DNA of 64,000 nt from the NCBI RefSeq assembly GCF_017094525.1, contig NZ_CP064788.1, forward strand, positions 975,030 through 1,039,029. Reading direction: 5' to 3'. The position numbers and the translations under genes were made by a program. Positions within the stretch are counted from its first letter, which is position 1. Every line of letters begins with the position of its first letter. This DNA is from Halapricum desulfuricans (lineage in GTDB: Archaea > Halobacteriota > Halobacteria > Halobacteriales > Haloarculaceae). The notes under the pieces were generated by a model, which saw only the letters and a list, made by a program, of their open reading frames with translations, was not told the DNA's origin and did no database searches. Shown here in pieces: positions 1 through 64,000 of the stretch.

Positions 1-841
1 CGTGGGCCTTATACTCGATGTAGTTGAGCAGGCGGGCGAACGGCATCTTGTGGGTCTTGTCGTTGACATACCGCCCCTTGTCGTTGTCTTTGCGAATTCC
101 ATCGAGATCGCCCACAACGATGACCGCGTTCCGTTCCTCGGCATCCTCCACAATCGAGCGAGCAATCTTGTGGAGGCGGTCGTCCACCTTCCGTGCTTCG
201 GCGTCCCCGATACGCTCAACCACCTGCTGTCCCTGTCGGGGTTTGGCTTTCCCGATGGACTTGCGCAGTTGCTTGTAGTGTTCGCGGAGACGGCGCACTT
301 CTTCACCGTAGAAGGTGGTTTTGCGGTCGGAGAGGAACGCGCAGGTAGCGACCCAGCGTGCGCCCATGTCGATAGCCAGCACGTCGTCGTACTCGTCTTG
401 GACGGTCACAGACCGCTTGACGACGAGATGGACGTACCAGTCACCGTCACGGCACACCAGTTCGCTGTCTCGAAGATTCCCCTCACGGACGAGTTGTGCG
501 TCCTTTCGTGGGACGTGGGCTGGACACCAGATGGAGTTGCCCTGTCCTTTCTCGGGGTCATAGACAGGGACTTTCACCCACCACGACGAGAGAACGGTGT
601 CTTTGTCGTAGGCCACGTCGAACACGTCGTTGCGAAGGACGACAGGTTGTTCCGTACCGGGGTTCGGGTCTTTCTGCCGTTGTACTTTCGACGCCTGCTG
701 ATCGGTTGCAGAGTACAGGTCGGCGTCTCCGCCGTGAACTTCAGTCTGGAACGCCTCATACTCACGGGCGAGCAGGTCAGCCTTCCTGTTGGTCAGTGAG
801 TGGAGTTTGACCCGCACCGTAGTTTTGACTGTCCGTTGCAT
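1..841 (-). CDS. tnpB: TnpB (IS605 OrfB, RuvC-like RNA-guided nuclease), C-terminally truncated by the window edge
   Basis: My own translation of the minus strand from the ATG at 839-841 gives MQRTVKTTVRVKL...AIDMGARWVAT...KTHKMPFARLLNYIEYKA with no stop through position 1. These are conserved TnpB motifs (RuvC-I aspartate). This ORF is missing from the supplied ORF track. Confidence 0.8.
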   Translation of the reverse strand, partial: MQRTVKTTVRVKLHSLTNRKADLLAREYEAFQTEVHGGDADLYSATDQQASKVQRQKDPNPGTEQPVVLRNDVFDVAYDKDTVLSSWWVKVPVYDPEKGQGNSIWCPAHVPRKDAQLVREGNLRDSELVCRDGDWYVHLVVKRSVTVQDEYDDVLAIDMGARWVATCAFLSDRKTTFYGEEVRRLREHYKQLRKSIGKAKPRQGQQVVERIGDAEARKVDDRLHKIARSIVEDAEERNAVIVVGDLDGIRKDNDKGRYVNDKTHKMPFARLLNYIEYKAH

Positions 842-843
842 GG

Positions 844-1257
844 CTACTCACCTGCTTGGGCGTCGATGTACTCCTCGATGACTTCGCTGGATACGTCGCT
901 CGCACTTGAGACGAAGTACGAGCGCGTCCACAGCGACGGCAAGCCGAAGTCGAACTCGTCCCGAAGTCGGCGCGAGGAGTAGCCCTTGACCTGTTGCATT
1001 ATCTTGTTCGGGGCAAGCGTCGGATCGCCTGTGATGAACAAGTGTACGTGGTCGGGGCGAATCGCCAACTCCAGCATCTCTACCCCAAGTTCGTCGGCTT
1101 TCTCCTCGATGAGTTCTTCGAGACGGTCGCGTACCTCGCCCACAAGCACCGATTTGCGGTACTTCGGACACCAGATGAAGTGATACTGGAGTTTGTGGAC
1201 GCTGGTACGTTCTCTGTCGAACCCACGAGGCATCGTCAGTATATAGATACCGCTCAC
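844..1257 (-). CDS. tnpA: IS200-type transposase TnpA (Y1 HuH)
   Basis: 137 aa with an HxH-like motif (DHVHLFI) and a catalytic Tyr region (QQVKGYSSRRLR) typical of IS200 TnpA. Confidence 0.9.
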   Translation of the reverse strand: MSGIYILTMPRGFDRERTSVHKLQYHFIWCPKYRKSVLVGEVRDRLEELIEEKADELGVEMLELAIRPDHVHLFITGDPTLAPNKIMQQVKGYSSRRLRDEFDFGLPSLWTRSYFVSSASDVSSEVIEEYIDAQAGE

Positions 1258-1444
1258 CTAAAGATGTTATGTGAACATCTAACCCCAGCCGTGGCTATGA
1301 ACGTGGAGAGGCTCCCAGTTGTCGGCTTCATCCCACGGCTAAAGCCGATGGGCTTTCGCCTCGCTACCGCTGTAACAGTTTCCGAAACGCCGTTTCGGTA
1401 GTTGTTTCCGCACCGATATGTCGACGGTCCTCTGCTGCGATCGA

Positions 1445-1852
1445 TCACTCGGTCGCTTCGATCCGCCCGACCATGCCGCCGCCCTCGTGGGGCACACAGA
1501 AGTACTCGTAGGTGCCGGGCACCTCGACAGTGTAACTGAACGTCTCGCCCCCGTAGAGGTTGCCGCCGCCGTCGGCGAACCACCGCTCGCGGGCCTCGGC
1601 TTCGCCGTCGAACCCGCCGGTCGCGAAGTACTCGGCCGCCTCGGGGATCCGGTCCTCGTAGGCTGTGACCGTGTGGGCGCGGGAATTGGTGTTCCGCCAG
1701 ACGACCGTCGTCCCGACCGGGACCGAAAGCGTCTCCGGTTCGAAGGACATCGAGGTCATCCCGACGTCGTAGCCCGAGCCGCCGGCCCCGACGCCCAGAC
1801 AGCCGCCGGCGAACGCGGCCCCGCCGGTCGCGAGAAACGCCCGTCGTTTCAT
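1445..1852 (-). CDS. halocyanin-like blue copper protein (cupredoxin) lipoprotein
   Basis: Start MKRRAFLATGGAAFAGGC gives a Tat motif plus lipobox. The C-terminal YFCVPHEGGGMVG is a type-1 copper ligand pattern. Confidence 0.8.
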   Translation of the reverse strand: MKRRAFLATGGAAFAGGCLGVGAGGSGYDVGMTSMSFEPETLSVPVGTTVVWRNTNSRAHTVTAYEDRIPEAAEYFATGGFDGEAEARERWFADGGGNLYGGETFSYTVEVPGTYEYFCVPHEGGGMVGRIEATE

Positions 1853-1955
1853 ACCGGTCGGTCGGGGCCGGAGAGCAAAGAGGCCTCTGGTGGGACATGC
1901 GGGACTCGACCCCGAGATCGAACGGCCTAAGGCGATCCTCGGCGACGGGACGGAT

Positions 1956-2651
1956 ATGCAGCTCCGGCCCCGGTTTCTCGGTCGCCTCGGCGCGGCCGAC
2001 GTCGTGACCGTCGCCAACGCCGCGCTGGGCTTTGCCGCCGCCGTGGCCGCGACGATCGACCCGCGACTGGCAGCGCGGCTCGTCCTGCTGGCGGCGATCG
2101 CCGACGGGCTCGACGGCGTGCTCGCGCGCGTCTACGGCAGCACGCAGGTCGGCGAGTACGTCGACTCGCTGGCCGACGTCGCCTCCTTCGGCGTCGCGCC
2201 CGCCGTGTTCGTCTACGTGATCGCAAGCCGGGAGTGGGGGCTAGAACTCGCGACGCTGTCCGTCGCCGAGGTCGTGACGCTCGCGATTCCGGCGCTGTAC
2301 GTCGCGGCGGCGGTCGTCCGGCTGGCGATGTACACGGCCTACGACCTCGAGGATCGGACGACTCGGGGCGTCCAGACGACGCTGGCAGCGACAGTCCTGG
2401 CGGCGGCGTACCTCTCTGGCGTCACCGACCCCGCGGTCCTGCTCGGCGCGACCGGCCTGTTCGTCTACCTGATGATCACCACGATCGAGTATCCCGAACT
2501 GGCCGAACGGGACGCCCTGGCGATGGGGGTCGTGCAGGCCGGAGCCGTGCTCGCGCCGCTGGCGTTCGCGCGCGTGTTCCCGCGGGCTCTGCTTGCGGCG
2601 GCGCTGGCGTATCTGCTGCTCGCGCCGGTGGTATACCCGCGGTCGCGGTGA
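1956..2651 (+). CDS. CDP-alcohol phosphatidyltransferase family protein (archaetidylserine synthase-like)
   Basis: DGLDGVLARVYGSTQVGEYVDSLADVASFGVAP matches the D-G-x2-A-R...G-x3-D-x3-D motif. The protein is polytopic and hydrophobic. Confidence 0.7.
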   Translation: MQLRPRFLGRLGAADVVTVANAALGFAAAVAATIDPRLAARLVLLAAIADGLDGVLARVYGSTQVGEYVDSLADVASFGVAPAVFVYVIASREWGLELATLSVAEVVTLAIPALYVAAAVVRLAMYTAYDLEDRTTRGVQTTLAATVLAAAYLSGVTDPAVLLGATGLFVYLMITTIEYPELAERDALAMGVVQAGAVLAPLAFARVFPRALLAAALAYLLLAPVVYPRSR

Positions 2652-2712
2652 CGACCCGAGCGCGGTAGCCGGAAGGGAAACGCTCTTGCCCGAGACACCC
2701 ACAGACAGGGGT

Positions 2713-3975
2713 ATGAGCAACGGGGACGAGCCGGACGACGGCGAGGCGGCACTGACCGACCTCGAGGACTTCGAGTCGCGGCTGGACTCGGTGGCAGAGT
2801 CGCTCGAGGCCGCCGGGACGGAGACCGACCTCGACGACGTCGAGGCGACGCTGGACGCGACCGCCGAGGCGCTCGAGGCCGCCGACCTGCCCGAACCGGA
2901 CGACGAAGACGAGGACGATCCGAGCGCAGAACTCGAAGGGCGGATCGACGGCCTTCGGGAGGACCTCAACGCACAGCGCGGCCCCTATCTCGAGGACGTC
3001 ACCGACGACCTCGAAAGCGTCGTCTCGACGGTCGAGGGGACCCGGTGGACCGAAACAGGTAGCGCGGAACTGGACGATGCCGTGGCGAGCTTTCTGGCGG
3101 AGATCGACGACGAGATCGATTCGACGGTCGAGGACGGCGAACCGGCCGATCGACTCGACGCCGCCGTCGAAGCGCTCTCGGAACTGGATCTCGATCCCGA
3201 CGAGGACACGGAGACCATCGAGGCGCTCCTGACTGCGGTCGACGGTCTCGAAGACGATATCGACGCTGCCGAGTCCTGGGACGATCTGACAGTTCGTGAA
3301 CAGCTCACTGCCGAAGGCTTCTACGAGGTCCTCGGTCCGGAGGGGCGCAGGGACTACCCGCCCGAGTGGAACGCGGTCAAGATCTACGAGAAGCGATACC
3401 AGCAGGACCGAAGCGACGGGGAAGCGATCGAGATGATCCTGCTCGCCCTGGAGAAGCTGCCCGGCGGCAAAGACCACTTCATGGAGGAGAACATCCTCGA
3501 TTCGCTAGCCCGGATCGCGCCGCCGGAGGCGCTCGAGGACGTCCTCCCGATGGCGGGCAAGCGCAACGAGAAGGCGATCAGAGTCGTCGGCAAGATCGGC
3601 GACCCCGGGGCGCTGGACACGTTGCTGGATTTCATCGACGGCGACGGGGACCGCTCGCTGCAGCTCGAGACGCTCCGTGCGGTCGGCGCGATCGGCAGCG
3701 AGGCGGCCACCCGGACAGTCGCAGACCGACTCGCGGCCGAGGACGCCGAGATCCGCTCCGCCGCCGCCCGGGCGCTCGGCCGGATCGGCGACACGCGAGC
3801 GATCGAGCCGCTCGCCGACGTGCTGGCCGACGACCCCGAGGCCAGCGTGCGGGCGAGCGCGGCGTGGGCGCTCGTCCAGATCGGGACCGAACGCGCCTTC
3901 GAGGCGGTTGAGACCAACGCTGACGACTCCTATCTCGTCCAGGTCGAGGCCGAGAAGGCCGCGCTGTCGTCCTGA
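2713..3975 (+). CDS. acidic HEAT-repeat (PBS-lyase-type) protein
   Basis: The C-terminal half carries repeated ...A..ALG.IGD..A...L...L.D.D..VR..AA.AL.. HEAT-like units. The N-terminal half is a very acidic low-complexity region. Confidence 0.6.
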   Translation: MSNGDEPDDGEAALTDLEDFESRLDSVAESLEAAGTETDLDDVEATLDATAEALEAADLPEPDDEDEDDPSAELEGRIDGLREDLNAQRGPYLEDVTDDLESVVSTVEGTRWTETGSAELDDAVASFLAEIDDEIDSTVEDGEPADRLDAAVEALSELDLDPDEDTETIEALLTAVDGLEDDIDAAESWDDLTVREQLTAEGFYEVLGPEGRRDYPPEWNAVKIYEKRYQQDRSDGEAIEMILLALEKLPGGKDHFMEENILDSLARIAPPEALEDVLPMAGKRNEKAIRVVGKIGDPGALDTLLDFIDGDGDRSLQLETLRAVGAIGSEAATRTVADRLAAEDAEIRSAAARALGRIGDTRAIEPLADVLADDPEASVRASAAWALVQIGTERAFEAVETNADDSYLVQVEAEKAALSS

Positions 3976-4008
3976 GGTTTTTATCCGAACTCGACGCGAC
4001 CCCGTGAT

Positions 4009-5772
4009 GTGTCACGGATCAGTGGGGCGCTGCTGGTCGCCGTCGGCCTGACTGCGATCGCCGGGCTCAGCTGCGCCGCCGCGACGACGCCGACCGGGGG
4101 AGCCGTGGCGATCGACGAAGCGGGAGTGTCAGCGGCCGACGGGACGAGTCTATCGGTCGATCGGACGACGAGTCAAGCGACCAACGAGACCACGGCGTCG
4201 TCGCCCAACGGGACGTCACCACCGGAACTGACAGCCGCCTATCCGAACCCGACCGCGTACGGCGACGAGGGGGAGTATCTCGTGCTCGAGGCACCGAACG
4301 GGACCGAACTCGGGGCGTACCGCCTCGACGACGGCCACCGGGAGGCGAGACTTCCCGACCGAACGGTCGGCGGTCGGATCGTGCTGACGGCCAACCGGAG
4401 TGCCGTCCCGGACGGCGTCCGGGGTCCGATCGTCGAGTGGTCGGAGATGGTTCCCCTGTCGAACGCCGGCGAGAGCCTGACGCTGTCGGACGGGAACGGG
4501 ACGGTCGAGACGCTCGAATACGAGGACGCACCCGAAGGTGAGGTGCTCCGGCCCGACACCGACCGGCGATGGCGAGCGCTCGGCGCGACGTCGTTCGAGC
4601 CGGTCGTCGGCGGCCCCGGATCGGTTCGAGCGTTCGCGTTGCCGGATTCGCCGAGCGTCCCACTTGCGGTTATCGAGAGCGCAGAGCGGCGAGTCCTGCT
4701 GGCGGGGTACACGTTCACCTCCGAGCGCGTGGCCGATCGACTGATCGCGGTTCGCGAGCGCGGCGTCGCGGTCGAGGTGATTGTCGACGGCGCACCGGTA
4801 GGAGGACTGACCGAGCGTAGCGCGGCCGTCCTCGATCGTCTGACAGCCGCGAACGTCAGTGTTCGAGTGGTTGGTGGCGACGGGGGACGGTACGAGTTCC
4901 AGCACGGCAAATACGCCGTCGTCGACGACCGGGCGATCGTACTCACGGAGAACTGGAAGCCAGCGGGCGTCGGCGGCGCGTCGAGTCGCGGCTGGGGCGT
5001 CGTCGTCGACTCGCCAGCAATCGTCGACGGACTGAGCAGGACGTTCCGTGCCGACAGCGGGAGTCGCGGTGCCGTCCCCTGGGAAGCGTTCCGCGGGGAC
5101 GTATCGCTCGAATCGGCGGCGCCGTCTCGGAGACAGTACCCCGCCCGGATCGAGTCGCAGTCGGTCGCGGTCGAGCGGGCGGAACTGGTCGTCGCACCCG
5201 ATAACGCGGCCGGTCGAGTTCAGGGGTTGCTGGCGAACGCGAGCGATTCCGTCCGGATCGTGCAGGTGTCGATCGGGGGGCGCGACGATCGGTTGCTCCG
5301 GGAAGCGATCGCAGCGGCCGAGCGCGGCGTCGAGGTCCGGATCCTGCTGTCGGGTGCGTGGTACGTCGAGGAGGAAAACCGCCGGCTCGTCGACCAGCTC
5401 CGGACGCTGTCCGCCCGCGAGGACCTCCCGCTGTCGGTCAGGCTGGCCGAGCCGGGCGGCCGCTACGAGAAGATCCACGCGAAGGGAGTCGTCATCGACG
5501 GCGAGACGGTGGTGCTGGGAAGTCTCAACTGGAACGACAACGCGTACGACGACAACCGCGAGGTCGCGGTCGTCCTGCACGGGACCGAAGCCGGGGCGTA
5601 CTTCCGGAAGGTCTTCGAGCGCGACTGGCGCGGCGGGATCACGCTGGTGCCCGCGGGCACGGTACTCACACTCGTCGCCGTCGTACTGCCGGTCGCGCGA
5701 CTCGGCCGGCGTGTCGAATTCGCATCGCAACCCGGGACGGAGCGGGAAGTACCAGGAGCACGGATCGACTAG
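4009..5772 (+). CDS. secreted phospholipase D-like (HKD) protein with an N-terminal lamin-tail-like domain
   Basis: Signal peptide. Two HKD motifs: FQHGKYAVVDDRAIVLTENW and IHAKGVVIDGETVVLGSLNWNDNAY. N-terminal YPNPTAYGDEGEYLVLEAPNGT is an LTD-like beta domain. Confidence 0.7.
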   Translation: MSRISGALLVAVGLTAIAGLSCAAATTPTGGAVAIDEAGVSAADGTSLSVDRTTSQATNETTASSPNGTSPPELTAAYPNPTAYGDEGEYLVLEAPNGTELGAYRLDDGHREARLPDRTVGGRIVLTANRSAVPDGVRGPIVEWSEMVPLSNAGESLTLSDGNGTVETLEYEDAPEGEVLRPDTDRRWRALGATSFEPVVGGPGSVRAFALPDSPSVPLAVIESAERRVLLAGYTFTSERVADRLIAVRERGVAVEVIVDGAPVGGLTERSAAVLDRLTAANVSVRVVGGDGGRYEFQHGKYAVVDDRAIVLTENWKPAGVGGASSRGWGVVVDSPAIVDGLSRTFRADSGSRGAVPWEAFRGDVSLESAAPSRRQYPARIESQSVAVERAELVVAPDNAAGRVQGLLANASDSVRIVQVSIGGRDDRLLREAIAAAERGVEVRILLSGAWYVEEENRRLVDQLRTLSAREDLPLSVRLAEPGGRYEKIHAKGVVIDGETVVLGSLNWNDNAYDDNREVAVVLHGTEAGAYFRKVFERDWRGGITLVPAGTVLTLVAVVLPVARLGRRVEFASQPGTEREVPGARID

Positions 5773-5862
5773 GTCGAAGCGATTCCGGGACGGAGGCGCT
5801 GCCGTCGCGAACGGACGGCCCGGGGCCGACGCTTTTGGTTCCGGGCGTCGAACTAGCAGGGA

Positions 5863-6552
5863 ATGACCCGTTTGCGGCGGTATCTCGGCGAACGTCACCG
5901 CCTGCTCGCGTGGACGTTGCTGATCGCCGGCGGGGGCTGGGTCGCGCTGAGAGAGTACCCGCCCGAACTCGCCGCGTACGCGGATCGGCCGACGGCGGTC
6001 GCGGTTCTGTCGGGCGTGTGGCTGGCGGGCGTGCTGGTCGTTCGACGACGCGAGCGACGCGCCTGGCGACGGCTGATCGAGGCGACGCCGTTCGAACCGC
6101 AGCACGACGGCGGCCTTCGCCGTCCGCCGCTCCAGCGATCGCTGAAGGGCAACGTGATCACGGCAGAACCGGTCGCTCGCGGGCTCGTCCGCCAGCGCGC
6201 CGTCCGCGTCGAGGCGACGGCGGGCGGCGTCACCGAGCCGATTGACGTCGTGCTCACCTACGTCGGAAGCGGGGGCACCGATCGCGGGGTCCAAACAGGG
6301 ACCGACGTGCTCGACGAACAGTTCGTCTTCGAGGTCACGTCCGGATCGAACCTCGCGTCGGTGTTCGATGCCGAGGTCCAGTCGGCGCTGCTCGACGTTT
6401 CGATCCCCGGCGAACTGGGGATCGACGGACGACACGTCAGCTACGAGATCCCGTTCACCCGCGTCCGGCCGTCGGAACTCGGTGCCGTCTCGAAGGCGGT
6501 CGCAACGGTGACCGCCCGCATGGAACACCTCGTCGCCGCCGGTCGACTGTGA
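5863..6552 (+). CDS. hypothetical membrane protein
   Basis: Two N-terminal TM helices and coding-like composition. No recognisable domain. Confidence 0.45.
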   Translation: MTRLRRYLGERHRLLAWTLLIAGGGWVALREYPPELAAYADRPTAVAVLSGVWLAGVLVVRRRERRAWRRLIEATPFEPQHDGGLRRPPLQRSLKGNVITAEPVARGLVRQRAVRVEATAGGVTEPIDVVLTYVGSGGTDRGVQTGTDVLDEQFVFEVTSGSNLASVFDAEVQSALLDVSIPGELGIDGRHVSYEIPFTRVRPSELGAVSKAVATVTARMEHLVAAGRL

Positions 6553-6572
6553 TCGCCGAGCGACACACGACG

Positions 6573-7289
6573 TTAAGGTTCCAACGCAACGAATTCGAGC
6601 CCGCGCTCGGCCAGCAGCGAACGGGCGCGGTCGGTGACCGACGGCGCGACGAGAATCCCGCGGACGCCGGTCTCCGCGTGGAGGTCCCGCTGCAGGGCCT
6701 CGACGTAGCGCGCGAGCTGGCCCACGGCGTCCGGGCCAACCCGCCGGCGTTTCAACTCCAGGACGACTGCCCGTCCGTCCTCGTCCTCGCCGTAGACGTC
6801 GACGGCACCCGCAGAAGTCCGTCGCTCGGTCGCGAGCGGGATAAAGCCGGACTCGATCAACGAGGGGTCGTCGAGGATCCGCTGGCGGAGGTCCTCCTCG
6901 GTCCCGGACAGCGACAGCTCCTCGGGGTCGGTCACGTCGAACGCCGCGACGTGCTCGACGGCCTCGAATTCCACCACGAGCTGTTCGTCGGGGTTGTCCC
7001 GGTGGCTTTCAACCACGAGCCCGCCGTCGACGGTCACCTCGCGGGTACACCCCGGCGGCTGCCAGTTCACCGGCTGGTGGCCCTCGTCAGTGTGGACCAG
7101 GACGGTCCCGTCGGGCTTGCACATGACGTGGCGGTCGCCGGGGCCGAGCGTGCTCGCCGCCCGGCCGTCGTACTCGACGGTACATTCGCCGAAGATCGTC
7201 ACGACGGCCCCGCTTTCGAGGCCCGCCTCGACGACCGACCGTGCCGTCTCGATCGAGGGATCGGTCCGGGCGCGAACGTCGGATGTCAC
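6573..7289 (-). CDS. nucS: endonuclease NucS (EndoMS, mismatch-specific)
   Basis: 238 aa. The C-terminal RecB-like nuclease motifs VDVYGEDEDGRAVVLELKRRRVGPDAVGQLARYVEAL are NucS-specific. Confidence 0.85.
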   Translation of the reverse strand: MTSDVRARTDPSIETARSVVEAGLESGAVVTIFGECTVEYDGRAASTLGPGDRHVMCKPDGTVLVHTDEGHQPVNWQPPGCTREVTVDGGLVVESHRDNPDEQLVVEFEAVEHVAAFDVTDPEELSLSGTEEDLRQRILDDPSLIESGFIPLATERRTSAGAVDVYGEDEDGRAVVLELKRRRVGPDAVGQLARYVEALQRDLHAETGVRGILVAPSVTDRARSLLAERGLEFVALEP

Positions 7290-7382
7290 GTCCGCCCGTA
7301 CTCGACCCGGGAACTAATACCGTCCGTTCCGTCCGTGCTCGCTCGGGGTGTCCATCGGACTGGGGGACTGTCGGGAGGACGG

Positions 7383-7898
7383 CTATCGGTCGGGCCGTCG
7401 CGGATCGAGGACCTCGCCGTCGAGGCGTTCTCGGACGGCCCGGTCCAGGATCGTCTGGGCCTCGACGACGCCGAGGGCCCCGTCCGAGATTCCCGTCGCG
7501 AGGACGCCTTTCGCCGCCCGGAGCCACCGCCGGAGCTCGGCCGCCTCGTCGGGGCTGTCGACAGCAACGATCAGTCCCCGGTCGTCTCCCGCCGTTGAAC
7601 GCTCCCTCAGGTAGTGGTCGAACCCGAACCACAGCGGCAAGTACGTCTCGATATCGTACTCGACGCCGACGCGATAGACGGCCTCGTGGCGGGCGAGATC
7701 GACCATCGTGAGCACGTGTTCGAACGGGCGCGCGACGACGTTCGGAGTCGGATCGACGTCACCGCCGGCGTACGGATCCGATGGCGTGATCGACCGGGCG
7801 AGCCGGCAGTCTAGCCCGCCCAGCCGAGACGTGTGCACGTTGAACCGCCCGTCCGGACGTTCGTAAGCGACCAGCGCGCGATGGCTCACGGCTCCCAT
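7383..7898 (-). CDS. conserved hypothetical protein
   Basis: ORF with acidic haloarchaeal composition. Start chosen at MGAVSHRAL. No domain recognised. Confidence 0.4.
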   Translation of the reverse strand: MGAVSHRALVAYERPDGRFNVHTSRLGGLDCRLARSITPSDPYAGGDVDPTPNVVARPFEHVLTMVDLARHEAVYRVGVEYDIETYLPLWFGFDHYLRERSTAGDDRGLIVAVDSPDEAAELRRWLRAAKGVLATGISDGALGVVEAQTILDRAVRERLDGEVLDPRRPDR

Positions 7899-8076
7899 CC
7901 CCTCCGTGCGTCTGCGAGTGCGATCACGCCCCGAGATGTGTCGGACCCCGGTATAAACGTCCGCCCGCGCCGGGGACTGTCCGAATTCACCCCTATTTTC
8001 CGAGAGGGACACGTTCCCGAGTATTACGAATTAGGGCAAAAGTATTATTTCTCCGTCCGGTATCGACGGCAAGAGC

Positions 8077-9180
8077 ATGTACGATCGTCGCACGGTACTC
8101 CGGGCGGCCGGTGCGGGGGCGGCGGCCGCACTGGCGGGCTGTTCAGTGACGGGCGATACGGCCACCGGCGCACGGACAGTGACCGACGGCGCGGGTCGGG
8201 ACGTCGAACTGCCCGAGTCGGTCGAGCGCGTCGTCGCAGTCGGGCCCGGATCCCTGCGGCAGGTGGCGTATCTCGGCGCGACCGATCGGGTCGTCGGCGT
8301 CGAGGCCGACAGGAACGGCTCGACGACGTCGGCACCGTACAACGTGGCCAACCCGGACCTCCGCGAGAAACCCGTTATCGGCTCTGTCGGACCCAACGCG
8401 GGCGGCAACGCCGAAGCGATCATCGCTGCCGATCCGGACGTGATCTTCTTCTACGGCGACACCTCTCGCGCCGAGACGCTGCAATCCCAGACCGGCATCC
8501 CCGTGGTAGCGTTGCGGATTACGGACTTCGGCAACGAGCACCGACGGAAACGCGTCTACGACATGTGGCGACTGGTCGGGACAGTCCTCGGACGCGAGGA
8601 CCGGGCCGAGAAGCTGGCGACGTTTGTCGAGGAGACGGTCGCCGACCTGCGTGATCGGACGGCGGACCTCCCGGACAGCCAGCGAGCGGCGGCATATGCC
8701 GGTGCGATCAGTTACAAGGGGGCACACGGGATCGCGACCACGCGCAGACAGTTCCCGCCGTTCAGGTACGCCGGCGTCGAGAACGTCGCGAACGGGCTCG
8801 AGACCGACGGGCCGTCCGTCGAGGTCAGCGAGGAGGCGCTGCTCGACTGGGACCCGGAGACGATATTCGTCGACGCGGATAACCTCTCGCGCGCTCGCGA
8901 AGATCTGACAGACAACGACGTGTACGACCGGCTCGCGGCCGTCGAGAACGGCGAGGTGTACACGCTCCTTCCCCACGCGAGCTACCACCACAACTACGGA
9001 TCGGTCCTGGCGAACGGCTACTTCGTCGGCACGACGCTGTATCCCGACCGGTTCGGCGACGTCGACTTCCGGACGAGGGTCGATTCGATCTACGAAACGA
9101 TGCTCGGTGCACCGCTATACGACGATCTGATCGACACCTACGGGGCCTATCAGCGCCTCGATGATCTCGATGTCGGGTGA
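8077..9180 (+). CDS. ABC transporter periplasmic substrate-binding lipoprotein (FecB/BtuF, iron-siderophore/cobalamin class)
   Basis: Tat motif RRTVLRAAGAG plus a lipobox Cys. Class III SBP pattern, directly upstream of FecCD permease and ATPase genes. Confidence 0.75.
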   Translation: MYDRRTVLRAAGAGAAAALAGCSVTGDTATGARTVTDGAGRDVELPESVERVVAVGPGSLRQVAYLGATDRVVGVEADRNGSTTSAPYNVANPDLREKPVIGSVGPNAGGNAEAIIAADPDVIFFYGDTSRAETLQSQTGIPVVALRITDFGNEHRRKRVYDMWRLVGTVLGREDRAEKLATFVEETVADLRDRTADLPDSQRAAAYAGAISYKGAHGIATTRRQFPPFRYAGVENVANGLETDGPSVEVSEEALLDWDPETIFVDADNLSRAREDLTDNDVYDRLAAVENGEVYTLLPHASYHHNYGSVLANGYFVGTTLYPDRFGDVDFRTRVDSIYETMLGAPLYDDLIDTYGAYQRLDDLDVG

Positions 9181-10288
9181 GACTGTCCGGGAGAACGACC
9201 CGGGTCAGCACTCCGGGCGTGACGAGACGGCAACATCGCGAGGTAGCGAGACAGTCCGAGAGCACCGCAAACAGACGACGCGACGCACCTACGTCGTCGC
9301 CGCGGGATCGACGCTCGTGCTCGTCGTCGTGTCGCTGCTCGCGATCGCTCTCGGATCTGTACACGTTCCGTTGCCCGACGTCCTCGCCGCGCTCGTCGGC
9401 GGCGGGAGTCAGACCCAGCGCACGATCGTCTGGAACGTTCGCTTGCCCCGGATCCTCGGTGCCGTCGTCGCCGGGGCGGGGCTAGCGGTCGCCGGCGCGG
9501 CGATGCAGACTGTCCTCCGGAATCCGCTCGGCGCGCCGTACACGCTGGGCATCTCGCAGGCGGCAGCGTTCGGCGCGGCCGTCACGGTCGTGTTCGGGTT
9601 TGGCACCGCGGCCTCGGAGTTCGCCTCGCTCGGGCCGTACGTGACGACCGTCGCGGCCTTCCTTGCGGCGATGGCCTCGACTGGACTGATCCTCCTGCTG
9701 GTGATATACCGACAGGCCACTCCGGAGACACTGATTCTCACGGGCGTCGCCGTGGGATCGCTGTTCACTGCCGGGATGACGCTGTTGCAGTACTTCGCCA
9801 GCGACACCGAGGTCGCGGCGATCGTCTACTGGACGTTCGGTGACGTCGGCCGCGCCGGCTGGCCCCACGTCGTCGTCATGGGCGTCGTCGTCGCGGTCGG
9901 ACTGGCGTACTTCCTGGCCAACGCCTGGAACTACGACGTCATGGACTCGGGGACGGCGACCGCGAAGAGCCTCGGCGTCCCCGTCGAGTCTCTGCGGATC
10001 AGGGGGATGGCCGTCGCGTCGTTCGTGACCGCGATCGTCATCTCGTTCGTGGGAATCATCGGCTTCGTCGGACTGGTCGCCCCCCACATCGTCCGGATGC
10101 TCGTCGGCGGGACCGAGCGCCACTTGTTGCCGATCACGGCCGTCGTCGGCGGTGCGCTGCTGGTCGCGGCCGACACGCTCGCGCGGACGGTCCTCGCGCC
10201 GGTCGTCCTGCCGGTCGGGATCCTCACGTCGTTTCTGGGCGCGCCGCTTTTCGTCTATCTCGTGATCAACGGGAGGGAGTACTGGTGA
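9161..10288 (+). CDS. ABC transporter permease, FecCD family
   Basis: Polytopic membrane protein with FecCD/BtuC-like glycine-rich helices. Overlaps the neighbouring genes. Confidence 0.8.
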   Translation: MISMSGETVRENDPGQHSGRDETATSRGSETVREHRKQTTRRTYVVAAGSTLVLVVVSLLAIALGSVHVPLPDVLAALVGGGSQTQRTIVWNVRLPRILGAVVAGAGLAVAGAAMQTVLRNPLGAPYTLGISQAAAFGAAVTVVFGFGTAASEFASLGPYVTTVAAFLAAMASTGLILLLVIYRQATPETLILTGVAVGSLFTAGMTLLQYFASDTEVAAIVYWTFGDVGRAGWPHVVVMGVVVAVGLAYFLANAWNYDVMDSGTATAKSLGVPVESLRIRGMAVASFVTAIVISFVGIIGFVGLVAPHIVRMLVGGTERHLLPITAVVGGALLVAADTLARTVLAPVVLPVGILTSFLGAPLFVYLVINGREYW

Positions 10289-11100
10289 CTCTCGAGATCC
10301 GGGATCTCGCGTTCGCGTACGGCGACGAACCGGTCCTCGACGGCATCGATCTGACCGCCCGTTCGGGGGAGTTGCTCGGGTTACTCGGACCCAACGGCTC
10401 GGGGAAATCGACGCTGTTGCAGACGCTCAACCGGATTCTCGAACCCGATGCGGGGAGCGTCCGGGTCGCGGGCGACCGCGTCTCGGAACTGGATCGCACG
10501 GCGCTCGCCCGCCGGATCGGCTACGTCCCGCAGGACGAACAGGGCGCGTTCCCGGCGACGGTCTTCGAGACGATCCTGCAGGGCCGGCGGCCCCACGGCG
10601 GCTGGTCACCGGGTCCGGACGACCGCGCGGCCGTCGAGGCGACGATCGAGCGACTCGGACTCGCCGAGTTCACGACCCGGAACGTCGCCGACCTCAGCGG
10701 TGGCCAGCGACAGAAGGTCCGGCTCGGGCGCGCGCTCGTCGGCGATCCGCCGGTGTTGCTGCTGGACGAACCGACCAGCGCGCTCGACCTGAAACACCAG
10801 CTCGACGTGATGGAACTGGTGGTCGGACACGTCCGCCAGCGAGGCGTCACCGGCGTCGTCGCCATCCACGATCTGAACCTCGCGGCGCGGTACTGCGACC
10901 GTGTCGCGTTGCTTTCCGACGGCGAAATATACGACGTCGGCGGCCCGAACGTGCTGACTCCGGAGACGATCCGCGATGTCTACGGCGTCGAGGCCACCGT
11001 CAAGGACCACCGCGGTCGGCGGCTGATCGTCACCGAGCGTCCCGTAGACGCGCTGCCCGCTGATGCGCGGACCCCGGTCGCGAGTGCCGACGACGACTGA
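10285..11100 (+). CDS. ABC transporter ATP-binding protein (FecE/BtuD-like)
   Basis: Walker A GPNGSGKST, ABC signature LSGGQRQ, Walker B LLLDEP. Confidence 0.9.
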   Translation: MTLEIRDLAFAYGDEPVLDGIDLTARSGELLGLLGPNGSGKSTLLQTLNRILEPDAGSVRVAGDRVSELDRTALARRIGYVPQDEQGAFPATVFETILQGRRPHGGWSPGPDDRAAVEATIERLGLAEFTTRNVADLSGGQRQKVRLGRALVGDPPVLLLDEPTSALDLKHQLDVMELVVGHVRQRGVTGVVAIHDLNLAARYCDRVALLSDGEIYDVGGPNVLTPETIRDVYGVEATVKDHRGRRLIVTERPVDALPADARTPVASADDD

Positions 11101-11523
11101 TCAACGTGCGACTCGGATCGGAACGGTGCGGAGCGACGATCCGGACGCGATGAACGACCACGATCGCTATCAGGCTGCAAATACGTACTAGCAACTATGA
11201 CACATTTATTATAAATGAATCCAAATCGACTGAGAACGTCTTTTTCCGGACTGTATTCTTTACTGTCGCTTCCGATATGCGGAGAAAATAGCCGATAACA
11301 TCACAGAGGCGAACCACTCTACGGGCGATCATATCTATCCCCAAATAATCGAGATTGTGCGGTTTTGTAGGGTTATATGCCGATATGATCCCGGAACAGT
11401 CTACTACAATCCGTTCAGAGAGCACCACGATACGAGGGGGATCGATCGACGCCATCTCCAAATTCTTACTGTTTACCCCGGACCACCAGTAAACATATGT
11501 ATTAGTAGTCGAATACAGGTTGT
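11101..11523. promoter_or_regulatory. AT-rich (about 45% GC) intergenic tract with TATA-like motifs upstream of the hydrogenase genes
   Basis: Sharp GC drop against the 65% GC surroundings. Multiple TTTATA/TTATAA motifs. Confidence 0.5.
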
Positions 11524-12747
11524 ATGGCGACGGCTCCACAGGGCAGGCGTCCCGTCAAACGGATACAACAGGAAACGAGGTACGACTTCCTTTCGCTGGC
11601 GGTCGATCGGGAGCCGGGAGACGTGGTTTCGGAGTTCTCGGCAGAGATCGACGCGGCGCTGGAGCGTGCCATCGAGGACGACCTCGAGGTCGCGTGGCTT
11701 CAGGGGCAGAGCTGTACCGGTTGTACGATCTCGCTGCTCCAGGGGGAGTATCCGGGAGACACGTTCCAGCTGGAGCGGTTCAGAGAGTCGATCGGGTTCC
11801 ACCCGACGCTGATGACCGACGCCGGGGACAGGGCGCTGGAGTCGATCGAGACCGCTCCGGACGTGCTGGTCATCGAAGGTTCGATCCCGGTCGAGGTCCC
11901 GCGCTCGGCGACGCTCGGGGTCGATCGGTTCGGGAACCGTCGGCCGATCGTCGACTGGGTGATGGAACTCGCGGAGCGTGCCGAGGTGGTCGTTGCCGTC
12001 GGGAGCTGTGCGGCGTACGGCGGGCTTCCGGCTGCCGGCAAGCGCGATCCGGAGGCAGCACGGCCCAGTCCGACCGGTGCGTCGGGCGTCCAGTTCGACG
12101 GTATCGACCCGGGTGGCGTGGTCGGTCCGGCGTTCACCACCGGCGCCGACCTCCCGGTGATCAACGTTCCGGGCTGTCCGGTCCATCCGGACCACATCCT
12201 GCTGACGCTCGCGACCGTTCTCAACGGCCACACGCCAACTCTCGACGAATTCAATCGGCCGCTGCCGCTTTTCACGCCGCTTATTCACGATGATTGCGCC
12301 CGTCGCCCGGACTACGAGGCGAAGAACTTCGCGTCGGAACCCGGCGAGGATGGATGTCTCTACGAGGTCGGCTGTGCCGGCGTCCACGCCCACTGTGACG
12401 ATTCCAAGCGACTCCGGAACGGCGAGACGACGATCTGTCGTGACGTCGGTGCGCCCTGTATCGGCTGTGTCGAGCCGGCGTTCTGGGACCGATTCACGCC
12501 GTTCTATGAGACCCGTGAGACGAGAGAGGAGGTCGACGAGCCCGAGCCGATCGACGAGTCCGAGCCGCTGATCCCGAGACCGGGGAACAGCCTCGCCGGG
12601 TTGTTGATCGCGATCCCGGTCTGTCTCCTGCTGGTGCCGTTGCTGCCGGTCTTCGGGGCGGTGTGGCTGCTCGACCGCTGGGTCGGTCCGGACGGGCCGA
12701 TCGCCTGGCGTGACGATCCACGAAACCGAACGGTCGGTGATCGCTGA
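11524..12747 (+). CDS. [NiFe] hydrogenase small subunit, membrane-anchored (C-terminal TM helix)
   Basis: Proximal cluster motifs LQGQSCTGCTISLL and GSCAAYGG, plus VPGCPVHPD. Distal-cluster Cys run and a C-terminal hydrophobic anchor. Confidence 0.85.
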   Translation: MATAPQGRRPVKRIQQETRYDFLSLAVDREPGDVVSEFSAEIDAALERAIEDDLEVAWLQGQSCTGCTISLLQGEYPGDTFQLERFRESIGFHPTLMTDAGDRALESIETAPDVLVIEGSIPVEVPRSATLGVDRFGNRRPIVDWVMELAERAEVVVAVGSCAAYGGLPAAGKRDPEAARPSPTGASGVQFDGIDPGGVVGPAFTTGADLPVINVPGCPVHPDHILLTLATVLNGHTPTLDEFNRPLPLFTPLIHDDCARRPDYEAKNFASEPGEDGCLYEVGCAGVHAHCDDSKRLRNGETTICRDVGAPCIGCVEPAFWDRFTPFYETRETREEVDEPEPIDESEPLIPRPGNSLAGLLIAIPVCLLLVPLLPVFGAVWLLDRWVGPDGPIAWRDDPRNRTVGDR

Positions 12748-14276
12748 TGCCGGAGATCGAGATCAACCCGACCACGCGGATCGAAGGCCACCACAGCACG
12801 ACGATCGACGTGCAGGACGGACAGATCGCGTCGGCCAAAAGCCACATGGAGATGTTCCGGGGCATCGAGAACATCACCGTCGGACGACCGCCCTCTGACG
12901 TCCCGCAGATCACGCAGATGGTCTGTGGGGTCTGTTTCACCTCCCACCGGAAGGCCGCGACGCTCGCGCTCGAGGACGCGGCCGCCCGCGCGGGCGTCTT
13001 CAGCGGCGTCCCGTACAACGCGCGAGTCCTTCAGAACGTCATGGAGGGGATGTTCCTGCTCTGGAACCACGCGATCCACCTGTTCACGCTGGCCGGGCCC
13101 GACTACAGCGACGCCGTCGCGGACACTGGCTACGAGCGACTCGATCCCAACGGCGGGGCCGGCTACGAGAGCGCGCTGTCCAACCAGCGGACGCTGCTAC
13201 AGGCGTTCACAGAGTTCGGCGGCCGGGCGCCGCACCCCCTGACGTACGCGCCGGGTGGCGTCGTCGCCCAACCGGACGCGGAGACGATGGAACGGGTCCG
13301 CGAGCGCGTCGAATCGGTCGACGAGTGGATCGGCCCGACCGACGCAGTCCCGGAAGTGCTGGAGGCGGTCCGCGACCGGCGGGGGCCGCCGAGCGGCGCG
13401 AGTGGACTGTACGACGTGCTGAGCGTGATCGTCGCTGCCGCCAGGGAAGACGCCGACGAGTTCGGGGTCGGGCCCGGGCGCTTCTACGCCAACGGGATGT
13501 TTTACGACGAAGGGGGCGGTCTCGTGTTCCCGGGCGGCGTCGTCTCGGACGGGTCGCTGCGTGATCCGAGTCGGACGGAGCTGCTCACGAGCATCACCGA
13601 AGACACGAGCCACGCATGGTACACCGAGTCGTCCGGAGGCCATCCACAGCGCGCCCCGCCCCCGGAGCCGGCACCGGACAAGGAGGGGGCGTACTCCTGG
13701 GGGAAAGCGCCGCGGTTCGACGGCAGGGCGGTCGAGACGGGACCGCTCGCGAGGCTGATCGCCGCCGACGAGGACCCGTTCGCCCTCCGGTCGCGACTCG
13801 GCGACGATCCCCGGCAGAGCAGCACGCTGAATCGTCTGATCGCCCGGGTACAGGAGTTCTTGCTCGTCAGGGACATGCTCGGGGAGTGGCTCGACGCGGT
13901 GGACGTCGACGGACCGCTACGGGCCGAGTGGACCGACGACTTCACGGGCGAAGGAGCGGGACTCTGGGGCGCTTCGCGCGGTGCTCTCTCCCACTGGGTT
14001 CGGGTCGAGGACGGTGAGATCGCCAACTACCAGATCATCTCGCCGACGCTGTGGAACCTCGGCCCCCGGGACGAAGCTGGCAACCCGAGCATCCTCGAGT
14101 ACGCACTGGAGGGGATGGCCGTCGAGGATCCCCGCGATCCGGTGAACGTGATGCGGACGATCCGGTCGTTCGATCCCTGTCTCGGCTGTGCCGTCCACGT
14201 TCAGGCCGGCGGCGGCGAACGGTTCGTTGGCGATCTGGAGCCACCACGTCCGGGAACCGGTGCGATCGACGGGTAG
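12747..14276 (+). CDS. [NiFe] hydrogenase large subunit
   Basis: N-terminal RIEGH and RxCGxC (QMVCGVCFTSH). C-terminal DPCLGCAVH Ni-binding motif. Confidence 0.9.
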   Translation: MPEIEINPTTRIEGHHSTTIDVQDGQIASAKSHMEMFRGIENITVGRPPSDVPQITQMVCGVCFTSHRKAATLALEDAAARAGVFSGVPYNARVLQNVMEGMFLLWNHAIHLFTLAGPDYSDAVADTGYERLDPNGGAGYESALSNQRTLLQAFTEFGGRAPHPLTYAPGGVVAQPDAETMERVRERVESVDEWIGPTDAVPEVLEAVRDRRGPPSGASGLYDVLSVIVAAAREDADEFGVGPGRFYANGMFYDEGGGLVFPGGVVSDGSLRDPSRTELLTSITEDTSHAWYTESSGGHPQRAPPPEPAPDKEGAYSWGKAPRFDGRAVETGPLARLIAADEDPFALRSRLGDDPRQSSTLNRLIARVQEFLLVRDMLGEWLDAVDVDGPLRAEWTDDFTGEGAGLWGASRGALSHWVRVEDGEIANYQIISPTLWNLGPRDEAGNPSILEYALEGMAVEDPRDPVNVMRTIRSFDPCLGCAVHVQAGGGERFVGDLEPPRPGTGAIDG

Positions 14277-14297
14277 GGATCTCCCGGCGACGAACGG

Positions 14298-15581
14298 TCA
14301 CACGTCACGGTCCGAGAGCGCCAGCACCGCCCCTGCCAGTACGTCAACGGCGATTTCGATCGACGCCTCGTCGACGTCGAAGGTACTCGTGTGATGGCCG
14401 CCCGGGTGATCGGTTCCGACGCCGACGTAGGTGGCATCGCCGCCGCTGTCCTGAACATGCCGCATCAGGTAGGTCGCGTCCTCGCTCCCGCCGAGTTCGT
14501 CGCGCTCGGTGACCGCGGTCACTCCCGGGCTCTCGCGCGCGACCTCGGCCACGACCGCGACCAGTTCGTCGTCGCTCTCGGCGCTCGGGGCCTGCCCGCG
14601 CGTCTCGACGGCCACGTCGCACTCGTGCATCTCCGCCGCGCTCGCCAGCACGCGCTCGGCGCGCTCGTAAGTGTAGTCGGCGAGTGCCGTCGTCTCGCCC
14701 CGGACCTCGCCCTCGACGAACGACTCGTCGGGGACGATGTTCGTCGCGGTGCCGCCGCCGACGATACCGGCGTTGACCCGGGTCGCCCCGTCGGTGTGTC
14801 GCGGGATGGCATACAGGTTCTGTACAGCGGTCGCGAGTGCCTGTACCGCGTTCGCCCCCTGCTCGGGGTGGGCTCCCGCGTGAGACGATTCTCCGGTGAA
14901 TTCCGCGAGGAACTGCCGGACGGCGAGGAAGCCGTCGATTCCGGCGACCACCTCGCCGGTCGGGTGGTCCAGTCCGACGTGGACTGCGAGCAGATACTCG
15001 ACGTCGTCGAGGTGACCCGACTCGGCCATCGGCTTCCCGCCGGCGATACGTTCTTCCCCCGGCTGGAAGAACACCTTTAGCGTCCCGGCGAAGTCCGACG
15101 CGAGCACCGCGTCGATCACGCCCACCCCGAACGTTGCGTGGGCGTCGTGACCACAGGCGTGCATGTAGCCGTCGTGTTTCGAACGGAACCCCTCGGCTGC
15201 GGGGTAGTGGTGTTCCGCGTCCGACTCCGTGATCGGGAGCGCGTCGATGTCGACCCGGAGTCCGACGGTCGGCCCCTCACCGCGTTCGATCACGGCGATC
15301 GCGCCGGTGTACCCGCCTTCCATCGGCTCCAGCAGCTCGGGATCCACACCGGCCGAGAGCGCCCGGTCGTACCACTCGGCGATCCCCTCCTCGTCGGGAA
15401 CGTTCATCCGGGCAGCCTCCTCGAGCACCGCCGGCCCGTAGTGGATCTCGTCGACGTCGCGTGCTCGCAACGCCTCGACGATCCGGGCAGTGGTGTAGAA
15501 CTCCCGCCAGGCGGGCTCTGGGTGTTGGTGGAGATCGCGTCTGAGGGCGATCAGGCCCTCGACCGTGTGTGTAGATACCAT
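14298..15581 (-). CDS. M20 family amidohydrolase / peptidase (M20D aminoacylase-hippuricase-like)
   Basis: Metal-binding motifs HACGHDAHA and GEE...GG. About 427 aa from MVSTHT. Confidence 0.75.
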   Translation of the reverse strand: MVSTHTVEGLIALRRDLHQHPEPAWREFYTTARIVEALRARDVDEIHYGPAVLEEAARMNVPDEEGIAEWYDRALSAGVDPELLEPMEGGYTGAIAVIERGEGPTVGLRVDIDALPITESDAEHHYPAAEGFRSKHDGYMHACGHDAHATFGVGVIDAVLASDFAGTLKVFFQPGEERIAGGKPMAESGHLDDVEYLLAVHVGLDHPTGEVVAGIDGFLAVRQFLAEFTGESSHAGAHPEQGANAVQALATAVQNLYAIPRHTDGATRVNAGIVGGGTATNIVPDESFVEGEVRGETTALADYTYERAERVLASAAEMHECDVAVETRGQAPSAESDDELVAVVAEVARESPGVTAVTERDELGGSEDATYLMRHVQDSGGDATYVGVGTDHPGGHHTSTFDVDEASIEIAVDVLAGAVLALSDRDV

Positions 15582-15649
15582 GTCGGTGCCACGGGATCGG
15601 TCGGCATAAACACCTGTGACGAGCAGCGACACGCCGAGGCGTTGCGATC

Positions 15650-16145
15650 CGACAGACCGGTGCGGTCGCTCGCGGGTTCGAGCGGCTGCGGGGAGTAAGC
15701 CCCCTTCTGTTCGGCCCGGCATTCGGCTGAGCGTCCGCGCCGCGTCCGGGCTACCTTGTGGCGCGGACTTGCACCGGTGAGGATTCGCCGTTCCATCCGT
15801 TCTCTGCTGTCGGCCTTCGGCGGGTCAACTTCCCGTTCCTTTCTCGGCAGGATACTCTGCCGGGCTTTCGTCCGACAGTCGACCCGACCTTCGTCAGTCA
15901 GGGTTCGCACGCTTCATCAGTCGAGCAGAGCGGTCTCGTTTCTGTTCCAGAGCCAGCGGTCTCCCGCTCCGGGTTTGCACCCGGTCACCTGCCCGGACGG
16001 TGGGGGGACTTTCCTCATGCCCCTTGCACGTGTTCCGGCGAGGCCTGAACAGTGATCCGGGGCACGGGGTCCGGGCTCCCGCTGCCATCTGACGTAGTCG
16101 GTCGTCCGGATTAACACTGTCGGCTGCCGTCGAGCGGTCGCGTGT
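15650..16145 (-). ncRNA. rnpB: RNase P RNA candidate
   Basis: No ORF over 430+ nt. The minus-strand transcript carries CR-I-like GAGGAAAGUCCCCCC and CR-V-like ACAGAAGGGGGCUUAC, with complementary C5/G5 for P4. An internal GGAACAGAAACGAG resembles CR-II/III. Many GC-rich hairpins. The ends are approximate. Confidence 0.6.
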
Positions 16146-16196
16146 TGGCCGGAACAAAAACGTGGGTTTAACAGTCCGGGTCACGACGGTCCGGGT

Positions 16197-16598
16197 ATGC
16201 AGGGTAATCTGCCGCCGGAAGCACAGGAGAAACTCGAGGAACTGCAGGATCTGCAGGAGACGGCCCAGCAGGTCGCCACGCAGAAACAGCAGGCCGAGAC
16301 CCAGCTCTCGGAGGCCGAGAGCGCGCTCGACGCGCTCGAGGACATCGACGAGGACACGGGCATGTACCGTCAGGTCGGCGAACTGCTCGTCGAGAGCGAC
16401 TACGACGAGGCCTACGACGACCTCGACGAGAAGGTCGACAACCTCGAAGTACGCGTCGAGACCCTCGAGAAACAGGAAGAGCGCGTCCAGGAACAGTTCG
16501 AGGAACTCCAGCAGGAGCTCCAGCAAATGCTCGGCGGCGGCGGCGGTGGCGGCGGTGCCGGCGGCCCGAGCCCCGACGTCGGCCCCGGCGGCGACTGA
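16197..16598 (+). CDS. pfdB: prefoldin subunit beta
   Basis: 133 aa coiled-coil with a beta-hairpin. Sequence is typical of archaeal PfdB, with a Gly-rich tail. Confidence 0.85.
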
Positions 16599-16602
16599 GG
16601 CC

Positions 16603-16836
16603 ATGGTCGAAGACCGCGAGGTCGTCCGGACGGCCGCCGATGCGGCCGAGAACGTTATCTTTTCGCGTTGTGACCGCTCGGCAGTCGACGACCTCGACAT
16701 CACCGTGACCTTCGAGGAAGGCGTGCTCGAAGTCGACGTCTATCTCGACGTCGCGGACGACCGGATCGACGACCAGCAACTCGCCGACGACGCCGCACTG
16801 GCCGCGCGAGCCGCCGTCGACGAGCTGTTTGCCTAG
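16603..16836 (+). CDS. small conserved protein (DUF3194-like), commonly downstream of pfdB
   Basis: 77-aa acidic ORF, ATG at 16603, immediately after pfdB. Not in the ORF track as a separate frame. Confidence 0.5.
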   Translation: MVEDREVVRTAADAAENVIFSRCDRSAVDDLDITVTFEEGVLEVDVYLDVADDRIDDQQLADDAALAARAAVDELFA

Positions 16837-17051
16837 GCCTCGCCCTCGTCGCGGACGAACCCCGTCCGGAAGGCGATCCAGGCCAGCACACTGATGAACA
16901 GGATGGGCGGCAAGATCAGAAACGCCCACAGCGGTTTCAGTCCCCACCCGAGCAACAGGACCAGGTTCCCGAGTCCCAACAAGAGAAAGGGCAACACCGC
17001 CAGCGTCGCCTGCTTGCGGTCGAGTTCGACCTCTACGCTGGAGGCGCTCAT
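16833..17051 (-). CDS. small membrane protein (two TM helices)
   Basis: 72 aa with two hydrophobic helices. Confidence 0.4.
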   Translation of the reverse strand: MSASSVEVELDRKQATLAVLPFLLLGLGNLVLLLGWGLKPLWAFLILPPILFISVLAWIAFRTGFVRDEGEA

Positions 17052-17149
17052 GGCCGCGTGTACGCGAGTCCGATAGAAAAGAACGGCGTTACCGGCGATT
17101 TCCAGGGGGAGGGCCGAGCGCAGGGGGTCTACTCGTCGGGGCCGGGAGT

Positions 17150-17569
17150 TCAGCTCTCGACCGTGTCGTCCGCGTCAGTCTGCTCGTCGCTATCGCCGTC
17201 GTCCGGCGTGATCTCGGCGATCGACGAGCCGAGGTCACCCTCCAGCTCGCCGTCGAGGAACTGGTTGATCGTCTCGTGGATCTCGGTCACGAAGTCGGGG
17301 ACCTGCTCGGGCATATCGGTCGGCGGGCCGCGGTCGTGGTCGGCGTTCGGACCGCGGTCGTCACTCGCGTGCGGGCCACGGTCGGCGGGCGGGCCACGCT
17401 CGGACTCGACCTCAGCCGTCGTCTCGTTGGCGTCGTCCGCGTCGGGCGTCGCGTTCGGCTGGTCAGTCGTCGGTCCGTCCGTGGGGGCGTTGCCAGGCAG
17501 GGCCGCCGCCGTACCGCCGGCGACGAGCACCACTGCGAGGGCAATGCCTGCGATCTTTGTGAGATTCAT
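17150..17569 (-). CDS. secreted acidic hypothetical protein
   Basis: Signal peptide MNLTKIAGIALAVVLVAGGTAAA, then a low-complexity acidic region. Confidence 0.5.
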   Translation of the reverse strand: MNLTKIAGIALAVVLVAGGTAAALPGNAPTDGPTTDQPNATPDADDANETTAEVESERGPPADRGPHASDDRGPNADHDRGPPTDMPEQVPDFVTEIHETINQFLDGELEGDLGSSIAEITPDDGDSDEQTDADDTVES

Positions 17570-17801
17570 GTTCGTTGCCTCCGGTCGGACCTATGTCGAG
17601 AGAGCCACTTCAACCGGGAACTCGCCGAAGCCGGTTCAGGGTCGATCGATCCGAATTGCGGCGACTTGATCGGTCAAACCGGCTTAATCGACGACAAATT
17701 TATATCGGATGATCGAATTCGGGCCACGTCCCGCCGGTAGCACGACCGGTCTTCGATGGCGCGCCCGAGTACTTTTGACAGTTCGCACCAAACGTCGAGA
17801 C

Positions 17802-18344
17802 ATGGAACACGAGGCGACAGTCGAGGGGATCGGCGTCGGGGTCGGGGAGGAAGGAGCCGGCGCGCCCGTCGTCCTGTTGCGAGCCGGCGGGCAGTACGTG
17901 CCGATCTTCGTCAGCGCCGATCAGGCCCAGTCGATGCAGCTGGCGATCGACGAGGAGCCCTTCGAGCGGCCGCTGACACACGACCTGCTGATCGAGATGC
18001 TCTCGGAGTTCGGTGGGGCGATCGATCGCGTCAGGATCGACGACCTGGCGGACGGCACCTTCTACGCGAAGATCGACGCCGAGCAGTACAACGAGGGGTC
18101 ACGCAAGGACGCCGTCTTCGACGCGCGGCCGAGCGACGGGATCGCGATTGCACTGCGGGTCGACTGTCCGATCGTCGTCGACGACGGGGTCGTCGAGGCG
18201 GCCGGTCGACCGCCGGAGGCCTTCGAGGTCGACGACGAAGCCGGGGAGTTCGGCGGCGAGGAACTCGACGAGATCGGCGATTTCGAGGAGGAAGACGACG
18301 AGTTCGGCGGGTTCGGCGACGACCCTGACGAGTTCGGGCGCTGA
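17802..18344 (+). CDS. bifunctional nuclease (DUF151/BFN) family protein
   Basis: PVVLLRAGGQYVPIFVSADQAQSMQLAI...PLTHDLL is the DUF151 core. Acidic C-terminal tail. Confidence 0.7.
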   Translation: MEHEATVEGIGVGVGEEGAGAPVVLLRAGGQYVPIFVSADQAQSMQLAIDEEPFERPLTHDLLIEMLSEFGGAIDRVRIDDLADGTFYAKIDAEQYNEGSRKDAVFDARPSDGIAIALRVDCPIVVDDGVVEAAGRPPEAFEVDDEAGEFGGEELDEIGDFEEEDDEFGGFGDDPDEFGR

Positions 18345-18367
18345 CGATCGCGTGAGGACAGTAGAGC

Positions 18368-18739
18368 ATGACCACGTATCTCCTCGCGAGCGCGTCCGTC
18401 CACACGACTGCAACGGTCTGTGACTACCTCGTCGATCGACTCGCCGACGACGACACGGTGATGGTACTCGGCGTGGTCGAACCGGGGGCCCCACAGCGGG
18501 ACGTCGGTGACGCGATCAACGTCGCCCGCGCACGCCTCGCCGCGGCGACGGTCTGGACCGAACGACGCGAGGGCGAGCCGGTCGAGGAGATCCTCGAGCT
18601 AGCGGCCGACATCGACGCCGACGAGCTCCTCGTCGGTCGGCGGAGCGGCGATCCCGAACGCCAGAGCGCGGGTCTCGGGAGCACCGCGGCGGCCGTCGCT
18701 GGCGAAGCCGAACGGCCGGTCGTGGTCGTGCCGGTGTGA
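18368..18739 (+). CDS. universal stress protein (UspA family)
   Basis: 123 aa. The C-terminal G-x2-G-x9-G(S/T) ATP-binding-like motif GLGSTAAAVAGEAERPVVVV. Confidence 0.7.
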   Translation: MTTYLLASASVHTTATVCDYLVDRLADDDTVMVLGVVEPGAPQRDVGDAINVARARLAAATVWTERREGEPVEEILELAADIDADELLVGRRSGDPERQSAGLGSTAAAVAGEAERPVVVVPV

Positions 18740-20298
18740 TCGCGTCCGACAGTATCAACATACCCGGCGCGCAATCGGGGGGTATGTCGGCATCCGAACT
18801 CGCAGCCGCCGTCAAGAAGTCGCTCGCGGTCGACGACGAGGAGTTTCAGGCACAGGCGGTCGAGGAGGCCGAACGGCTCAAAGCGGAAGTTCGGGACGGG
18901 ACCTTCGACAACAGCGAGACGATTGTCGGTCTCGAACTGGAGCTGTACGCCGTCGACGACCGGACCGACGCGCTCCAGCGGGTGCCCCGCCCATTGCTCG
19001 AGCGGATCGGCTTCGAGAAGGAACTCGGCCTGCACAACGCCGAGATGCAGACCAGCCCGCAGCCGCTGAACTCCTACGGGCTGGCCGCCCAGGAACAGGA
19101 ACTACAAGCCAACCTGGTCCCCGCTCAGGAGCGCACGCGCGCAGACGACATCCGGCTGGTCAGCGACGGGATGTGGACCGTCCCGCCGAACGGCGAGACC
19201 GCTCACTCGTATCTCTGTGACTCGGTCGAAGCCGACGGGATCCGCATCGCGACGAACATGTCCGATTCCGTCCGCTATCACGCGATGGCAAACACCGACT
19301 ATCCCTCGGGGCTGCGCCTGGACGCGCCGAACGTCACGCTTGAGGCCGACACGGTCATGCCCGAGAGTTTGATCACCTCGATCCAGCCCCACGTCCAGGT
19401 GCCTCACGCACCCGATCTGCCCGAGTATTTCCGATATGCGCTGCGGATCGCCGGGCCGCTGCTCGCGCTCGGGGTCAACTCGCCGTTCTTCCCGCCGGAC
19501 CTGTACGACGACGTCCCCGACGCGACGATCCTGGACGACGCCTGGATGGAGCACCGCGTCTCGGTGTTCGAGTCGGTACTGAACGCCGCCGACGGGTCGA
19601 TCCCGGACAAAGTGTGTTTCCCGCCCGACTTCGAGACCGTCGAGGACGCCATCGACGCCATCGTCGCCGACGAGACGATCGTCCCGATGGAAGTCGCCCG
19701 CGGCGAACGGTTCGACGATCAGTTCGCGCACGTCCGGCACAAACACGGCTCCTACTGGCGGTGGGTGCGGCCCGTCTTCGACGGCGCGACCCGTTCGCAG
19801 GCCAACGCCCGCATCGAGTTCCGACCGCTGCCGGGCCAGCCGACGATCCGGGACGCGATCGCGTTCCAGGCCGTGTTCGCCGGCCTCCTGGAGAGTTTGA
19901 TCCGGCGAGAACACCCCGTTCGAACCCTCGATTGGGAGCGCGCCGAACAGAACTTCTACAACGCGATGCGGGACGGACTGGAGGCGGAACTGGTCTGGAT
20001 CACGGGCGCGGGCGAGACGGCCGATCTCGACGAGATCTACGGCGAACTGTTCGAACACGCACGCGACGGCCTCGAGCTGCAGGGCCTGTCGGCCGAGCAG
20101 GCCCGGCGGTACATCCGCCCGCTGCGTGAGCGCGTCGACCGGCGGATGACCCCCGCCCGCTGGAAGTACGGCTACGTCCGCCGGCGCGTCCAAGAGGGCG
20201 TCCCGCTTCCGGAGGCGATCTGGGGGATGCAGGCCCAGTACATCCGCAAGCAGGAGGAGACGCTCATCGAGGGCGAGTTCACCGAGTGGCTCTCGTGA
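18736..20298 (+). CDS. glutamate--cysteine ligase family 2 (GCS2/YbdK-like) protein
   Basis: Long conserved ORF; ELELY, HNAEMQTSPQP and EFRPLPGQPT resemble GCS2 carboxylate-amine ligase motifs. The true start may be 18784. Confidence 0.5.
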   Translation: MIASDSINIPGAQSGGMSASELAAAVKKSLAVDDEEFQAQAVEEAERLKAEVRDGTFDNSETIVGLELELYAVDDRTDALQRVPRPLLERIGFEKELGLHNAEMQTSPQPLNSYGLAAQEQELQANLVPAQERTRADDIRLVSDGMWTVPPNGETAHSYLCDSVEADGIRIATNMSDSVRYHAMANTDYPSGLRLDAPNVTLEADTVMPESLITSIQPHVQVPHAPDLPEYFRYALRIAGPLLALGVNSPFFPPDLYDDVPDATILDDAWMEHRVSVFESVLNAADGSIPDKVCFPPDFETVEDAIDAIVADETIVPMEVARGERFDDQFAHVRHKHGSYWRWVRPVFDGATRSQANARIEFRPLPGQPTIRDAIAFQAVFAGLLESLIRREHPVRTLDWERAEQNFYNAMRDGLEAELVWITGAGETADLDEIYGELFEHARDGLELQGLSAEQARRYIRPLRERVDRRMTPARWKYGYVRRRVQEGVPLPEAIWGMQAQYIRKQEETLIEGEFTEWLS

Positions 20299-20445
20299 CC
20301 GCGCTCGACGTCCTCGCGGCGTTCGCGACCGACGAGTTCCCGACGGACGAACTCTCGCCGCGGCGACGACGGCCTCGCGGTCGCCGTCGAGAACGCCTAC
20401 CGCGTCGCCAGTACTGCGGCGCGTGACTTGCGCGAACGGTGACGC

Positions 20446-20931
20446 CTACGGTTCGTCTTCGGTGTGTTCGTCCTCGAGAAAGCCGTGGTACGAGCAGACG
20501 TACTCGTCGCGGATGATCTGCTCGTCGACGATTTCCAGCCCGAGGGCGTCGAGGTCCTCGGCGATCCGGTTGAGATCGTCGTGTGACTGCCCGATCGCGT
20601 TGACGTAGACGTTGCGCTTGCCAGTCATGATCTCGCGGACAGCGGTGACTCCCTCGACCTCGCGGGCCGCTTTCGCGAGTTCGTCTCGCTCGGTCACCGG
20701 TGCCGTACAGATGATCTTCGTGTACAGCGGGTAGCCGGCCCTGTCGTAGTCGATATCGATGTGATACCCGCGGACGACCCCGCTGTCTTCGAGTTTGCTG
20801 AGCCTGGTTCGAACCGTACTCGGAGACAGATCGAGTTCGGCTGCGATGTCGCTCGATGACGTGTGTCTCGCGTCTTTCTGCAGGTAGTAGAGGATCGACC
20901 GGTCGATCGAGTCCAGCTGTCCGTCTTTCAT
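20446..20931 (-). CDS. Lrp/AsnC family transcriptional regulator
   Basis: N-terminal HTH (DSIDRSILYYLQKDARHTSSSDIAAELDLSPSTVRTRLSKLE) plus a RAM-like domain. Confidence 0.85.
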   Translation of the reverse strand: MKDGQLDSIDRSILYYLQKDARHTSSSDIAAELDLSPSTVRTRLSKLEDSGVVRGYHIDIDYDRAGYPLYTKIICTAPVTERDELAKAAREVEGVTAVREIMTGKRNVYVNAIGQSHDDLNRIAEDLDALGLEIVDEQIIRDEYVCSYHGFLEDEHTEDEP

Positions 20932-21357
20932 CTATTGTCCCTTCTCTACCGAATGCATAATCATGGGGTTTTCGACTCGATCCGGATCGGCTGCGGCCGT
21001 TGCACGGAAGCCTCGCTGATCCGTAAGTAGCAACGAGTGGAAAGCGAACCGGCCGGGAAAAGTCCGGCCGGACGCTTGCCGCCCTGAATTGGTCCCCGCT
21101 GACGCTTCGGCCCTCCAAGCGAAGCGTCATCTGAACTTTGAGGTATGGACGGACTTAAAAGTACCGACACCAGGGGAAGAATACCACCCGTGAATGATCG
21201 ACGATTCGATGCTCGCACCGGTTGACGGGACAGAATAACTGGGAGACGGGGACCGCCTGTCGATCATCGACCGGAACTATCACGATCTCTCCCGACCGCG
21301 GCAGAACCCGCGCGTTCGCCAACCTCTTTCCGTTCGGAAATCGTCTTCCGAGTTGCT

Positions 21358-21777
21358 ATGCCAACACGCAACGCTGAAGCGACCTGGCGCGGCGACCTCA
21401 AGAGCGGGAGCGGCGACCTCGCACTCGGGAGCGGGGTCTACGAGGGTCCGTATTCGTTTGCGTCCCGGTTCGAGGACGGGGACGCGACCAACCCGGAGGA
21501 ACTGATCGGGGCGGCCCACGCCGGCTGTTTCGTCATGGCGCTGTCGAACGAACTCGACGAGGCGGGCTACGAGCCCGAGCAACTGCACGCCGACGCGGAG
21601 GTCCATCTCGACCCCGAAGCGCTCGAGATCGACTGGATCGAACTCACGCTCGAAGCGACGATCCCGGACATCGACGAGGACACGTTTCAGGAGATCGCCG
21701 CCGGCGCGAAAGCGGGCTGTCCGGTCTCGAAAGCGCTTGCAGGCGTCGACATTCGACTCGACGCGACGCTCGCGTAG
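21358..21777 (+). CDS. OsmC/Ohr family peroxiredoxin-like protein
   Basis: 139 aa. Conserved Cys pair (AHAGCFVMA ... AKAGCPVSKAL) typical of OsmC. Confidence 0.8.
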   Translation: MPTRNAEATWRGDLKSGSGDLALGSGVYEGPYSFASRFEDGDATNPEELIGAAHAGCFVMALSNELDEAGYEPEQLHADAEVHLDPEALEIDWIELTLEATIPDIDEDTFQEIAAGAKAGCPVSKALAGVDIRLDATLA

Positions 21778-21861
21778 GCGATCGTCCAGACGGGACGTCT
21801 GTTCCGTATCGACGACTCGATACGAGGTGGGAGGATCGGCAACTCGGTGTACGAACCCGTA

Positions 21862-22383
21862 TCAGCCGGTCGCGTTCTTCGGGACGACGAGGCGATCGCC
21901 CACGCCGACACCGGTCGCGTTTGCGTACCCGCGCGGGACTTCGAGGACGTACTGGCCAGTCCCGGGGTACCGCCGGAGGTCGTCGTCCGGCGTCTGTCCG
22001 GGGACGGGTGCGTGGTGGATCGTCGTGATCGTGCCGTTCGGGGCGGCGAAGACGATGTCGAGCGGGAAGTCCATGTCGCGCATGACGAACTCGTGGCGGC
22101 CGGAATCGGGAAAGACGAACAGCATGCCCTCACCGTCGGCGAGCGAGTCAGTCTTGCTGAGCCCCACATAGCGTTCACGCTGGCTGTCGGCGACTCGGAC
22201 GTCGACGGTCGCCAGTTCGGTTCCGTTTTCGTCGGCCAGCGTGACCGTGGCTTCCTCGTAGTCCAGCGGGTGCAGAAGGCCGCCGAGCGGCCCGGTCGGA
22301 TGCAGTGCCCAGAAGCCGACCACGAGGACGATGACCCCGACGGCGACGAGCGTAACGAGTCGGTCCCGGTCGGGCAACTCCAT
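21862..22383 (-). CDS. DUF192 domain protein
   Basis: N-terminal TM helix, then ...GLSKTDSLADGEGMLFVFP...MRDMDFPLDIVF typical of DUF192. Confidence 0.65.
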   Translation of the reverse strand: MELPDRDRLVTLVAVGVIVLVVGFWALHPTGPLGGLLHPLDYEEATVTLADENGTELATVDVRVADSQRERYVGLSKTDSLADGEGMLFVFPDSGRHEFVMRDMDFPLDIVFAAPNGTITTIHHAPVPGQTPDDDLRRYPGTGQYVLEVPRGYANATGVGVGDRLVVPKNATG

Positions 22384-22524
22384 ACGGACGCGAGGAGACG
22401 GCCGAGCGTAATACTGTCGCTGTACCGTTCCGACACCGCGGTGCCGACGGTATGGGCGAGCGTACAGCCGACTGTCGATCCAGAGAGAAAGCGTTATTCA
22501 CCCGGGCGGGCAAGACCGGTCTGT

Positions 22525-22598
22525 GGGTCCGTGGTCTAGTTGGTTATGACGCGGCCTTTACAAGGCCGAAGTCGGCGGTTCAAATCCGCCCGGGCCCA
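22525..22598 (+). tRNA. tRNA-Val(TAC): tRNA-Val (anticodon TAC)
   Basis: Cloverleaf traced manually. Acceptor GGGTCCG/CGGGCCC plus discriminator A. Anticodon stem CGGCC/GGCCG with loop TTTACAA. T-arm GGCGG-TTCAAAT-CCGCC. No encoded CCA. Confidence 0.85.
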
Positions 22599-22691
22599 TC
22601 ACTGCCGTCGAACGGACGTGAGACGGCTGTTTTGCCGACAAGGATTTGAACCAGACGAGTCGCGCGCAGCGAGGCGAGCACGTCTCGACGA

Positions 22692-22718
22692 GGTTCACAA
22701 TCCGCCCGGGCCCATCAC
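22692..22718 (+). repeat. direct repeat of the tRNA-Val 3' end (26/27 nt identical to 22577-22602); att-site remnant
   Basis: ggttcaCaatccgcccgggcccatcac versus tRNA ggttcaaatccgcccgggcccatcac. Confidence 0.7.
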
Positions 22719-22720
22719 GG

Positions 22721-23215
22721 TCAAAACGGCAGTCCGTACTTGCTGAGATACTGTGCGAGCCCGGTGAAGTAGGCGATCAGCCAGAGGACGACGTAGCCGG
22801 CGACGCCGATCCGCAGTCGGGAGCGCCAGTGGTCCATACGGTCGCCGCCGATCTCCGAGAGCAACAGGTCCTCGTCGTAGTCGTGATAGAGGTCGTGTTC
22901 CCACTTGGCGCGGAAGATCCGGACGATCCCGGTGAGCGCGAAGGCGAGAAACGCGTACGCGTGTAGTCCGATCACGGCGTGGAGGACGCTGAACCCGTAA
23001 AATTGTTCGAGCAGGTTCGGAAGCATCCAGCCGACAAGCGGGATCGTCGTCAGCGCGAGACCGGTGAACACAACCGAGAGGTGTCGGACCAGCACGCTCC
23101 AGGTGACGGGATCGTTGTCGATCACGATCCAGGCGCCGTACAGAAAGCAGGGGAAACTGAGCGTCACCGAGAGCACGACCAGCGTCGCGACCGTCCCGTC
23201 GGCCAGCCCGAGCAT
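22721..23215 (-). CDS. DUF420 family membrane protein
   Basis: 164 aa, polytopic, conserved haloarchaeal membrane family. Confidence 0.55.
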   Translation of the reverse strand: MLGLADGTVATLVVLSVTLSFPCFLYGAWIVIDNDPVTWSVLVRHLSVVFTGLALTTIPLVGWMLPNLLEQFYGFSVLHAVIGLHAYAFLAFALTGIVRIFRAKWEHDLYHDYDEDLLLSEIGGDRMDHWRSRLRIGVAGYVVLWLIAYFTGLAQYLSKYGLPF

Positions 23216-23270
23216 TGGCGACCGTAGGGACGGGGTCGTTAAAGAGTGTCCGGAGGCGGTCAGCGTTTCA

Positions 23271-23350
23271 TACGGACTACTGTGCGTCTGTTCCGCATTG
23301 ACCGCCCGTATTCGGGCAGTCGGAGCGGTAAATCGTTACGGCAGTCCGTA
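23271..23350. repeat. intergenic hairpin repeat element, copy a (GTCTGTTCC...CAGTCGGAGCGGTAAATCGTTAC inside an 8-bp outer stem)
   Basis: Shares its conserved flanks with copies at 39041, 39207, 40248 and 56142. The internal hairpin covaries. Confidence 0.6.
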
Positions 23351-24592
23351 TCAATTGAGTGCGCTGACGGCCACATTCACGACTCGGTTGTCGGGATCGA
23401 TACGGCGGTTTCGCAGGATCTCGTCCGTCCGTTCGTCCTCGAGTTCGGCACAGATTTCGGCGACCGCGAGTCGGATATCAGGATCGTCGGCATCGGCGTG
23501 TCGCCTAAGGAAGTCAAAAACTCGATCCGGAATCCGATCGGACGGCAACTCCGAGCCGATCGAACGGACGGTCTCGGCATCGACATCGTCTGTGTCCACG
23601 TTCGCGAGTGTCGCCTCGACACCTGTCGATTCGGTCTCCGTGTTGGTTCCGTTGTCGGTCACTTCACTATCGGAGGCATCGCCTGTCTCCTGGGCTATCG
23701 GTTCGACCTCGCTTGTCGGACCAGCAGCCCCACTCTCGGCAGAAACAGACGCGTCAGTCTGCTTCGAACTGGATGGAGCCTCAGGCGCCGGGTTCTCTAT
23801 CGAGCCGTCGGTAGTCACCGAATCGGACGGCGAGTGACTGCTCGACGAAGTCTCGGTGCCGCTATCGCCACCAGAGGCACTGTGCTCAGGTCGGATATGG
23901 TCGTCTGAGGCCGTCGAGAGGACAGTGTGTCGTCCCTTCCAGCCGGCACCAAGGATCGATCCGAGGAATGCGAACTCGCCGAGCGAGATGAGAAACAGGA
24001 GCGGCCGATCGAGCCCCGGCGAAGGAGTGACGACGCCAAGCGGGGCAAGGTCGATCAGCGAGAGGATGCGCCCGAAGAGGAAAAGAAAAGTGAGGCCGAA
24101 GGCGATCATCCAGGTGACTTTTCGCTGCGCGCGAGCGATCACCGCGACAACGGCGATCGGTGCTGTCGCGAAGAGAGTTATACGGATAATATCTCCCATC
24201 GACAAATAGATGGTCGCGCTGGTGAGGACGGTCAGCGAAAGGATCGTCGCCACGAAAACGTAGCCAGCGTAGGCCGCGTACAGCGTCCCGAACCGGTCGA
24301 ACTGGGCCTGAGCGTCGGCATCCGGGAGTTGCGTAGCCGTCTCTGAAGGTAACGAGTCAATAGAGTCGGACCCGGGCTCTGGCGAGGACTCCTGCGTGTT
24401 CGAACCCGTCTCGCTGGCGTTCTTGGCGACGTCACTTGCAGTGCTCGTGGCGCTGGCTGCAGCACTCGCGGCTGTCCGCGATCCGCCGATCAGTTTCAGG
24501 ATCGCGGTCTTGATCGTCCGGAACGCGGACAGCACGACGAACAGAGGTGCCAGGGCGCTCTTGATCGGCGCCATGATGAGCCGTCGGAGCAT
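23351..24592 (-). CDS. membrane protein with C-terminal HEAT-like repeats, last gene of the accessory cluster
   Basis: Four TM helices, a Ser/Thr-rich linker and C-terminal ...IRLAVAEICAELEDERTDEIL...NVAVSAL HEAT-like units. Confidence 0.5.
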   Translation of the reverse strand: MLRRLIMAPIKSALAPLFVVLSAFRTIKTAILKLIGGSRTAASAAASATSTASDVAKNASETGSNTQESSPEPGSDSIDSLPSETATQLPDADAQAQFDRFGTLYAAYAGYVFVATILSLTVLTSATIYLSMGDIIRITLFATAPIAVVAVIARAQRKVTWMIAFGLTFLFLFGRILSLIDLAPLGVVTPSPGLDRPLLFLISLGEFAFLGSILGAGWKGRHTVLSTASDDHIRPEHSASGGDSGTETSSSSHSPSDSVTTDGSIENPAPEAPSSSKQTDASVSAESGAAGPTSEVEPIAQETGDASDSEVTDNGTNTETESTGVEATLANVDTDDVDAETVRSIGSELPSDRIPDRVFDFLRRHADADDPDIRLAVAEICAELEDERTDEILRNRRIDPDNRVVNVAVSALN

Positions 24593-24594
24593 GC

Positions 24595-25380
24595 TCAGAC
24601 CACCGCCGGGTACTGGGACTGGTCGACGCCGAGTGTCTCTAGCAAGTCCTGTGCGGGTGGTACGTCATCGGCCGAGGTCGCGGTCGCGACCCGGTCGAGC
24701 GCACCCTCGAGTTCTTCGAGTCGGTCAGTGACTTCCTCGAGATTCAATATCCGCGGCGACAGTGAGAGGTACGTCGATCCTTCGACCTCAATGAGGTCGT
24801 CCATGTCCATCGTCGGCATCCCCTCGTCCGGCAGTTCCAGCCGTCCGAAGCCGGTGACAGTAACGGGAGACGCCAGTTCGATCTCACCTTCGACGACGGC
24901 CTGTGGCAAGACGGTTGACACGTCGTTCAGTTTTGTCTGGCCGTAGGATTTGAACGTGTAGACGAGACTGTTCTGGGCAACCAGTTTCCGCTCTGCGCTG
25001 ACAATACCAATGACGGCGCAATTCTCAAGGATCACGTCGGTACCGACGACGTTGCCGTAGACGATTGCGTCCGTGAGGCGGATTCGGGTTCCCGTCACCG
25101 TTCCGTAGACAGTCGCACCCGACCCAGCGACCTTGCCGTCGGCTCCGACTTCACCTTCGACGCTTCCGTCCTCGAACTCGACACTTTCGGCCCCCATGAC
25201 CGAGCCTTCGACGGTGCCGCCCTTGATTTCGACCGTCTCGCCGTAGACGCTGCCCTGAACTGTCGCTCCCTCGTAGATACGGACTGGCCGTCCGATCTCG
25301 GCTTTGACTGTGGGGACGATCTTGCCGTCATAAGTTTCGCCCTCCTCGACGATGGCTCGAGTCTTTTCGATCGACGCCAT
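24595..25380 (-). CDS. bactofilin-domain (beta-helical polymer-forming) protein
   Basis: Tandem G-x-V-x-G-x-V beta-helix repeats (VQGSVYGETVEIKGGTVEGSVMGAESVEFEDGSVEGEV...) typical of bactofilin/DUF583. Confidence 0.65.
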   Translation of the reverse strand: MASIEKTRAIVEEGETYDGKIVPTVKAEIGRPVRIYEGATVQGSVYGETVEIKGGTVEGSVMGAESVEFEDGSVEGEVGADGKVAGSGATVYGTVTGTRIRLTDAIVYGNVVGTDVILENCAVIGIVSAERKLVAQNSLVYTFKSYGQTKLNDVSTVLPQAVVEGEIELASPVTVTGFGRLELPDEGMPTMDMDDLIEVEGSTYLSLSPRILNLEEVTDRLEELEGALDRVATATSADDVPPAQDLLETLGVDQSQYPAVV

Positions 25381-26307
25381 TCAAGATCCCCCCTCCGTAG
25401 CGACAGTTACCTGATCGTCCACTGCGTCCGCGACCACCGCTTCGTAGGACAGGAGCGGTCGACTGTCGTCGATGTGTGACTCCAGCCCATCGAGGATCTC
25501 CGACCCTTCGATCGTATCCGAACGAGCAGGGGTGAGAGACGTCCGCCCGACGAGTCGTTCCATTCCGGGGAAGGTATCGAGCGACACGTCGACAGGACCG
25601 TCCCTTGACGTAGCCTGGGACGGGGCGACGACGTGCTGTTCGGTCTGGCCGTCCCGTTCGACGGTCACGACGTAGTAGGGGACCTGAACCGTCGTCGGCT
25701 CGGGCTGTGGGGGATCAAACGAGGTCCGCGTCCGCTGGATCCGTTCGACGAGTTCGTGCTGCTGGTCGACGAACTCGTGGATCTCGGAGACGACCTCGCC
25801 GGTCGTGGATTCGATCCGGTCGTGGCGCCGCTGTTCGACCGCTTGGTTTTGGGACTGGAGGGTCTGCCAGGTCGTCGTGACGTGTTCGACGAAGGGTTGC
25901 TCGATTCCTTCCTCGAACTCCTCTTCGTCGATCTCGAAGATGTGAGCACCAAGATCTCGAATCCGTTTCGCGGCCTTCTCGTCGAGTTCCTCGTGTTTTC
26001 GCTCGTATCGCTCCGCGATCCGATCGAGTTGGCGTTCGAGTTCCTCGTGTTCTGTCTCGATACGCTCCTGTTCGGCCGTGATCTGTGGACGGATCTCTCT
26101 GACCTCCGCGACCCGCTCCATCATCTTCATCTCGGCCTGGGCCTGGATCGATTCATAAATCGCATCGATGAGCTCTTCGAAGCCCTCTTTCGCGACTGTG
26201 TGGACCTTTTTGACTTCTTGCCGGACTTCCTTGACAGACTTGAGAATATCACCGACCGTCTGGTGAATCCGCTTGAGGATCGGATGTAGGTCGTCGTTCC
26301 CAGCCAT
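25381..26307 (-). CDS. coiled-coil hypothetical protein
   Basis: Heptad-rich, charged; lower GC than the core genome. Confidence 0.5.
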   Translation of the reverse strand: MAGNDDLHPILKRIHQTVGDILKSVKEVRQEVKKVHTVAKEGFEELIDAIYESIQAQAEMKMMERVAEVREIRPQITAEQERIETEHEELERQLDRIAERYERKHEELDEKAAKRIRDLGAHIFEIDEEEFEEGIEQPFVEHVTTTWQTLQSQNQAVEQRRHDRIESTTGEVVSEIHEFVDQQHELVERIQRTRTSFDPPQPEPTTVQVPYYVVTVERDGQTEQHVVAPSQATSRDGPVDVSLDTFPGMERLVGRTSLTPARSDTIEGSEILDGLESHIDDSRPLLSYEAVVADAVDDQVTVATEGGS

Positions 26308-26310
26308 GGG

Positions 26311-27891
26311 TTAGGCCCCCCTCCGGTCGGGATGATTCGCACTGTTCTGGTTGATCGTGTGCGCGAGCCGTGCCGCGTTTTTGTCCTCCTCGGCCTGTTT
26401 TTTCCTCGCACGCTCGTCCTCTGCTGCCTGCTGGGCGGCGAGGAACTCACGCTGACGCTGGCGTTCGTCCTCGCGTAACATCTCAGCCCGTTGTTCGGCC
26501 TCGGACTCGGCCTGTTCGATACGGTCGTTGACGACCCCTTCGGTTTCTTCGAGGACGCGTTCGGTCTCCTCGTCGATCGTCTCGAATGCCTGGGAGACGT
26601 CTTGCCGGAACTGGTTTATCTTCTGTTCTTGCAGGCGATCGTACTCATCCATCAGGTCGCCGAGGACGTCGACCATCCCCTGTTTGGCCCGTGCCTCCGT
26701 CTGGAGATCCCGGATCTTCGAGCGGATGTCCTTGATGCGTTCTTCCACGGTCCGGATCTCCTCGCGTTGCTGTTCGTACTCGCGTTCTTGCAGTTCGGCT
26801 TTCTGGTCCTCGATAGACTCGTAGATCTCTCGACGCTGGTCGTCCTTCTCGATCCAGAGCTGTTCCCACACGTCAAGGACGATCTCGTCACGGATGCGAT
26901 GTCGAGGGATCCCCGCTGCCGGGTCAAACGACGACCGGCAGGTGTCACAGTACCACTCACCGTCGTCGCGAACTTCGAGTTGTGACTCGATGTCGTCTGT
27001 CATGCAGTCCGGGCAGTAGAAGTGATACGAGACGAGTCCGAACATGTCGCTGGCCCGTCGAATGTGATCGTTGAGCAAGTCCGTCGCCAACTCTTGGAGT
27101 CCGGAGAGGTCGTTGGCGATACGGCGGCTCTGTTCACTCACGTCGAGCAGGACAGATTCTCCATGGTCCTCGTCGGCCATCGACTCGAACTCGTCGAACG
27201 TCCGGACCTGTTCTGTCGCTTCCTCCTGCGACAGCGATACGCCCCCAGCGTCGACAGTGTCGTTCTCGGCCGACGGGACCAACCGAGACAGCGAATCGAT
27301 AGCTGGGTCCCCCTCATCAAGGACCGGGGCGGAAATCTCGTGGGTCTGACTGTCGTTGATCTCCGATCTAATGGTCGAAATGGTCTGGACGAACTCCTTT
27401 TCAACGTCGGTTTCGTCGGTCATCACGACAGGGTACTCACTCATCGAGTCCAGCGTCTGTTTGACCTGCTGTGCGTGTTCCGGGCTATCGAGAAGGCGCA
27501 ACTGAAACTGTTTTGACTCGATCGATTCCGTCGCGTCGAAGACCACCGTCCCGTCGTCGTCGGGGACGAGATGACCCGTCCAGTAGCCCTTCTCGATCGA
27601 CGTGACAGTCGGCTCTGGACTCCGGGAACGAACGTAGGCGCCGCCGCCGACACCGCCAACGATACCGACCCCAGCAAGCGCCAGTCCCGGTCCGGATTGG
27701 TTGGACGCCACCAGGGCGATCCCCGCGATCATCACAACGACGGCCGACACGACGACGAGTTTTAGTCGGGACCACTGCTGCTCGTAGTGATCTTCGAGGT
27801 CGTCGCTGACGGCCTCGTGAACCGCGATCGATTGGGCGTGTCGTTCGTCGACACCGTTCGAATTGACGTACACCACAGAGGGTATGCGCAT
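26311..27891 (-). CDS. membrane-anchored coiled-coil protein with a central zinc ribbon (CPDC...CDTC)
   Basis: TM helix near the N-terminus, a Cys4 ribbon (YHFYCPDC...WYCDTC) and a long E/R/Q-rich coiled coil. Confidence 0.5.
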   Translation of the reverse strand: MRIPSVVYVNSNGVDERHAQSIAVHEAVSDDLEDHYEQQWSRLKLVVVSAVVVMIAGIALVASNQSGPGLALAGVGIVGGVGGGAYVRSRSPEPTVTSIEKGYWTGHLVPDDDGTVVFDATESIESKQFQLRLLDSPEHAQQVKQTLDSMSEYPVVMTDETDVEKEFVQTISTIRSEINDSQTHEISAPVLDEGDPAIDSLSRLVPSAENDTVDAGGVSLSQEEATEQVRTFDEFESMADEDHGESVLLDVSEQSRRIANDLSGLQELATDLLNDHIRRASDMFGLVSYHFYCPDCMTDDIESQLEVRDDGEWYCDTCRSSFDPAAGIPRHRIRDEIVLDVWEQLWIEKDDQRREIYESIEDQKAELQEREYEQQREEIRTVEERIKDIRSKIRDLQTEARAKQGMVDVLGDLMDEYDRLQEQKINQFRQDVSQAFETIDEETERVLEETEGVVNDRIEQAESEAEQRAEMLREDERQRQREFLAAQQAAEDERARKKQAEEDKNAARLAHTINQNSANHPDRRGA

Positions 27892-27982
27892 ATGTAGCAC
27901 ATATCTCGTAGAAGGCATGATACATAGTTCCTACGCCTGGTAACCGCTCCGTCGGGTGGCGTCACGAGACTCGACTCCGCGA

Positions 27983-29260
27983 TCACGAACCGAATAGCTC
28001 GCGTAGCTGCCTGAACAGAGAACCAGCCACGTCCGAGAGGCTGCGTTCGATCTCAGTCGCTTCCGTCGTCTCGCCCGACGAGCGAGTCGCCTCGGAACGA
28101 CGGAGGCTATCCGTTTCAATACCGACACGTTCCCGGTCGAGAGTCCCGGACGCCTCGCCGGCGATACCGGGAGCGTCCGTCCGTCTCTGCCAGGGGAACG
28201 TCCGCATCTCCGTCGACTGGGACTGGTCCCGGATTGTATCGAGGACGCTGCTGTCTTCCGCACGAGCGGCGAAGGAACTCCCCTCGGCGAAATCGCTTCG
28301 AGCGCGATGACGGCTCGTCGATCCGCCGACATCGGTCGAATAAGTACCACCGGAACAGCACAGAAGCGACACCGACTCGTCGAGGACAACCGCACGGAAC
28401 AGCGCAGTCAGATCACGTCGGAAATCGAGCATCGATTCGTATCGCTCGTCCCGTTTTTTCGCAAGGGCCGTTCCGAGGACCCCATCGACCGCTGCTGGAA
28501 GGTCGGGATCGACCTGTGTCGGCGGGTCAGGTGCATCAGTGAGATGGTGGTTCATCACCGCTTTGGCGGTGCCTGTAAACGGTGGATGCCCGGTCAGGAG
28601 CTCGTACACTACTGTCCCGAGCTGGTAGATGTCAGTTCGATCGTCCGGCGGCCCGAGCGTCTCGGGATCGAACTGTTCCGGTGCCGAGTACCGCGGTGAG
28701 AGTCCGTTCACCTCCTGTGAGTGGTGCAACAACAGTTTGGACAGTCCCCAGTCGCTCACCTTCGGAACGTCCCAGGTTCGGTCGTCGGTCGTCCGAAACA
28801 GCACGTTCTCGGGTTTCAGATCGAGATGTGCGACACCGTAGCGGTGGGCGTCCCGGACAGCGTTCGCGACCCAGGCACCGATCCACAGCGCTTCACCAAA
28901 GTCAATCTCACCGGTTCGGTCGGCAAGCGAGCCTCCGTCCATGTACTCCAGGGCGATCCAGGGAACCGGTGTCGAACCCCAGTCGACGATACCGACGATC
29001 CCGTCGTGGCTGTCGATCTGCTCCCACGTTTCTGCCTCCGAGACGACCCGCTGGGCGAGTTCCCGGTCCAGCGTCCCCTGCAGGCGCGGTTGCTTAACTG
29101 CCAGCACGGTGCCGTCCGGAGCACGCATCTTCGTTACGTCGGCTGTTCCTCCGATACCGATCTGCGCCTGCTCTTCCAGCGTCGAGAGATCAACATCGAT
29201 CGCTGGCGCCGCGGGCACGTGCTCTGGGATCGCCGTGTGATCAGTCGGCGATAGATTCAT
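27983..29260 (-). CDS. Hanks-type serine/threonine protein kinase
   Basis: VAIK-like AVK, HLDLKPENVL catalytic loop, SDWGLSK (DFG-equivalent) and APE motifs. Ser/Thr-rich C-terminal tail. Confidence 0.85.
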   Translation of the reverse strand: MNLSPTDHTAIPEHVPAAPAIDVDLSTLEEQAQIGIGGTADVTKMRAPDGTVLAVKQPRLQGTLDRELAQRVVSEAETWEQIDSHDGIVGIVDWGSTPVPWIALEYMDGGSLADRTGEIDFGEALWIGAWVANAVRDAHRYGVAHLDLKPENVLFRTTDDRTWDVPKVSDWGLSKLLLHHSQEVNGLSPRYSAPEQFDPETLGPPDDRTDIYQLGTVVYELLTGHPPFTGTAKAVMNHHLTDAPDPPTQVDPDLPAAVDGVLGTALAKKRDERYESMLDFRRDLTALFRAVVLDESVSLLCCSGGTYSTDVGGSTSRHRARSDFAEGSSFAARAEDSSVLDTIRDQSQSTEMRTFPWQRRTDAPGIAGEASGTLDRERVGIETDSLRRSEATRSSGETTEATEIERSLSDVAGSLFRQLRELFGS

Positions 29261-29469
29261 TGGACCCGACTAGCCGTATCCCGGTTCGGATGGGGTTCCC
29301 GAATCCGAAGCGGATATCTGGTCGCCCCCCTCTTGACGAGCGGGCGTCGGAGGGGGACGCTGTCGAATCCATCGGACGCGGTGTTCGGACGCACAGTTGT
29401 ATGCCAGTCTGGCACGATAAATAGTGTTTCGCTCGTTTCATAAAGTACTGGCCACCGGATAGGAGCCAG

Positions 29470-30240
29470 TCACACATCAGTGAGGTCCTCGCCGCACTCG
29501 GGACAGACCTGCGCTTTCGCGGGGATGGACTCGCCACAGAACAGACAGTACTTGCGAGTTCGTTTGTCTGCCGAACGTTCGGCCTCGCACTTCGGACAGA
29601 CCGGACCGGTATAGGTGATCCCATGAGTCTGACAGCTGTTTTGCGTGTCCGTTTCGCTGACTGTCTCCGGCGCGTCACCGGACGTGGCGCTCTGTGAGTT
29701 ACCACCGACGTTCGACCTGTTGACGACACTATCGTCGACGGTCACGTCGCCACCCCGCGAATCTTCCCCCGCCTGTCCGGGGCCGATGTCCGATCGGTTG
29801 ACGACGCTGTCGTTGACGGTCGTGCTGTTGTCGACCTTATCGCCGGCGACGTAATCGCCGCCGCTGACTTCGATCCGGGCGTCGCGCTCGACGGTCAGGC
29901 GGAGTTGGGTCTGGTAGCCGAGTTCGATCACCGCGTCTCGACGCACGCGCTCGCTGAATCCCTCTTCGATGTCGTGGGAGTCCCCTTCGGTCCGGACGAC
30001 GACGCCGTTAGAGTTTCCCCGGTTACGGACTTCGATCGACTCCGGCTGTGGGACGAACACGACAGGCGGATCGTCGCCTTTCTTCTTGGAGACGGTCACG
30101 TCCGCGATCCCGAGCGGTGCGACGCCGGTTTCGGTCTCGACGACGACTTCTTGATCCCGGGCGGGATCGCGGTAGACCTCCGTGCGTGACTCGATCGGGA
30201 CGGCCCCATTGTCGGTCCTCTCGGGCGAGAGATAGCCCTT
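29470..30240 (-). CDS. double zinc-ribbon protein with internal tandem repeats
   Basis: C-terminal CPKCEAE...CLFCGESIPAKAQVCPECGEDL. Tandem DSVVNRS(D/N)(I/V)G repeats, also visible at the nucleotide level. Start at MKGYLSP. Confidence 0.55.
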   Translation of the reverse strand, partial: KGYLSPERTDNGAVPIESRTEVYRDPARDQEVVVETETGVAPLGIADVTVSKKKGDDPPVVFVPQPESIEVRNRGNSNGVVVRTEGDSHDIEEGFSERVRRDAVIELGYQTQLRLTVERDARIEVSGGDYVAGDKVDNSTTVNDSVVNRSDIGPGQAGEDSRGGDVTVDDSVVNRSNVGGNSQSATSGDAPETVSETDTQNSCQTHGITYTGPVCPKCEAERSADKRTRKYCLFCGESIPAKAQVCPECGEDLTDV

Positions 30241-30346
30241 CATGCCTCTCTGCAAGCGTATTATATCTGGGAACCCATGAAAATGTGGGAATATGTCTGA
30301 TGCATATACATAGACCCAGACAAGCGTTTGGCCGCGACTTCGGGCG

Positions 30347-31117
30347 TCACTCCCGCATGTACGCCTGCTCGACCCGACTTGCGATCCGCTCGACACGCCT
30401 GATCCGATCCTCGGCCAACTCCCCATCCGTACCCAGCGCCTCGAAGGCCTCGATCAATCCCTCGACATCTTCCCGGACGTCCTCGTAGGCGCTATCGTCG
30501 ACGGGATGTTCGGCCATGAACTCCCGAACTTCCTCGGCGCGTTGGAGACACGCTGTCGCGGAGTCGTGGGCAGCTGCTTCCAGATGCTCCGCAAGCGACT
30601 GCCCGAGATAATCGACCGCCTCTTCACCGCCCTCGTCTTCCTCGTCGCTACCTTCATCTCGTTCCATCCGGGTGATATCCGACAGTCGCCGCCGGGCACG
30701 CCTGCGCTCGTCTTCGTAGGTCGCGTTGCCGGCGATCTCCGCCAGCGCCTTCCCCACTTCGCCCCGGAGCGTCTCACCCAGACCGGCATAGATCTCCCGG
30801 AGCGCGTCGATAGCGTCTAGCCGGTCGTCCGAAAACTTCGAATCATCAGCGAGTTCGGTTAGCGTCTCGACGACGACCTCTTCAATCGGGTCTGACTCGC
30901 TTTCGAAACAGGCCAGCAACTCCTCGCGGGCCAACTCGCGCTCGTCGCGGTGAGTCGACTCCAGTGTGATTTCCCGGAACGCCTCAGCGATAGTCCGCTT
31001 GTCCTCCACGGGCGCGTCCGGATACAGCTCGGCCAGCGACTCGATGGCCTCCTCGCGATCCCGCGAATAGGGCGAATCCAGCGCAGTCTCGCGATGCGTG
31101 TCGATGCTGTGCTGCAT
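30347..31117 (-). CDS. acidic alpha-helical repeat (HEAT-like) protein
   Basis: Repeated ...A.ESL.EL.......A..L.E... units. Start at MQHSIDTH (ATG 31115-31117). Confidence 0.45.
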   Translation of the reverse strand: MQHSIDTHRETALDSPYSRDREEAIESLAELYPDAPVEDKRTIAEAFREITLESTHRDERELAREELLACFESESDPIEEVVVETLTELADDSKFSDDRLDAIDALREIYAGLGETLRGEVGKALAEIAGNATYEDERRRARRRLSDITRMERDEGSDEEDEGGEEAVDYLGQSLAEHLEAAAHDSATACLQRAEEVREFMAEHPVDDSAYEDVREDVEGLIEAFEALGTDGELAEDRIRRVERIASRVEQAYMRE

Positions 31118-31118
31118 C

Positions 31119-32882
31119 TCAGTCACCTCCGAGGTCGTGGCCGCAATTGAGGCAAAACTCGTCGTCCGGCTCGACTTCCGCCTCACACTCGGGACAGACG
31201 ACGACCCGATCGGTACCGGAGTCATTACTACCGTCCGAGTCACTACCGCCGCCCTGGACGATCGTGGTGTCGCCGTCGTCGCTGCGCCCCGGATCGGAGA
31301 CGATCACGTTGTCGGAGGTGTCTTCGGCCGCGGCTGTGCCGGTCTCGCTCACGTTGTCCATCGCGGACTCGCTGGTCTCCTGTACCCGGTCCATCGAATC
31401 CGCAGCGATGTCTTTGATCTCCTCGCGGAACTCCTTTTGATCCTCGGCACGCTTGCGCTCGGCCTCGGCGTTGTGGGCCTCCTGGCGGGCCTTCGCGAGT
31501 TCGTCGGAGTCTTTCGCGCCAAGCGCTTCCAGTTGCTCGGGGGTGAGGTCCTCGGCAGCCTCGATCTCGGCGATCTCGGAGACGGCCTCGTCGACACTGT
31601 CCATACTCGCAAGCGTCGAAAGATCGACTTCGTCGCGTGCCCGCAGACGCTCTTTCTCGACTTCGGCCTCGTGTTCCTCGCGGCGCATTTCCAACTCATC
31701 TTCGCGTTCCTCGACGTCGAGACCGTCCATATCCTTCTTTTTCTTGAGGTGCATCAGGTCCTCGATCTCATCGACGTCCTGCTCGTGTTCGAGTTCGCGC
31801 CGTTCGACCTCGCCCTCTTTTTTCGTGGTTTTGATCTCTTCGGTGTGCTCAACGTCCTCGCGTTCGGCCGTGTGCTCGTGGCGGCGCTCCATGTCCGACT
31901 TCTCGTGTCGGTGTTCGATCTCCTGGGTCTCGATCTCGTGGTCGGCGGCCTGCTCGCTGGTCTCCCGGCGGACGCGCTGCTCGTTTTCGTGAACGCTGTC
32001 CGCAGTCTCGCGCTCGCGATCCCGGCGGTCCAGTCGGGCTTCGTCGTCCTTGATATCCTCCTCTTTCTCGCGGATCTCGACGTCCTTGTTCGCCTCGCGG
32101 ATGTGGTCCTGATCGTCCACGAAACTGACAGACAGCAGATCGACCAATCGAAGACCGTACCGCTGGAGGGCCGAGCGACAGGCACGCTCGATATTCTGAG
32201 CGAGTCGCTGTTTGAGTTCGCGATTACCATAGACGTCCTCGCGGTCGTACTCGCGCATCGTCGCTTCCAGTTCGTCCTCGATCGGACCGCCAAGCACCTG
32301 TTGGAAAGTCCGGCTGGTGACGGTCCCGCGGTCGGAAAGCAGACTCGTAAACAGTGTCATCGGATCGTCGACATCGATGGCGAGTTCGAAAGCGACGTCC
32401 AGCGGATACTCGCTGGCGGTCCGAGCACTCGCTTCGAGCGTGACCGTTGTCTCACGGCGCTCGATCAAGATTGCCGCGATGTCGCCGGTCTTCTGCAAGG
32501 ACGTGATCTGCTCACCCAGCGAGTCTAGCGTATGTTTGCCCGGTCCCAGCCGCTCGACGACTTGCCCATCGTGCACGAAAAGCGCCTCGTTGCCGGCCTC
32601 GATCGAGACCTGCTTTCGCCGTGTTAGTTTCCCCCAGAGACTATCGGATCCGAGCTCGCCGGCGTCGGCACGGCGAGCGAACTCGTGCGGTTTCAACCGG
32701 AGTGCGCCGTCCTGAGACGCTGTTGTCGGGCCGAGTTCGGCACGGCAGTTCGGGCAAAAGTTCGCCGCTGCTGGCACGGCTGTCCCGCAGTCGGGGCAAG
32801 TCCGCTCGACGGACGCACCACACTCACTGCAGAACGTCGCCTCGTCAGGCAGCGAGGCCCCGCAGTCGGGGCAGGTCGTCAT
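31119..32882 (-). CDS. SPFH/band-7 (flotillin-like) protein with N- and C-terminal zinc ribbons and a long charged coiled coil
   Basis: N-terminal CPDCG...CSECG...CPDCG...CPNC. SPFH core SIEAGNEALFVHDGQVVERLGPGKH ... YGLRLVDLLSVSF. E/R/K-rich flotillin-like coiled coil. C-terminal CPECEAE...CLNCGH. Confidence 0.65.
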   Translation of the reverse strand: MTTCPDCGASLPDEATFCSECGASVERTCPDCGTAVPAAANFCPNCRAELGPTTASQDGALRLKPHEFARRADAGELGSDSLWGKLTRRKQVSIEAGNEALFVHDGQVVERLGPGKHTLDSLGEQITSLQKTGDIAAILIERRETTVTLEASARTASEYPLDVAFELAIDVDDPMTLFTSLLSDRGTVTSRTFQQVLGGPIEDELEATMREYDREDVYGNRELKQRLAQNIERACRSALQRYGLRLVDLLSVSFVDDQDHIREANKDVEIREKEEDIKDDEARLDRRDRERETADSVHENEQRVRRETSEQAADHEIETQEIEHRHEKSDMERRHEHTAEREDVEHTEEIKTTKKEGEVERRELEHEQDVDEIEDLMHLKKKKDMDGLDVEEREDELEMRREEHEAEVEKERLRARDEVDLSTLASMDSVDEAVSEIAEIEAAEDLTPEQLEALGAKDSDELAKARQEAHNAEAERKRAEDQKEFREEIKDIAADSMDRVQETSESAMDNVSETGTAAAEDTSDNVIVSDPGRSDDGDTTIVQGGGSDSDGSNDSGTDRVVVCPECEAEVEPDDEFCLNCGHDLGGD

Positions 32883-32952
32883 AGTTGCCCCCCATGCAGC
32901 GAGTCAAGACGGTTTGGGTCAGTCGATACGCGCGTAGTGGTCTGCTCGTGTG

Positions 32953-33717
32953 TCATCGTGGATTATCTCCCTGATCGAGGCGCTGCTGTCGGCGTTCGAG
33001 GGCGGTTTCGAGGTCGCGGAGCCGGCGGTGAACCGTCTCGAAGTGTTCTCCGGCGGGGTTAGGAAGAGACTGCTCTAGGGCGTCAAGTTCCTCGTGGAGC
33101 CGGTCGATAGCCGCCACGAGATCCGTATGAATAGAGACAACGGCCGAACGATCGCGAAGAGATACGGCATCAGTAGATATGCCGTCCTGTGGACTCGTTA
33201 TTCGCTGTTCGGCCTGCCGGACGGTTTCGGCCAGCGAGCCGACTCGGGCGGCAGCGTCCCGGTCACCACTCTCGACGAGTCGATCGTGAACGTCGTCAAG
33301 GACTGACCTGGCCGCCGCGAGCTCGGTAGCCAGGTGCGATCGAACCTCGGCGTCGACGCTGGCGATCGAATCGGGCGACGAGTACGGCTCCGAGACGACG
33401 TCCCTGAGCGGTTCCGGAACGTCAACCGCGTCGGGCTGAGGGGGTGTCGACAGATCAGCCGCTGCTGGCGCAGACGCGGCTTCGGAGCTGTGGCGGGCAA
33501 AATGATACGCGATCCCCCAGAGAAACGCCAAAGCGGTGGATATCAGCAACATGCCGGTCACGGACTCGGGCAGCGAGAGGCCGACAGTCGAGAGCACTGA
33601 ATCACCGATCGACCGACTGATCCCCGTCACAAGGGACGTATGAGCACTGATGTATGCGCCGAGGACGATACTTCCGAAAGAAGCGATCGCGTGTGAAGCG
33701 CCTGTCTTGGCCGGCAT
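32953..33717 (-). CDS. membrane protein, possible SPFH partner
   Basis: Three N-terminal TM helices and a helical C-terminal domain. Confidence 0.4.
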   Translation of the reverse strand: MPAKTGASHAIASFGSIVLGAYISAHTSLVTGISRSIGDSVLSTVGLSLPESVTGMLLISTALAFLWGIAYHFARHSSEAASAPAAADLSTPPQPDAVDVPEPLRDVVSEPYSSPDSIASVDAEVRSHLATELAAARSVLDDVHDRLVESGDRDAAARVGSLAETVRQAEQRITSPQDGISTDAVSLRDRSAVVSIHTDLVAAIDRLHEELDALEQSLPNPAGEHFETVHRRLRDLETALERRQQRLDQGDNPR

Positions 33718-33720
33718 ACG

Positions 33721-34929
33721 TCACCTCTCGTATCCCGTCAGTGTCGCCTCGGTCTCCTCGATCGCCCGTTCGAGATGGGATTGAGTGATCGGCTGGACAT
33801 CGTCACTCTCGCGGGCGTCTTCGAGGGCGTATCTGGCGGCATTGGTCGCAACGATCTCCAGATCGCGCGCCGAGTAGCCCGCCGTCTGTCCCTTCGTCGT
33901 TTCCCAGTCGATCTCTTCGTGGAGGACCGGTCGATTCCGGAAGTGAACTCGCAATATCGCTGCGCGTGCCGGTGCGTCAGGAGGGGGGACTTCGATCCGC
34001 TCCTGAAAGCGGCTAACTGCGGCGTCGTCGACTTCCTCGGGGAGGTTCGTCGCGCCGACAACGATCACATCCTCGCCGCGGGTTTCGGTGAGTTCAGTCA
34101 GAAACTGGTTGACCATCTGGCGTTCGCTCTGAGTCTTCTGCGAGCCGCCGCTTCGGGACGGCATCAGGGCGTCGATCTCGTCGACGAAGATCAGACATGG
34201 CTGGTTCGATCGAGCGACCTCGAACAGCTCCGCGACGTTGTCAGCCGCTTCCCCGACCAGTGAGCTGGTGATGTCCGTGGCCCCGATCTCGATGAAATTG
34301 TAGCCGAGCTCTCCGGCCAGGGCGTTCGTAATGTACGTCTTCCCGGTTCCCGGCGGCCCGTACAGGAGGATCGCGTTGACGACGCCGAGATCGTACTCCT
34401 CGTAGAGGTCCGGCCGCTCCAGCGGATCGATCACGGTGTCTCTGAGTGTCTCCTTGAGCTCGCCCATCCCGCCGACGTCCTCGAAAGCCATCTCGGGCGG
34501 CTCTTCGAGAAATCCGCTCGCGTCCGTCTCTGTATCCGGTGTGGCTGACGACACCCCACTCGGCCGGGAGCCGTTGTTTCGACCGTCTGACGACTTCCCG
34601 CTCGCCGACGGAGTACTGTTCGGTGGCGTATCTGACCTCAATGGCCCATCGGGAGCATCTGCACCCGTTCCCGGCTGCTGACCGTCGAGCGAGCCAGCCC
34701 CTTCGAGTCGCTCGGCAGCCGTTCGAAGGTTTTCGGCGAGTTCGTGCCGCTTCGTCGCGAGCCGATCGCTCGACTCGGCGTTGGCGATGTCTTCGAGCGT
34801 CTCCGCACACTTGCGGTAGAGCTTCGCGGCTTTCTCGGCGTCACCGCGTTCCCGGTAGGCGTCGGCCTTCACCCGGTACTGCTCGTAGTTGTCCTTGAGG
34901 ATCTGCTTCTGGGCCTGATCTTCGATCAT
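33721..34929 (-). CDS. MIT-domain AAA+ ATPase (Vps4/CdvC-like)
   Basis: N-terminal MIT-like three-helix region (MIEDQAQKQILKDNYEQYRVKADAYRERGDAEKAAKLYRKCAETLEDIA), a Ser/Pro-rich linker and an AAA domain. Walker A GPPGTGKT, Walker B IFVDEID, SRH ...AVSRFQERIEVPPPD. An alternative start at 35001 would overlap the upstream gene. Confidence 0.75.
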   Translation of the reverse strand: MIEDQAQKQILKDNYEQYRVKADAYRERGDAEKAAKLYRKCAETLEDIANAESSDRLATKRHELAENLRTAAERLEGAGSLDGQQPGTGADAPDGPLRSDTPPNSTPSASGKSSDGRNNGSRPSGVSSATPDTETDASGFLEEPPEMAFEDVGGMGELKETLRDTVIDPLERPDLYEEYDLGVVNAILLYGPPGTGKTYITNALAGELGYNFIEIGATDITSSLVGEAADNVAELFEVARSNQPCLIFVDEIDALMPSRSGGSQKTQSERQMVNQFLTELTETRGEDVIVVGATNLPEEVDDAAVSRFQERIEVPPPDAPARAAILRVHFRNRPVLHEEIDWETTKGQTAGYSARDLEIVATNAARYALEDARESDDVQPITQSHLERAIEETEATLTGYER

Positions 34930-34966
34930 CGCGGGTCCTCCGATCGTTGCGCCGCCCGAATCATGG

Positions 34967-35689
34967 TCAGATCGTGCCGATGTCTTCGTCGAGGTCCTCA
35001 TCGAGGTCGGCGTCGAGACTCACCTCATCGAGGCCCTCTTCAGCTTCAACTTCCTGTTCGACGTCGATCTCTTCCTCGGAGATCTCTCCCGCCGCCATCT
35101 CCTCCATCATCTCCATCTCTTCGCTGTCTTCGGTCCCCATCTCGACGTTCATCACATCGATGTCCAGCCCTTCCTGAACCTCCTGCATGATCTCCATGTC
35201 GAGGTCGAACTCGACCATCTGATTCATCATGTCCTCCTGAACGGACTCGACGTCGACATCACGTTCCCGGATGATCTGTTCGATTTCGGTCGTGTCCCCA
35301 TCGTGCATGTCCTGGAGTTCGCGCGCCCCTTCTACGCTGACGACCGTCCCGAGGACAACGCTGTTTTTCTGGTACTGCTTCTTCTTTAGTTTGTACTTCT
35401 TTTTCGCAATCTGTGCCTTCTTCGCGTAGCTTTCCCGCTCGATTTCGTTCGTCTGTGCTCCCTTCTGGAGCAACTCCTTGTACTCGTTTGCATACTGATT
35501 CATCTCCTGTTCGATCCGCTTGCGCTGCTTGCGGAGTTTGATCTTGTCCCGACGGAGGTCCTCGTCGTTGTAGACTGCCTCATCAAGCAGGGAATTGGCC
35601 GATTCACCGAAGTAATCCTGTACCCAGTTGCGAACTTGCATGGTTGGTGTGTATGTTTGGATTGGCAAATTACTTTGCACGCGATCCAT
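34967..35689 (-). CDS. ESCRT-III/Snf7-like coiled-coil protein with an acidic C-terminal tail
   Basis: Basic N-terminal helices (LRRDKIKLRKQRKRIEQEMNQYANEYKELLQKGAQTNEIERESYAKKAQIAKKKYKLKKKQYQ). Central and C-terminal Met/Glu/Asp-rich helices (MMNQMVEFDLDMEIMQEVQEGLD). This is the Snf7/CHMP charge asymmetry, and the gene sits next to the MIT-AAA ATPase. Confidence 0.55.
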   Translation of the reverse strand: MDRVQSNLPIQTYTPTMQVRNWVQDYFGESANSLLDEAVYNDEDLRRDKIKLRKQRKRIEQEMNQYANEYKELLQKGAQTNEIERESYAKKAQIAKKKYKLKKKQYQKNSVVLGTVVSVEGARELQDMHDGDTTEIEQIIRERDVDVESVQEDMMNQMVEFDLDMEIMQEVQEGLDIDVMNVEMGTEDSEEMEMMEEMAAGEISEEEIDVEQEVEAEEGLDEVSLDADLDEDLDEDIGTI

Positions 35690-35967
35690 CAGATCTCTGG
35701 TTCAAACACCAGCAGCGTCCCGAGCACGCCCAGCACCGAGCCAGCGGCGGCAGCCAGCACCAGCAACTTCATCTCCGAAACGGTGACCGTCAGCATCTCC
35801 TCGCCGAACGTCGCCTCGGCGTAGATGATCGCTGCGCCAACGAGTACGCCGCCGAACGCCCCAGCCGCGACCCGCTGTTCCATCAACTTGTACACGCCCA
35901 ACACGAGGGTCGCAGCGACGAGGAGGTTCAGTACGAACGCGCCTCCGATCCAGAGTGTGATCGACAT
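35689..35967 (-). CDS. small membrane protein (three TM helices), first gene of the accessory cluster
   Basis: 92 aa, hydrophobic; its start codon overlaps the next gene. Confidence 0.45.
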   Translation of the reverse strand: MSITLWIGGAFVLNLLVAATLVLGVYKLMEQRVAAGAFGGVLVGAAIIYAEATFGEEMLTVTVSEMKLLVLAAAAGSVLGVLGTLLVFEPEI

Positions 35968-36330
35968 GGCTTTGTCAGCTCACGTGACCAACATCCGTGT
36001 CTACCCACTTAAATTTACCTACTATCTGGTTCTTCTACTGAATATCCATTTTGGAGAAGAATGTGTATCGAATATTCACACTCGTAGACGATCAATAGGC
36101 CGACAAAGTGGGGTATAGCGACCCGTTTGTGCGCTGTACACGACCGAGCGTCGTTGAAAGCGACCACTGTGCCCACAGACTGCTTGCCTCCGATTTGGAG
36201 AAAAGCTTTAGTTATTGGCATCGGAGATATAGAACAGAGATGAGACAGTCAGGTATGCGGACCCGCGCAGTCCGGTCGATCGGGGCAGTCGATCGACGTG
36301 AGAGGTGGCGGTCAGTGCAGGTGTTCGCCC
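35968..36330. promoter_or_regulatory. AT-rich divergent promoter region between the minus-strand cluster and the plus-strand gene pair
   Basis: About 45% GC with TATA-like motifs (tttaaatttacc, atattcacact). Confidence 0.5.
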
Positions 36331-36852
36331 ATGAGTGGTGAGTCAGATGAGGAGTACCTGTTCGTGGTCGACTACAAGTCGGACGCCGAGCGCAAACGCG
36401 TCGAGTATCTGTTCGAGAACGCGGACGGCGAGATCGAGTCGCTCGAAGGGCTGTCACGGATTGCGCACGATGTCGACCACGAGGCCATCTACGAGCAGCT
36501 CGTCTCGAAGGTCCCCGACGAGCAAGTCACGGCGTATCGTCTCGAACCGGTCGACATCGCGGCCGAACCCGAGCGCGTCACCGTCGAGCAGACGATCGAC
36601 GCGGCACCCGAAACCGTCGAGACGTTCGTCGAGTACATGCTCTCGAAGAAGAAAGCGGTCCTCCAGTCGTCAGCACGCAACGTGTACGAAGTCTACACGA
36701 AGAAAGGCCGTGCGGAGATCAGCTACGAACTCGACGGCGACGGCGGCGGGACGGTCGCCAGGATCCGGATCGACGGCTATCCGCCAGCACCGTCGTTTCT
36801 CGCCGAGTTCTTCGAGACCGAACTGACAGATTATGCGGAGAGCCAATTATGA
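36331..36852 (+). CDS. hypothetical acidic protein
   Basis: 174 aa from MSGESDEEY. Overlaps the downstream gene by 4 nt. Confidence 0.5.
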   Translation: MSGESDEEYLFVVDYKSDAERKRVEYLFENADGEIESLEGLSRIAHDVDHEAIYEQLVSKVPDEQVTAYRLEPVDIAAEPERVTVEQTIDAAPETVETFVEYMLSKKKAVLQSSARNVYEVYTKKGRAEISYELDGDGGGTVARIRIDGYPPAPSFLAEFFETELTDYAESQL

Positions 36853-39005
36853 CAACGTTCACCGACCGATTCGACGAGTTGACTCACGAAATGGAGGTCC
36901 TCCTCGATGAGGACCTCGCGTCGATCCAGAAGATGCCCGAACAGACCCGGCTGGAACGGTACAACAGTCTCAAATCCGACGAGGAGGAGTTCGTCTGGGA
37001 GTTCGCCAAGGAATTCGATCAGCTGACCGGCAGCGAGCGCGAAGACGTGCGGGCGAAGTTCAGACTCGCGCGACTGCTGATCGCGGCGAGCTTCTACGAG
37101 GAAGGGTCGCTCCCGCGCGCGATGCGCGACGATTTCGTCGAGACTGAACTGCAAGCCGTTGTCGACTTCGAGCGCTACAAGCGCTTCGACGTGCTCACCG
37201 AAGAAGAGATCGAGGCCAAGATCCGCCGGATGGACGGCGAAGTGTACGAACTCGTCACCGAGTACACCTCGACTCAGATCGCCAACATGGACGAGCTGAT
37301 GGACGAACCGGACGTCCAAAGCGACGTCATGCGAAAGCTTCTGGACCGCTATCAGGAGCGTTGCGAGAAGATCCGACAAGGGTTTTTCGTCTACGTCGAG
37401 ACCCACGGCCTCGAACACATGGTCGAGTCTATCGAGGCGGCCGTCCAAGCGGTCTCGGAGTCGGCCGACGAGCGTGAGGCGATCCAAGCAGAGCTCCGTG
37501 AAGAGATTCAGTCATTGTCTGAGTCACTGGAAGCCGACTTTCGACAGCAACAGCGTACATTCGAGGCACAGCTCCAGCAGGTCGAACACGAGATTACCAG
37601 CCAGACCGTCGATAGCGAGCAACTTCAGTCGGAACTCCAGCGCCTCGAACAGCAGGGCGATTCACTTACCGAACAGCAGGAGGTGCTCCTGGAGGAGTTC
37701 GGCGAGCGGATCGAACGCACGTCGACACTGGAGACGCGTCTCTCGACAAAGATCGAACAGCTCGAGGAGGTCCAACGCCAGACCAGAGAGGAGGTCCGCA
37801 AGGCCGCCCGCGAGGAGACGACCGCCGTCGTCGAGGAGGAACTGGCTGCGTTGCGCGAGCAGCGCGAGCAGCTCCAAGCGGAGATCGACACGCTCGAGCG
37901 CGAACGCGAGAGCATCGAGGTCGCCCGCGAACGTCTCGGTGAGAAGCAACAGCGCCTGTCCACCGAAGTCGATGGCCTGGCCGAACAGCGTGCTACGATC
38001 GAAGACACGACGGAGAAGCTCGACGAAACAGAGGCCGAACTCGCCGAACAAACCGACCGCCTTGCTGACGAGCGCGACGAACTCGCAGACACACGCGACC
38101 AGCTCAAGGACCGGCAGCGAGACCTCAAATCCGAGGTCGAGGACGCCCAGCAGTCGCTCAGCGCGGGCGACAACACGCTACCGGACCGGGCAATCAGCAC
38201 TTCAATGGCCCGACTGCTGGAGATGGACTACGTCGGTCGCTTCGACACGTCGATGCACGACGCCGAATCGGTCGTCACGACCGACGGGACCGTCGAGATC
38301 CCGGACGGGTACTGGGCCGATCGAAGCGAGCATTTGAACGATCAAGTCCGACTCGACCAGTTACTCGACGCCGACGGCACGCCCGAGAAATATCCCCTCG
38401 ACCGTCGCGCCAGATATTTCGTCACCGGTTCGGGACTACTGGGATTGCGGTCACGCCGGAAGATGGTGATCGAGGCGGCGATCAAGTCTAACCTTGAGGC
38501 CCACGCGACGAACGGTTTCGACGCTGCGCCCCGCGATCTCGACGATCTGCTCAATGTGGTCAACGACGCCGTCTACGAGGCTCAACAGAACGATTATCAC
38601 TATCTGTTGGGTGTTGCCTCACCGACGGGCTGGACCGACCGGGTGATCAGACAGGTCGAGGGCGGGAACGTAGCACGATCACGGTACTCCCGCCATCTCA
38701 GTCTGGTGCTGGTCGATCTCCAGCACGGCGACATCTACTACGACGATAGTGACGAGATCGCCAGCGAAAACAGCGATCTCTACGAAATTCCCGTAACGGC
38801 CGAGCGTGTCGATAAGGCGGTCGACGTGATCCGGTCGAACTACATCGAGGAGGTGGGGATCGATAGCGTCCTGCTGGAAGAGGTCGTCGAGGAGCAGGGA
38901 TTCGACGTCCGTGAAACCAAGGAGGCCTTCGACCGACTTGCGGAGAGCGGAGTGGGCGAACAACTGCATATCGACGAGTACGGGCTTGCGCTCGACGTCT
39001 CGTGA
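36849..39005 (+). CDS. large coiled-coil protein (718 aa) with a globular C-terminal domain
   Basis: About 250 aa of E/Q/R-rich heptads (SMC/Rad50-like coiled-coil character). C-terminal domain has YHYLLGVASPTGWTD...LVLVDLQHGDIYYDD. Confidence 0.55.
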   Translation: MTTFTDRFDELTHEMEVLLDEDLASIQKMPEQTRLERYNSLKSDEEEFVWEFAKEFDQLTGSEREDVRAKFRLARLLIAASFYEEGSLPRAMRDDFVETELQAVVDFERYKRFDVLTEEEIEAKIRRMDGEVYELVTEYTSTQIANMDELMDEPDVQSDVMRKLLDRYQERCEKIRQGFFVYVETHGLEHMVESIEAAVQAVSESADEREAIQAELREEIQSLSESLEADFRQQQRTFEAQLQQVEHEITSQTVDSEQLQSELQRLEQQGDSLTEQQEVLLEEFGERIERTSTLETRLSTKIEQLEEVQRQTREEVRKAAREETTAVVEEELAALREQREQLQAEIDTLERERESIEVARERLGEKQQRLSTEVDGLAEQRATIEDTTEKLDETEAELAEQTDRLADERDELADTRDQLKDRQRDLKSEVEDAQQSLSAGDNTLPDRAISTSMARLLEMDYVGRFDTSMHDAESVVTTDGTVEIPDGYWADRSEHLNDQVRLDQLLDADGTPEKYPLDRRARYFVTGSGLLGLRSRRKMVIEAAIKSNLEAHATNGFDAAPRDLDDLLNVVNDAVYEAQQNDYHYLLGVASPTGWTDRVIRQVEGGNVARSRYSRHLSLVLVDLQHGDIYYDDSDEIASENSDLYEIPVTAERVDKAVDVIRSNYIEEVGIDSVLLEEVVEEQGFDVRETKEAFDRLAESGVGEQLHIDEYGLALDVS

Positions 39006-39040
39006 TAAATTCTGACAGTGAAACGAAAGCCAAGATTCGC

Positions 39041-39117
39041 AGTGATTACTGTCAGTCTGTTCTGGATCGACCGCACGAAGGGGTGCAGTCGGACCGGTAA
39101 ATCGTTGCAGTAACGAC
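39041..39117. repeat. intergenic hairpin repeat element, copy b
   Basis: GTCTGTTCTGGATCGACCGCACGAAGGGGTGCAGTCGGACCGGTAAATCGTTGC flanked by an imperfect outer stem. Confidence 0.6.
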
Positions 39118-39206
39118 TATCAAGCGTGCTTGCCGACAGTGGGGCAGAGCCAGCAGTGATCGACGAGATGGGGTTCTGGAACTGCGGTCAGTGGATCGAG
39201 ACACTC

Positions 39207-39287
39207 ATACGGTCGGTTGTAAGTCTGTTCCAGATCGATCGCATCCGTTATGCGATCGTACCGGTAAATCGTTACAACCGACCGTAT
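39207..39287. repeat. intergenic hairpin repeat element, copy c (perfect 16-bp outer stem)
   Basis: atacggtcggttgtaa ... ttacaaccgaccgtat encloses GTCTGTTCCAGATCGATCGCATCCGTTATGCGATCGTACCGGTAAATCG. Confidence 0.65.
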
Positions 39288-39400
39288 CAGCTATTGCGGG
39301 CCGAATACGATCCCGATGCCAAGCGCACCACCCTGCGACTGCAGAGACCTCACGCCGGTGAACGATACGTGTAAGGCCCCGGAAACCGAATCTATGGCTA

Positions 39401-40240
39401 ATGGACGCGTCCGGTTCCACGCCGCCCGAGGCCGACTCGTCGACAAATAACGGGGACGAAGCGGGCGACGGGACGAGCACCGAAGACGATGACCGCTCGA
39501 CGGAGCAGCTCCGCGAACGGGTCGAACAGAAGTACGACTTCGAGGACTTCGGCCCGCGAGATATGGCCGAGATGACCGCCGAGGAGTGGGAGGCGGCGTT
39601 CGACGCCGACAGCTGGATCACTGGCGACGAACTGCTCAACCGCGTCGAGGCCGACCTCAAACAGCGGGTGCTCGATCGGGACGTCTTCGCCCGGATCGAA
39701 CGCGGCGACGAGTACCTGCTGGCATACTCCGAGGCCGGCTTCGCGCTGGTCTACCCTGACGGCAGCGTCGAGGGCGAAGGAACGGTCCTGCGGGACGTCA
39801 AGCCGGTGATCGCGCTGTGCTCGATGGACGACTACGAGGTCCCGGACGTACCCGACGGCGAGGTGCTCCCCGAGCCACAGGATGTGCCCGAGGGCGGCAG
39901 CGAACTCGGGAACATGATGGTCCAGGTGATCGCCGTCGTGCAGCTGCTGGCCGGCGTGATCCTGTTCGGTGCCGGGATCGTCCTCGGGCTGGAGCCGATC
40001 CCGCTCGTCGCCGGGCTCGGATTTTTCGTCGTCGGTGTGGGGCTGCTGTTCGTCGTGGCCAACGCCCGACTGTCCGATCGGTTCCGCTCCGAGGAGTTTC
40101 GGGACCGCCTGCGAGCGGTCAACGTCGGCGGCGAACGCCCGGACTTTCTCCCCGTCGACGAGGACGGCAACCTGACGACCGACCGACTCGACGGCGACTC
40201 CGAGAGTGTGCTTCCGCCCCGACCGGATCGCGAGGAGTGA
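39401..40240 (+). CDS. membrane protein with an acidic N-terminal domain
   Basis: Two TM helices (MMVQVIAVVQLLAGVILFGAG..., GLGFFVVGVGLLFVVA). Confidence 0.5.
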   Translation: MDASGSTPPEADSSTNNGDEAGDGTSTEDDDRSTEQLRERVEQKYDFEDFGPRDMAEMTAEEWEAAFDADSWITGDELLNRVEADLKQRVLDRDVFARIERGDEYLLAYSEAGFALVYPDGSVEGEGTVLRDVKPVIALCSMDDYEVPDVPDGEVLPEPQDVPEGGSELGNMMVQVIAVVQLLAGVILFGAGIVLGLEPIPLVAGLGFFVVGVGLLFVVANARLSDRFRSEEFRDRLRAVNVGGERPDFLPVDEDGNLTTDRLDGDSESVLPPRPDREE

Positions 40241-40247
40241 TCGTACG

Positions 40248-40327
40248 TCTGTTTCGTATCGATCGCAGGCGGTCGGAGCGGTACGACAACCCGTGTGATG
40301 CTGTCGGTTACCGGTCTGTGACAGCAT
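40248..40327. repeat. intergenic hairpin repeat element, copy d (degenerate) plus an adjacent 8-bp stem hairpin
   Basis: GTCTGTTTCGTATCGATCGCAGGCGGTCGGAGCGGTACGAC, then gatgctgtc-ggttaccggtctgt-gacagcatt. Confidence 0.5.
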
Positions 40328-40538
40328 TCGCCATATCGGGACAGCGAATCGTCTCGAAACGGCACCGTCAATATATGTTATAAATGCCGTGTGAATCGCT
40401 ACCGCTGAACTATATACCCGAGTGTTTGGGCCACCTGTGCGAAAAGAATATATATTGGATTGTGTTGCGGTCCCGATTTCCCCCATATATCGGGGGTTCC
40501 GGTGGCTTTATACAAAAAAGAGGCGGAGGGTGTGGTAC

Positions 40539-41165
40539 ATGCACAGGCGGGACTTTCTCCGGACGGCCGGCGGTGCGGCCGGCGGGGCGGGCGCGCTCGC
40601 GGCCAGCGGGTCGGCGACCGCCCAGGCCGCCGAGCAGCCGGATTACGGCGGGTATCTGGACAGCGCGAACGGGTTCGGCGGCTCGACGACTGACCTCCGG
40701 GGCCAGGAGGAGGTCACGATCGCCGTCGGGGCCGGCAGCGACGGCTACGCGTTCGATCCCGCGGCCGTGTGGGTCGATCCCGGGACGACCATCGTCTGGG
40801 AGTGGACCGGGGCGGGCGGCGATCACAACGTCGTCGGCGAGAGCGTCGAGTTCACCTCCGGCGATCCCGTCGGCGAGGAAGGCTACACCTACGAACAGAC
40901 CTTCGCGGAGTCCGCCGTCGTCACCTACTACTGCAGCCCACACGAGAACCTCGGCATGCTCGGCGCCGTCGCCGTCGGCGACGACATCCCCACCGTCGAG
41001 GTCGAGGCCGGCGGCGGCGCACAGAGTCCCGAGGAGATGGGCGTCCCCTTCCAGCCACATTTCGTCGGTATCGCGACGTTGCTGATGATGGGTGTGACGT
41101 TCATCTATACGTTCTTCTTCCTGAAGTACGGTGAATCGGCCCACACCAGCGGGGGGCGAAACTGA
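40539..41165 (+). CDS. halocyanin (blue copper protein) with a Tat signal and C-terminal TM anchor
   Basis: MHRRDFLRTAGGAAGGAGALAASGSATA is a Tat signal. The copper ligands sit in YYCSPHENLGMLGAV. Confidence 0.85.
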   Translation: MHRRDFLRTAGGAAGGAGALAASGSATAQAAEQPDYGGYLDSANGFGGSTTDLRGQEEVTIAVGAGSDGYAFDPAAVWVDPGTTIVWEWTGAGGDHNVVGESVEFTSGDPVGEEGYTYEQTFAESAVVTYYCSPHENLGMLGAVAVGDDIPTVEVEAGGGAQSPEEMGVPFQPHFVGIATLLMMGVTFIYTFFFLKYGESAHTSGGRN

Positions 41166-41548
41166 TGTCCTCGGGCAGCACCTACGGCGACATCCACCGC
41201 TACGAACAGCCCCGGGAGAGCCCGGCGGCGGCGCTGGCGATCGTCCTGTTGACGATCGTCGAGATCGTCTTCGTCGGCCTGTTCACCTTGGGACTGCTCA
41301 ACGGCTGGGGCCGGAGCGCGGAGGGCAACATGTTCCTCGGCGGGGTTCTCGGTGTCATCTTCATCGACCTGTCGTTCGTCCTGCTGTTGTACCGCAAGGA
41401 GTTCCTGCCGGACGTGATGATCGTCAAGAAGCGCCGGCGCAAGTGGGAGGATCTGTACGTCCGCGAGGAGGACGTCGACGGGACCTCCGTAACTGACGGG
41501 GCTCTCGAGAACGCAAAACGCGCGCTCTATCCCTACTACAAACGATAA
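41165..41548 (+). CDS. membrane protein of the cytochrome bc-type cluster
   Basis: 127 aa, two TM helices; starts at the halocyanin stop codon. Confidence 0.5.
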   Translation: MSSGSTYGDIHRYEQPRESPAAALAIVLLTIVEIVFVGLFTLGLLNGWGRSAEGNMFLGGVLGVIFIDLSFVLLLYRKEFLPDVMIVKKRRRKWEDLYVREEDVDGTSVTDGALENAKRALYPYYKR

Positions 41549-41550
41549 CC

Positions 41551-42417
41551 ATGTCCGCAGACGAAGACAAGTATCCGAGCGAATCGGGACGACGGCGGTT
41601 CGTGAAAGGCGTCGTCGGCAGCGCCGCTCTCGGGACGGTTGCGACCGGGACCGCGGCGACTGTCGAGGTGGCAACCTCCGCCGCCGGTGCTGGCGGCGGG
41701 ATCACGGAATACTTCGCCATCGAGAACACCGACGGGCCGGCCCCGCGCGGGATGCCGATCATTCCCGTCGAGATCAGAAACGACAACGAGATATACGGCC
41801 GCTGGCCCGAACCGGAAACCCAGACGGTCCAGGGTAAGGAGGTGACCGTTGCCGAGATGGACGTCGGCGGGACGACCTACAGTACTACCTGGTTCCAGTA
41901 CTGTGGCGTCCAGACCTACGAGGGCATTCAGCCCGACGCAGACCAAGATAACGCATTCCGCTCGGCCGGTGGTACCTACGACTGGCAGGCCGACGTCGAC
42001 GACGGCGCGGTGCTGACGCTGGATATGTTCGACGACTACGAAGGGTGGGGCAACGGCATCGGACAAGACGGCCTCGGCAAGCCGGCGGTGGCGAACTGGC
42101 GCTCGGACGGCGACGTCCAGACGATCCCCGTCCAGGTCATGCGCAGCCCCGAAGTGAGCAAGATGATCGCGGGCGAAGGCAAGTACGCCTCGCTGTCGGG
42201 CGAGGCGCGAAGTTTCCTGGAAGCGGCGACCGAAAACGACGTGATGGCGTGGCTCAACAAGTGCACGCACTTCTGCTGTGTGCCCGGGTTCAAAGCCTTC
42301 GGCGGCAGCGCCCGCTTCGGCGGTGAAAACTCCGTGTACTGCCAGTGTCACCAGTCGATCTACGATCCCTTCAGCCCGGTGAGACGGACGTTCACCGCAC
42401 TGCCACGGACCGAGTGA
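41551..42417 (+). CDS. petA: Rieske [2Fe-2S] iron-sulfur protein
   Basis: Tat-like RRRFVKG and the Rieske boxes CTHFCC ... CQCHQS. Confidence 0.85.
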   Translation: MSADEDKYPSESGRRRFVKGVVGSAALGTVATGTAATVEVATSAAGAGGGITEYFAIENTDGPAPRGMPIIPVEIRNDNEIYGRWPEPETQTVQGKEVTVAEMDVGGTTYSTTWFQYCGVQTYEGIQPDADQDNAFRSAGGTYDWQADVDDGAVLTLDMFDDYEGWGNGIGQDGLGKPAVANWRSDGDVQTIPVQVMRSPEVSKMIAGEGKYASLSGEARSFLEAATENDVMAWLNKCTHFCCVPGFKAFGGSARFGGENSVYCQCHQSIYDPFSPVRRTFTALPRTE

Positions 42418-42421
42418 TATC

Positions 42422-43225
42422 ATGAGTCTCGAACGCAAAGACGACCACGATCACAACGCCTGGCTGGAGAACCGCGACGACCTCTCGCACATCGAGACCG
42501 TCTACCTGACTGCGCTGATGTGGCTCGACAAGCGGCTTCGCATCGTCGACTACCTGGAACTGCTCGAGGACCTCTACTACAAGGTCAACATGCAGATGCC
42601 AAAGAGCCACACCGAACAATACGGCCTGGACAACAAGTTCTGGTACTGGTACCCGCTGTACGCGCTGGGATCGTTCTCGACGCTGGCATATATCGTCGCG
42701 GCGATCTCGGGTGCGCTGCTGGGCTTTTACTACACACCCGGTGCCGGCGCGAGCGAGTCCGCGTCACTGGCCTACACCCAGATCGAGTTCATCATGATGG
42801 AGCTGAACTTCGGGTACTTCCTGCGGAGCCTCCATCGCTGGTCCGCGCAGGTGATGGTCGCGGCCGTCTTCCTGCACATGCTCCGGGTGTACTTCACCGG
42901 GGCCTACAAGGAACCGCGCGAACTGAACTGGCTGCTCGGGATCGTGTTGATCAGCCTGACGATGGTCTTCGGGTACACCGGCTACCTGCTGCCGTGGGAT
43001 CAGCTGGCCTTCTGGGCCGGCCAGATCGGCGTCGAGATGAGCCTCTCGATCCCGCTGATCGGCGAGTGGGTCGCCCAGTTGCTGTTCGGCGGCTTCACGC
43101 CGAACCCGGCGACGCTCCAGCGGATGTACATCCTGCACGTGTTCTTCCTGCCCTTCATCGTGACGACGCTGATCGCCATCCACATCGGCATCGTCTGGAT
43201 GCAGGGCATCGCGGAACCGCACTGA
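42422..43225 (+). CDS. petB: cytochrome b (b6-like N-terminal subunit) of the bc complex
   Basis: Four-helix core with conserved His pairs (LRSLHRWSAQVMV..HMLRVYFTGAY; LPWDQ). Confidence 0.85.
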   Translation: MSLERKDDHDHNAWLENRDDLSHIETVYLTALMWLDKRLRIVDYLELLEDLYYKVNMQMPKSHTEQYGLDNKFWYWYPLYALGSFSTLAYIVAAISGALLGFYYTPGAGASESASLAYTQIEFIMMELNFGYFLRSLHRWSAQVMVAAVFLHMLRVYFTGAYKEPRELNWLLGIVLISLTMVFGYTGYLLPWDQLAFWAGQIGVEMSLSIPLIGEWVAQLLFGGFTPNPATLQRMYILHVFFLPFIVTTLIAIHIGIVWMQGIAEPH

Positions 43226-43231
43226 TCACAC

Positions 43232-43999
43232 ATGACTGACGACACAGACACCACGGACGAACGCACCGACGGCGGCGAGACGGGGATCGTCCCGCCCGAC
43301 GACGAAACCCCGACCTGGAGCGAGCGCAAGGCGCGCAAGCAAGGGCTCTCGCGGCTGACCTACGAGTACTTCGAGCGCGCTCGACGCGAGGATCAGGATC
43401 TGCGCCAGCAGTCGAGTTACGTCGAACGGGACGTGCTCGGCTTCCCGGCCTGGCCCCACGAGATGGTGCGCAACCTCTCGCTGGCGAGTTTCTTCGTCGG
43501 GATGATTATCGTCCTCTCGGCGACACTGCCGCCACACATCGACGCGCCGGCCAACCCCAGCAGTACACCGGCGGTCATCCTGCCGGACTGGTATCTCTAC
43601 TGGTCGTTTGGCCTGCTCAAACTCGGCTTTCTCAATCCCGACCTGTCGCTTCTAGGCGGCGAGAAGCTGATGTCCGACCGGACCTACGGCGTCGTCGCGA
43701 ACCTCGTCGTCGTCGGGATCGTCGCCATCGTCCCGTTCCTGAACAAGGGCAGCGCGCGCCGGCCGGTCGAACAGCCGTTCTGGGCGTCGGTCGGCGTCGC
43801 CGGCGTCGTCTTCGCGTTCACGATCGCAGTTCTCTCGATCAAGAACCTCGTTCCGATCGAAGAGGGGCTGTTGAACGACCTGACCTTCCTGTTGCCGGTC
43901 GTCGCCGGGTTCATCAGCTATACGGTGTTGAAGTCGATGCGCGAGGGCTACATGTTCAACCTCAACCGCCGGTACTACCGGCTCAGACCACCCAAGTAA
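43232..43999 (+). CDS. petD: cytochrome b C-terminal subunit (subunit IV-like)
   Basis: Membrane protein downstream of petB with PDWYLYWSFGLLK, matching the split b6/subunit IV pattern. Confidence 0.7.
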   Translation: MTDDTDTTDERTDGGETGIVPPDDETPTWSERKARKQGLSRLTYEYFERARREDQDLRQQSSYVERDVLGFPAWPHEMVRNLSLASFFVGMIIVLSATLPPHIDAPANPSSTPAVILPDWYLYWSFGLLKLGFLNPDLSLLGGEKLMSDRTYGVVANLVVVGIVAIVPFLNKGSARRPVEQPFWASVGVAGVVFAFTIAVLSIKNLVPIEEGLLNDLTFLLPVVAGFISYTVLKSMREGYMFNLNRRYYRLRPPK

Positions 44000-44001
44000 C
44001 T

Positions 44002-44373
44002 ATGAGCAGCGATACACCACCACGGCGCACGTCCGACGGATCGGTCGTCGTCCCGATGCGCGTCTACAAGGGGATCACCGTCTTCTCGACGCTCGTCGCG
44101 ACGGGACTGGTCGTGTTCGGATTCTTCATGTTCGACGCGGCCACCCGGCTAGACAACCCGATCCGCGAGGCGGCCGTCTGGACGGTCGGACTCACCGGAT
44201 GGACGCCCTCGGTCGGCGCGGTCAACGTCGCCTTCGGCCTGCTCGGGATCGGGGTCATCGTTCTCGGGGCCGGATCGTACGTCCTCGGCACGCGGTTCAA
44301 GACCGCCGAGATGGTCGACAGCGAGCGGCGAGACACCACTGCGGACTCACAGGAGGCACACGACGATGGCTGA
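44002..44373 (+). CDS. small membrane protein
   Basis: 123 aa, three TM helices, in an operon with the pet genes. Confidence 0.45.
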   Translation: MSSDTPPRRTSDGSVVVPMRVYKGITVFSTLVATGLVVFGFFMFDAATRLDNPIREAAVWTVGLTGWTPSVGAVNVAFGLLGIGVIVLGAGSYVLGTRFKTAEMVDSERRDTTADSQEAHDDG

Positions 44374-44632
44374 CGAATTCGCGAAAGGATTCGGGATTCT
44401 GATGACGGCTGGACTGGGCTGGATGATCATCGCGGGCTGGTACCAGACGCCGAGTTTTTCGGGCGCACAGCTGTTCGGCGAACGACCGTCCGATCCGGGC
44501 GTCTACGCCGAGCTCGCGCTGACGCTCGGCGACGCGCTGTTCTGGTTCGCCGCCTTCGGCGCGCTCGCGTTCTGGCTCGTCATTCCGGCCGGACGCAAGC
44601 TCCGGGCCGAGATCGAATCACGCTCCGGGTGA
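44366..44632 (+). CDS. small membrane protein
   Basis: 88 aa, two TM helices. Confidence 0.4.
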   Translation: MADEFAKGFGILMTAGLGWMIIAGWYQTPSFSGAQLFGERPSDPGVYAELALTLGDALFWFAAFGALAFWLVIPAGRKLRAEIESRSG

Positions 44633-44676
44633 CCTACCTATCAAAAGTTAAGGCCCCACATCCCGAGACACTGCAT

Positions 44677-44988
44677 ATGGCTGTCGACAGAGAGACTCCT
44701 CCGTCGGAGATCACGACGCTGGTCGGTCGCGAGGTCTACTCGAACAACGGCGTTTTCGTCGGCGAGATCGAGGATCTGCGGCTCGATCTCGCGACCGAGA
44801 ACGTCACCGGGCTGGCGCTGCACCAGCTCAACCAGGAACTGTTCGATCAGGAGATCAACCGTTCGCGCGGCGTCATCGTACCCTACCGGTGGGTGCAGGC
44901 CGTCGGCGACATCGTCATCGTCAACGACATCGTCGAGAGACTCAAGCGCCCCGGCGAAGACGAGTCCGACGACGATGTCGTCGCCTGA
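44677..44988 (+). CDS. PRC-barrel domain protein
   Basis: LVGREVYSNNGVFVGEIEDLRLDLATENVTGLAL is typical of a PRC barrel. Confidence 0.65.
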   Translation: MAVDRETPPSEITTLVGREVYSNNGVFVGEIEDLRLDLATENVTGLALHQLNQELFDQEINRSRGVIVPYRWVQAVGDIVIVNDIVERLKRPGEDESDDDVVA

Positions 44989-44991
44989 CCG

Positions 44992-46446
44992 CTAGCTCCC
45001 GTTCGAACCGTCGCTCTCGACGCCCATCGCCTCGAACAACTTCGTCTTGACGGCTTCCTCGGTCAGCGACAGCAACAGGTCGCGGTTGTCCTCGGTCGAT
45101 TCGATCCCCGTGAAGATGCCCAGCGGGATCTCGACGCTCGCGTCGGTCGAGTGGCCCGCTGCCTCGCCGATGTCGGAGAAGGCATCGCCGAGAACGTTCC
45201 CGATGTTCAGTCGGATGTCCTTCGAGCGTGCGGCGAGATAGATCGTGTCGTCGACGATCCCGAAGACGGCCGTCGTCGTGATCCCCTCGAGGTTGAGCAG
45301 TTGCTGGGCGGCCTGGGTCAGCGCCTCGCGGTCGCGGATGAACCCCGCGTTCGATATCAGGTGACTCCCCCGGACGTCGCGGTTGCGGATCGCCTCTGCG
45401 AGCACGTCCAGCGTCTCGGGGCTCATCGACGGCGATTCGACCTGCTCGAGCGTGTCGTGATCGGCGAAGGGGTACAGATATGCCGCGGCCGTCAGGTCTG
45501 CTGGCGTGGTGTCGCGCTTGAAATCCAGCGTCTCCGCGCGGATGCCGTACAGCAGTGCGGTCGCGACTTCCTGACTGAGATTTAGATCGAACTCCTGGAC
45601 GTACTTCGTGAGGATCGTCGAGGTTGCCGAGACGTTCGGGCGGATGTCCGAGAAGTCGGTCTCGATTTCGGCGTCCGGTTCGCGATGATCGATGACGATG
45701 TCGACGTCCGTCTCGGGCATCAACTCCGTGTCGCCGGTCTTGGAGTAATCGACCAGCGCGACGGTGTCGTAAGTCTCGAAATCGACCTCGTTTCGCGAGA
45801 CGAGTTCGATCCCGAGGAGGTTGACGAACGCCCGGTTCTCGTGGTGGCCGATCTCGCCCTCGTAGACGATATCGGCCTCGATATCCCGATGTTCGGCGAT
45901 CGCCTGCAGCGCCGCAGCGCTGGCGATCGAGTCCGGATCCGGGCCGCGATGGATCAGGATCGCGAGCCGCGATTCGGTACCGTCGATGAGTGCCGCCAGC
46001 TGTTCGGCCCGGTGTTCGAGTTCGCCGGTCTCCAGCGATCGAAGCGCCGAGTCCGCGATCACTGCCGAGGGGTTGATGACGACATCGGCTCCCAGTTCCG
46101 TCAGTTCGTCGGCGGAGACCGGATCGGACGCTCGGGCGACGATGAAGTGATCGGTCTCGGCCGCTCTGAGCGTCTCCGTGGCCGCCTTGTTCGCCTCGAC
46201 GTCCGAGGAGAGGATCAACACCGCGTCGCGTCCCTCGACGTGCTCGACGATCTCGGGATCGCGGATGTCGCTGACCTGCGCGTTGAGGTCCTGATCCCGG
46301 AGCGCCTCGACTCGTCCCTCGTCCTTGTCGAGAATGAGCACGTCCTTGCCCTCCTCGACGAGTTCCTCGGCAACCGCGTGCCCCACGCTCCCGCAGCCGA
46401 GAATGGCATACGAGGACATCGACGCCATCGTAGTCCCGGTACTCAT
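44992..46446 (-). CDS. TrkA-N (Rossmann) domain fused to a DHH/DHHA1 phosphoesterase (NrnA-like)
   Basis: ILGCGSVGHAVAEEL is the Rossmann motif. DHH motifs DHH... (VIDHREPD, GGHSTDASV), then a DHHA1-like region (GGGH equivalent AAGHSTDAS). Confidence 0.6.
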   Translation of the reverse strand: MSTGTTMASMSSYAILGCGSVGHAVAEELVEEGKDVLILDKDEGRVEALRDQDLNAQVSDIRDPEIVEHVEGRDAVLILSSDVEANKAATETLRAAETDHFIVARASDPVSADELTELGADVVINPSAVIADSALRSLETGELEHRAEQLAALIDGTESRLAILIHRGPDPDSIASAAALQAIAEHRDIEADIVYEGEIGHHENRAFVNLLGIELVSRNEVDFETYDTVALVDYSKTGDTELMPETDVDIVIDHREPDAEIETDFSDIRPNVSATSTILTKYVQEFDLNLSQEVATALLYGIRAETLDFKRDTTPADLTAAAYLYPFADHDTLEQVESPSMSPETLDVLAEAIRNRDVRGSHLISNAGFIRDREALTQAAQQLLNLEGITTTAVFGIVDDTIYLAARSKDIRLNIGNVLGDAFSDIGEAAGHSTDASVEIPLGIFTGIESTEDNRDLLLSLTEEAVKTKLFEAMGVESDGSNGS

Positions 46447-46689
46447 GGTGTCTTGTCTGTTGGCGTCGAGACTCTTATAATCCGGACTTTCGCCCCCGAG
46501 ATGGACACGTCGGGTCCGGTGTGTGTCACCCGAAGTAGGTGGTCGGAAGAGCCAGACCGGAGACGGATCGTCGTATCGCGCTGATCACGGTGTGATCGAT
46601 CCGGAAGACGACTCGGAGGGATAGCCAGTGTCACGAGTTCGATTCCGTGAACGCAGAGGATTTACGACCGCACCGGCTACGTCACGGCG

Positions 46690-47787
46690 ATGAGCAAGCC
46701 GAGCCCCGAGGTCTACGAGCGGGGGAAGGGAATGGACGCCCACAACCAGGTGATGCGGGAGATCCGCAGCCGCAAGGACAAAAGTTACGACCCGACCGAG
46801 CCGACCCGGGTCTGGCTCGACGAGGACAACACGCCGGACGGGATCGTCCGGAGCCTGACGATCGTGCTCAACACCGGCGGCTGTCGGTGGGCCCGCGCCG
46901 GCGGCTGTACGATGTGCGGGTACGTCGCCGAGTCGGTCGAGGGCGGTACCGTCGCCCACGAAGACCTGCTGACCCAGATCGACGCGACGCTTGAGCACGA
47001 GCGTGACAACGCCGACGAACCCGCCGAGCAGGTCAAGATCTACACCTCCGGGAGTTTCCTCGACGAACGCGAGGTCCCGGCCGAGACCCGACAGGCCATC
47101 GCGTCGGCGTTCGCCGACCGCGAGCGGATCGTCGTCGAAAGTCTGCCGGACTTCGTCGACCGCGGGAAGATCGCCGACTTCACCGACGAAGGACTGGAGA
47201 CTGACGTCGCCGTCGGCCTCGAGACCGCGACCGATCGTGTCCGCCGCGACTGCGTGAACAAGTACTTCGAGTTCGCCGACTTCGAGGAAGCCGCCGCCGA
47301 AGTCCGGGCGGCCGACGCCGCCGCCGAGGACGCAAGCGTGGGCGTGAAAGCCTATCTCCTGTTGAAGCCGCCGTTTCTCAGCGAGTCCGAGGCGATCGAG
47401 GACATGAAGCGATCGATCCGCCGCTGTGCGGGCGTCGATGGGTGTCACACCGTCTCGATGAACCCGACGAACGTCCAGAAGTACACCGAGGTCGAGCAAC
47501 TCTACTTCGAGGACGGCTACCGGCCGCCGTGGCTCTGGAGCGTCGCCGAGGTGCTCGAATCGACGGCCGACGAGGACGTCATCGTCGTCTCCGATCCGGT
47601 CGGTCACGGCTCGGATCGGGGCCCGCACAACTGCGGGGAGTGTGACGACCGCGTCCAGAAGGCGATCAAGGACTTCAACCTCCGGCAGGACCCGTCGGTC
47701 TTCGAGCAGGTCTCCTGTGAGTGCGAGCTGACCTGGGAGGCTGTCGTTGAACGCGAGACCGGGTACAACCTGCCGCTTGCACGGTGA
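46690..47787 (+). CDS. radical-SAM-like Fe-S protein of the TIGR01210 / archaeosine-synthesis (RaSEA-like) family
   Basis: Cys cluster GGCRWARAGGCTMCGY and TIM-barrel-like composition. Assigned from family memory, so tentative. Confidence 0.4.
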   Translation: MSKPSPEVYERGKGMDAHNQVMREIRSRKDKSYDPTEPTRVWLDEDNTPDGIVRSLTIVLNTGGCRWARAGGCTMCGYVAESVEGGTVAHEDLLTQIDATLEHERDNADEPAEQVKIYTSGSFLDEREVPAETRQAIASAFADRERIVVESLPDFVDRGKIADFTDEGLETDVAVGLETATDRVRRDCVNKYFEFADFEEAAAEVRAADAAAEDASVGVKAYLLLKPPFLSESEAIEDMKRSIRRCAGVDGCHTVSMNPTNVQKYTEVEQLYFEDGYRPPWLWSVAEVLESTADEDVIVVSDPVGHGSDRGPHNCGECDDRVQKAIKDFNLRQDPSVFEQVSCECELTWEAVVERETGYNLPLAR

Positions 47788-47835
47788 CGATCGCAATAGG
47801 GTCGCTTTTCCGTTCCCGTCGTCTACGGACGGCCA

Positions 47836-48843
47836 ATGAGCCAACCCTTCGAGAATCTCCCGACGACCCCGCGATCGTCGGAACTCATCGATAAGGCCTT
47901 CTCGCGGGCGGCCCGTGCCGGACGGGCCAAGGACGGCTTCGACGCCCAATCGTCGATGCTCCAGACGGCCGCGAACATCTGCTCGGACAACCTCGAGAAC
48001 GTCGTCACCGAGTGGCCCGACTTCGACGGTCTGGACCCGTTCTACCGCGACCTCGCCGACGCCGTGCTCGCCGGCGAAACCGCCATCGGCAGCGAAGATC
48101 AGCGCGGCGTCGACGCCCTGCGCCAGCACCTCTCGGAAGTCACCTGGGCCTCCCGAAAGGCCGCCGACATCCGCGGGGAGTACCACACGAAGCTCCGCAA
48201 CGCGAGCGACGTCGATCACGCGCGCAAGCTTCGCAAACAGGCCTTCGCCCGGCTGGCTGACGTCGTCGAGCAGGTCGAGGACTCGCTGCTGGCGATCGCC
48301 GCCGCTCGCGAGGCTCTGCGAGATCTGCCGGACATCCGCCCGGACGAACCGACGATCGTGGTCGCCGGCTACCCCAACGTCGGCAAGTCCTCGTTCGTCA
48401 ACAGCGTCACCCGTGCCTCCAACGAGATCAACTCCTATCCGTTCACCACCACTGAGATCCACGTCGGCCACGTCGAGGATGACCATATCCGCTATCAACT
48501 CGTCGATACGCCGGGGCTGCTCGATCGCCCGCCCCAAGAGCGCAACGAGATCGAGTCCCAGGCCGTGAGCGCGCTGGAGCATCTGGCCGACGCCGTGCTC
48601 GTGCTCGTCGACGCCAGCGGCGAGTGTGGCTACCCGATCGAGGTCCAGCTGGAGCTGCGCGACGCGCTGTGCGAGCGGTTCGCCGAGGTGCCCGTGCTGA
48701 CGGTCGCGAACAAGGCCGATCGCTCCCGGGACGTCGAAGCCGACCACTACATGAGCGTCACCGAAGACGAGAACGTCGAGACTGTTCTCGCGGCCGCGAT
48801 CGAAGCCGTCGACTACGAGCCCGAGCTGCCTTTCGAGGAGTGA
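47836..48843 (+). CDS. NOG1-family GTPase
   Basis: G1 GYPNVGKSS, G3 DTPG, G4 NKAD. N-terminal NOG1-like helical domain. Confidence 0.8.
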   Translation: MSQPFENLPTTPRSSELIDKAFSRAARAGRAKDGFDAQSSMLQTAANICSDNLENVVTEWPDFDGLDPFYRDLADAVLAGETAIGSEDQRGVDALRQHLSEVTWASRKAADIRGEYHTKLRNASDVDHARKLRKQAFARLADVVEQVEDSLLAIAAAREALRDLPDIRPDEPTIVVAGYPNVGKSSFVNSVTRASNEINSYPFTTTEIHVGHVEDDHIRYQLVDTPGLLDRPPQERNEIESQAVSALEHLADAVLVLVDASGECGYPIEVQLELRDALCERFAEVPVLTVANKADRSRDVEADHYMSVTEDENVETVLAAAIEAVDYEPELPFEE

Positions 48844-48936
48844 CGGAAGAGACACACTCATCTCGACACGTGTGACCACCAGATACTGGCCTCGACAATC
48901 GTGACTGCTTTGACCTGGGACGCCGAGAGACCCTGT

Positions 48937-50229
48937 ATGGACACAGACGTTTCCCAGTCGACGGTCGGCGGGACAGTACAGGCCCCGCCGTCGAAGAGTT
49001 ACACACACCGGGCGATTCTGGCGGCCGGCTACGCTGAGGGCGCGACGGTGCGGGATCCGCTGGTCAGTGCCGACACAAAGGCGACGATGCGCGCAGTCGA
49101 AGCCTACGGCGGCAGTGTCGAGCGACACGACGATCATCTCGAAGTTGACGGTTTCGACGGGCTTCCCGATGTCCCCGACGACGTGATCGACTGTGCCAAC
49201 AGCGGGACGACCATGCGGCTCGTGACCGCGACGGCCGCACTCGGCGACGGGCTGACGGTCCTCACCGGGGACGACTCGCTCCGATCGCGTCCGCAGGGTC
49301 CGCTACTCGACGCTATCGACCAGCTCGACGGTCGGGCGGAGAGCACCCGGGCGAACGGTCAGGCGCCGCTGGTCGTCGGCGGTCCCGTAGCGGGCGGGTA
49401 CGTCTCGATTCCGGGCGACGTTTCCTCTCAATACATCACGGCCCTGCTGATGGCCGGCGCGATCACCGACGAAGGGGTCGAGATCGGCCTCGAAACCGAA
49501 CTCAAGTCCGCGCCGTACGTCGACATCACGATCGAAGTTCTGGAGGCGTTCGGCGTCGAGACCGAATCGATCGCCGACGGGTTCACCGTCGCGGGCGGAC
49601 AATCCTACGATCCCGCCGGCGGCGAGTACACTGTCCCCGGCGATTTCTCGTCGATCTCATATTTGCTCGCGATGGGCGCGCTGGCCGCGCCGGACGGGCT
49701 GACTGTCACCGGTGCGTATCCGAGCGCGCAGGGCGATTCGGCGATCGTCGACGTGCTCCAGCGGATGGGTGCGGACCTCACCTGGGACCGCGAAGCGGGC
49801 GAAATTCACGTCAGCAAGTCCGATCTCACGGGCGTCGAAGTCAGCGTCGCGGACACGCCTGACCTCCTGCCGACGATCGCCGTCATCGGGGCTGTCGCCG
49901 ACGGGACGACGACGATCGTCGACTGTGAGCACGTTCGATACAAGGAGACTGACCGCGTCGCCGCGATGGCCGAGGCGCTCTCCGCGATGGGCGCGTCGAT
50001 CGAAGAGGAACACGACACGCTGACGATCCACGGCGGTGACAGCGATCTCGACGGGACGACCGTCGACGGCCGAGCCGATCACCGGATCATCATGTCGCTG
50101 TCGGTCGCGGGGCTCGTCGCTGACGGGACGACGACTGTCGAGGGAATCGAACACGTCGACGTGTCGTTCCCCCACTTTTTCGATGAACTCGACGCACTCG
50201 GCGGCGATGTGACAACCTCACGCGCCTGA
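48937..50229 (+). CDS. aroA: 3-phosphoshikimate 1-carboxyvinyltransferase (EPSP synthase)
   Basis: [20 protein letters not shown] and DHRIIMSL are conserved EPSPS motifs. Confidence 0.9.
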
Positions 50230-50322
50230 CGCGATTCGAGACACACGCCCGTCGCTCCGAAAATCCTGTCGAACGAATTGAGTTGGGAATACGCGAAACG
50301 CAGCTGCTCAGTATCTCTAGCC

Positions 50323-50337
50323 AAACATCTGGCGCAT
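50323..50337. repeat. left direct repeat (attL-like) of the integrated element: aaacatctggcgcat, matching the secY 3' end at 57530-57544
   Basis: 14-17 nt identity with the last codons of secY (MMRQMFG). Confidence 0.65.
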
Positions 50338-50441
50338 AATCCATGTTTTGGGGACACACAGGGAACCCAACAGCGGTGAATATCGACATCCGACTCAGTA
50401 ACAGCGGCTTCTGAAAATCCTTACTTCGCGGGCCGTCGTAA

Positions 50442-51533
50442 ATGCCGATAATGAGTCACGAGTGCGACGATTGCGGACAAGAGTTTGACACACTCTCACG
50501 GCTCCGCCTGCACGATTGTCCCGGCAACCAGCCTGCCGAAGCGACAGAGAACTCCACGACTGAGACGACAGACGCATCTACTGGAACCTCGCTTGATGAT
50601 TCCGGCCTTGACCGAGAGAAACTCGAACGCGAGTACCCCGACGTAGTTGGAGACCTGCCCGAACTCTTTGACGACGCGCGCGAGGGGGATCTATCAGCTC
50701 TGTTTCGTGCAATTGCCGAATACGAACGAGTGCTGGCGAAAGTCTTCCGCGGCGACGCACCGGGCGGCGACGAGCTCCACCGTGACCTCTTGTTCGCCTA
50801 CTACGAACCGCTCGCCGATGGACTTGCTGCCGCAGCGGAGACGAACGGATGGGACGCACTCATTGAATTTGCTGACGCCTATGATCCGCGCGAACAGGAC
50901 GCGCTCCCTGAAGTCGGGCACGTCATCGCCAATGCACTCGGCCGCTCGGTGATTCGGACCCGCCAGGACGACGGCGTCGATGCTATCCCGGCTGCCGCGC
51001 TGGCGTTTCTCGGTGCGATCCCTGAGTATGTTGACGAGCACCACGTCGCGTACGAGGAGTCGTACACCTACGGCTGGGGGATCGGCCATCCCGAGTATTC
51101 CGTCGCTGACCAGCTCCTCGCGCTCGCTGAAGACGAACCAAAGTTCGTGAAAATCACGCTGAACACGGCGTTCTACGTAGATCAGCACGCCGCCATCGAC
51201 GTGTTAGAGACGCTCGTCACCGACGATGAAATCTCCGGCACACGCAGTACCCTTGGGTTGGAAACCGACCTCACGGAGTTCTACTTCCAAGCCGTCGCCG
51301 ACCTCGAAACAGAGGCACTGCTCGGGCCCCACGCCCCGCCGTACTGGGACGAGGACGACGACCTCCCTCGCGTCGTTGATGTCGATCCCGACGTGAAACA
51401 GCGGATTCGAGCCCTTGCCCACGAGACCGGTGTTGCTGACGGGCTTCCCGCCGAGTGGGCACTTCGAGACCTTGAGCCAGGGCCGATGTCGGAGATGCTG
51501 GACATGATGAGCGCGAGGGACGATACTCCCTGA
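50442..51533 (+). CDS. hypothetical protein with an N-terminal C2H2-type zinc finger
   Basis: HECDDCGQEFDTLSRLRLHDCPG. Confidence 0.5.
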   Translation: MPIMSHECDDCGQEFDTLSRLRLHDCPGNQPAEATENSTTETTDASTGTSLDDSGLDREKLEREYPDVVGDLPELFDDAREGDLSALFRAIAEYERVLAKVFRGDAPGGDELHRDLLFAYYEPLADGLAAAAETNGWDALIEFADAYDPREQDALPEVGHVIANALGRSVIRTRQDDGVDAIPAAALAFLGAIPEYVDEHHVAYEESYTYGWGIGHPEYSVADQLLALAEDEPKFVKITLNTAFYVDQHAAIDVLETLVTDDEISGTRSTLGLETDLTEFYFQAVADLETEALLGPHAPPYWDEDDDLPRVVDVDPDVKQRIRALAHETGVADGLPAEWALRDLEPGPMSEMLDMMSARDDTP

Positions 51534-51584
51534 TCAGTCCAACGGCCCCACACGATTTTATTCGTTGCTCGCCTCACTCGACCT

Positions 51585-52580
51585 ATGTCGTTCAGTGTCT
51601 CGTGGCACACGCTTCTTGACGAACTCGATGATCTCCCGGAGGATGCTACACTGCTCACGCCGCTGTCACACGACCGCTTTCGCGTGACCGACGTACAAGA
51701 GCAACGAGTGGTCATCGAGTTTCTCGACCGCGACATTGACGAGTCGCGGCCGCTCCAACGGGACCAGTTCGAGACGCTGTACCGCCGACTCACTGACGAG
51801 TATGATGGCTTTGACCTCGACAGGCTCCCGCCTGACGCCGACCCGTACCCTGCGGTGCTGTCTGTGCATCCACGGTTCGAAATCGACGAAGACCAGGGTG
51901 TGCTCGTCGAGAAAGAAGGCCCGACGGCCAGCCAACTCCTTGACGCCGAAGACGAATCCACGACTGTGGAGGACCGAACTGAGCCAGAGCTGGACGTGTA
52001 TGCTGATGCGCTGTTACTCGTGGATGCCCTCGAACGTCACGAAGTCGAGGTCCTCGAGGACATGGAGACGGACGCGCTGGTCAACCTCTATACGCTGCTC
52101 TCGGACGTGCAACGCAACGCGAACGACCTCCGGCAGGACGTGGCCGACGTGCTGTTGAACCGCCTCCACCACGACCGGCCGGTGAGCGGGCCGTTCGGTT
52201 CCGTCCAGCGAACCACGCGGCGCAACCGCTCACTCAAAGACGACGACGAGGTGCTAGAAACCCTCGAAGCGGCTGGCATCGACCGCGAGCGCGTTTTGGG
52301 CGTGGATCGTGACAAGGTAGACGACGCCTTGGACGTCACCGAACTGTCGGAGAGCGACGTGTACGAGATCGAGCAGTCCGAGTACGTCCGCAAAGCCGAG
52401 GTAGACGAGGAACGCAAGGAAACCCGGCTTCAGGGACTCAAAGATCAACTTGCTGCCGCTGAGGGTGACGAGGCCGAGGAACTCCGCGAGGAGATCGAAG
52501 ACCTCGAAGATCGCATCGAGGAGTTGACCGAGTTCAAATCGGGTGCATCGTTTCACACCCGCGCCGGGGGTGAGCCATGA
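51585..52580 (+). CDS. hypothetical acidic protein
   Basis: 331 aa with a C-terminal coiled-coil. Confidence 0.45.
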   Translation: MSFSVSWHTLLDELDDLPEDATLLTPLSHDRFRVTDVQEQRVVIEFLDRDIDESRPLQRDQFETLYRRLTDEYDGFDLDRLPPDADPYPAVLSVHPRFEIDEDQGVLVEKEGPTASQLLDAEDESTTVEDRTEPELDVYADALLLVDALERHEVEVLEDMETDALVNLYTLLSDVQRNANDLRQDVADVLLNRLHHDRPVSGPFGSVQRTTRRNRSLKDDDEVLETLEAAGIDRERVLGVDRDKVDDALDVTELSESDVYEIEQSEYVRKAEVDEERKETRLQGLKDQLAAAEGDEAEELREEIEDLEDRIEELTEFKSGASFHTRAGGEP

Positions 52581-52927
52581 CCGAGCGCGACGAGGAACGA
52601 GAAGAGCGCATCAAGATGGAGATTATCGTGGACGCTTATACTCAGGACGAACAGGCGATGGGTTGGCATATCTATCTGGAGGAGATGATGGACTTCCCCT
52701 TTGAGGTGCGCTGTATCGACGAGCAGGAGGTCTCACCGCTGGAGGAAGGGGAGACAGTTCGTGTGATCGGTAAGCCATCATCGGAGCCGTCGCTCCGCCA
52801 GCAGTTCGTCACCATCGAGTGGAACGACCGCGAGTTCGGTGTCCCACTGAGCCAACTGGAACCTGTCGAAGCCAGCGCTGACACTGAGCAAGCTGTCGCC
52901 GACTGGCACTACTGGCTCGAACGATAG
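52577..52927 (+). CDS. hypothetical acidic protein
   Basis: 116 aa, translationally coupled (ATGA overlap). Confidence 0.4.
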   Translation: MTERDEEREERIKMEIIVDAYTQDEQAMGWHIYLEEMMDFPFEVRCIDEQEVSPLEEGETVRVIGKPSSEPSLRQQFVTIEWNDREFGVPLSQLEPVEASADTEQAVADWHYWLER

Positions 52928-53104
52928 CCTCACCAGTGTGTTGGGTTGCGAATTCTCTGCTGAGCGTTCACGGTTTCAGCCAGTTTCGACGGTCTACCCT
53001 TCGATTCTCACCTTGACCGACCCACCGAACCCTATCAGAAACCAGGACTACCAGCGATCAGCTGGGAAATCAACTGGAAACCAGCTGCGCTGCCTACTGA
53101 TGGC

Positions 53105-53175
53105 TGTGACGTATTCCGGTTAGATATATAAATATTTGAGTTTGCCGGAATTCCGGTTAAGTATATAAGATAGCG
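53105..53175. promoter_or_regulatory. AT-rich putative operator/promoter with two direct repeats ATTCCGGTTA(GA/AG)TATATAA and a CCGGAATTCCGG palindrome, upstream of the AbiEi-like gene
   Basis: Sequence tgacgtattccggttagatatataaatatttgagtttgccggaattccggttaagtatataag. Confidence 0.45.
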
Positions 53176-53191
53176 CGATAACCTAGACATC

Positions 53192-53803
53192 ATGCTGCTG
53201 GAGCCCCCAGACAGGGATCGCGGATTCAAGAAAGAACGCATCCATCGCGTCCTGCTCAACCATCCAGACGGCGAGCTTAGCCGCTACGAAATCACACAAC
53301 AAGCCAACGCCTCAACCTCATGGGCTTACGACTACCTCGACCAACTCGAGAACGACGCCCTCGTCGAAGACACGGTCGTTCTGGACCCGCGAACGCTGTA
53401 CGACCGTTGGCGCGAGACTCGGATCCAACCCAACACAATCCAGGTTTCCCTCCAACAGCCCCTCGATCGCATCCAAAGCACCGGACTGGACTATGCGCTC
53501 ACAACCGACGAGGCCGAACAGATCCATCAAGGATTCCTGTTCCCCTCGACAACCGCCGTCTACGTCCATGAAGCCGACATCGAGGAGTGGCTTGAGATGA
53601 TCGAACAGTCGGGGCTAATTGGCGGCGGGAACACGGAACTTCGCGCCACCGACGAACACGTCTTCTACAACGCCCAGACCGTCGAAGAGATGACGACAGT
53701 CTCCATCCCACAGCTGATCGTTGACTTGCTTGACTCGGACGGTCCCGCCGTTGAAGCGGCCAATCGCCTCATGTCCCGCCACCACGGGTTAAACGATGAG
53801 TAG
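53192..53803 (+). CDS. AbiEi-like antitoxin / transcriptional regulator (N-terminal winged HTH)
   Basis: 203 aa, wHTH-like N-terminus; overlaps the downstream nucleotidyltransferase gene by 8 nt. Confidence 0.45.
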
Positions 53804-54623
53804 GGCCGACCGCAGCCAATACACAGACGCGGTGACGCAGTATTCGGAACGCGAACTGCAAGACATCCTGACGGTCGCGGAGCCACCTGTGTGTCTCCTC
53901 GGTGGCTGGGCCGTCCACATCCATGTGACCGACGCGTTCCAAACCCAGCAAGGCCGTCGCTACATTGGCTCCCGGGATATTGACATCGGTGTCCACATTG
54001 ACCCTGAGTGGACATCTGAAGAGCTGTCAGAGACGCCGGTCGCCCTGACGCTCACCCGTATCGAGGATGACCTTGAGTATAACCGCGGGCGCTTCGGTTT
54101 CTACCAACAGTTTCACCGCGAGACGGGTGATCGACTCACTGATGCGGACGCCAGTGAACTGCCACCTCACGAACTGTTCCGTGTAGACATCGATGTCATT
54201 CCTGACACGACGGCGTTGGACGCGTTCGAAGACCGGTTTGGGTTTCGGCCGCCTGCCGAGCCGCTGCTCAAACCGGTGTTCCAGCACGGAGTCGGTGACC
54301 CGCTCTCCGACTACGTGGACTGGGACGTTCCGGACGGGGTTGGGATTGCCCCGCCAGCGGCATTAGCGGCGATGAAAGTTCGGGCGTTCCCGGATCGAGA
54401 CAAGAGCCACAAGCGCCTGAAAGACCTGGCAGATCTTCACGCGTTGCTGTGGTACGTTACCGACTACGAGGAAATTACGGCAGCAACCCGGGAGAGGATT
54501 ACGGCGGATGACATCGCGGGGTTTGAGCAGGCACTCACAGACGGAGAGTACGACCAGGCAGCATCATTACTCCAAGTAGACTCCACGACCGTTCGACAGT
54601 CAATTGAACGATTTTTGCAGTGA
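53796..54623 (+). CDS. AbiEii/AbiGii-like nucleotidyltransferase toxin family protein
   Basis: NTase fold motif [11 protein letters not shown]...[13 protein letters not shown] (GG...S.D.D). Size about 275 aa. Confidence 0.5.
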
Positions 54624-54705
54624 ATCGTGATGCGTCCTCCATCTTGACAGGGCGTTTGGAGGAGTCGGCCCAGACGTGAAGTGATCGGCGGAGCCACTGC
54701 TCACT

Positions 54706-54864
54706 ATGGCGCGACGCTCCGAAACCTGTCCCAACTGTGGCCACAGCTTCAGCTACAACGAAGCGACCGGGACCGGCCCATCAGAATTCATGAACGAAGG
54801 CCAGTGTCCCAACTGTCGGTACTTCCCAACCGGCGTAATCAGCGGAATTGAATCGCCGAGTTAA
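54706..54864 (+). CDS. small zinc-ribbon protein (52 aa)
   Basis: MARRSETCPNCGHSF...GQCPNCRY gives two CPNC pairs. Below the ORF-track cutoff; I translated it by hand. Confidence 0.4.
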   Translation: MARRSETCPNCGHSFSYNEATGTGPSEFMNEGQCPNCRYFPTGVISGIESPS

Positions 54865-54890
54865 CAACGAGAAAGTGTCTGGATCTGGAT

Positions 54891-56063
54891 GTGTTCAAGA
54901 TCCCCGATCCAGACGGTTACCTTTCGGCATCGGACGTGAAAGACGTAGCGGAAGAAGTCATTACTCCACTCCCGTTGCCGGGTGTCGAGGGGAGCCCCCT
55001 CGACCCCGGCGACATCTGGCTCGTCGTCATCTTGGCTTGCGTCAACCAGACCTCGATTTGGGAAACCTGCAACGACACCAACGGAACGCCGTGTGACGAC
55101 ACTGTCTTCACATGGCTCCATACGCTCGACCGAGCGTGGCTCGAGTTCGTCGCTAACCGTCTGCTCGGACGCCTCGCCATGACGATTCTCGACCCTGACC
55201 GGTCGAGAATCGTCTCCATCGACTTCATCGATAACCCCTATCATGGCGAGCACTACGCCGACGACGGCGAACTCTGCTCGATGGCTCCCAAGGACGGGAC
55301 AACTACCTGCCACCGCTATTGCACGGCCTACGTCGTCTCCAACGAGAAGCCGGTGACGCTGGCGATGACGTATGTCCGCAGTGACGAAGATGAGGCTGAC
55401 GCGGTCGAGCGCGTGCTCGCCCGCGTCGAGAACTACCCCTTCGAGATCGACCTGCTGCTTGCCGACAGCGGCTTCTACAACGAGCGCGTCATCCGCCGTG
55501 CTCGCGATATCGCCGCAACGGTCGTCCACGTTCCGAAGAAGGGCGAGCGCATGAAAGACAAACTCGACGTCCACAAGTCGTACATGACGACCTATCGCAT
55601 GTACAAAGACAGCGAGCGGGAACTGCGCTTCCCGCTCGCGGTCGCTGTCTCCTACCAGAACGGTGATCGTGGCAAGCACGGTGAGGTTGTCCGTGGCTAC
55701 GTCGCGTGCGGCGTTACTGATCGCTCGGCCAAGCAAATCGAACGCCTCTACAGGAAACGCTCTGGCATTGAAACAACCTACCGCTTACTCCGGCAAGCAC
55801 GCGGGATCACGACGACGCGTGATCCTGTCGTGCGGTTTGCCATCATGTTGGTCGCAGCATTGCTGGAGAACCTGTGGCTCGTGCTCAGGTGGGCGGTCGT
55901 CGCCCGCCCGCGCCGGGGCGGGCGCGACCTGCCCGAGGAGTTCACATTCAAGACGTTCCGTGACTGGATTCGGCACGAGCTGGAAGAAGAGTTACGACGC
56001 CGGTGGAAAGTCAAAGCGAACGGGGTTGGTGTGCGGGCGTCACAGGCAACGGCCGCGGGCTGA
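54891..56063 (+). CDS. DDE transposase of a haloarchaeal ISH-type element (IS4/ISH3-like)
   Basis: 390 aa. A DDE region (...LLLADSGFYNE..., ...RSGIETTYR...) typical of haloarchaeal IS4-superfamily transposases. Confidence 0.65.
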   Translation: MFKIPDPDGYLSASDVKDVAEEVITPLPLPGVEGSPLDPGDIWLVVILACVNQTSIWETCNDTNGTPCDDTVFTWLHTLDRAWLEFVANRLLGRLAMTILDPDRSRIVSIDFIDNPYHGEHYADDGELCSMAPKDGTTTCHRYCTAYVVSNEKPVTLAMTYVRSDEDEADAVERVLARVENYPFEIDLLLADSGFYNERVIRRARDIAATVVHVPKKGERMKDKLDVHKSYMTTYRMYKDSERELRFPLAVAVSYQNGDRGKHGEVVRGYVACGVTDRSAKQIERLYRKRSGIETTYRLLRQARGITTTRDPVVRFAIMLVAALLENLWLVLRWAVVARPRRGGRDLPEEFTFKTFRDWIRHELEEELRRRWKVKANGVGVRASQATAAG

Positions 56064-56141
56064 CCGGGGTCAGCCCACGGCCTGTTCACTGGGCGGTGAG
56101 CGACAGCTGTCGGCAGACACCGGCGAGATTTGGTTGCTATC

Positions 56142-56166
56142 GTCTGTTCGGAGCGGTGAATCGGAA
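56142..56166. repeat. short copy (e) of the hairpin repeat family; flanks only: GTCTGTTCGGAGCGGTGAATCGGAATC
   Basis: Contains both conserved flank motifs, joined without the central hairpin. Confidence 0.4.
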
Positions 56167-56211
56167 TCATCTCGATCTACACCGCGGGAGCAGCCGAAAC
56201 TGATAGTCAAA

Positions 56212-56880
56212 TCATACAGAAAGTGACTTTTTCGGGCCGTTCAGACAGGCCCCTCTCGACTCATTTGGGAAGTAACGGGTATACCAGTTCAGCCGCACCG
56301 CAATTTCATTCCTGAGCCGTGTCTGCTTCCTCTTTCCCGGCACGTTGTCAAACAGTTGCTCGACAGCCTGCGGCTTCAGTGCGAGGACCGCATCACCGTC
56401 CCGTGTCCCGTCTAAATCTAGCCCAGCCGTAGTGTGTTGTCGTTTGTACTCTGAGGTCGATGCGTGCACGTCGAAATCATCCTTCAGATTGATATCACTC
56501 TTGTCACGACAGGGGTGCCCGTGCTCGAGCTCCAACCGGTCGTGCATCTGATCGTTCTCGACAACCGAATAAAATGACTGGACTGACCGATAGTAACTGT
56601 CGATCGTCGTATCCGACTGATCCGTGATCGATTGGATATACCCTATGACATCCTCAGTCACTGCCGCAAGCGGATCAATACCCCGCTGCTCGCAATAAGC
56701 CAACCAGTACCTGACTTCCCTCCCGCGAGTGTCCGACGTCGATCCTTTGGTGCCCTGCTTCTGCGACTTGAGACTGTCTAGGTATAGGCCCAGAAGTTCC
56801 TCATTCTCGGGAGAAATCTGATTTTCGTCGGGCGTTGCAAACTGCCCTTTGTCGTTTCGCTTCGTCATAGAGTCATCCAA
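56212..56880 (-). pseudogene. tyrosine recombinase/integrase; N-terminal core-binding domain intact, catalytic domain missing (interrupted at the IS junction)
   Basis: SAM-like CB domain (LAYCEQRGIDPLAAVTEDVIGYI...YYRSVQSFYSVV), then the reading frame ends about 10 aa into the expected catalytic domain. No R..HxxR..Y region is found beyond the IS. Confidence 0.55.
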
Positions 56881-57470
56881 TGCCGTGTACCATCAACGAC
56901 GATACTCTCCACCGACAGGGTCGATCGTTTCTCGAGGTAGATCAGTGCCTCGCGCACCAACGGCTCCGGCTCATTCAATACGTCAGCAACCTTTTCTGCC
57001 GATCCATCGATGTCACCCTTCTCGGCTACCTCTGCGGCGCTCAAGAGTTGTTCCTGCGCCTTTTTCAGTCGCAAATCCTGAGTGTTCGTCGTTGATTCTG
57101 CATCCGCTGGCGGTTCGGGTGCCGCAGGGAGTTCTTCATACGCATCCATGGCCGTCGATTCGACTTGCTCCTGGGAGTACCCCTCTGAGACCATCATCTC
57201 GTCAATTTGGTTTTGGAGGGCCTCGGTCCGGTTCTCAACTTCCTCCATGGCCTTCTGATGCATCTGCTCAGCTAATTCGACTCCATCAGCTTCGACTCCC
57301 CCGTAAGCACCCAACTCAGATTCGTGTACGTACTCGTCTCTAATTTCTCGATCAACCGCGCGACGAACCAGCGTCGTCAGCGTCTCCCCTTCCTCGAGTG
57401 CCTCCCGCCACTCTTCTTTCTTCTCGGGCGTCACCCGCACATTCAGTTTGACTTTCTTCCGGTCGCTCAC
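56865..57470 (-). CDS. ribbon-helix-helix (CopG-like) domain protein
   Basis: N-terminal VKLNVRVTPEKKEEWREALEEGETLTTLVRRAV is RHH. Co-transcribed with the integrase (16-nt overlap). Confidence 0.55.
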   Translation of the reverse strand: MSDRKKVKLNVRVTPEKKEEWREALEEGETLTTLVRRAVDREIRDEYVHESELGAYGGVEADGVELAEQMHQKAMEEVENRTEALQNQIDEMMVSEGYSQEQVESTAMDAYEELPAAPEPPADAESTTNTQDLRLKKAQEQLLSAAEVAEKGDIDGSAEKVADVLNEPEPLVREALIYLEKRSTLSVESIVVDGTRHWMTL

Positions 57471-57524
57471 ACCCGCAGCTACTCACACTAATAAAATAAA
57501 TCTAGGGTCCCAGCGGGTCCCCAG

Positions 57525-59000
57525 TTAACCGAACATCTGGCGCATCATGGGGTGCATCTCCATGAGCTGTTCTTCGGCGATCTCCTCGTAGAGCTTGTAG
57601 GTAATCGAGACAGTCAGCAGCAGCCCCGTTCCGGAGACGCCACCGATCGTCCCGAGCATGTTCGCGCCGACGGCGAGCAGGCCAACGAGTGCACCGCCGA
57701 TGACAGTCACCTGCGGGATGTATCGTTCGAGCACCTTCTCGAGGACGCCGGGGTTCTGCCGGAACCCGGGGATCTGCATCCCGGAGTTCTGGATCTGCTG
57801 GGCCGTCGCTTCCGGCCCCATGTCGGTCGTCTCGACCCAGAAGATGGCGAAGATCGCACCGCCGATGACCATGAACGTCAGGTCCACGGCCACCCGCAGC
57901 AGGATCTGCCAGACTTCCGGACTCCCGGTCGGTGTCGTGACGAACCACATCCAGTCCTGGCGCGTCTGGATCGGAGCCAGGTAGTAGAACAACCCACTGA
58001 TGGGCTGGCCCTGCGCGTTGTACGCACCGACCCAGGCCGGCAGCGAGGCCTGGGAGTTGAGCAGTTGCCCGATGAACTGGATGTTCTGCTGGAGCGCCCG
58101 CACGAGGATCATCGGCAGGACGCTCGCGTAGATGAGTTTGACCGGGAAGCGCCCGCGTGCGCCCTTGACCCGGGCGTGACTCAACGGGATCTCGACCCGG
58201 ACGGACTCGGCATAAACCACGATCACGAAGATAAGGATCGTCGTGATGATCGCGAGGATGCCCGAAATCTGTCCGCTCCCGCTCTGGAACCCGAAGAAGA
58301 GGTTCTCGGCGGTGACGGGTAGATTGCCGAGCGCCATCCGAATATACGCCGGGATGATACCGAGCGTCGCCCCGGGGAGTGCCTCGATAGCGATGATGCC
58401 GCCGATGAGCCGCTGGCTCACGCCGGCGATGATGAACAGCCCGACGCCGCTGCCGACGCCCCACTTGCTGATCACCTCGTCCATGTACAGGATGAGAACA
58501 CCGCCGACGAACACCTGCCCGAACATGAGCATGTTCACGCCGAACGTGCCGCCCGGGAACGTCTGTGCGAGCGTCTCACTCGCCGGCAGGAAGTTCCCGG
58601 CGAACACCATCGGGAGTCCCGTCAGCACGACCATCGCGATCACAAGCAGCTTCTGCAGCCCCTGATAGAGGATCTGATCGCGGGGGTTGTTCTGGGTGTC
58701 GAGCCCCAGCAGGTTCGCACCGCCCAGTAGTTGCAGGACGATGCTCCCCGTGACGATCGGGCCGATACCGAGATGGACGATCGTCCCCTGTCCGCCCGCG
58801 AGGATCGATCGGAAGCGGCCGAACGCGTCGCTACCGGCACCGCGCTCGAGCCCGAACAGGAACACGTTCGTCAGGAAGAAATACAGGACCAGGACGCCCG
58901 CAGTCCAGGCCAGCTTCCGTTTGAACGGCACGTGTCGGTCGGGCCGCTCCACGGAGGGCATGCGGGTGAGCACCGGTTCGGCGGTGTCCTTCCAGCTCAT
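57525..59000 (-). CDS. secY: preprotein translocase subunit SecY
   Basis: 491 aa, 10 TM helices, with conserved SecY segments (GIMPFIY-like, plug). Confidence 0.9.
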   Translation of the reverse strand: MSWKDTAEPVLTRMPSVERPDRHVPFKRKLAWTAGVLVLYFFLTNVFLFGLERGAGSDAFGRFRSILAGGQGTIVHLGIGPIVTGSIVLQLLGGANLLGLDTQNNPRDQILYQGLQKLLVIAMVVLTGLPMVFAGNFLPASETLAQTFPGGTFGVNMLMFGQVFVGGVLILYMDEVISKWGVGSGVGLFIIAGVSQRLIGGIIAIEALPGATLGIIPAYIRMALGNLPVTAENLFFGFQSGSGQISGILAIITTILIFVIVVYAESVRVEIPLSHARVKGARGRFPVKLIYASVLPMILVRALQQNIQFIGQLLNSQASLPAWVGAYNAQGQPISGLFYYLAPIQTRQDWMWFVTTPTGSPEVWQILLRVAVDLTFMVIGGAIFAIFWVETTDMGPEATAQQIQNSGMQIPGFRQNPGVLEKVLERYIPQVTVIGGALVGLLAVGANMLGTIGGVSGTGLLLTVSITYKLYEEIAEEQLMEMHPMMRQMFG

Positions 59001-59002
59001 CG

Positions 59003-59488
59003 TTATTCGTTGTCGGCGTCGGATCCGTCTTCAGCCTGTCGCTTCTCCCCGCGTTCGGTCAGCTCGACGCTGCCCCCCGCGGCCTCGACTTTCTCGCGAG
59101 CGCTCTCGGAGAAGTCGTCGGCGACCAGCTCGAGCTCGTTGCGGACCTGCCCGGCACCGAGCACCTTCACGACGTCGGTGTCGGCGGTCGTATCGACGAT
59201 CTCGCGGACATCGATCCGGTAACCGCCGTCGGTCTCCTCTGCGAGGCCGTCCGCTGCGAGCAGCGGCGCGTCCTCGTCGAGTTCGCGAACGTCGATCGTC
59301 TCGACGGTTTCTTTGCTCTTCTCCGGGCGCGTGAACCCGGACTTGCCGAGCGGTTCGTGGTTGTGGAACTCGTGTTTGTCCCGACCGGCCGCGCCGCGAC
59401 CGCCGCGGTGACCGGCCCCGCGTCGGTTCTTGTGGGAACCGCCGCCGTGCGTGCGCGAACCGCGCTGGCGTTTCTTCTTGCTCGTCAT
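59003..59488 (-). CDS. rpl15: 50S ribosomal protein L15 (uL15)
   Basis: MTSKKKRQRGSRTHGGGSHKNRRGAGHRGGRG. Confidence 0.85.
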   Translation of the reverse strand: MTSKKKRQRGSRTHGGGSHKNRRGAGHRGGRGAAGRDKHEFHNHEPLGKSGFTRPEKSKETVETIDVRELDEDAPLLAADGLAEETDGGYRIDVREIVDTTADTDVVKVLGAGQVRNELELVADDFSESAREKVEAAGGSVELTERGEKRQAEDGSDADNE

Positions 59489-59957
59489 TATCGCATCGCC
59501 TCCAGGAGTTCGTCGATATCCTCGGTCGCCTGTTTGCCGAGCTGTCCGCCTTCCTTGGTCGGGTGTTTGATCCCGTCGTGGCCGCCACGCGGCGGGTGCA
59601 GTCGCAGCGTCGGTGACAGTCCCTGCTCTTTCAGCGTCGTCTCCTCCTCGAGCAGCGCCTGTGCGAGTTCGCCGACGCTGTCGTAGTCGGTCTCCCAGGT
59701 CGCCCACCAGCTGTCGTCGTCGAAGCCGTCACCCTCGAGGGGTTCGGCCCGCTTTTTCAGCACTGTCTCCAGGGCGTCCTGGCTGGGTTCACCGTGTGCG
59801 ACCCAGTCGTTGACCTTCGTGATCATGCCGCGATAGGCGTCCGTGTCCGGCACCAGTGTCGCGTGGTTGACACGCCCCAGGTTCAGCATGTCGAGCGTAT
59901 CCTCGACATCGCCGGACATGTTGACCTCGCCGCGAAGTTGAACCACTGCCTTCATCA
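59488..59957 (-). CDS. rpl30: 50S ribosomal protein L30 (uL30)
   Basis: [26 protein letters not shown]. Position in the spc operon. Confidence 0.8.
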
Positions 59958-60593
59958 TTCGATCACCTCGCGCTTCTCGTAGGCTCGCTCGGGGACGCGC
60001 GCCTCGGCGGTGTTTCGCAGGGCGTTGAACGTCGCCTTTGCGAAGTTGACCGTCGTGCGCGTGTTCCCGGACGAACGCGTCCAGATGTCCTCGATGCCTG
60101 CGAGTTCGAGCACCTTGCGGACGGTCTCCCCGCCCGCCAGGCCCAGTCCGCGTGGTGCGGGCTGGAGCTCGACCTCGACGCTGCCGGCCTTGCCGGTCGT
60201 GCGTAGCGCGACCGTGTGCGGTCGGCCACAGCCACACTCCCAGGAGCCACAGCTCCGGGAGACGTCGATGAGGTTGAGTTTGGCGATGTCGATCGCCTTC
60301 TGGATCGCGCCGCCGACCTGATCGTCACGCCCCTCGGCGTAGCCGACCAGTCCGTCGCGGTTGCCCACGACGACGACACAGCGGAACTTGACCCGCCGCC
60401 CCGAGTCGGTCATCCGCTGGACCATGTTGATGTCCAGTACTTCGTCCTCCAGATCGGGGACGAGCTGGTCTACGATCTCCGGCTCTTTCAGCGGCAGGCC
60501 GGCGTTGAGGGCGTCGACCATCGTGTCGATCTCGCCCTCGGCTACCTTCCGGCCGAGCCGCGTCCGTGGTGTCCATCCGTCTGCTTCACTCAT
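59955..60593 (-). CDS. rps5: 30S ribosomal protein S5 (uS5)
   Basis: Conserved S5 dsRBD and C-terminal domain. Confidence 0.9.
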
Positions 60594-61153
60594 AGGTCGA
60601 TGTCACCCTTCAGGAGGGCCTCTCGAATCGTGTCGAAGTGCGACGGCAGCTCCGTCGCGTCGAAGTCCCCACTGTAGAGGTCCTCGTCCAGCGAGTCGGC
60701 GTACTCGGCGATGTGCTCGCCGCGCGTGCGCTCCCAGGGCGCGAGTACCTCGTCGTTGTGGGGGATTTCCAGGCCGGCGTCGATTGCGCCTTCCTGCACT
60801 GCGAATACTTTACTACCGGGGGTCGGGCTGTTGAGTCCGATGTCCAGCACGGCCGACTCGTAGCCGGCCTCGACGGCCCGCAGTCCGGCCAGCAGCCCCG
60901 TGAGGTACGCGGCCGGCAGATTGCCCGTGGGGGCTTGCCAGCCGTACTCCTCGAGGTCGCTGGAGACCGCACTCGCGGCCGTCTCGTCGCCGTCGGGACC
61001 CCTCGTCACCAGCTGCGCCCTGACGTGTTTGTTGCTCTTGCGAGCGACCAGGCGTGGCTTGCCGGATTTCAGCAGGCGCAACCGCTGATGGTAGTCCGTC
61101 CGGGCCTCGCGGCGCCGGCGCATCGGAACGTTGTATCGTGGTCCTGTCGCCAT
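60590..61153 (-). CDS. rpl18: 50S ribosomal protein L18 (uL18)
   Basis: Typical archaeal L18 sequence. Confidence 0.85.
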
Positions 61154-61605
61154 CAGTTCTCACCGAATTGGGCTTCGATATACCGCTCAAGGTCGGCGAC
61201 CGAATCGAACTCGCCGCCGCTCGCGCGGTCGTATAGCGTGCGATACTCCGAGGGACTCAGCTTCTCTTCCTCGTCGCGCAGCTCGCGCAGCCGACGCCGC
61301 TGGGCGCGGATGCGCGACTGCCAGTCTTCGCGGTCGTCCTGTCGACCGCCGGCTTTCCCCTTGCGGGAACCGTGTCCCTTCTGGTGGCCGTAGGAACGCT
61401 TCTGCTGGCGCTCCTTCGCGCGGCCGCGGGAGTTGCCGGCGGCTTCTTCGGTCTGAATGAGTCCCTGCTCGACCAGTTCGCGGACGTCCTCGCGAGTGAT
61501 CGCGTCGGCGATCTCGCCCTGCGCGTCGGGATCGAACCAGATCCGGTTCTTCCCGACGTCCAGCACGTCCGCAGCCAGTCGCTTCTGTGCGCTGAGATCG
61601 GTCAT
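61153..61605 (-). CDS. rpl19e: 50S ribosomal protein L19e (eL19)
   Basis: [26 protein letters not shown]... Confidence 0.85.
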
Positions 61606-62312
61606 TCTGACACCTCCACTTCGACGTAGGTGGGATTGAGGACGCGAATCTCGGCGTCCTCGGCGGCTTCCTCGATCCGCTCGCGCTTGCGCGCGCCGAC
61701 TTTCGAGGCGATGCGCACGGCCTGGGTGTCGCCGTCGACGTCCTCGAGGTCGTCCACGTTGTGCACGCGGACCTCCTCGAAGCCGCTGGGGTGCAGTCCC
61801 CGAACTTCCTCGGGCGTCCGGAAGCCGGCTTCGACTTTCGGACCCTTGCCCTTGACGCCCTTCCGCTGCTTGGAGAGGCCGCCCCGGGGCTCGCGCCACG
61901 AGGTCGGCGTGCGCTTTTTCTTGTGGTAGTCCTGGCGGTTGAACTGCGGCTTGCCGACCCGCTTGCGCTGGGTCAGCAGTCGCTCGGTCCCCTCGTCGAG
62001 ATCGGGCGTCTTCGACGCCAGCCCGCGGGGCTGCAGTTCCGTCTCGACTTCTTCCTCGGGCTCTTCCTCCGCCTCGGGCTCTTCTTCTTCGACTTCGCCC
62101 TCGGCTTCTTCGGAGACTTCGAGCCCGCCGACGTCGGCTTTGATTCGCGCGGCGAGCGCGTTCCCGACGCCCTCTGTTTCGGCGAGTTCTTCCTGCGAGG
62201 CGGCTTGGACGTCGTCGACCGTCTCGAAGCCGGCCTCTCGCAGTGCTTCGGCTTTCGCGTCGCCGACACCGCTGATGTCGGTCAACGCCTCGAACTCGTT
62301 TTCCTCGGCCAT
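61602..62312 (-). CDS. rpl32e: 50S ribosomal protein L32e (eL32) with an acidic N-terminal HhH extension
   Basis: C-terminal ...RQDYHKKKR...WREPRG... is L32e. Confidence 0.8.
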
Positions 62313-62848
62313 CAGACGTCACCTCGCGATGGTTTCTGGGTAATGTAGACGCCGTCTTGGAAGATCCGGACGTCCTTGTCCGTGACGCGGGTCAACTGTT
62401 CGATATCGGCAGCCGTCTGGCCGACGTCTTCGATGCTCGGCCCGGAGAGTGTGACCTCCTCGCCGTCGACATCGACCTCGGTGTCGCCGTGGATCGGCGT
62501 CTTCCGCGGGGCCTTCTCCCCGAGGAAGTTCTCGATGACGACCTCGTCGCCTTCGGCGCGGACCTGCATCGGGAAGTGTGAGTAGAAGACTTCCATCTTG
62601 TACTCCCAGCCTTCGGTAACCCCGTGGAACATGTTCTCCACGTGGCTCTCGAAGGTCCCGACGGTCGCGCGCGTCTTGGCGTCCCCGGCCTCGGACTCGA
62701 TGACGACCTCGCCACCGTTTGCCTCAACAGAGACGTCCGGGTACCAGAGTCGGCGCGTGACGCTGCCCTGCGGTCCCTCGACGGTCAGCTCGAGACGGTC
62801 CATCTCGGCGCTGACGTCATCCGGAATTTCGAGTGCTGTTCGTGCCAT
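62312..62848 (-). CDS. rpl6: 50S ribosomal protein L6 (uL6)
   Basis: [15 protein letters not shown]...; start ATG at 62846-62848. Confidence 0.85.
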
Positions 62849-62850
62849 TG

Positions 62851-63243
62851 TTAGTAGACGTATGCGATCACCTGGCCACCGACGCCCGCTTCGCGGGCCT
62901 CGTAGTGGCTCATGATCCCGTGGCTGGTGGTCACGACGAGTGCGCCGTAATCCTGTGCGGGGAGAAACCGCTTCTCCCACTTCTCGAACTCGTCAGCGCC
63001 CGCCGAATAGCGGGGCTGGACCGAGCCGCACTCGTTGATCGCACCCTTCAGTTCGACCTCGAACCGACCGGCTTTGCCGTCGTCGACGAACTCGAAGCCG
63101 CCGATGTACCCGCTGTCGTAGAAGACTTCGAGTACGCTGCCGATCTCGTTCGAGGCGGGCTCGACTGTCTGTGTCAGCTTCCCGACGCCCTCGGCGTTGT
63201 CGATCGCCGACAGCGCGTTGCTGAGTGGGTCGTTTCCTGTCAT
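62851..63243 (-). CDS. rps8: 30S ribosomal protein S8 (uS8)
   Basis: [18 protein letters not shown]... Confidence 0.85.
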
Positions 63244-63245
63244 TG

Positions 63246-63437
63246 TTAGCTGTACTTCTTGAAGCCCATGTCGCGGGAGATCTCCCGGAAGCACTGGCGA
63301 CACAGCCAGATGTCGTACTTGCCGACCAGACCCTGCTCGCGACCGCAGCGCTGGCAGACCTGCATCTGTTCGGTTCGCTTTGCGGCCTGCTCGCCGGTGG
63401 CTTCGTTCGTGTCCTGCTCGGATTCGCTCTCGCTCAT
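63246..63437 (-). CDS. rps14: 30S ribosomal protein S14 (uS14, Zn-binding type)
   Basis: [25 protein letters not shown]. Confidence 0.85.
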
Positions 63438-63964
63438 TCGTTCACCTCCGCGTCGAAGGTCGACTCGACGAACGCGATTGCGTCCTCCGGATCGAGCCGG
63501 TGGTTCGAGGGGATCGGACGGGCGGCCTTCTCGCGCTTGGCGACGCGATAGCCCGGACGGACCAGGTTGACCGTCACGTCCAGCCCGTAGATCCCGATCG
63601 TCGGGTCGTACTCCTGACTCGGGAACTCGGTGTGTTCCTCGACACCGAAGCTGAAGTTGCCCGTGTCGTCGAACTGCCCCGCGTCGAGATCGACCAGGGG
63701 CAGTGACGTCTCGAGGAACTGTTCGGCCTGCTCGTCGCGCAGCGTGACCTTCGCTCCGATCGGGTCGCCCTCTCGGATGTTGAACTCACCGACCGTCTCT
63801 TTCGCCTGGGTCCGGACGGACTCCTGGCCGGTGATCTCTTCGAGGATCTCCTCGGCGTTGGCGAGTTCGCGACCGCCCTCGCCGACGCCCATGTGGACGA
63901 CGACCTTCTCGATGCGCGGCTCGCGCATCTCGTGGAACTCGCCGCTCTCGCTTTCCGAGCTCAT
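63434..63964 (-). CDS. rpl5: 50S ribosomal protein L5 (uL5)
   Basis: Typical L5 sequence. Confidence 0.85.
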
Positions 63965-64000
63965 TCGTCGTCACCTCCGGCGTCTTCAGTGTCTGCCTGC
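63961..64000 (-). CDS. rps4e: 30S ribosomal protein S4e, C-terminal end only (partial, window edge)
   Basis: Operon position, and an in-frame acidic C-terminus ending ...DDE*. Confidence 0.4.

Follow-up and report, generated by a model that had tools for sequence, protein, structure and literature searches.

The question raised by this locus is whether two adjacent genes of the haloarchaeon Halapricum desulfuricans, located in a stretch of 64,000 nucleotides (the window), encode an ESCRT-III-like protein and a partner AAA ATPase, and how the ATPase is related to Vps4. A reading made from the sequence alone had proposed a Cdv/ESCRT-like pair, considered unusual in Halobacteria. In reviews until about 2021, Halobacteriales were described as having no ESCRT-III, only Vps4 homologues. 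This view was reversed by Makarova et al. [quoted passage not shown]

Gene models and published status of the locus

The longest open reading frames of the pair, 34967..35689 (240 aa) and 33721..35001 (426 aa), were present on the minus strand, as were the sequence strings quoted in the earlier reading. The starts of these longest forms are probably wrong. A start at 'MQVR...' (M17 of the 240-aa frame) was common to 34/34 aligned homologues, which indicates a 224-aa product encoded by 34967..35641, and the ATPase on record was a 402-aa form starting 'MIEDQ', the 426-aa form being absent from the record. With the corrected starts, the genes do not overlap and are separated by 37 nt. The pair and its neighbors were as follows:

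35689..35967, minus strand: open reading frame for a small hydrophobic protein, 92 aa (WP_229111706.1), first gene of the operon, predicted from its sequence to be a membrane protein
34967..35641, minus strand: ESCRT-III-like (Snf7-type) protein, 224 aa (WP_229111705.1), an exact match to the database record, where it is annotated 'hypothetical protein'
33721..34929, minus strand: ATPase with MIT-like domain, linker and single AAA cassette, 402 aa (WP_229111704.1), sharing a 90% cluster with WP_229124354.1
32953..33717, minus strand: 254-aa protein, hydrophobic at its N-terminus and helical in its C-terminal part, 'Putative membrane protein'
31119..32882, minus strand: 587-aa protein with a double Zn-ribbon, SPFH (Band 7) domain, acidic coiled coil and Zn-ribbon (Pfam Zn-ribbon families, weak Band_7_1)
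30347..31117, minus strand: acidic helical protein, 256 aa, UniRef name 'HEAT repeat domain-containing', with homologues in the related loci L001 and L002
29470..30243, minus strand: FHA-like and Zn-ribbon protein, 257 aa, in the 90% cluster of WP_229124358.1, with a tblastn match to the arCOG13166 protein of pHmuk01 (E=8e-10)
27983..29260, minus strand: membrane-associated Ser/Thr protein kinase, 425 aa (Pkinase E=1.1e-29; name from the source annotation)
36331..36852, plus strand: divergently transcribed 173-aa protein, conserved in L001 and L002
36849..39005, plus strand: coiled-coil protein, 718 aa, arCOG09748 cluster, conserved in L001 and L002

Three of these proteins were at least 90% identical to catalogued proteins of a sister strain of H. 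desulfuricans. The ATPase, the 718-aa protein and the FHA-like protein shared 90% clusters with WP_229124354.1, WP_229124351.1 and WP_229124358.1, respectively, which are listed as the Vps4, arCOG09748 and arCOG13166 components of H. desulfuricans ESCRT (PMC10936438). The clade was named Halo_FHA and consists of an arCOG01307 Vps4, an ESCRT-III protein and an arCOG13166 FHA/CdvA-like protein, often accompanied by arCOG09748, arCOG08177 and a Ser/Thr kinase. In the published tree, where Vps4 membership was set by the MIT domain or by gene neighborhood, the H. desulfuricans Vps4 has order 5 and falls in the block 4-13 with the Halo_FHA representative Natronolimnobius baerhuensis (PMC10936438). 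The window contained an arCOG01307 ATPase of the Halo_FHA clade, an arCOG13166 FHA/CdvA-like neighbor and an ESCRT-III gene upstream of the ATPase. The locus is a real pair of an ESCRT-III-like protein and an MIT-type ATPase, of the published Halo_FHA type and already known since 2024 as one of the haloarchaeal ESCRT systems of the survey. The proposal of an adjacent ESCRT-like pair in a haloarchaeon was supported, with both reading frames side by side inside an ESCRT-like operon; the view that a Vps4-paired Snf7-like protein is unusual in Halobacteria is outdated, since arCOG01307 and arCOG07402 already cover such pairs and three haloarchaeal clades have been published (PMC10936438). In the available parts of the survey tables, there was no Halapricum entry for the 224-aa protein or the Zn-ribbon-SPFH protein.

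In four more haloarchaeal loci (L001, L002, L033 and L034), the 224-aa gene likewise immediately preceded the ATPase gene, so that the pairing cannot be attributed to chance. An equal gene order was seen in Haloplanus litoreus, Haloglomus irregulare and two metagenomic contigs, and at least 12 clusters of homologues of the pair were on contigs of matching length. Among 185,579 species genomes, the patterns used recovered no more than two full-length orthologous loci, and the version on pHmuk01 is plasmid-borne.

The small protein and the ESCRT-III superfamily

The 224-aa protein could be divided into the following parts:

35609..35638, minus strand: amphipathic helix alpha0, residues 2-11 (QVRNWVQDYF), with an invariant Gly12 right after it; AF2 helix 2-11 at low pLDDT
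35306..35566, minus strand: basic helical hairpin, helices 26-62 and 66-112 with the turn 'QKGA', predicted to be the ESCRT-III core alpha1-alpha2/3
35084..35125, minus strand: conserved short acidic Met-rich helix, residues 173-186, SEEMEMMEEMAAGE; AF2 helix 174-183, pLDDT 77-83
34970..35083, minus strand: disordered acidic C-terminal tail, residues 187-224, pLDDT ~30, net charge -19, zero K/R

The basic N-terminal part and acidic, Met-rich C-terminal part typical of ESCRT-III, which the sequence-only reading had pointed out, were evident from the charges: a net +6 for residues 1-112 (24 K/R) versus -44 for residues 113-224 (2 K/R, 46 D/E and 11 Met). The AF2 topology consisted of alpha0, at low pLDDT, a hairpin of 37 and 47 residues, three short helices and the tail helix. 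E175, M179 and G185 of the short acidic helix were almost invariant in the family alignment and this helix may be a candidate MIT-interacting motif; a MIM1 or MIM2 consensus was not evident in the tail, including the conserved helix SEEMEMMEEMAAG.

Sequence searches of Pfam, NCBIfam and the PDB with the 224-aa protein found nothing. Pfam Snf7 (PF03357) was absent from the window protein at E<=1 and from all family members at E<=0.01 (0/59), and the published arCOG07402 protein of pHmuk01 likewise has no Pfam Snf7 match. The HMM of the 224-aa family matched this arCOG07402 ESCRT-III gene with E=1.2e-16. When the family profile was compared by hhalign with six Pfam-verified Snf7 proteins, a small comparator set, the match was of moderate strength (Prob 70.5-72.2%, P ~3.5e-5) and, at 71.6%, extended over 130 collinear columns, from the N-terminal 'FG' motif through alpha5, with reversed controls at <=1.1%. 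In a low-mact hhalign alignment, the F-G of alpha0 was paired with the N-terminal 'LFG' motif of Snf7/CHMP ('DYFGE' versus 'SLFGW' in Snf7). When 19 proteins from the locus and its surroundings were compared, several being rich in coiled coils, the 224-aa protein alone matched the Snf7 profile and the other 18 scored <=1.8%.

The hhalign scores also bear on the possibility that the locus is a PspA-like module for envelope stress or repair, in which the small protein would carpet or seal damaged membrane and the ATPase would serve as its recycling factor. Recruitment would be by the SPFH protein, in the way that YdjI recruits PspA in B. subtilis, and this reading departs from the preferred one in family assignment as well as cellular role. 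Compared with ~72% for Snf7, PspA/Vipp1 was at background (0.5-1.4% with family profiles and 7.5% with a single sequence), Pfam PspA_IM30 (PF04012) matched no member of the family, and MIT-AAA partners go with ESCRT-III, not PspA. Moreover, the hairpin arms of PspA/Vipp1 are longer than the 37 and 47 residues predicted here. A PspA-like module is therefore unlikely, and the preferred assignment of the 224-aa protein within the ESCRT-III superfamily is to the Snf7 type rather than the PspA type, as the sequence-only reading had suggested.

Domain structure and affinities of the ATPase

The ATPase has the following parts:

34690..34929, minus strand: three-helix MIT-like domain, residues 1-80; AF2 helices 2-27, 31-51 and 55-78, pLDDT ~95
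34525..34689, minus strand: disordered Gly/Ser/Asp/Pro-rich linker, residues 81-135; pLDDT <50 over 84-132, length and sequence variable among orthologues
33724..34524, minus strand: AAA cassette, residues 136-402, with a four-helix lid, without the beta-domain or C-terminal helix; Walker A is GPPGTGKT (191) and Walker B FVDEID (248)
34249..34269, minus strand: pore loop 1, TSSLVGE, residues 221-227
33976..34056, minus strand: SRH, GATN...SRFQERIEVPPPD, residues 292-318

Several observations, in addition to the well-predicted AF2 bundle, supported the assignment of the N-terminus as an MIT-like three-helix domain, a part of the earlier proposal that stood: 1) the N-domain family profile matched the Sulfolobus Vps4 MIT chains 2v6y (E=0.002) and 2w2u (0.023) and CdvC 4lcb (0.044) in the PDB, with TPR proteins alongside, and the Sulfolobus MIT domains were the only natural AAA N-domains among these matches, 2) Pfam MIT was the commonest match of the orthologous N-domains (10/18, best E=0.0011, all under the gathering score), and 3) hhalign gave 85.8% with the N-domain of the canonical-looking Vps4 of pHmuk01. 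TPR models scored about the same as MIT, all MIT matches were sub-threshold, and the comparison by hhalign with two eukaryotic MIT domains was no better than the reversed control.

The ATPase matched Pfam AAA at E=4.8e-38 and contained the string AVSRFQERIEVPPPD. GPPGTGKT, FVDEID, ATN and R307 were invariant in its single cassette, and Walker A and B, sensor 1 and the arginine finger were all present. The cassette had been assigned to the meiotic clade, an assignment that was not upheld. Its identity to the cassettes of Vps4 (33%), katanin, spastin, PAN, FtsH and Cdc48 was about equal, 30-36%, and its closest relative was D2 of a haloarchaeal tandem-AAA protein (50% identity). A neighbor-joining tree with low deep bootstraps grouped the window cassette with the haloarchaeal tandem-AAA cassettes and the pHmuk01 Vps4 with the meiotic group. 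On the side of Vps4, the best single-cassette PDB sequence match of the ATPase was the yeast protein, 158 bits versus 151.5 for VAT D2. Pore loop 1, TSSLVGE with an aliphatic Leu, did not vary among 119 aligned orthologues; the position of the Leu is W or Y in Vps4, katanin, spastin, ATAD1 and the pHmuk01 Vps4. In the C-terminal 103 residues AAA_lid_3 alone was found and Vps4_C was absent, while Pfam-verified Vps4, spastin and katanin all gave Vps4_C. The alignment of the ATPase stopped short of the '...W..(D/E)FG' helix kept by the pHmuk01 Vps4, and AF2 predicted a plain four-helix lid.

The SRH had also been said to resemble Vps4. The short spacing, in which the two-residue 'PG' insertion typical of the classic clade is missing, was indeed seen, but the window sequence reads S-R-F, with one arginine versus the RR of Vps4. 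Moreover, the 120 closest homologues were divided into 87 with the short SRH and 33 with the classic R[ST]GRF; L033, whose operon is the same, is among the latter. Because the spacing is polymorphic in the orthologous family, the short SRH is most simply regarded as not ancestral to the family and as a secondary deletion rather than a shared Vps4 character.

We tentatively suggest that the Halo_FHA ATPase may not be an orthologue of Vps4/CdvC, although this has less than even odds. It would instead combine an MIT-like domain with a classic-clade cassette of recent common origin with D2 of the haloarchaeal membrane tandem-AAA family, with an aliphatic pore loop and lacking the C-terminal oligomerization helix, the short SRH having arisen by a secondary two-residue deletion; the ESCRT-III/AAA partnership would have been rebuilt, or its motor replaced, in Halobacteria, and the Zn-ribbon-SPFH protein, for which the available parts of the survey have no haloarchaeal record, would be a core component. 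If so, the mode of action of the ATPase may differ from Vps4 threading. The atypical features of the cassette are not discussed in the available sections of the survey (PMC10936438).

Another alternative is that the pair is not an ESCRT system, that the ATPase is a Cdc48/PAN-like unfoldase with a TPR-like N-domain that recruits clients or adaptors, and that the 224-aa protein is an unrelated coiled-coil adaptor or substrate, the likeness being architectural only. The source annotations were 'CDC48 family' or 'transitional endoplasmic reticulum ATPase', and the NCBIfam models for FtsH, CDC48, CdvC and PAN all scored ~165-172 bits, far under their cut-offs (169 for CdvC versus a cut-off of 650 bits). 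The top Foldseek neighbors were p97, Cdc48 and Rix7, with Vps4 absent from the top 50, and the tandem-AAA protein that supplies the nearest cassette has no ESCRT neighbors. The comparable TPR and MIT scores and the missing Snf7 Pfam match also fit an unfoldase. Set against these points, the hhalign match to Snf7 was specific and collinear with clean controls, the small protein was linked by HMM to arCOG07402 and the N-domain to that of a canonical-looking Vps4, no natural AAA N-domains other than the Sulfolobus Vps4 MIT were matched in the PDB, and membrane proteins, SPFH and the arCOG09748/08177 proteins common to other archaeal ESCRT loci accompany the pair in a conserved operon. An unfoldase unrelated to ESCRT is unlikely. 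Nevertheless, the lack of a curated model for the small protein, the moderate ~72% from hhalign, the sub-threshold MIT matches and an ATPase without the Vps4 features (aromatic pore loop, Vps4_C and RR) count against the ESCRT reading.

Operon context and related systems

The 254-aa gene began 3 nt past the ATPase stop codon; its position was occupied by a gene for a protein of 173-240 aa in L033 and L034, and tblastn found no match to the 254-aa protein in L001 or L002. The 587-aa SPFH gene had an equal operon position in L001, L033 and L034. Most of 50 orthologues of its product had PF01145 Band_7 and one was named SPFH domain protein; the list for SPFH arCOG15283, in the available part of the survey, included no Halobacteria (PMC10936438). 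Pfam FHA itself was not detected in the 257-aa FHA-like protein, and kinases homologous to the 425-aa kinase adjoined the loci in L002 and L032. The 173-aa protein is probably of the arCOG08177 type, with an inactivated Cas2-like N-domain and a TBP-like domain: its motif 'AERKRVEYLF' matched the 'AERKRIEYVLFK' motif of Fig. S3 of the survey, and its gene adjoins arCOG09748 as in the published loci (PMC10936438).

The locus is likely to be the core of a haloarchaeal ESCRT-like membrane-remodeling operon of the published Halo_FHA type, for which we infer polymerization, an MIT-tail contact, substrate threading and a cellular role as follows. As a divergent ESCRT-III subunit of the Snf7 type, the 224-aa protein would bind membrane through its amphipathic helix and basic hairpin and polymerize. 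Its strongly acidic C-terminal half, which bears the conserved short helix, probably folds back and holds the monomer closed. The ATPase, presumably a hexameric AAA+ protein, would dock on the C-terminal tail of the 224-aa protein through the MIT-like domain on its flexible linker, and the AAA ring would then extract subunits from the polymer, resulting in turnover or remodeling. The two small membrane proteins and the Zn-ribbon-SPFH protein may provide membrane anchoring or scaffolding, arCOG09748 (winged helix) and arCOG08177 are possible cargo or ESCRT-II-like adaptors, and the FHA-like protein and Ser/Thr kinase may be responsible for phospho-regulation.

Haloarchaeal division is based on FtsZ, an established point which argues that the role of the system is not cytokinesis but would more likely be vesicle or bud formation, protein sorting or membrane repair. 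A Cdv-like machine, in which the pair constricts and cuts the division neck like Sulfolobus CdvB/CdvC, is suggested by the homology class (ESCRT-III and MIT-AAA), the arCOG name 'cell division ATPase' and the CdvA-like C-terminus reported for the FHA protein, but it is highly improbable, since the patchy distribution among haloarchaea seen with the patterns used and the plasmid location on pHmuk01 fit poorly with an essential division gene and protein sorting has been proposed for euryarchaeal systems (Makarova et al. 2024, PMC10936438).

No experiments on any haloarchaeal ESCRT system were found in the literature searched. A conserved operon of ESCRT-III-like, MIT-AAA, SPFH and FHA/kinase genes in archaea that divide with FtsZ and produce vesicles is a good experimental target for the role of ESCRT where division does not need it. 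The present analysis adds the atypical ATPase cassette, with its Leu pore loop, absent Vps4_C, polymorphic SRH and tandem-AAA kinship, and the SPFH-Zn-ribbon protein as a constant neighbor of the pair.

Among known systems, the bacterial pspA-ydjGHI operon (SPFH protein YdjI) and the Meth_adaptin ESCRT loci (SPFH-coiled coil-Zn ribbon) also combine an ESCRT-III-superfamily gene with a Zn-ribbon SPFH protein and small membrane proteins. The window differs in that its small protein is Snf7-like rather than PspA-like and an AAA ATPase is present; adaptin-like genes were not seen. Eukaryotic Snf7/CHMP and Vps4 share with the window proteins the collinear profile similarity, the basic core and acidic tail, and the MIT-like domain, flexible linker and one AAA cassette. 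However, the window proteins lack Pfam Snf7, an above-threshold MIT, Vps4_C and a recognizable MIM1 or MIM2, and the cassette is 33% identical to Vps4, no more than to PAN, FtsH or p97.

In the crenarchaeal CdvB/CdvC system, an ESCRT-III-type protein is likewise found beside an MIT-linker-AAA ATPase, and the window N-domain profile matches the Sulfolobus Vps4 MIT structures. In contrast, the window locus has no CdvA gene, its ESCRT-III protein has no winged-helix extension, the ATPase is far below the NCBIfam cut-off for CdvC and has an aliphatic pore loop and no Vps4_C, and the host divides with FtsZ. The Halomicrobium mukohataei pHmuk01 pair has the gene order of the window, with ESCRT-III upstream of the ATPase, an FHA protein and kinase alongside, and the matches of E=1.2e-16 for the ESCRT-III-like protein and 85.8% for the N-domain. 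However, its ATPase, only 30% identical to that of the window, falls with Vps4, katanin and spastin and retains the pore loop SKYFGE, the SRH RRRF and the C-terminal '...W..EFG' helix, all of them features that the window ATPase lacks. Halo_FHA itself was described in the same species (PMC10936438); three window proteins share 90% identity or more with its published entries, the ESCRT-III-like gene immediately precedes that of the ATPase, and the FHA-like protein, kinase, arCOG09748 and arCOG08177-like gene are all in the window.

The gene pair and its ESCRT-III-like member

Both open reading frames, and the peptides that the sequence-only reading had quoted from them, were found on the minus strand of the window. 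The longest-ORF starts probably lie too far upstream in both genes. In an alignment of the small protein's family, each of the 34 homologues begins with "M(Q/E)(V/L)R", corresponding to Met17 of the ORF, and the 402-residue ATPase is the sole form on record. With these starts, a gap of 37 nt separates the two genes, and there is no overlap.

Longest and corrected reading frames of the gene pair
34967..35689, minus strand: longest ORF of the small protein, 240 aa
34967..35641, minus strand: small protein, corrected start, 224 aa
33721..35001, minus strand: longest ORF of the ATPase, 426 aa
33721..34929, minus strand: ATPase, corrected start "MIEDQ...", 402 aa

A "hypothetical protein" of H. desulfuricans, WP_229111705.1, shows 100% identity with the 224-aa protein, and exact sequence matches assign the window to a single strain (QSG0847x-0848x). 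The claimed ESCRT-III charge architecture was confirmed, with a net charge of +6 in residues 1-112 and -44 in residues 113-224, the acidic half containing 11 methionines.

Searches of Pfam, NCBIfam and PDB sequences gave no match to the 224-aa protein, whether as a single sequence or as profiles of 34 and 59 sequences, and none of the 59 family members, which were drawn from an exhaustive profile search returning 94 representatives, matched the Pfam models Snf7 or PspA_IM30. Profile-profile comparison (hhalign) of the family with six eukaryotic ESCRT-III proteins (their Snf7-family status confirmed by Pfam) gave a probability of 70.5-71.6% (P about 3.5e-5). The closer-family profile aligned with Snf7 over 130 collinear columns (query 10-163, template 4-148), the alignment starting at the N-terminal "FG" motif, crossing the α1 "KG" turn and reaching α5. 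Three PspA/Vipp1 proteins scored at most 1.4% and reversed-sequence controls at most 1.1%. The ESCRT-III-like identity proposed for the small protein is upheld, with Snf7 favored over PspA. Of 19 proteins from the locus and its surroundings, several of them coiled-coil-rich and similar in composition, only the 224-aa protein matched the Snf7 profile; the remaining 18 included no other ESCRT-III-like gene as judged by the Snf7, PspA and family profiles. The broader family HMM also matched (E=1.2e-16) a gene on the Halomicrobium mukohataei plasmid pHmuk01 that is classed as arCOG07402, "ESCRT-III/Snf7 family", in a survey of archaeal ESCRT systems (Makarova et al. 2024, PMC10936438).

In the AF2 model (mean pLDDT 64.6), a short helix at the N-terminus precedes a hairpin whose arms have 37 and 47 residues (pLDDT 79-92). 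Three short helices and a conserved helix in the tail follow, and the acidic end is disordered. The tail helix, residues 174-183, is Met-rich, and its region, SEEMEMMEEMAAG, is a candidate MIM. Foldseek returned nothing under E=0.3 with this model, and the fold searches were compatible with ESCRT-III but not diagnostic. On grounds of homology, the 224-aa protein probably belongs to the ESCRT-III superfamily as a divergent, Snf7-type member, and we hold an ESCRT-III function with less confidence.

The operon, its relatives and its setting

The gene pair belongs to a longer minus-strand series, with two divergent genes beside it.

Genes of the ESCRT-like cluster
Minus strand: 92-aa hydrophobic protein, the first gene, followed by the ESCRT-III-like gene and then the ATPase gene
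Minus strand: 254-aa membrane/helical protein, starting 3 nt past the ATPase stop
31119..32882, minus strand: 587-aa double-Zn-ribbon-SPFH(Band 7)-coiled coil-Zn-ribbon protein, two genes past the ATPase
Minus strand: 256-aa helical protein, starting 1 nt past the stop of the 587-aa gene
Minus strand: FHA-like Zn-ribbon protein, 257 aa, after the 256-aa gene
Minus strand: Ser/Thr kinase (Pkinase, 1e-29), after the FHA-like gene
Within 23351..27918, minus strand: 535-aa and 308-aa proteins, no family found, beyond the kinase
24595..25380, minus strand: bactofilin-like protein (weak Pfam match; RefSeq name "bactofilin family")
23351..24592, minus strand: HEAT-repeat protein
Divergent: 173-aa protein with the "AERKR(I/V)EY" motif of arCOG08177
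Divergent: 718-aa arCOG09748 protein

The core gene order was kept in Haloplanus litoreus and in two metagenomic contigs (L033 and L034), one of which also carries a PP2C phosphatase and a PQQ-kinase, and partly in Haloglomus irregulare. Of the genes beyond the kinase (23351..27918), only the 308-aa protein was weakly matched in Haloplanus litoreus. The SPFH assignment of the 587-aa protein rests on PF01145 matches in most of 50 orthologues; its counterparts lie at 13297..15147 in Haloplanus litoreus, 3927..5750 in L033 and 7739..9520 in L034, and no fewer than 17 orthologue clusters of this protein come from contigs equal in size to those of ATPase orthologues. The Zn-ribbon-SPFH protein is a constant member of the operon. 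[quoted passage not shown]

On pHmuk01, a further gene (20258..20938, plus strand), at a distance of about 9 kb from that for Vps4, was matched by the ESCRT-III-like family profile (E=3e-12), and a 222-aa protein (11138..11806, minus strand) encoded directly upstream of the arCOG07402 gene weakly matched the MIT-like N-domain profile (E=8e-4).

The view that such a pair is unusual in Halobacteria is outdated, since Halo_FHA systems, a haloarchaeal ESCRT clade, were catalogued in 2024 (PMC10936438); a 2021 review had credited Halobacteriales with Vps4 homologues only, which explains the surprise. Three proteins of sister strain HSBGL fall in the same 90% clusters as the ATPase (WP_229124354.1), the 718-aa protein (WP_229124351.1) and the 257-aa Zn-ribbon protein (WP_229124358.1). 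All three are in Table S1 of the survey, the first as Vps4, arCOG01307, and in its tree list the Vps4 of Halapricum stands as entry 5, in a haloarchaeal block (4-13) with the Halo_FHA representative Natronolimnobius baerhuensis (PMC10936438). Halo_FHA loci are described there as Vps4, ESCRT-III and an FHA protein, to which arCOG09748, arCOG08177, kinases and phosphatases are sometimes added (PMC10936438). For the SPFH family arCOG15283, its tables give at least ten entries, and those covered come from methanogens and unclassified euryarchaea, with none from Halobacteria among them (PMC10936438). The locus has thus been published before, as a prediction from comparative genomics; the literature searched yielded no experimental work on any haloarchaeal ESCRT system.

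The whole cluster lies in a stretch (24000..40000) with a G+C content of 0.59-0.62, compared with 0.64-0.69 on each side, and a tRNA-Val gene is at its edge:

22524..22600, plus strand: tRNA-Val

The cluster may occupy an acquired island at this tRNA, but no integrase was found. A second low-G+C stretch (0.57-0.60, 50000..57500), with ORFs lacking a Pfam family and a DDE transposase (54891..56063), directly precedes SecY (57525..59000). The cluster is flanked by DUF7319 and DUF7321 haloarchaeal proteins and a split cytochrome b pair (39401..40240, plus; 22721..23215, minus; 42422..43999, plus), with no evident ESCRT link. Anti-phage defense was rejected, as PADLOC returned only generic AAA (IetA, TRIP13) and coiled-coil noise.

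The N-domain and AAA cassette of the ATPase

The predicted layout of the ATPase (AF2) is Vps4-like: three helices (2-27, 31-51 and 55-78), modelled at pLDDT about 95, come ahead of a disordered linker (84-132) and a single AAA cassette. A profile built from 18 orthologous N-domains matched Sulfolobus Vps4 MIT structures (2v6y, E=0.002; 2w2u, 0.023; CdvC 4lcb, 0.044), the only natural AAA N-domains among its matches, the remainder being TPR proteins. Pfam MIT was the most frequent model over these N-domains, matching 10 of 18 with every match under threshold and the best at E=0.0011, and hhalign gave 85.8% against the N-domain of the pHmuk01 Vps4. Comparison with two eukaryotic MIT domains, too thin a comparator, stayed at the level of the reversed control. 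These convergent, individually weak lines of evidence favor the MIT-like N-terminal segment originally suggested.

The assignment of the cassette to the meiotic clade did not fare as well. Its identity was alike, 30-36%, to the cassettes of Vps4, katanin, spastin, ATAD1, PAN, FtsH and p97/VAT (families of Vps4, spastin, katanin, ATAD1, PAN and p97 confirmed by Pfam, FtsH being an E. coli fragment outside the confirmed set). It was 50% identical to D2 of an uncharacterized haloarchaeal tandem-AAA protein (about 855 aa), both having the motif E(K/R)IEVPPPD. Such proteins in Natronomonas, Halococcus and Halocatena (about 9000..11700 in each locus) combine a hydrophobic N-terminal region with two AAA cassettes; no curated NCBIfam model reached its cut-off for them, and no ESCRT-III-like or MIT gene was within 10 kb in five tandem-AAA loci (L003-L007). 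Pore loop 1 reads TSSLVGE without variation in 119 orthologues, at a site occupied by K-(W/Y) in Vps4-type proteins; the exception, P0102 (535 aa), has an aromatic SKWMGQ versus SSLVG in other family members. Pfam Vps4_C was not detected in the ATPase, the chain stopping short of the C-terminal helix.

The short SRH (33976..34056), read as Vps4-like, is real in this ATPase, being two residues shorter than in VAT, but the argument drawn from it does not hold up: among the 120 closest homologues, 87 are short (W/S/x-R-RF or x-S-RF), and the classic R[ST]GRF occurs in 33, including P0106, a homologue encoded on L033 with the same operon. All outgroups carry the long SRH, so a deletion within the ATPase family is the parsimonious reading.

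In favor of a link to Vps4, the yeast protein was the best single-cassette PDB sequence match (phmmer, 158 bits versus 151.5 for VAT D2), but this ranking is inflated by two-cassette proteins and does not discriminate, because the pHmuk01 Vps4 control ranked alike. Classing the ATPase by model score or fold was abandoned: NCBIfam scores for FtsH, CDC48, CdvC and PAN were all 165-172 bits, and Foldseek placed p97-type chains first (p97, Cdc48, Rix7). Deep nodes of a neighbor-joining tree of the cassettes were weakly supported. These comparisons do not convincingly place the cassette in the meiotic clade.

Possible role and comparison with Vps4

The analysis shows how the genes are ordered and that this order is conserved, how the domains are arranged and which homologies link the proteins. 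Beyond this, we infer a mechanism in which the 224-aa protein would bind membrane through α0 and its basic hairpin and polymerize. Its acidic half would be autoinhibitory and would hold out the conserved Met-rich helix for binding by the MIT-like domain, and the ATPase hexamer would then pull subunits out. The SPFH protein and the small membrane proteins could position the assembly, and the kinase and FHA protein could control it through phosphorylation. Haloarchaea divide with FtsZ, and the ESCRT-like system is patchy among them and sometimes plasmid-borne (pHmuk01); vesicle budding, sorting or membrane repair is therefore more likely than cytokinesis.

The remaining interest lies in the atypical motor and its conserved SPFH partner. 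Doubts about strictly Vps4-like threading by this ATPase come mainly from its aliphatic pore loop and its lack of the C-terminal helix. In contrast, SKYFGE, RRRF and the "...W..EFG" helix at the C-terminus are all retained in the pHmuk01 Vps4, which falls into a group with Vps4, katanin and spastin.

What the first reader, a model, noticed from the sequence alone, without database searches (positions are those of the whole stretch)
39041..40327. Five-copy intergenic repeat family with conserved flanks (GTCTGTTC ... CGGAGCGGTAAATCGTTAC) and covarying internal hairpins
Copies sit at 23271-23350, 39041-39117, 39207-39287, 40248-40327 and a short flank-only copy at 56142-56166. The flanks are conserved while the central hairpin differs but stays paired: CCGCCCG/CGGGCAG, CCGCACG/GTGCAG and GATCGCAT/ATGCGATC. 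Copy c is additionally wrapped in a perfect 16-bp outer stem. Covariation that preserves structure points to a structured RNA family or a MITE-like element such as an IS200/IS605-derived PATE. All copies are intergenic and bracket the accessory regions.
Basis: seen in the sequence. Interest (0 to 1): 0.6.

Follow-up and report, generated by a model that had tools for sequence, protein, structure and literature searches.

The report
Small mobile DNA repeat in a haloarchaeon
The repeats are copies of an 80-bp "miniature" transposon (a MITE) that has jumped recently in Halapricum desulfuricans; its paired stems are the transposon's inverted ends, not evidence of an RNA gene, so this is a new member of a well-known kind of element.

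Summary
The repeat is real, but it is a MITE, not a structured RNA and not an IS200/IS605 PATE.

**Structure.** Each intact copy is 79-80 bp. It has 15-bp terminal inverted repeats (consensus TAGTGATTACTGTAA), a central hairpin and two unpaired patches (GTCTGTTC and TAAATCGTT). A 3-bp direct duplication, T-C/G-A, flanks it.

**Copies in the window.**
- Three intact copies, all on the + strand: 23268-23353, 39037-39122 and 39205-39289.
- One 22-nt relic at 56142-56163.

**Evidence of mobility.**
- 94 exact-pattern copies, or 125 full-length copies by HMM, lie in 0.56 Mb of fetched Halapricum DNA.
- The flanking triplet is identical on both sides in 84 of 94 copies.
- Two filled/empty site pairs exist. 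One concerns window copy c, which is absent from a 99%-identical H. desulfuricans strain that keeps a single TCA at that spot.

**Pairing and strand.** Compensatory changes are genuine (15 of 30 pairs). They affect the transposon ends as much as the hairpin. Both strands fold well (the minus strand better for b and c), G·T is not favoured over A·C, and orientation relative to genes is random.

**Likely mobiliser.** The ends match the right end of a haloarchaeal IS630-family insertion sequence at 14 of 16 positions. The 3-bp duplication differs from the canonical TA of IS630.

Low-to-moderate interest.

The parts
23268..23353 (+). MITE copy a, intact. Layout: TSD TCA 23268-23270; left TIR TACGGACTACTGTGC 23271-23285; patch GTCTGTTC 23286-23293; hairpin 23294-23328; patch TAAATCGTT 23329-23337; right TIR ACGGCAGTCCGTA 23338-23350; TSD TCA 23351-23353. 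The right TSD is also the TGA stop codon of the minus-strand gene 23351-24592.
   Evidence: Also present in strain CP064789 (L090).
39037..39122 (+). MITE copy b, intact. Left triplet TCG (mutated TSD) 39037-39039; left TIR CAGTGATTACTGTCA 39040-39054; GTCTGTTC 39055-39062; TAAATCGTT 39098-39106; right TIR GCAGTAACGACTA 39107-39119; TSD TCA 39120-39122.
   Evidence: Present in CP064789 (L087:3219-3304).
39205..39289 (+). MITE copy c, intact and recently inserted. TSD TCA 39205-39207; left TIR TACGGTCGGTTGTAA 39208-39222; GTCTGTTC 39223-39230; TAAATCGTT 39265-39273; right TIR ACAACCGACCGTA 39274-39286; TSD TCA 39287-39289.
   Evidence: The empty site in strain CP064789 carries a single TCA.
40238..40283 (+). 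Decayed copy d. The TGA stop of gene 39401-40240 sits where the left TSD would be. The left TIR is truncated and the hairpin carries an 8-nt deletion. The right patch and right TIR are lost.
   Evidence: E = 3.7e-5, model positions 12-63. Shared with CP064789 and CP064787.
21792..21864 (+). It fills the 84-bp gap between convergent genes 21358-21777(+) and 21862-22383(-). Its terminal TCA at 21862-21864 is the stop codon of the minus-strand gene.
   Evidence: (E = 3.9e-5, model positions 14-86). Present in CP064789 and partly in CP064787.
56142..56163 (+). Probable relic e: GTCTGTTC joined directly to GGAGCGGTGAATCG. This is what copy a would look like with its central 27-nt hairpin deleted. 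The TIRs are eroded.
   Evidence: nhmmer gives only E = 2.3. Relatedness is inferred from the juxtaposition of the two patches.

Best explanation
These are copies of a non-autonomous DNA transposon (a MITE) that is 80 bp long.

**Shown directly**
- The element has 15-bp terminal inverted repeats and no ORF.
- It occurs in more than 100 copies in one Halapricum genome bin.
- It inserts precisely at a 5'-T(C/G)A-3' triplet, which ends up on both sides. The population consensus of the target is gaC|TSA|Gtc.
- It has moved since two 99%-identical H. desulfuricans strains diverged.

**Inferred**
- A DDE transposase supplied in trans binds the two inverted ends through its helix-turn-helix domains and excises the element.
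- It then joins the 3' ends to target strands cut with a 3-nt stagger. Gap repair creates the TSA duplication.
- The most likely source is the haloarchaeal IS630-family clade whose right end reads GAGTGATCACTGTAAC.

**The 'covarying stems'**
The outer stem is the pair of transposon ends. Both ends must fit the same transposase, so subfamilies change both ends together. The inner hairpin makes the element a near-palindrome. Quasi-palindrome template switching or arm-to-arm correction, together with descent from different master copies, keeps the arms complementary without any RNA function.

**After insertion** copies decay. Copies d and f are shared by diverged strains and are eroded. Copy e has lost its hairpin.
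For: **Architecture and copy number**
- The exact pattern occurs in 81 genome loci, mostly one Halapricum MAG, plus H. hydrolyticum, Halovenus and Halorubrum.
- That gives 94 exact-pattern copies. By HMM there are 143 hits, 125 of them full length.

**Target-site duplication**
- The flanking triplets are identical in 84 of 94 copies.
- The middle base is C/C in 52 copies and G/G in 33, so the repeat is direct rather than complementary.

**Filled versus empty sites**
- H. hydrolyticum L007 carries the element; the MAG locus L003 has a single TCA at the same place.
- Window copy c is absent from strain CP064789.

**Age series**
- c is strain-specific. a and b are shared at 99% identity. d and f are decayed and shared at 92%.

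**No strand or RNA signal**
- Both strands fold well; minus-strand z-scores match or exceed plus-strand for all three copies.
- Non-canonical pairs: 62 G·T against 83 A·C.
- Orientation relative to tandem neighbour genes: 15 same, 16 opposite.
- No Rfam hit.

**Link to IS630**
- The L050 transposase matches DDE_3 plus HTH domains in Pfam, and NCBIfam NF033545 (IS630 family) on both halves.
- Its right end GAGTGATCACTGTAAC is identical in a Halostagnicola relative and matches the MITE TIR at 14 of 16 positions.
- The same IS sits in the hairpin loop of a MITE copy.

**Wider distribution**
- Related, unannotated copies lie on plasmids of Halapricum, Halococcus, Haloarcula, Natronorubrum and Natrinema.
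- An 89-bp IS630-related archaeal MITE is on record (PMC3852290).
Against: - Canonical IS630/Tc1-mariner elements duplicate TA (PMC2170065). This element duplicates 3 bp (TSA), and a TA parse is excluded by both empty sites.
- None of the five full-length IS630 relatives examined shows a clean TSA or TA duplication.
- No IS630 transposase lies in the window. The only IS630 copy seen in H. desulfuricans is decayed and has different ends. The enzyme that moved copy c is therefore unidentified.
- No IS carrying the TACGG-type ends of copies a and c was found.
- An RNA-level effect of individual copies was not tested experimentally.
Confidence: 0.93

Rival explanations
1. A family of structured small RNAs, or a cis-regulatory RNA motif, in which the stems are kept by selection on the RNA fold and the two conserved patches are functional loops.
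For: - Strong predicted folds for copies a and c (-44.6 and -41.6 kcal/mol, z = -6.2 and -7.0).
- Real compensatory changes in 15 of 30 pairs.
- The patches are identical in the three window copies although their stems differ.
Against: - No Rfam match, even at E <= 10.
- The reverse strand folds as well or better (z = -6.0, -3.1 and -9.1).
- No G·U excess: 62 G·T against 83 A·C.
- Random orientation relative to neighbouring genes, 15 same and 16 opposite.
- In copies not selected by the patch sequence, the patches vary as much as the stems, and the 5' patch differs in Halococcus.
- Target duplications and precise presence/absence polymorphism are properties of mobile DNA, not of an RNA gene.
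Confidence: 0.04
2. An IS200/IS605-derived palindrome-associated element (PATE), moved as single-stranded DNA by a Y1 TnpA that recognises subterminal hairpins.
For: Small size, hairpin content and intergenic location.
Against: - IS200/IS605 elements and their PATEs have no terminal inverted repeats and make no target duplication (established knowledge of the family).
- This element has 15-bp perfect TIRs and a 3-bp direct duplication in 84 of 94 copies.
- Insertion adds the element plus one extra TCA.
- The ends resemble an IS630-family IS.
Confidence: 0.01
3. A MITE as described, but mobilised by a transposase of another family that typically makes 3-bp TNA duplications (for example the IS1031/IS427 groups of IS5, or Harbinger-like enzymes). 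On this view the resemblance to IS630 ends is convergent or irrelevant.
For: - The 3-bp T-N-A duplication and the palindromic target consensus fit such families better, from general knowledge, than the TA of IS630.
- No IS630 copy with a matching duplication was found.
Against: - No such transposase or IS with these ends turned up in 0.56 Mb of MITE-rich DNA.
- The 14-of-16 match falls exactly at the terminus of an IS630-family IS and is conserved in two genera.
- That IS is physically nested in a MITE copy.
Confidence: 0.2

Closest known systems
Archaeal IS630-related MITEs: the 89-bp ISMma9-related element of Methanosarcina mazei (Kamoun et al. 2013, PMC3852290) and, from memory, Sulfolobus SM1 (~80 bp, related to ISC1048)
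   Same: About 80-90 bp with no ORF, roughly 15-16-bp terminal inverted repeats resembling an IS630-family IS, multiple intergenic copies, and an archaeal host.
   Different: Different sequence and a haloarchaeal host. This element has a 3-bp T(C/G)A duplication, whereas the M. mazei element is listed with no direct repeat and canonical IS630 makes TA. It also has a long central hairpin and reaches very high copy number in one Halapricum genome.
Bacterial palindromic MITEs such as Correia elements (Neisseria) and ERIC/MITEEc1 (ISfinder files the latter under IS630; PMC11602168)
   Same: Short elements bounded by TIRs that fold into long hairpins and sit between genes, so they are easily mistaken for structured RNAs.
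   Different: Those elements duplicate TA, are 100-150 bp long and occur in bacteria. RNA-level effects are documented for some of them and are untested here.
IS630/Tc1-mariner transposons (ISY100, IS630; Feng & Colloms 2007, PMC2170065)
   Same: The likely mobilising enzyme has the same domain make-up (two HTH domains plus DDE_3) and matches the NCBIfam IS630 model. The element ends begin T/C-AGTG, and the target consensus is palindromic.
   Different: The duplication is TSA (3 bp) rather than TA (2 bp). The element itself encodes no transposase.
IS200/IS605 PATEs
   Same: Small, hairpin-rich and intergenic.
   Different: PATEs lack TIRs and TSDs. Both are present here.

Membership tests
MITE (non-autonomous TIR transposon of prokaryotes) | Short (50-800 bp), with no transposase ORF | tested here: met
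   79-80 bp between the duplications.
MITE (non-autonomous TIR transposon of prokaryotes) | Terminal inverted repeats of at least 10-15 bp | tested here: met
   15-bp TIR TAGTGATTACTGTAA / TTACAGTAATCACTA. The outer helix is 95% paired across 39 diverse copies.
MITE (non-autonomous TIR transposon of prokaryotes) | Direct target-site duplication | tested here: met
   T-S-A is identical on both sides in 84 of 94 copies. The middle base matches directly, not as a complement.
MITE (non-autonomous TIR transposon of prokaryotes) | Many dispersed copies and insertion polymorphism (filled versus empty sites) | tested here: met
   125 full-length copies in 0.62 Mb examined. There are two precise empty sites.
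MITE (non-autonomous TIR transposon of prokaryotes) | An autonomous IS with matching ends in the same or related genomes | tested here: inconclusive
   The right end of an IS630-family IS matches 14 of 16 positions. Nothing beyond the TIR is shared. No IS with the TACGG-type ends of copies a and c was found.
IS630/Tc1-mariner-derived element | Ends resemble those of an IS630-family IS encoding an HTH + DDE_3 transposase | tested here: met
   (NF033545 at 118 and 111 bits, cut-off 100).
IS630/Tc1-mariner-derived element | Duplication of a TA dinucleotide at the target | tested here: not met
   Both empty sites retain TCA, not TA, and the duplication is 3 bp. The canonical TA rule is from PMC2170065.
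IS200/IS605 PATE | No TIRs and no TSD; subterminal hairpins; insertion 3' of a fixed tetra- or pentanucleotide | tested here: not met
   Both TIRs and a TSD are present.
REP/BIME (RAYT-associated palindromes) | 20-40-nt imperfect palindrome with a conserved 5' GTAG-type head, no TSD, and an associated RAYT gene | tested here: not met
   The element is 80 bp with a TSD and precise insertion. A RAYT gene was not searched for.
Curated structured RNA family (Rfam 15) | Match to a covariance model | tested here: not met
   In the window only RNase P and one tRNA reach gathering score. Over the copies nothing relevant appears at E <= 10.

The most novel reading that the evidence does not exclude
The element may report a haloarchaeal branch of IS630-family transposases that cuts targets with a 3-nt stagger, duplicating T-S-A within C|TSA|G, instead of the TA that is otherwise reported for IS630 and Tc1/mariner elements. 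Full-length members of this branch may also prefer the centres of palindromes. Three of five IS copies examined sit in hairpin loops or between inverted flanks, and one of those lies in a MITE hairpin. If so, the MITE's central hairpin could act as a landing pad for its own helper IS.
Probability: 0.2. Interest if true: 0.5.

Novelty: new member of a known kind. Interest (0 to 1): 0.25.

Why it matters
**Annotation.** About 80 nt of strongly folding, covarying sequence between genes in Halapricum and other Halobacteria should be labelled as a MITE, not proposed as an sRNA or riboswitch. It is unannotated in every public record inspected.

**Genome dynamics.**
- The family is active: one insertion separates two 99%-identical H. 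desulfuricans strains.
- It has expanded to more than 100 copies in one Halapricum genome bin.
- This makes it a useful strain marker and a possible source of rearrangements.

**Transposon biology.** The 3-bp TSA duplication on an element with IS630-like ends is a small anomaly that would be worth a biochemical check.

**Method.** This is a clean example of why covariation in an inverted repeat does not by itself indicate an RNA structure.

Tried and rejected
1. **Rfam.** Searches at gathering score and at E <= 10 found nothing relevant.
2. **Viral contigs.** The only pattern match is an AT-rich chance hit. The phage collection has no match.
3. **Misreading of the L050 insertion sequence.** I first took the 40 nt outside the L050 IS as its own left end, which gave a '36/41 identity' between IS end and MITE. 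Comparison with five relatives placed the true left end (GAGTGATTAGCGCAAC) further in. The outer 40 nt are half of a MITE into which the IS inserted. The IS630 link now rests on the 14-of-16 TIR match.
4. **TSD of full-length IS630 relatives.** I looked for it in L083, L084, L091, L094 and L096 and found no clean direct repeat.
5. **Composite transposon.** The 16-kb island is not a MITE-flanked composite transposon. Its edges at 23255 and 39359 do not coincide with MITE ends, and copy c is a later insertion.
6. **Stop-codon targeting.** 29 of 125 copies (23%) have a TSD that is the TGA stop of a neighbouring gene. The background for eligible TSA sites is 19%, or 27% for CTSAG sites, so there is no enrichment.
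7. **Palindromic flanks.** Individual MITE insertions do not have them: 3.06 of 12 positions complementary against 3.44 for shuffled partners.
8. **Other IS-sized pairs.** A search for other IS-length pairs of these TIRs returned only pairs of separate MITEs.
9. **Exact-protein look-ups.** Three window proteins returned nothing. The organism was identified through a homologue search instead.
10. **Literature.** No description of this element or of Halapricum transposons was found. ISfinder could not be queried.

Full report
**Where the window comes from.** It carries an archaeal RNase P RNA and a tRNA-Val. The protein encoded at 39401-40240 is 100% identical to a DUF7319 protein of Halapricum desulfuricans.

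**Checking the observation.** Three copies of GTCTGTTC, then 32-33 nt, then CGGTAAATCGTT lie at 23286-23335, 39055-39104 and 39223-39271. All are on the + strand, and shuffled sequence gives no matches. Each folds into an outer stem, two unpaired patches and an inner hairpin. Copy c's outer stem is a perfect 16 bp. The reverse strands fold as well or better, with z-scores of -6.0, -3.1 and -9.1 against -6.2, -1.8 and -7.0 for the forward strands. No Rfam family matches, even at E <= 10.

**Related sequences.**
- A scan of one genome per species with the exact 20-base pattern returned 81 loci. That number may be a cap.
- About 70 loci come from a single Halapricum MAG (JAZKRQ01) and about 10 from H. 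hydrolyticum. Single hits come from two other Halapricum MAGs, Halovenus and Halorubrum. One hit in Limnohabitans looks like chance.
- Lined up, the 94 copies show the real anatomy: [T-S-A] TAGTGATTACTGTAA | GTCTGTTC | CCGG-GT-CGACCGCACG nnnn CGTGCGGTCG-CA-CCGG | TAAATCGTT | ACAGTAATCACTA [T-S-A].
The true ends are 15-bp inverted repeats lying outside the reported coordinates.
- An HMM built from these copies finds 143 non-overlapping matches, 125 of them full length, in 0.56 Mb of loci plus the window.

**Copies in the window**.

| Copy | Coordinates | HMM E-value | State |
|---|---|---|---|
| a | 23268-23353 | 9e-20 | intact |
| b | 39037-39122 | 9e-23 | intact |
| c | 39205-39289 | 2e-17 | intact |
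| d | 40240-40283 | 4e-5 | partial |
| f | 21792-21864 | 4e-5 | decayed, previously unnoticed |
| e | 56142-56163 | 2.3 | relic, not significant by HMM |

Copy e consists of the two patches joined directly, as if the hairpin had been deleted.

**Evidence that it is mobile DNA.**
- The triplets flanking the inverted repeats are identical in 84 of 94 copies.
- The variable middle base matches directly (C/C 52, G/G 33) rather than as a complement, so the triplet comes from the target.
- The flanks give a palindromic target consensus, gaC|TSA|Gtc.
- First filled/empty pair: H. hydrolyticum L007 reads GAG-TCA-[80 bp]-TCA-GGCG, where the MAG locus L003 reads GAG-TCA-GGCG.
- Second pair: H. desulfuricans strain CP064789 is 99% identical around the site and reads gagacacTCAgctattg, where the window carries TCA-[copy c]-TCA.
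- Copy c therefore inserted after these two strains diverged.
- Copies a and b are shared with CP064789. The eroded copies d and f are also present in the 92%-identical strain CP064787. The copies thus form an age series.
- A TA-duplication parse is excluded, because the empty sites contain only TCA.

**Is the covariation a sign of RNA structure?** The covariation itself is real. On 39 diverse copies 93% of cells pair, 15 of 30 pairs carry double changes, and no shuffle or slid register approaches this. Several results argue against an RNA explanation:
1. Ten of the fifteen covarying pairs are in the outer helix, which is the pair of transposon ends.
2. Among non-canonical pairs, G·T (62) is not favoured over A·C (83). 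Neither strand shows the wobble tolerance expected of an RNA.
3. Orientation relative to co-directional neighbour genes is 15 same and 16 opposite.
4. In the 33 copies not selected by my search pattern, the patches diverge as much as the stems: 0.10 per site against 0.08-0.12. A Halococcus plasmid copy keeps the TIRs and the TCA duplication but has GCCGTTAC in place of GTCTGTTC.

Matching changes in two transposon ends are expected, because both ends must fit one transposase. Near-palindromes are also homogenised by template switching (established knowledge; inference here). Hybrid copies with a left end of one variant and a right end of another also occur (L002 and L003).

**Which transposase?**
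- One locus from the MAG (L050) holds a 1.1-kb IS with a frameshifted transposase. The transposase matches DDE_3 plus HTH_23/28/29/32/33 in Pfam, and NCBIfam's IS630 model on both halves.
- Its right end, GAGTGATCACTGTAAC, is identical in a Halostagnicola relative and matches the MITE TIR (TAGTGATTACTGTAAC) at 14 of 16 positions.
- I first misread the 40 nt outside its left end as part of the IS. Comparison with relatives shows that they are half of a MITE whose hairpin loop the IS entered.
- The IS630 link is therefore good but not conclusive.
- Canonical IS630 and Tc1-mariner elements duplicate TA (PMC2170065), whereas this element duplicates TSA.
- No relative showed a clean duplication.
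- No IS630 gene lies in the window. The one H. desulfuricans copy retrieved is decayed and has different ends.

**Context.**
- Copies are intergenic, with convergent gene pairs over-represented. Of 86 classifiable copies, 34 lie between convergent genes, against 115 of 526 intergenic regions in the background. This is the expected result of selection against promoter hits.
- In 29 of 125 copies the duplication is the TGA stop of a neighbouring gene. This includes window copy a; the decayed copies d and f show the same arrangement. It equals the background for eligible TSA sites, 19-27%, so it is not a targeting preference.
- Copies a and b sit just inside the two ends of a 16.1-kb island (23255-39359). 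The island is absent from strain CP064787 and from H. hydrolyticum, where the DUF7321 and DUF7319 genes are adjacent. The island edges are not MITE ends, so it is not a MITE-bounded composite transposon.

**Comparison with known elements.** The element has every defining feature of a prokaryotic MITE. Short archaeal MITEs related to IS630 are on record: an 89-bp element in M. mazei (PMC3852290) and, from memory, Sulfolobus SM1. A 2024 census lists thousands of archaeal MITEs, with Haloarculaceae and Halovenus genomes among the richest (PMC11602168). I found no description of this family. It is unannotated in the plasmid records that carry it: Halapricum, Halococcus, Haloarcula, Natronorubrum and Natrinema. 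It is not a PATE, which has no TIRs and no TSD, and it is not a REP element.

**Verdict.** This is a new member of a known kind. Of the interpretation, 'MITE-like' is right, while 'structured RNA' and 'IS200/IS605 PATE' are wrong. The one mildly unusual point is a 3-bp TSA duplication on an element with IS630-type ends.

Noticed in passing
window 23255-39359: A 16.1-kb strain-variable island lies between the DUF7321 gene (22721-23215, minus strand) and the DUF7319 gene (39401-40240, plus strand). It is present in the window strain and in CP064789. In H. desulfuricans CP064787 and in H. hydrolyticum about 35 bp stand in its place. Its genes have lower third-position GC than their neighbours. 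It encodes a Ser/Thr kinase that matches PADLOC PD-T4-6 models (27983-29260, E = 2e-44), an AAA ATPase that matches IetA (33721-35001, E = 4e-33), a double zinc-ribbon protein (31119-32882), a HEAT-repeat protein and several coiled-coil or unknown proteins. It may be a defence island.
   Followed up: partly
L084:1934-3046, L096:854-1971, L050:1002-2111: Some full-length IS630-clade copies are flanked by inverted, not direct, identical sequence immediately outside their ends: 15 nt in L084 and 9-12 nt in L096. The L050 copy sits in the loop of a MITE's central hairpin. L083 and L091 show nothing of the kind. This suggests insertion into the centres of palindromes. Individual MITE copies do not show it.
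   Followed up: partly
window 21792-56163: All six copies or remnants in the window (a-f) are on the + strand. In the MAG contigs both orientations occur. With only six copies, two of them inside one island, this may be chance.
   Followed up: no
L002:5220 and L003:95 (MAG JAZKRQ01): Some MITE copies are hybrids. The left TIR is of one variant (GACCGCTG) and the right TIR of another (CAGTAATC), or the reverse. This suggests recombination between copies, or transposition using ends from two different copies.
   Followed up: no
L036:3829-3914, L034:6400-6485, L014:7041-7126, L013:6434-6519, L045:5944-6029: In several loci a long GC3-rich ORF runs 22-64 nt into a MITE and stops inside it. The MITE therefore appears to supply the C-terminal residues and the stop codon of the gene. 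The gene calls come from a crude GC3 heuristic.
   Followed up: no
window 40298-40330: A separate 9-bp inverted repeat, GATGCTGTC ... GACAGCATT, lies just downstream of remnant d.
   Followed up: no
window 15684-16086 (minus strand) and 22524-22600 (plus strand): Archaeal RNase P RNA (168 bits) and tRNA-Val(TAC). The tRNA lies about 650 bp from the left edge of the 16-kb island but does not abut it.
   Followed up: no
L066:1206-1400 and L082:4640-4810: MITE copies occur directly abutting each other, for example ...CACTATCA|TAGTGATT..., sharing or juxtaposing their TSA triplets. This indicates repeated hits at the same site or insertion next to an existing copy.
   Followed up: no

What the first reader, a model, noticed from the sequence alone, without database searches (positions are those of the whole stretch)
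50323..57544. 7.2-kb integrated element inserted in the 3' end of secY, bounded by 15-17-bp direct repeats
The last codons of secY (…MMRQMFG*, 57525-57545) are duplicated between aroA and a zinc-finger gene at 50323-50340 (aaacatctggcgcat[a/c]at). The intervening DNA carries non-core genes, an AbiE-like module, an ISH transposase and an integrase-RHH pair next to the right repeat. Integration restores the secY reading frame from the repeat, which is a classic integrase att arrangement but at an essential protein gene rather than a tRNA.
Basis: seen in the sequence. Interest (0 to 1): 0.6.

Follow-up and report, generated by a model that had tools for sequence, protein, structure and literature searches.

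The report
Decayed mobile element inserted at secY's end
A 7.2-kb stretch of foreign DNA sits at the very end of the essential secY gene of a salt-loving archaeon; it is the now immobile remnant of a mobile element that supplied its own copy of the last secY codons, and its relatives lie at the same spot in many other haloarchaea.

Summary
The last 23 nt of secY (57526-57548) recur at 50318-50340 (20/23, exact 14-nt core AACATCTGGCGCAT). These are the only two copies in the window, against 0.01 expected. The distal copy still reads IMRQMFG-stop in frame. GC is 54-62% between the copies and 64-68% outside.

The two genes next to secY are a 201-aa DNA-binding protein and the N-terminal half of a tyrosine integrase. 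They belong to a module found directly after secY, co-oriented with it, in 12 of 13 independent lineages. In the thirteenth it follows an orphan secY-like core. The lineages include Halobaculum, Haloarcula, Halobacterium, Halegenticoccus, Halomicroarcula and metagenomes. Element homology starts exactly at the core.

The window's copy is dead. An ISHla8-like ISH3-family insertion sequence (54817-56277) cuts the integrase just before its first catalytic arginine. The catalytic half is absent from the window.

Cargo is plasmid-type: a weak AbiE-like pair, a CcbP-like protein and a phrog_35116 protein.

No empty aroA-secY site was found, so the left boundary rests on the repeat, the GC step and a conserved arm motif. 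I found no paper describing secY as an att site. Verdict: new member of a known kind.

The parts
50318..50340 (-). Distal att site (P-O-B'): a second copy of the secY 3' end. It reads IMRQMFG-TAG in the secY orientation. Exact core at 50324-50337. By inference, the part towards aroA (TTTGGCTAG and the 88-bp spacer) is the original secY end.
   Evidence: (D12)
50350..50368 (-). P-arm motif GGGTTCCCTGTGTGTCCCC: two GGGnnCCC-like 8-mers with an 11-bp period, about 12 nt 5' of the distal core. Candidate binding site for the integrase or the accessory protein.
   Evidence: A similar motif sits at the same distance in the distal sites of L045, L051 and L059.
50442..51533 (+). Cargo: 363-aa protein with an N-terminal zinc-ribbon-like CxxC pair. 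Function unknown.
   Evidence: weak hits only
51585..52580 (+). Cargo: 331-aa protein of PHROG family 35116 (function unknown). Homologues lie on many haloarchaeal plasmids, including pNRC100/200.
   Evidence: (5e-177)
52577..52927 (+). Cargo: 116-aa CcbP-like calcium-binding protein.
   Evidence: PF11535, 1e-36, full length
53192..54623 (+). Cargo: overlapping gene pair, 203 aa (53192-53803) plus 275 aa (53796-54623). The second is a weak AbiEii-like nucleotidyltransferase. A homologous pair on a Natrinema pellirubrum plasmid is annotated as AbiEii/AbiGii toxin family.
   Evidence: (PF08843, 2e-4, 21.8 bits against a cut-off of 22.5)
54706..54816 (+). 5' part of a small zinc-ribbon gene, cut off by the left end of the IS.
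54817..56277 (+). ISHla8-like insertion sequence of the ISH3 family, 1461 bp. Transposase at 54891-56063. Terminal inverted repeat CG[G/T]TACTTCCCAA. No target-site duplication, so an adjacent deletion is inferred.
   Evidence: NF033541, 4e-124; I14; plasmid copies at about 89% identity align to exactly 54816/7-56277
56278..56880 (-). N-terminal fragment (residues 1-201 of about 372) of a tyrosine integrase. It stops at ...RLNWYT, just before catalytic Arg I. The ORF then runs 21 codons into the IS (to 56212).
   Evidence: No Pfam hit for the fragment itself.
56865..57470 (-). 201-aa accessory DNA-binding protein with an RHH-like N-terminus and a winged-helix-like C-terminus. Its end overlaps the integrase start by 16 nt (56865-56880), as in the overlapping or abutting gene pairs of relatives.
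   Evidence: YlcI/YnfO_N, 5e-4; 73 homologue clusters
57471..57524 (-). P' arm of the element: GGGGACCCGCTGGGACCC (57505-57522) directly after the secY stop. An A/T-rich TTTATTTTAT box follows (57489-57498), about 18 to 27 nt upstream of the accessory gene's GTG start.
   Evidence: conserved in L164, L169, L034, L045, L079
57526..57548 (-). Proximal att site (B-O-P'): the present 3' end of secY. Exact core at 57532-57545. By inference, the last codons TTC GGT TAA come from the element.
57525..59000 (-). secY, the target gene and last gene of the ribosomal-protein operon. Intact, 491 aa.

Best explanation
The region is the immobilised remnant of an integrative element of a haloarchaeal family. 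The family inserts by tyrosine-integrase site-specific recombination into the last codons of secY.

**Proposed mechanism**
- The circular element carried an attP that mimics the secY 3' end: core ATGCGCCAGATGTT plus its own F-G-stop codons.
- On both sides the attP is flanked by paired GGGnnCCC-type motifs.
- Crossover within the 14-nt identical core joined the body of secY to the element's copy of the last codons (57526-57548). SecY therefore stays full length.
- The original secY end was left 7.2 kb away, next to aroA (50318-50340).
- The accessory DNA-binding gene and the integrase gene lie just inside the secY-proximal end, co-oriented with secY.

**Later decay**
An ISH3-family IS inserted in the integrase gene at about codon 201. 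An adjacent deletion removed the catalytic half and an unknown amount of element DNA. A 7.2-kb island remains that cannot excise by itself.

**Shown**
- The repeat and its statistics.
- The GC step.
- The family's fixed position at secY.
- The point where element homology starts.
- The IS limits and the loss of the catalytic domain.

**Inferred**
- The recombination event itself.
- Which half of each repeat is host and which is element.
- The roles of the accessory protein and the arm motifs.
- The deletion.
For: **The repeat.** 20/23 match with a 14-nt exact core, only two copies in 64 kb, 0.01 expected. The distal copy keeps the secY frame and a stop codon. GC is 0.54-0.62 inside and 0.64-0.68 outside.

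**Position of the module in other genomes.** The accessory gene plus integrase lie directly after secY in:
- L034 Halobaculum rarum, L079 Haloferacaceae archaeon 50, L040 Haloarcula regularis, and L045 Halegenticoccus tardaugens (remnant)
- L163, L164/165 and L166-168
- L169 and L170 Halobacterium sp. NMX12-1
- L172-176 and L177-181

L081/82 Halomicroarcula has the module after an orphan secY-like core.

**Integrase identity.** Full-length relatives hit PF00589 at 1e-13 and phrog_1 integrase. Gene calls also carry PF00589.

**Junctions.**
- The closest species, H. hydrolyticum (SecY 94% identical), aligns with the window only up to 3 nt past the secY stop.
- Element P' arms are conserved from that point on.
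- In L034 the SecY tail is ...MFGD*, whereas other Halobaculum have ...MFGSD(D)*. This shows the element replaces the last codons.
- A P-arm motif sits at a conserved distance from the distal core in the window, L045, L051 and L059.

**Decay.**
- IS limits.
- Integrase homology covers residues 2-193 only, and nothing resembling the C-terminal half exists in the window.
- An NCBI protein from Halapricum desulfuricans has the same IS-fused C-terminus.
Against: - No unoccupied aroA-secY junction was found. aroA is not within 10 kb of secY in any of 80 species loci. None of 80 metagenomic aroA loci (up to 90% identity) has secY nearby. The left boundary therefore lacks empty-site proof.
- The window's cargo genes have no homologues in the 80 secY loci (10 kb downstream each). 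The later family loci were not screened for them.
- The IS junction has no target duplication, so the two halves of the island could have different histories.
- No episomal or viral copy of the family was found, and no locus with an intact integrase showed its distal att within 10 to 19.6 kb. A complete reference element with both ends is therefore missing.
- The arm motif was defined after seeing the data.
Confidence: 0.85

Rival explanations
1. Composite island. The right end (accessory gene, integrase fragment, P' arm) and the left part (cargo, P arm, distal att) come from two different elements that sat in tandem at secY. They were fused by the IS-associated deletion, so the 7.2 kb is not one element's remnant.
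For: The IS has no target-site duplication and is flanked by two different truncated genes. Tandem occupation of the site exists in L081/82, where an unrelated 427-aa integrase abuts an orphan secY-like core upstream of the module. Cargo genes have no homologues in the 80 secY loci screened.
Against: Both arms carry the same type of paired GGGnnCCC motif. No third secY-like core or partial att lies inside the island. A single element plus a deletion is simpler. This rival changes the history, not the mechanism.
Confidence: 0.15
2. Chance repeat. The island arrived by another route (IS-mediated transfer, homologous recombination with a plasmid), and the 14-nt match near aroA is coincidental.
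For: No empty site was recovered. An IS is present. Cargo genes are typical plasmid genes.
Against: The expected number of such matches is 0.01 per window. The match keeps the secY frame and a stop codon. It coincides with the GC step and with a P-arm motif shared with distal sites in other genomes. The other end carries a module found at the secY tail in all 13 lineages with context.
Confidence: 0.03
3. The element is still mobile. It would be excised and re-integrated in trans by a full-length integrase of the same family encoded elsewhere in the genome.
For: Both att sites and both arm motifs are intact, and the accessory gene is an intact ORF. Family members are widespread.
Against: No second family integrase is seen in the 64-kb window. 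The rest of the genome could not be searched. Deletion of internal DNA may have removed replication functions.
Confidence: 0.05

Closest known systems
Classical (lambda / pNOB8-type) tyrosine-integrase elements that integrate into the 3' end of tRNA genes and carry a copy of that end in attP
   Same: The logic is the same. Site-specific recombination occurs in a short identical core. The element supplies the displaced 3' end so the target gene stays functional. Direct repeats flank the insert. The integrase gene lies next to one att site and stays whole after integration (in relatives L034, L079, L170, L172 and L177).
   Different: The target is the last codons of an essential protein gene (secY), not a tRNA. 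The element-supplied end can change the protein's last residues (GSDD* to GD* in Halobaculum). The integrase family has no close relative in the phage and plasmid collections searched.
Archaeal integrated elements reported in protein-coding genes: BJ1-related provirus in the HMG-CoA reductase gene, Msmi-Pro1 in a cation-efflux gene, NitGar-E6 in an AsnC-family regulator gene (review PMC8371274, section 19)
   Same: These are archaeal tyrosine-integrase elements with attB inside a protein-coding gene. As in those cases, recombination is untested experimentally.
   Different: secY is not among the reported targets (literature searches found nothing). Here the same target is used across at least seven named genera or families, with a conserved accessory gene.
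SNJ2 pleolipovirus integrase module (IntSNJ2 transcribed with two small accessory genes; review PMC8371274, sections 13 and 27)
   Same: A haloarchaeal integrase in an operon-like arrangement with a small putative DNA-binding accessory protein.
   Different: As the review describes it, SNJ2's accessory proteins are a coiled-coil and a MarR-like protein, not an RHH-like/winged-helix fusion. From my own knowledge, SNJ2 targets a tRNA-Met gene. No sequence relationship was detected or tested here.
SSV-type 'suicidal' integrases (attP inside the int gene, so integration splits int)
   Same: Many copies of the present family have broken integrase genes. This at first suggested a split-by-integration design.
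   Different: Rejected. The att site lies upstream of the accessory gene, not inside int. Five relatives keep a full-length int next to secY. Break points differ between copies.
Bacterial integrative elements that target 3' ends of housekeeping or ribosomal-protein genes (own knowledge, not checked here)
   Same: They use a highly conserved, essential gene end as a reliable landing site and restore it.
   Different: Different domain of life and unrelated integrase lineage. secY was not found as a reported attB in the library searched.

Membership tests
Tyrosine recombinase / phage integrase (PF00589) | C-terminal catalytic domain with the R..K..H-x-x-R..H/W..Y residues | tested here: not met
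   The window fragment ends at ...RLNWYT, before Arg I. It has no Pfam hit, and no C-terminal half exists anywhere in the window. Full-length relatives do have the domain (PF00589 1e-13; motifs in alignment A6). The window gene is a pseudogene of this family, not a working member.
Tyrosine recombinase / phage integrase (PF00589) | Homology of the N-terminal (core-binding) domain to bona fide members | tested here: met
   57% identity to residues 2-193 of the L034 integrase and 84% to L164. There are 10 homologue clusters, several carrying PF00589.
Classical (non-suicidal) integrative element with an att site at a gene's 3' end | Direct repeats of the target's 3' end flank the insert, and the target gene is restored | tested here: met
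   20/23 repeat with a 14-nt core. secY is intact at 491 aa. The distal copy is in frame with a stop.
Classical (non-suicidal) integrative element with an att site at a gene's 3' end | Unoccupied attB in related genomes with the same two flanks | tested here: inconclusive
   The secY side breaks exactly at the core when compared with H. hydrolyticum, which lacks the module. No genome with aroA next to secY was found.
Classical (non-suicidal) integrative element with an att site at a gene's 3' end | Excision or a circular form carrying attP | not testable with these tools
   No episomal relative was found in IMG/VR, INPHARED or PLSDB. Reads or experiments are needed.
SSV-type (suicidal) integrase element | attP inside the int gene, so the int halves lie at the two ends of the insert | tested here: not met
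   att lies upstream of the accessory gene. Int is full length beside secY in L034, L079, L170, L172 and L177.
ISH3-family insertion sequence | ISH3-family DDE transposase | tested here: met
   NF033541 4e-124, 413 bits against a cut-off of 225. PF01609 8e-9.
ISH3-family insertion sequence | Defined ends with terminal inverted repeats, shared with other copies | tested here: met
   13-nt inverted repeat, 12/13 (I14). Copies in 5 plasmids (about 88 to 90% identity, including ISHla8) align to exactly 54816/7-56277.
ISH3-family insertion sequence | Short target-site duplication flanking the IS | tested here: not met
   The flanks ...CAACTGT and GGTATAC... differ. I take this as a sign of an adjacent deletion or recombination between IS copies.
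AbiE (type IV toxin-antitoxin / abortive infection) | AbiEii nucleotidyltransferase toxin | tested here: inconclusive
   PF08843 at 2e-4, 21.8 bits, just below the 22.5 cut-off. PADLOC AbiEii 0.007. A homologue at 73% nt identity is annotated as AbiEii/AbiGii toxin family.
AbiE (type IV toxin-antitoxin / abortive infection) | Upstream AbiEi-type antitoxin/regulator | tested here: not met
   The 203-aa upstream protein has no hit in Pfam, NCBIfam, PADLOC or PHROGs. Only the gene-pair layout fits (8-nt overlap, conserved as a pair).
Ribbon-helix-helix (CopG/Arc/MetJ) DNA-binding proteins | N-terminal strand-helix-helix motif recognised by a family model or fold | tested here: inconclusive
   NCBIfam YlcI/YnfO_N at 5e-4, below cut-off. 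One homologue is named CopG family by UniRef. The AF2 monomer model gives two helices at 15-23 and 31-45 but with low confidence. No PDB sequence hit. The C-terminal 100 residues are confident, and their best, non-significant fold matches are all winged-helix domains.

The most novel reading that the evidence does not exclude
The secY stop-codon region may be a dedicated, pan-haloarchaeal landing site for a previously undescribed integrase family. That family travels with an RHH/winged-helix accessory gene and always sits co-oriented a few dozen bases behind the highly expressed ribosomal-protein/secY operon.

Under this reading the elements rewrite the last residues of SecY. They also make the site a variable island that collects defence and plasmid genes: Kiwa (KwaA/KwaB), an AbiE-like pair, VapBC-like pairs, and MCM or SNF2 helicases. 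The island then decays in place, because the integrase is frequently destroyed.
Probability: 0.5. Interest if true: 0.55.

Novelty: new member of a known kind. Interest (0 to 1): 0.42.

Why it matters
Reported archaeal integrases mostly use tRNA genes, and only a handful of protein-gene targets have been reported, none tested (PMC8371274, section 19). Here an essential, universally conserved gene end serves as attB across many haloarchaeal genera, with a conserved two-gene recombination module and recognisable arm motifs.

This has three practical uses:
- **Annotation.** It gives genome annotators a simple marker for a recurrent variable island: whatever follows secY.
- **Experiment.** It offers a defined attB/attP/integrase/accessory-protein set that could be tested in Haloferax or Halobacterium genetics, and possibly used as an integration tool.
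- **Comparative genomics.** It explains why the gene order after secY is so unstable in haloarchaea.

For the window itself the message is modest. The island is a fixed, decayed remnant.

Tried and rejected
1. **Empty-site search.**
   - The exact SecY and AroA proteins of the window are not on record.
   - The Halapricum desulfuricans protein identical to the window's integrase fragment could not be located on a contig.
   - 80 species loci around secY contain no aroA.
   - 80 metagenomic aroA loci contain no secY and share no synteny with the window.
2. **SSV-type 'split integrase' idea.** It was prompted by many integrase homologues of about 220 aa. I rejected it because break points differ and five copies are intact.
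3. **Search for an episomal or viral form carrying attP.** Two IMG/VR scans found nothing. INPHARED found nothing. PLSDB gave only a 34% relative. Contigs L175 and L176 looked at first as if they lacked secY upstream, but the sequence shows secY there.
4. **Attempt to recover a whole intact element.** Extending the Halobacterium sp. NMX12-1 locus to 19.6 kb past secY gave no distal att. No other intact locus showed one within 10 kb.
5. **Fold and sequence identification of the accessory protein.** Results were weak: PDB profile search, AF2 model with mean pLDDT 69, and Foldseek with E of 0.05 or worse.
6. **A second integrase family at the same site** (427 aa, L081). No further copies were found in any fetched locus.
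7. **The TAACTG shared by the window's secY end and Halapricum/Halosimplex relatives.** This at first suggested the proximal tail was native. L164 shows that CGG(A/T)TAACTGGG is part of the element's P' arm.

Full report
**1. The observation**

The window is a high-GC haloarchaeal chromosome segment. secY (57525-59000, minus strand, PF00344 2e-65) ends the ribosomal-protein operon. aroA (48901-50229, plus strand, TIGR01356 1e-127) converges on it from 7.3 kb away.

The reported repeat exists and is slightly longer than stated. 50318-50340 (TAGCCAAACATCTGGCGCATAAT) matches 57526-57548 (TAACCGAACATCTGGCGCATCAT) at 20 of 23 positions, with a 14-nt exact core. The core, even allowing one mismatch, occurs only at these two places in 64 kb. 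The expectation is 0.01, and no shuffle out of 100 gave two matches. Allowing three mismatches adds only chance-level hits.

Read on the secY strand, the distal copy is ATT ATG CGC CAG ATG TTT GGC TAG, that is IMRQMFG-stop. This is a second, in-frame secY ending with synonymous differences from the one now in use (...ATG ATG CGC CAG ATG TTC GGT TAA).

GC is 0.54-0.62 between the copies and 0.64-0.68 on both sides. There is no tRNA gene nearby.

**2. What lies between the repeats**

From the secY side:
- **P' arm.** 54 nt: GGGGACCCGCTGGGACCC, then TTTATTTTAT.
- **Accessory gene.** 201 aa (56865-57470, minus strand).
- **Integrase-like ORF.** It overlaps the accessory gene's end.
- **Insertion sequence**, then cargo genes on the plus strand.

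The integrase-like ORF has no Pfam hit itself. It is 57% identical to residues 2-193 of a 372-aa protein in Halobaculum rarum (L034). That protein, like its 374-aa relative in L079, hits PF00589 at 1e-13.

The homology stops at window position 56278, at ...RLNWYT. This is one residue short of the conserved TG(C/A)R motif that holds the first catalytic arginine (alignment A6). Nothing resembling the C-terminal half exists anywhere in the window.

The break is caused by an insertion sequence:
- Its transposase is ISH3 family (NF033541 4e-124).
- A 13-nt terminal inverted repeat lies at 54817-54829 and 56265-56277.
- Five plasmid copies at about 88 to 90% identity, including ISHla8 of Halorubrum lacusprofundi, align to exactly 54816/7-56277.
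- There is no target-site duplication. The other IS flank is a truncated small zinc-ribbon gene. An adjacent deletion must have removed the integrase's catalytic half and more.

An NCBI protein from Halapricum desulfuricans has the same IS-fused C-terminus. The window is therefore that species or something nearly identical. The nearest species available for comparison is H. hydrolyticum, with SecY 94% identical.

The remaining cargo is:
- A 363-aa zinc-ribbon protein.
- A 331-aa protein of phrog_35116 (5e-177), with homologues on many haloarchaeal plasmids including pNRC100/200.
- A CcbP-like protein (PF11535, 1e-36).
- An overlapping pair whose second member is a sub-threshold AbiEii match (21.8 bits against a cut-off of 22.5). 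Its plasmid homologues are annotated as AbiEii/AbiGii toxin family.

The 'AbiE-like' label is therefore plausible but weak.

**3. Evidence from other genomes**

This is the decisive part. I fetched secY loci from 80 haloarchaeal species. I then followed homologues of the integrase fragment and of the accessory protein into genomes and metagenomes.

Every lineage with enough context shows the same layout: ribosomal-protein operon, secY, a short spacer (about 50 to 135 nt), accessory gene (197-207 aa), then integrase, all on one strand. The lineages are:
- Halobaculum rarum (L034), Haloferacaceae archaeon 50 (L079), Haloarcula regularis (L040), and Halegenticoccus tardaugens (L045, accessory-gene remnant only).
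- Halobacterium sp. NMX12-1 (L170).
- Metagenomic lineages L163, L164/165, L166-168, L169, L172-176 and L177-181.

The one exception is Halomicroarcula (L081/82). There the module follows an orphan ATGCGCCAGATGTTCGGCTGA, with a different element and a different integrase upstream. This looks like a tandem array at the same site.

That makes 13 lineages. Twelve have the module directly at secY, and in all 13 it sits next to the secY-tail core.

Alignments of the junctions show that host secY sequences agree up to the core. Element sequences agree from the core onwards: the tail codons, paired GGGnnCCC-type 8-mers, and then an A/T-rich box. The closest relatives, L164 and L169 (accessory protein 85 to 89% identical), share the window's P' arm almost base for base.

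The window and H. hydrolyticum align for 6.5 kb through the operon. The alignment stops 3 nt after the secY stop. H. hydrolyticum has no module there, and its downstream sequence looks like the T-rich terminator type seen in many unoccupied genomes.

In Halobaculum the element visibly replaces the protein's end. Three other species end ...MFGSD(D)*, while the occupied genome ends ...MFGD*, using low-GC codons.

**4. The distal side**

Second copies of the secY tail lie 1 to 5.4 kb downstream in L010, L035, L045, L051 and L059. GC is lower in between (0.51-0.60, against 0.64-0.68).

In the window, L045, L051 and L059 the distal copy is preceded, about 12 nt upstream, by a pair of GGGnnCCC-like 8-mers with an 11-bp period. 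This is the same kind of motif that follows the proximal core.

With a loose pattern the motif hits five places on the two strands of the window, two of them at the two att sites. Because I defined the pattern after seeing the data, I treat it as supportive only.

The window's distal flank (88 bp to the aroA stop) contains an ATTTTCGG element like the native secY terminators of other genomes. This fits with its being the original secY downstream region.

**5. Mechanism**

The best-supported reading is classical integrase recombination. The present arrangement is secY-B-O-P' ... P-O-B'-aroA, with crossover inside the 14-nt core. The mismatches just outside the core (ATG against ATT on one side, TTC GGT TAA against TTT GGC TAG on the other) mark the host and element arms.

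Some points are inferences:
- **Accessory protein.** Its N-terminus is RHH-like (sub-threshold hit; two short helices in the model). Its confident C-terminal domain has best fold matches that are all winged-helix domains, but none is significant. It is a candidate arm-binding factor or regulator.
- **Arm motifs.** The 11-bp spacing of the 8-mers would suit a dimeric binder.
- **Promoter.** The TTTATTTTAT box lies about 18 to 27 nt upstream of the accessory gene's GTG start (57470). This fits a haloarchaeal TATA box with a leaderless transcript (established knowledge of haloarchaeal promoters).
- **Read-through.** The co-orientation with a strongly expressed operon raises the possibility of read-through expression.

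The window's copy cannot move on its own, because it lacks every catalytic residue.

**6. Limits**

- I could not find an unoccupied aroA-secY junction. Gene order after secY, and around aroA, is not conserved even among close relatives.
- No intact family member showed its distal end within 10 to 19.6 kb.
- No episomal form was found.
- The island could be a fusion of two tandem remnants. I give this about 15%. It would alter the history but not the mechanism.
- L051 and L059 have native-looking sequence after the proximal stop, which a simple model does not explain (notebook, 'unexplained').

**7. Comparison with what is known, and novelty**

Integration into a gene's 3' end with restoration by attP is textbook behaviour for tRNA targets. 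The review of archaeal tyrosine recombinases lists only a few protein-gene targets, none tested and none secY. Full-text searches for secY with integrase, attB or provirus terms found nothing relevant.

The family is not SSV-type. It has no relative in the phage collection, and only a 34% relative among plasmids.

I therefore class the finding as a new member of a known kind. The mechanism is ordinary. The target and the integrase/accessory module appear to be undescribed, and the module recurs across haloarchaea. The particular copy in this window is a decayed remnant.

Interest: 0.42.

Noticed in passing
window 52577-52927 (+): A 116-aa protein matches the whole of Pfam PF11535 (CcbP calcium-binding protein, 1e-36). 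I know this family from cyanobacteria. Leptolyngbya plasmids appear among the blastn hits of the cargo region.
   Followed up: no
window 51585-52580 (+): A 331-aa protein is a full-length match to phrog_35116 (5e-177, function unknown). It has about 70 to 73% nt-identical homologues on many haloarchaeal plasmids, including Halobacterium pNRC100/200. There is no match in the phage collection.
   Followed up: partly
L040 12161-13137 (Haloarcula regularis) and window 56212-56300: Two independent copies of the integrase gene are interrupted by different insertion sequences at nearly the same codon (...RLFWQTGC| and ...RLNWYT|), just before catalytic Arg I. Seven of the twelve copies with an integrase gene are truncated, at varied positions.
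   Followed up: partly
L081/L082 7977-9330 (Halomicroarcula sp., CP126161.1): An unrelated 427-aa integrase with a C-terminal zinc ribbon abuts an orphan secY-like core (ATGCGCCAGATGTTCGGCTGA at 9305). The accessory/integrase module follows directly. This suggests tandem elements of two integrase families at one site.
   Followed up: partly
L172-L176 (for example L172 11816-13397) and L177-L181 (for example L177 12051-20594): Intact relatives carry defence or replication cargo right after the integrase. One lineage has KwaA/KwaB (Kiwa). Another has an MCM helicase, an SNF2-type helicase and a DUF499 protein (precomputed Pfam hits).
   Followed up: no
L010 11450-12480 (Halorientalis brevis): Only about 1 kb separates two secY tails. 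It holds just an AbrB/SpoVT-like gene plus a PIN-domain (VapBC-like) gene. It is either a minimal remnant or a mini-island at the same site.
   Followed up: no
L040, L050, L075 (Haloarcula spp.), from about 11470 onward: A low-GC island of sulfatase and glycosyltransferase genes begins directly after secY. L050 and L075 share a distinct post-stop sequence (GTAGAAC..TATAGAACGGG) and A/T-rich secY tail codons. This hints at another insertion type at this site.
   Followed up: partly
L051 11447-15170 and L059 11441-14355: The distal secY-tail repeats carry the P-arm motif. The sequence after the proximal stop, however, resembles native secY terminators (..CTYTTTTCGGCGTYCT..) rather than an element P' arm. 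The simple integration model does not explain this.
   Followed up: partly
L013-L078, secY 3' ends: SecY C-terminal tails vary by clade (G*, GD*, GSD*, GSDD*, GNE*, GGGGS* and others). In occupied genomes they switch to the element's version with low-GC codons, for example TTTGGAGATTAA in L034, L045 and L177.
   Followed up: partly
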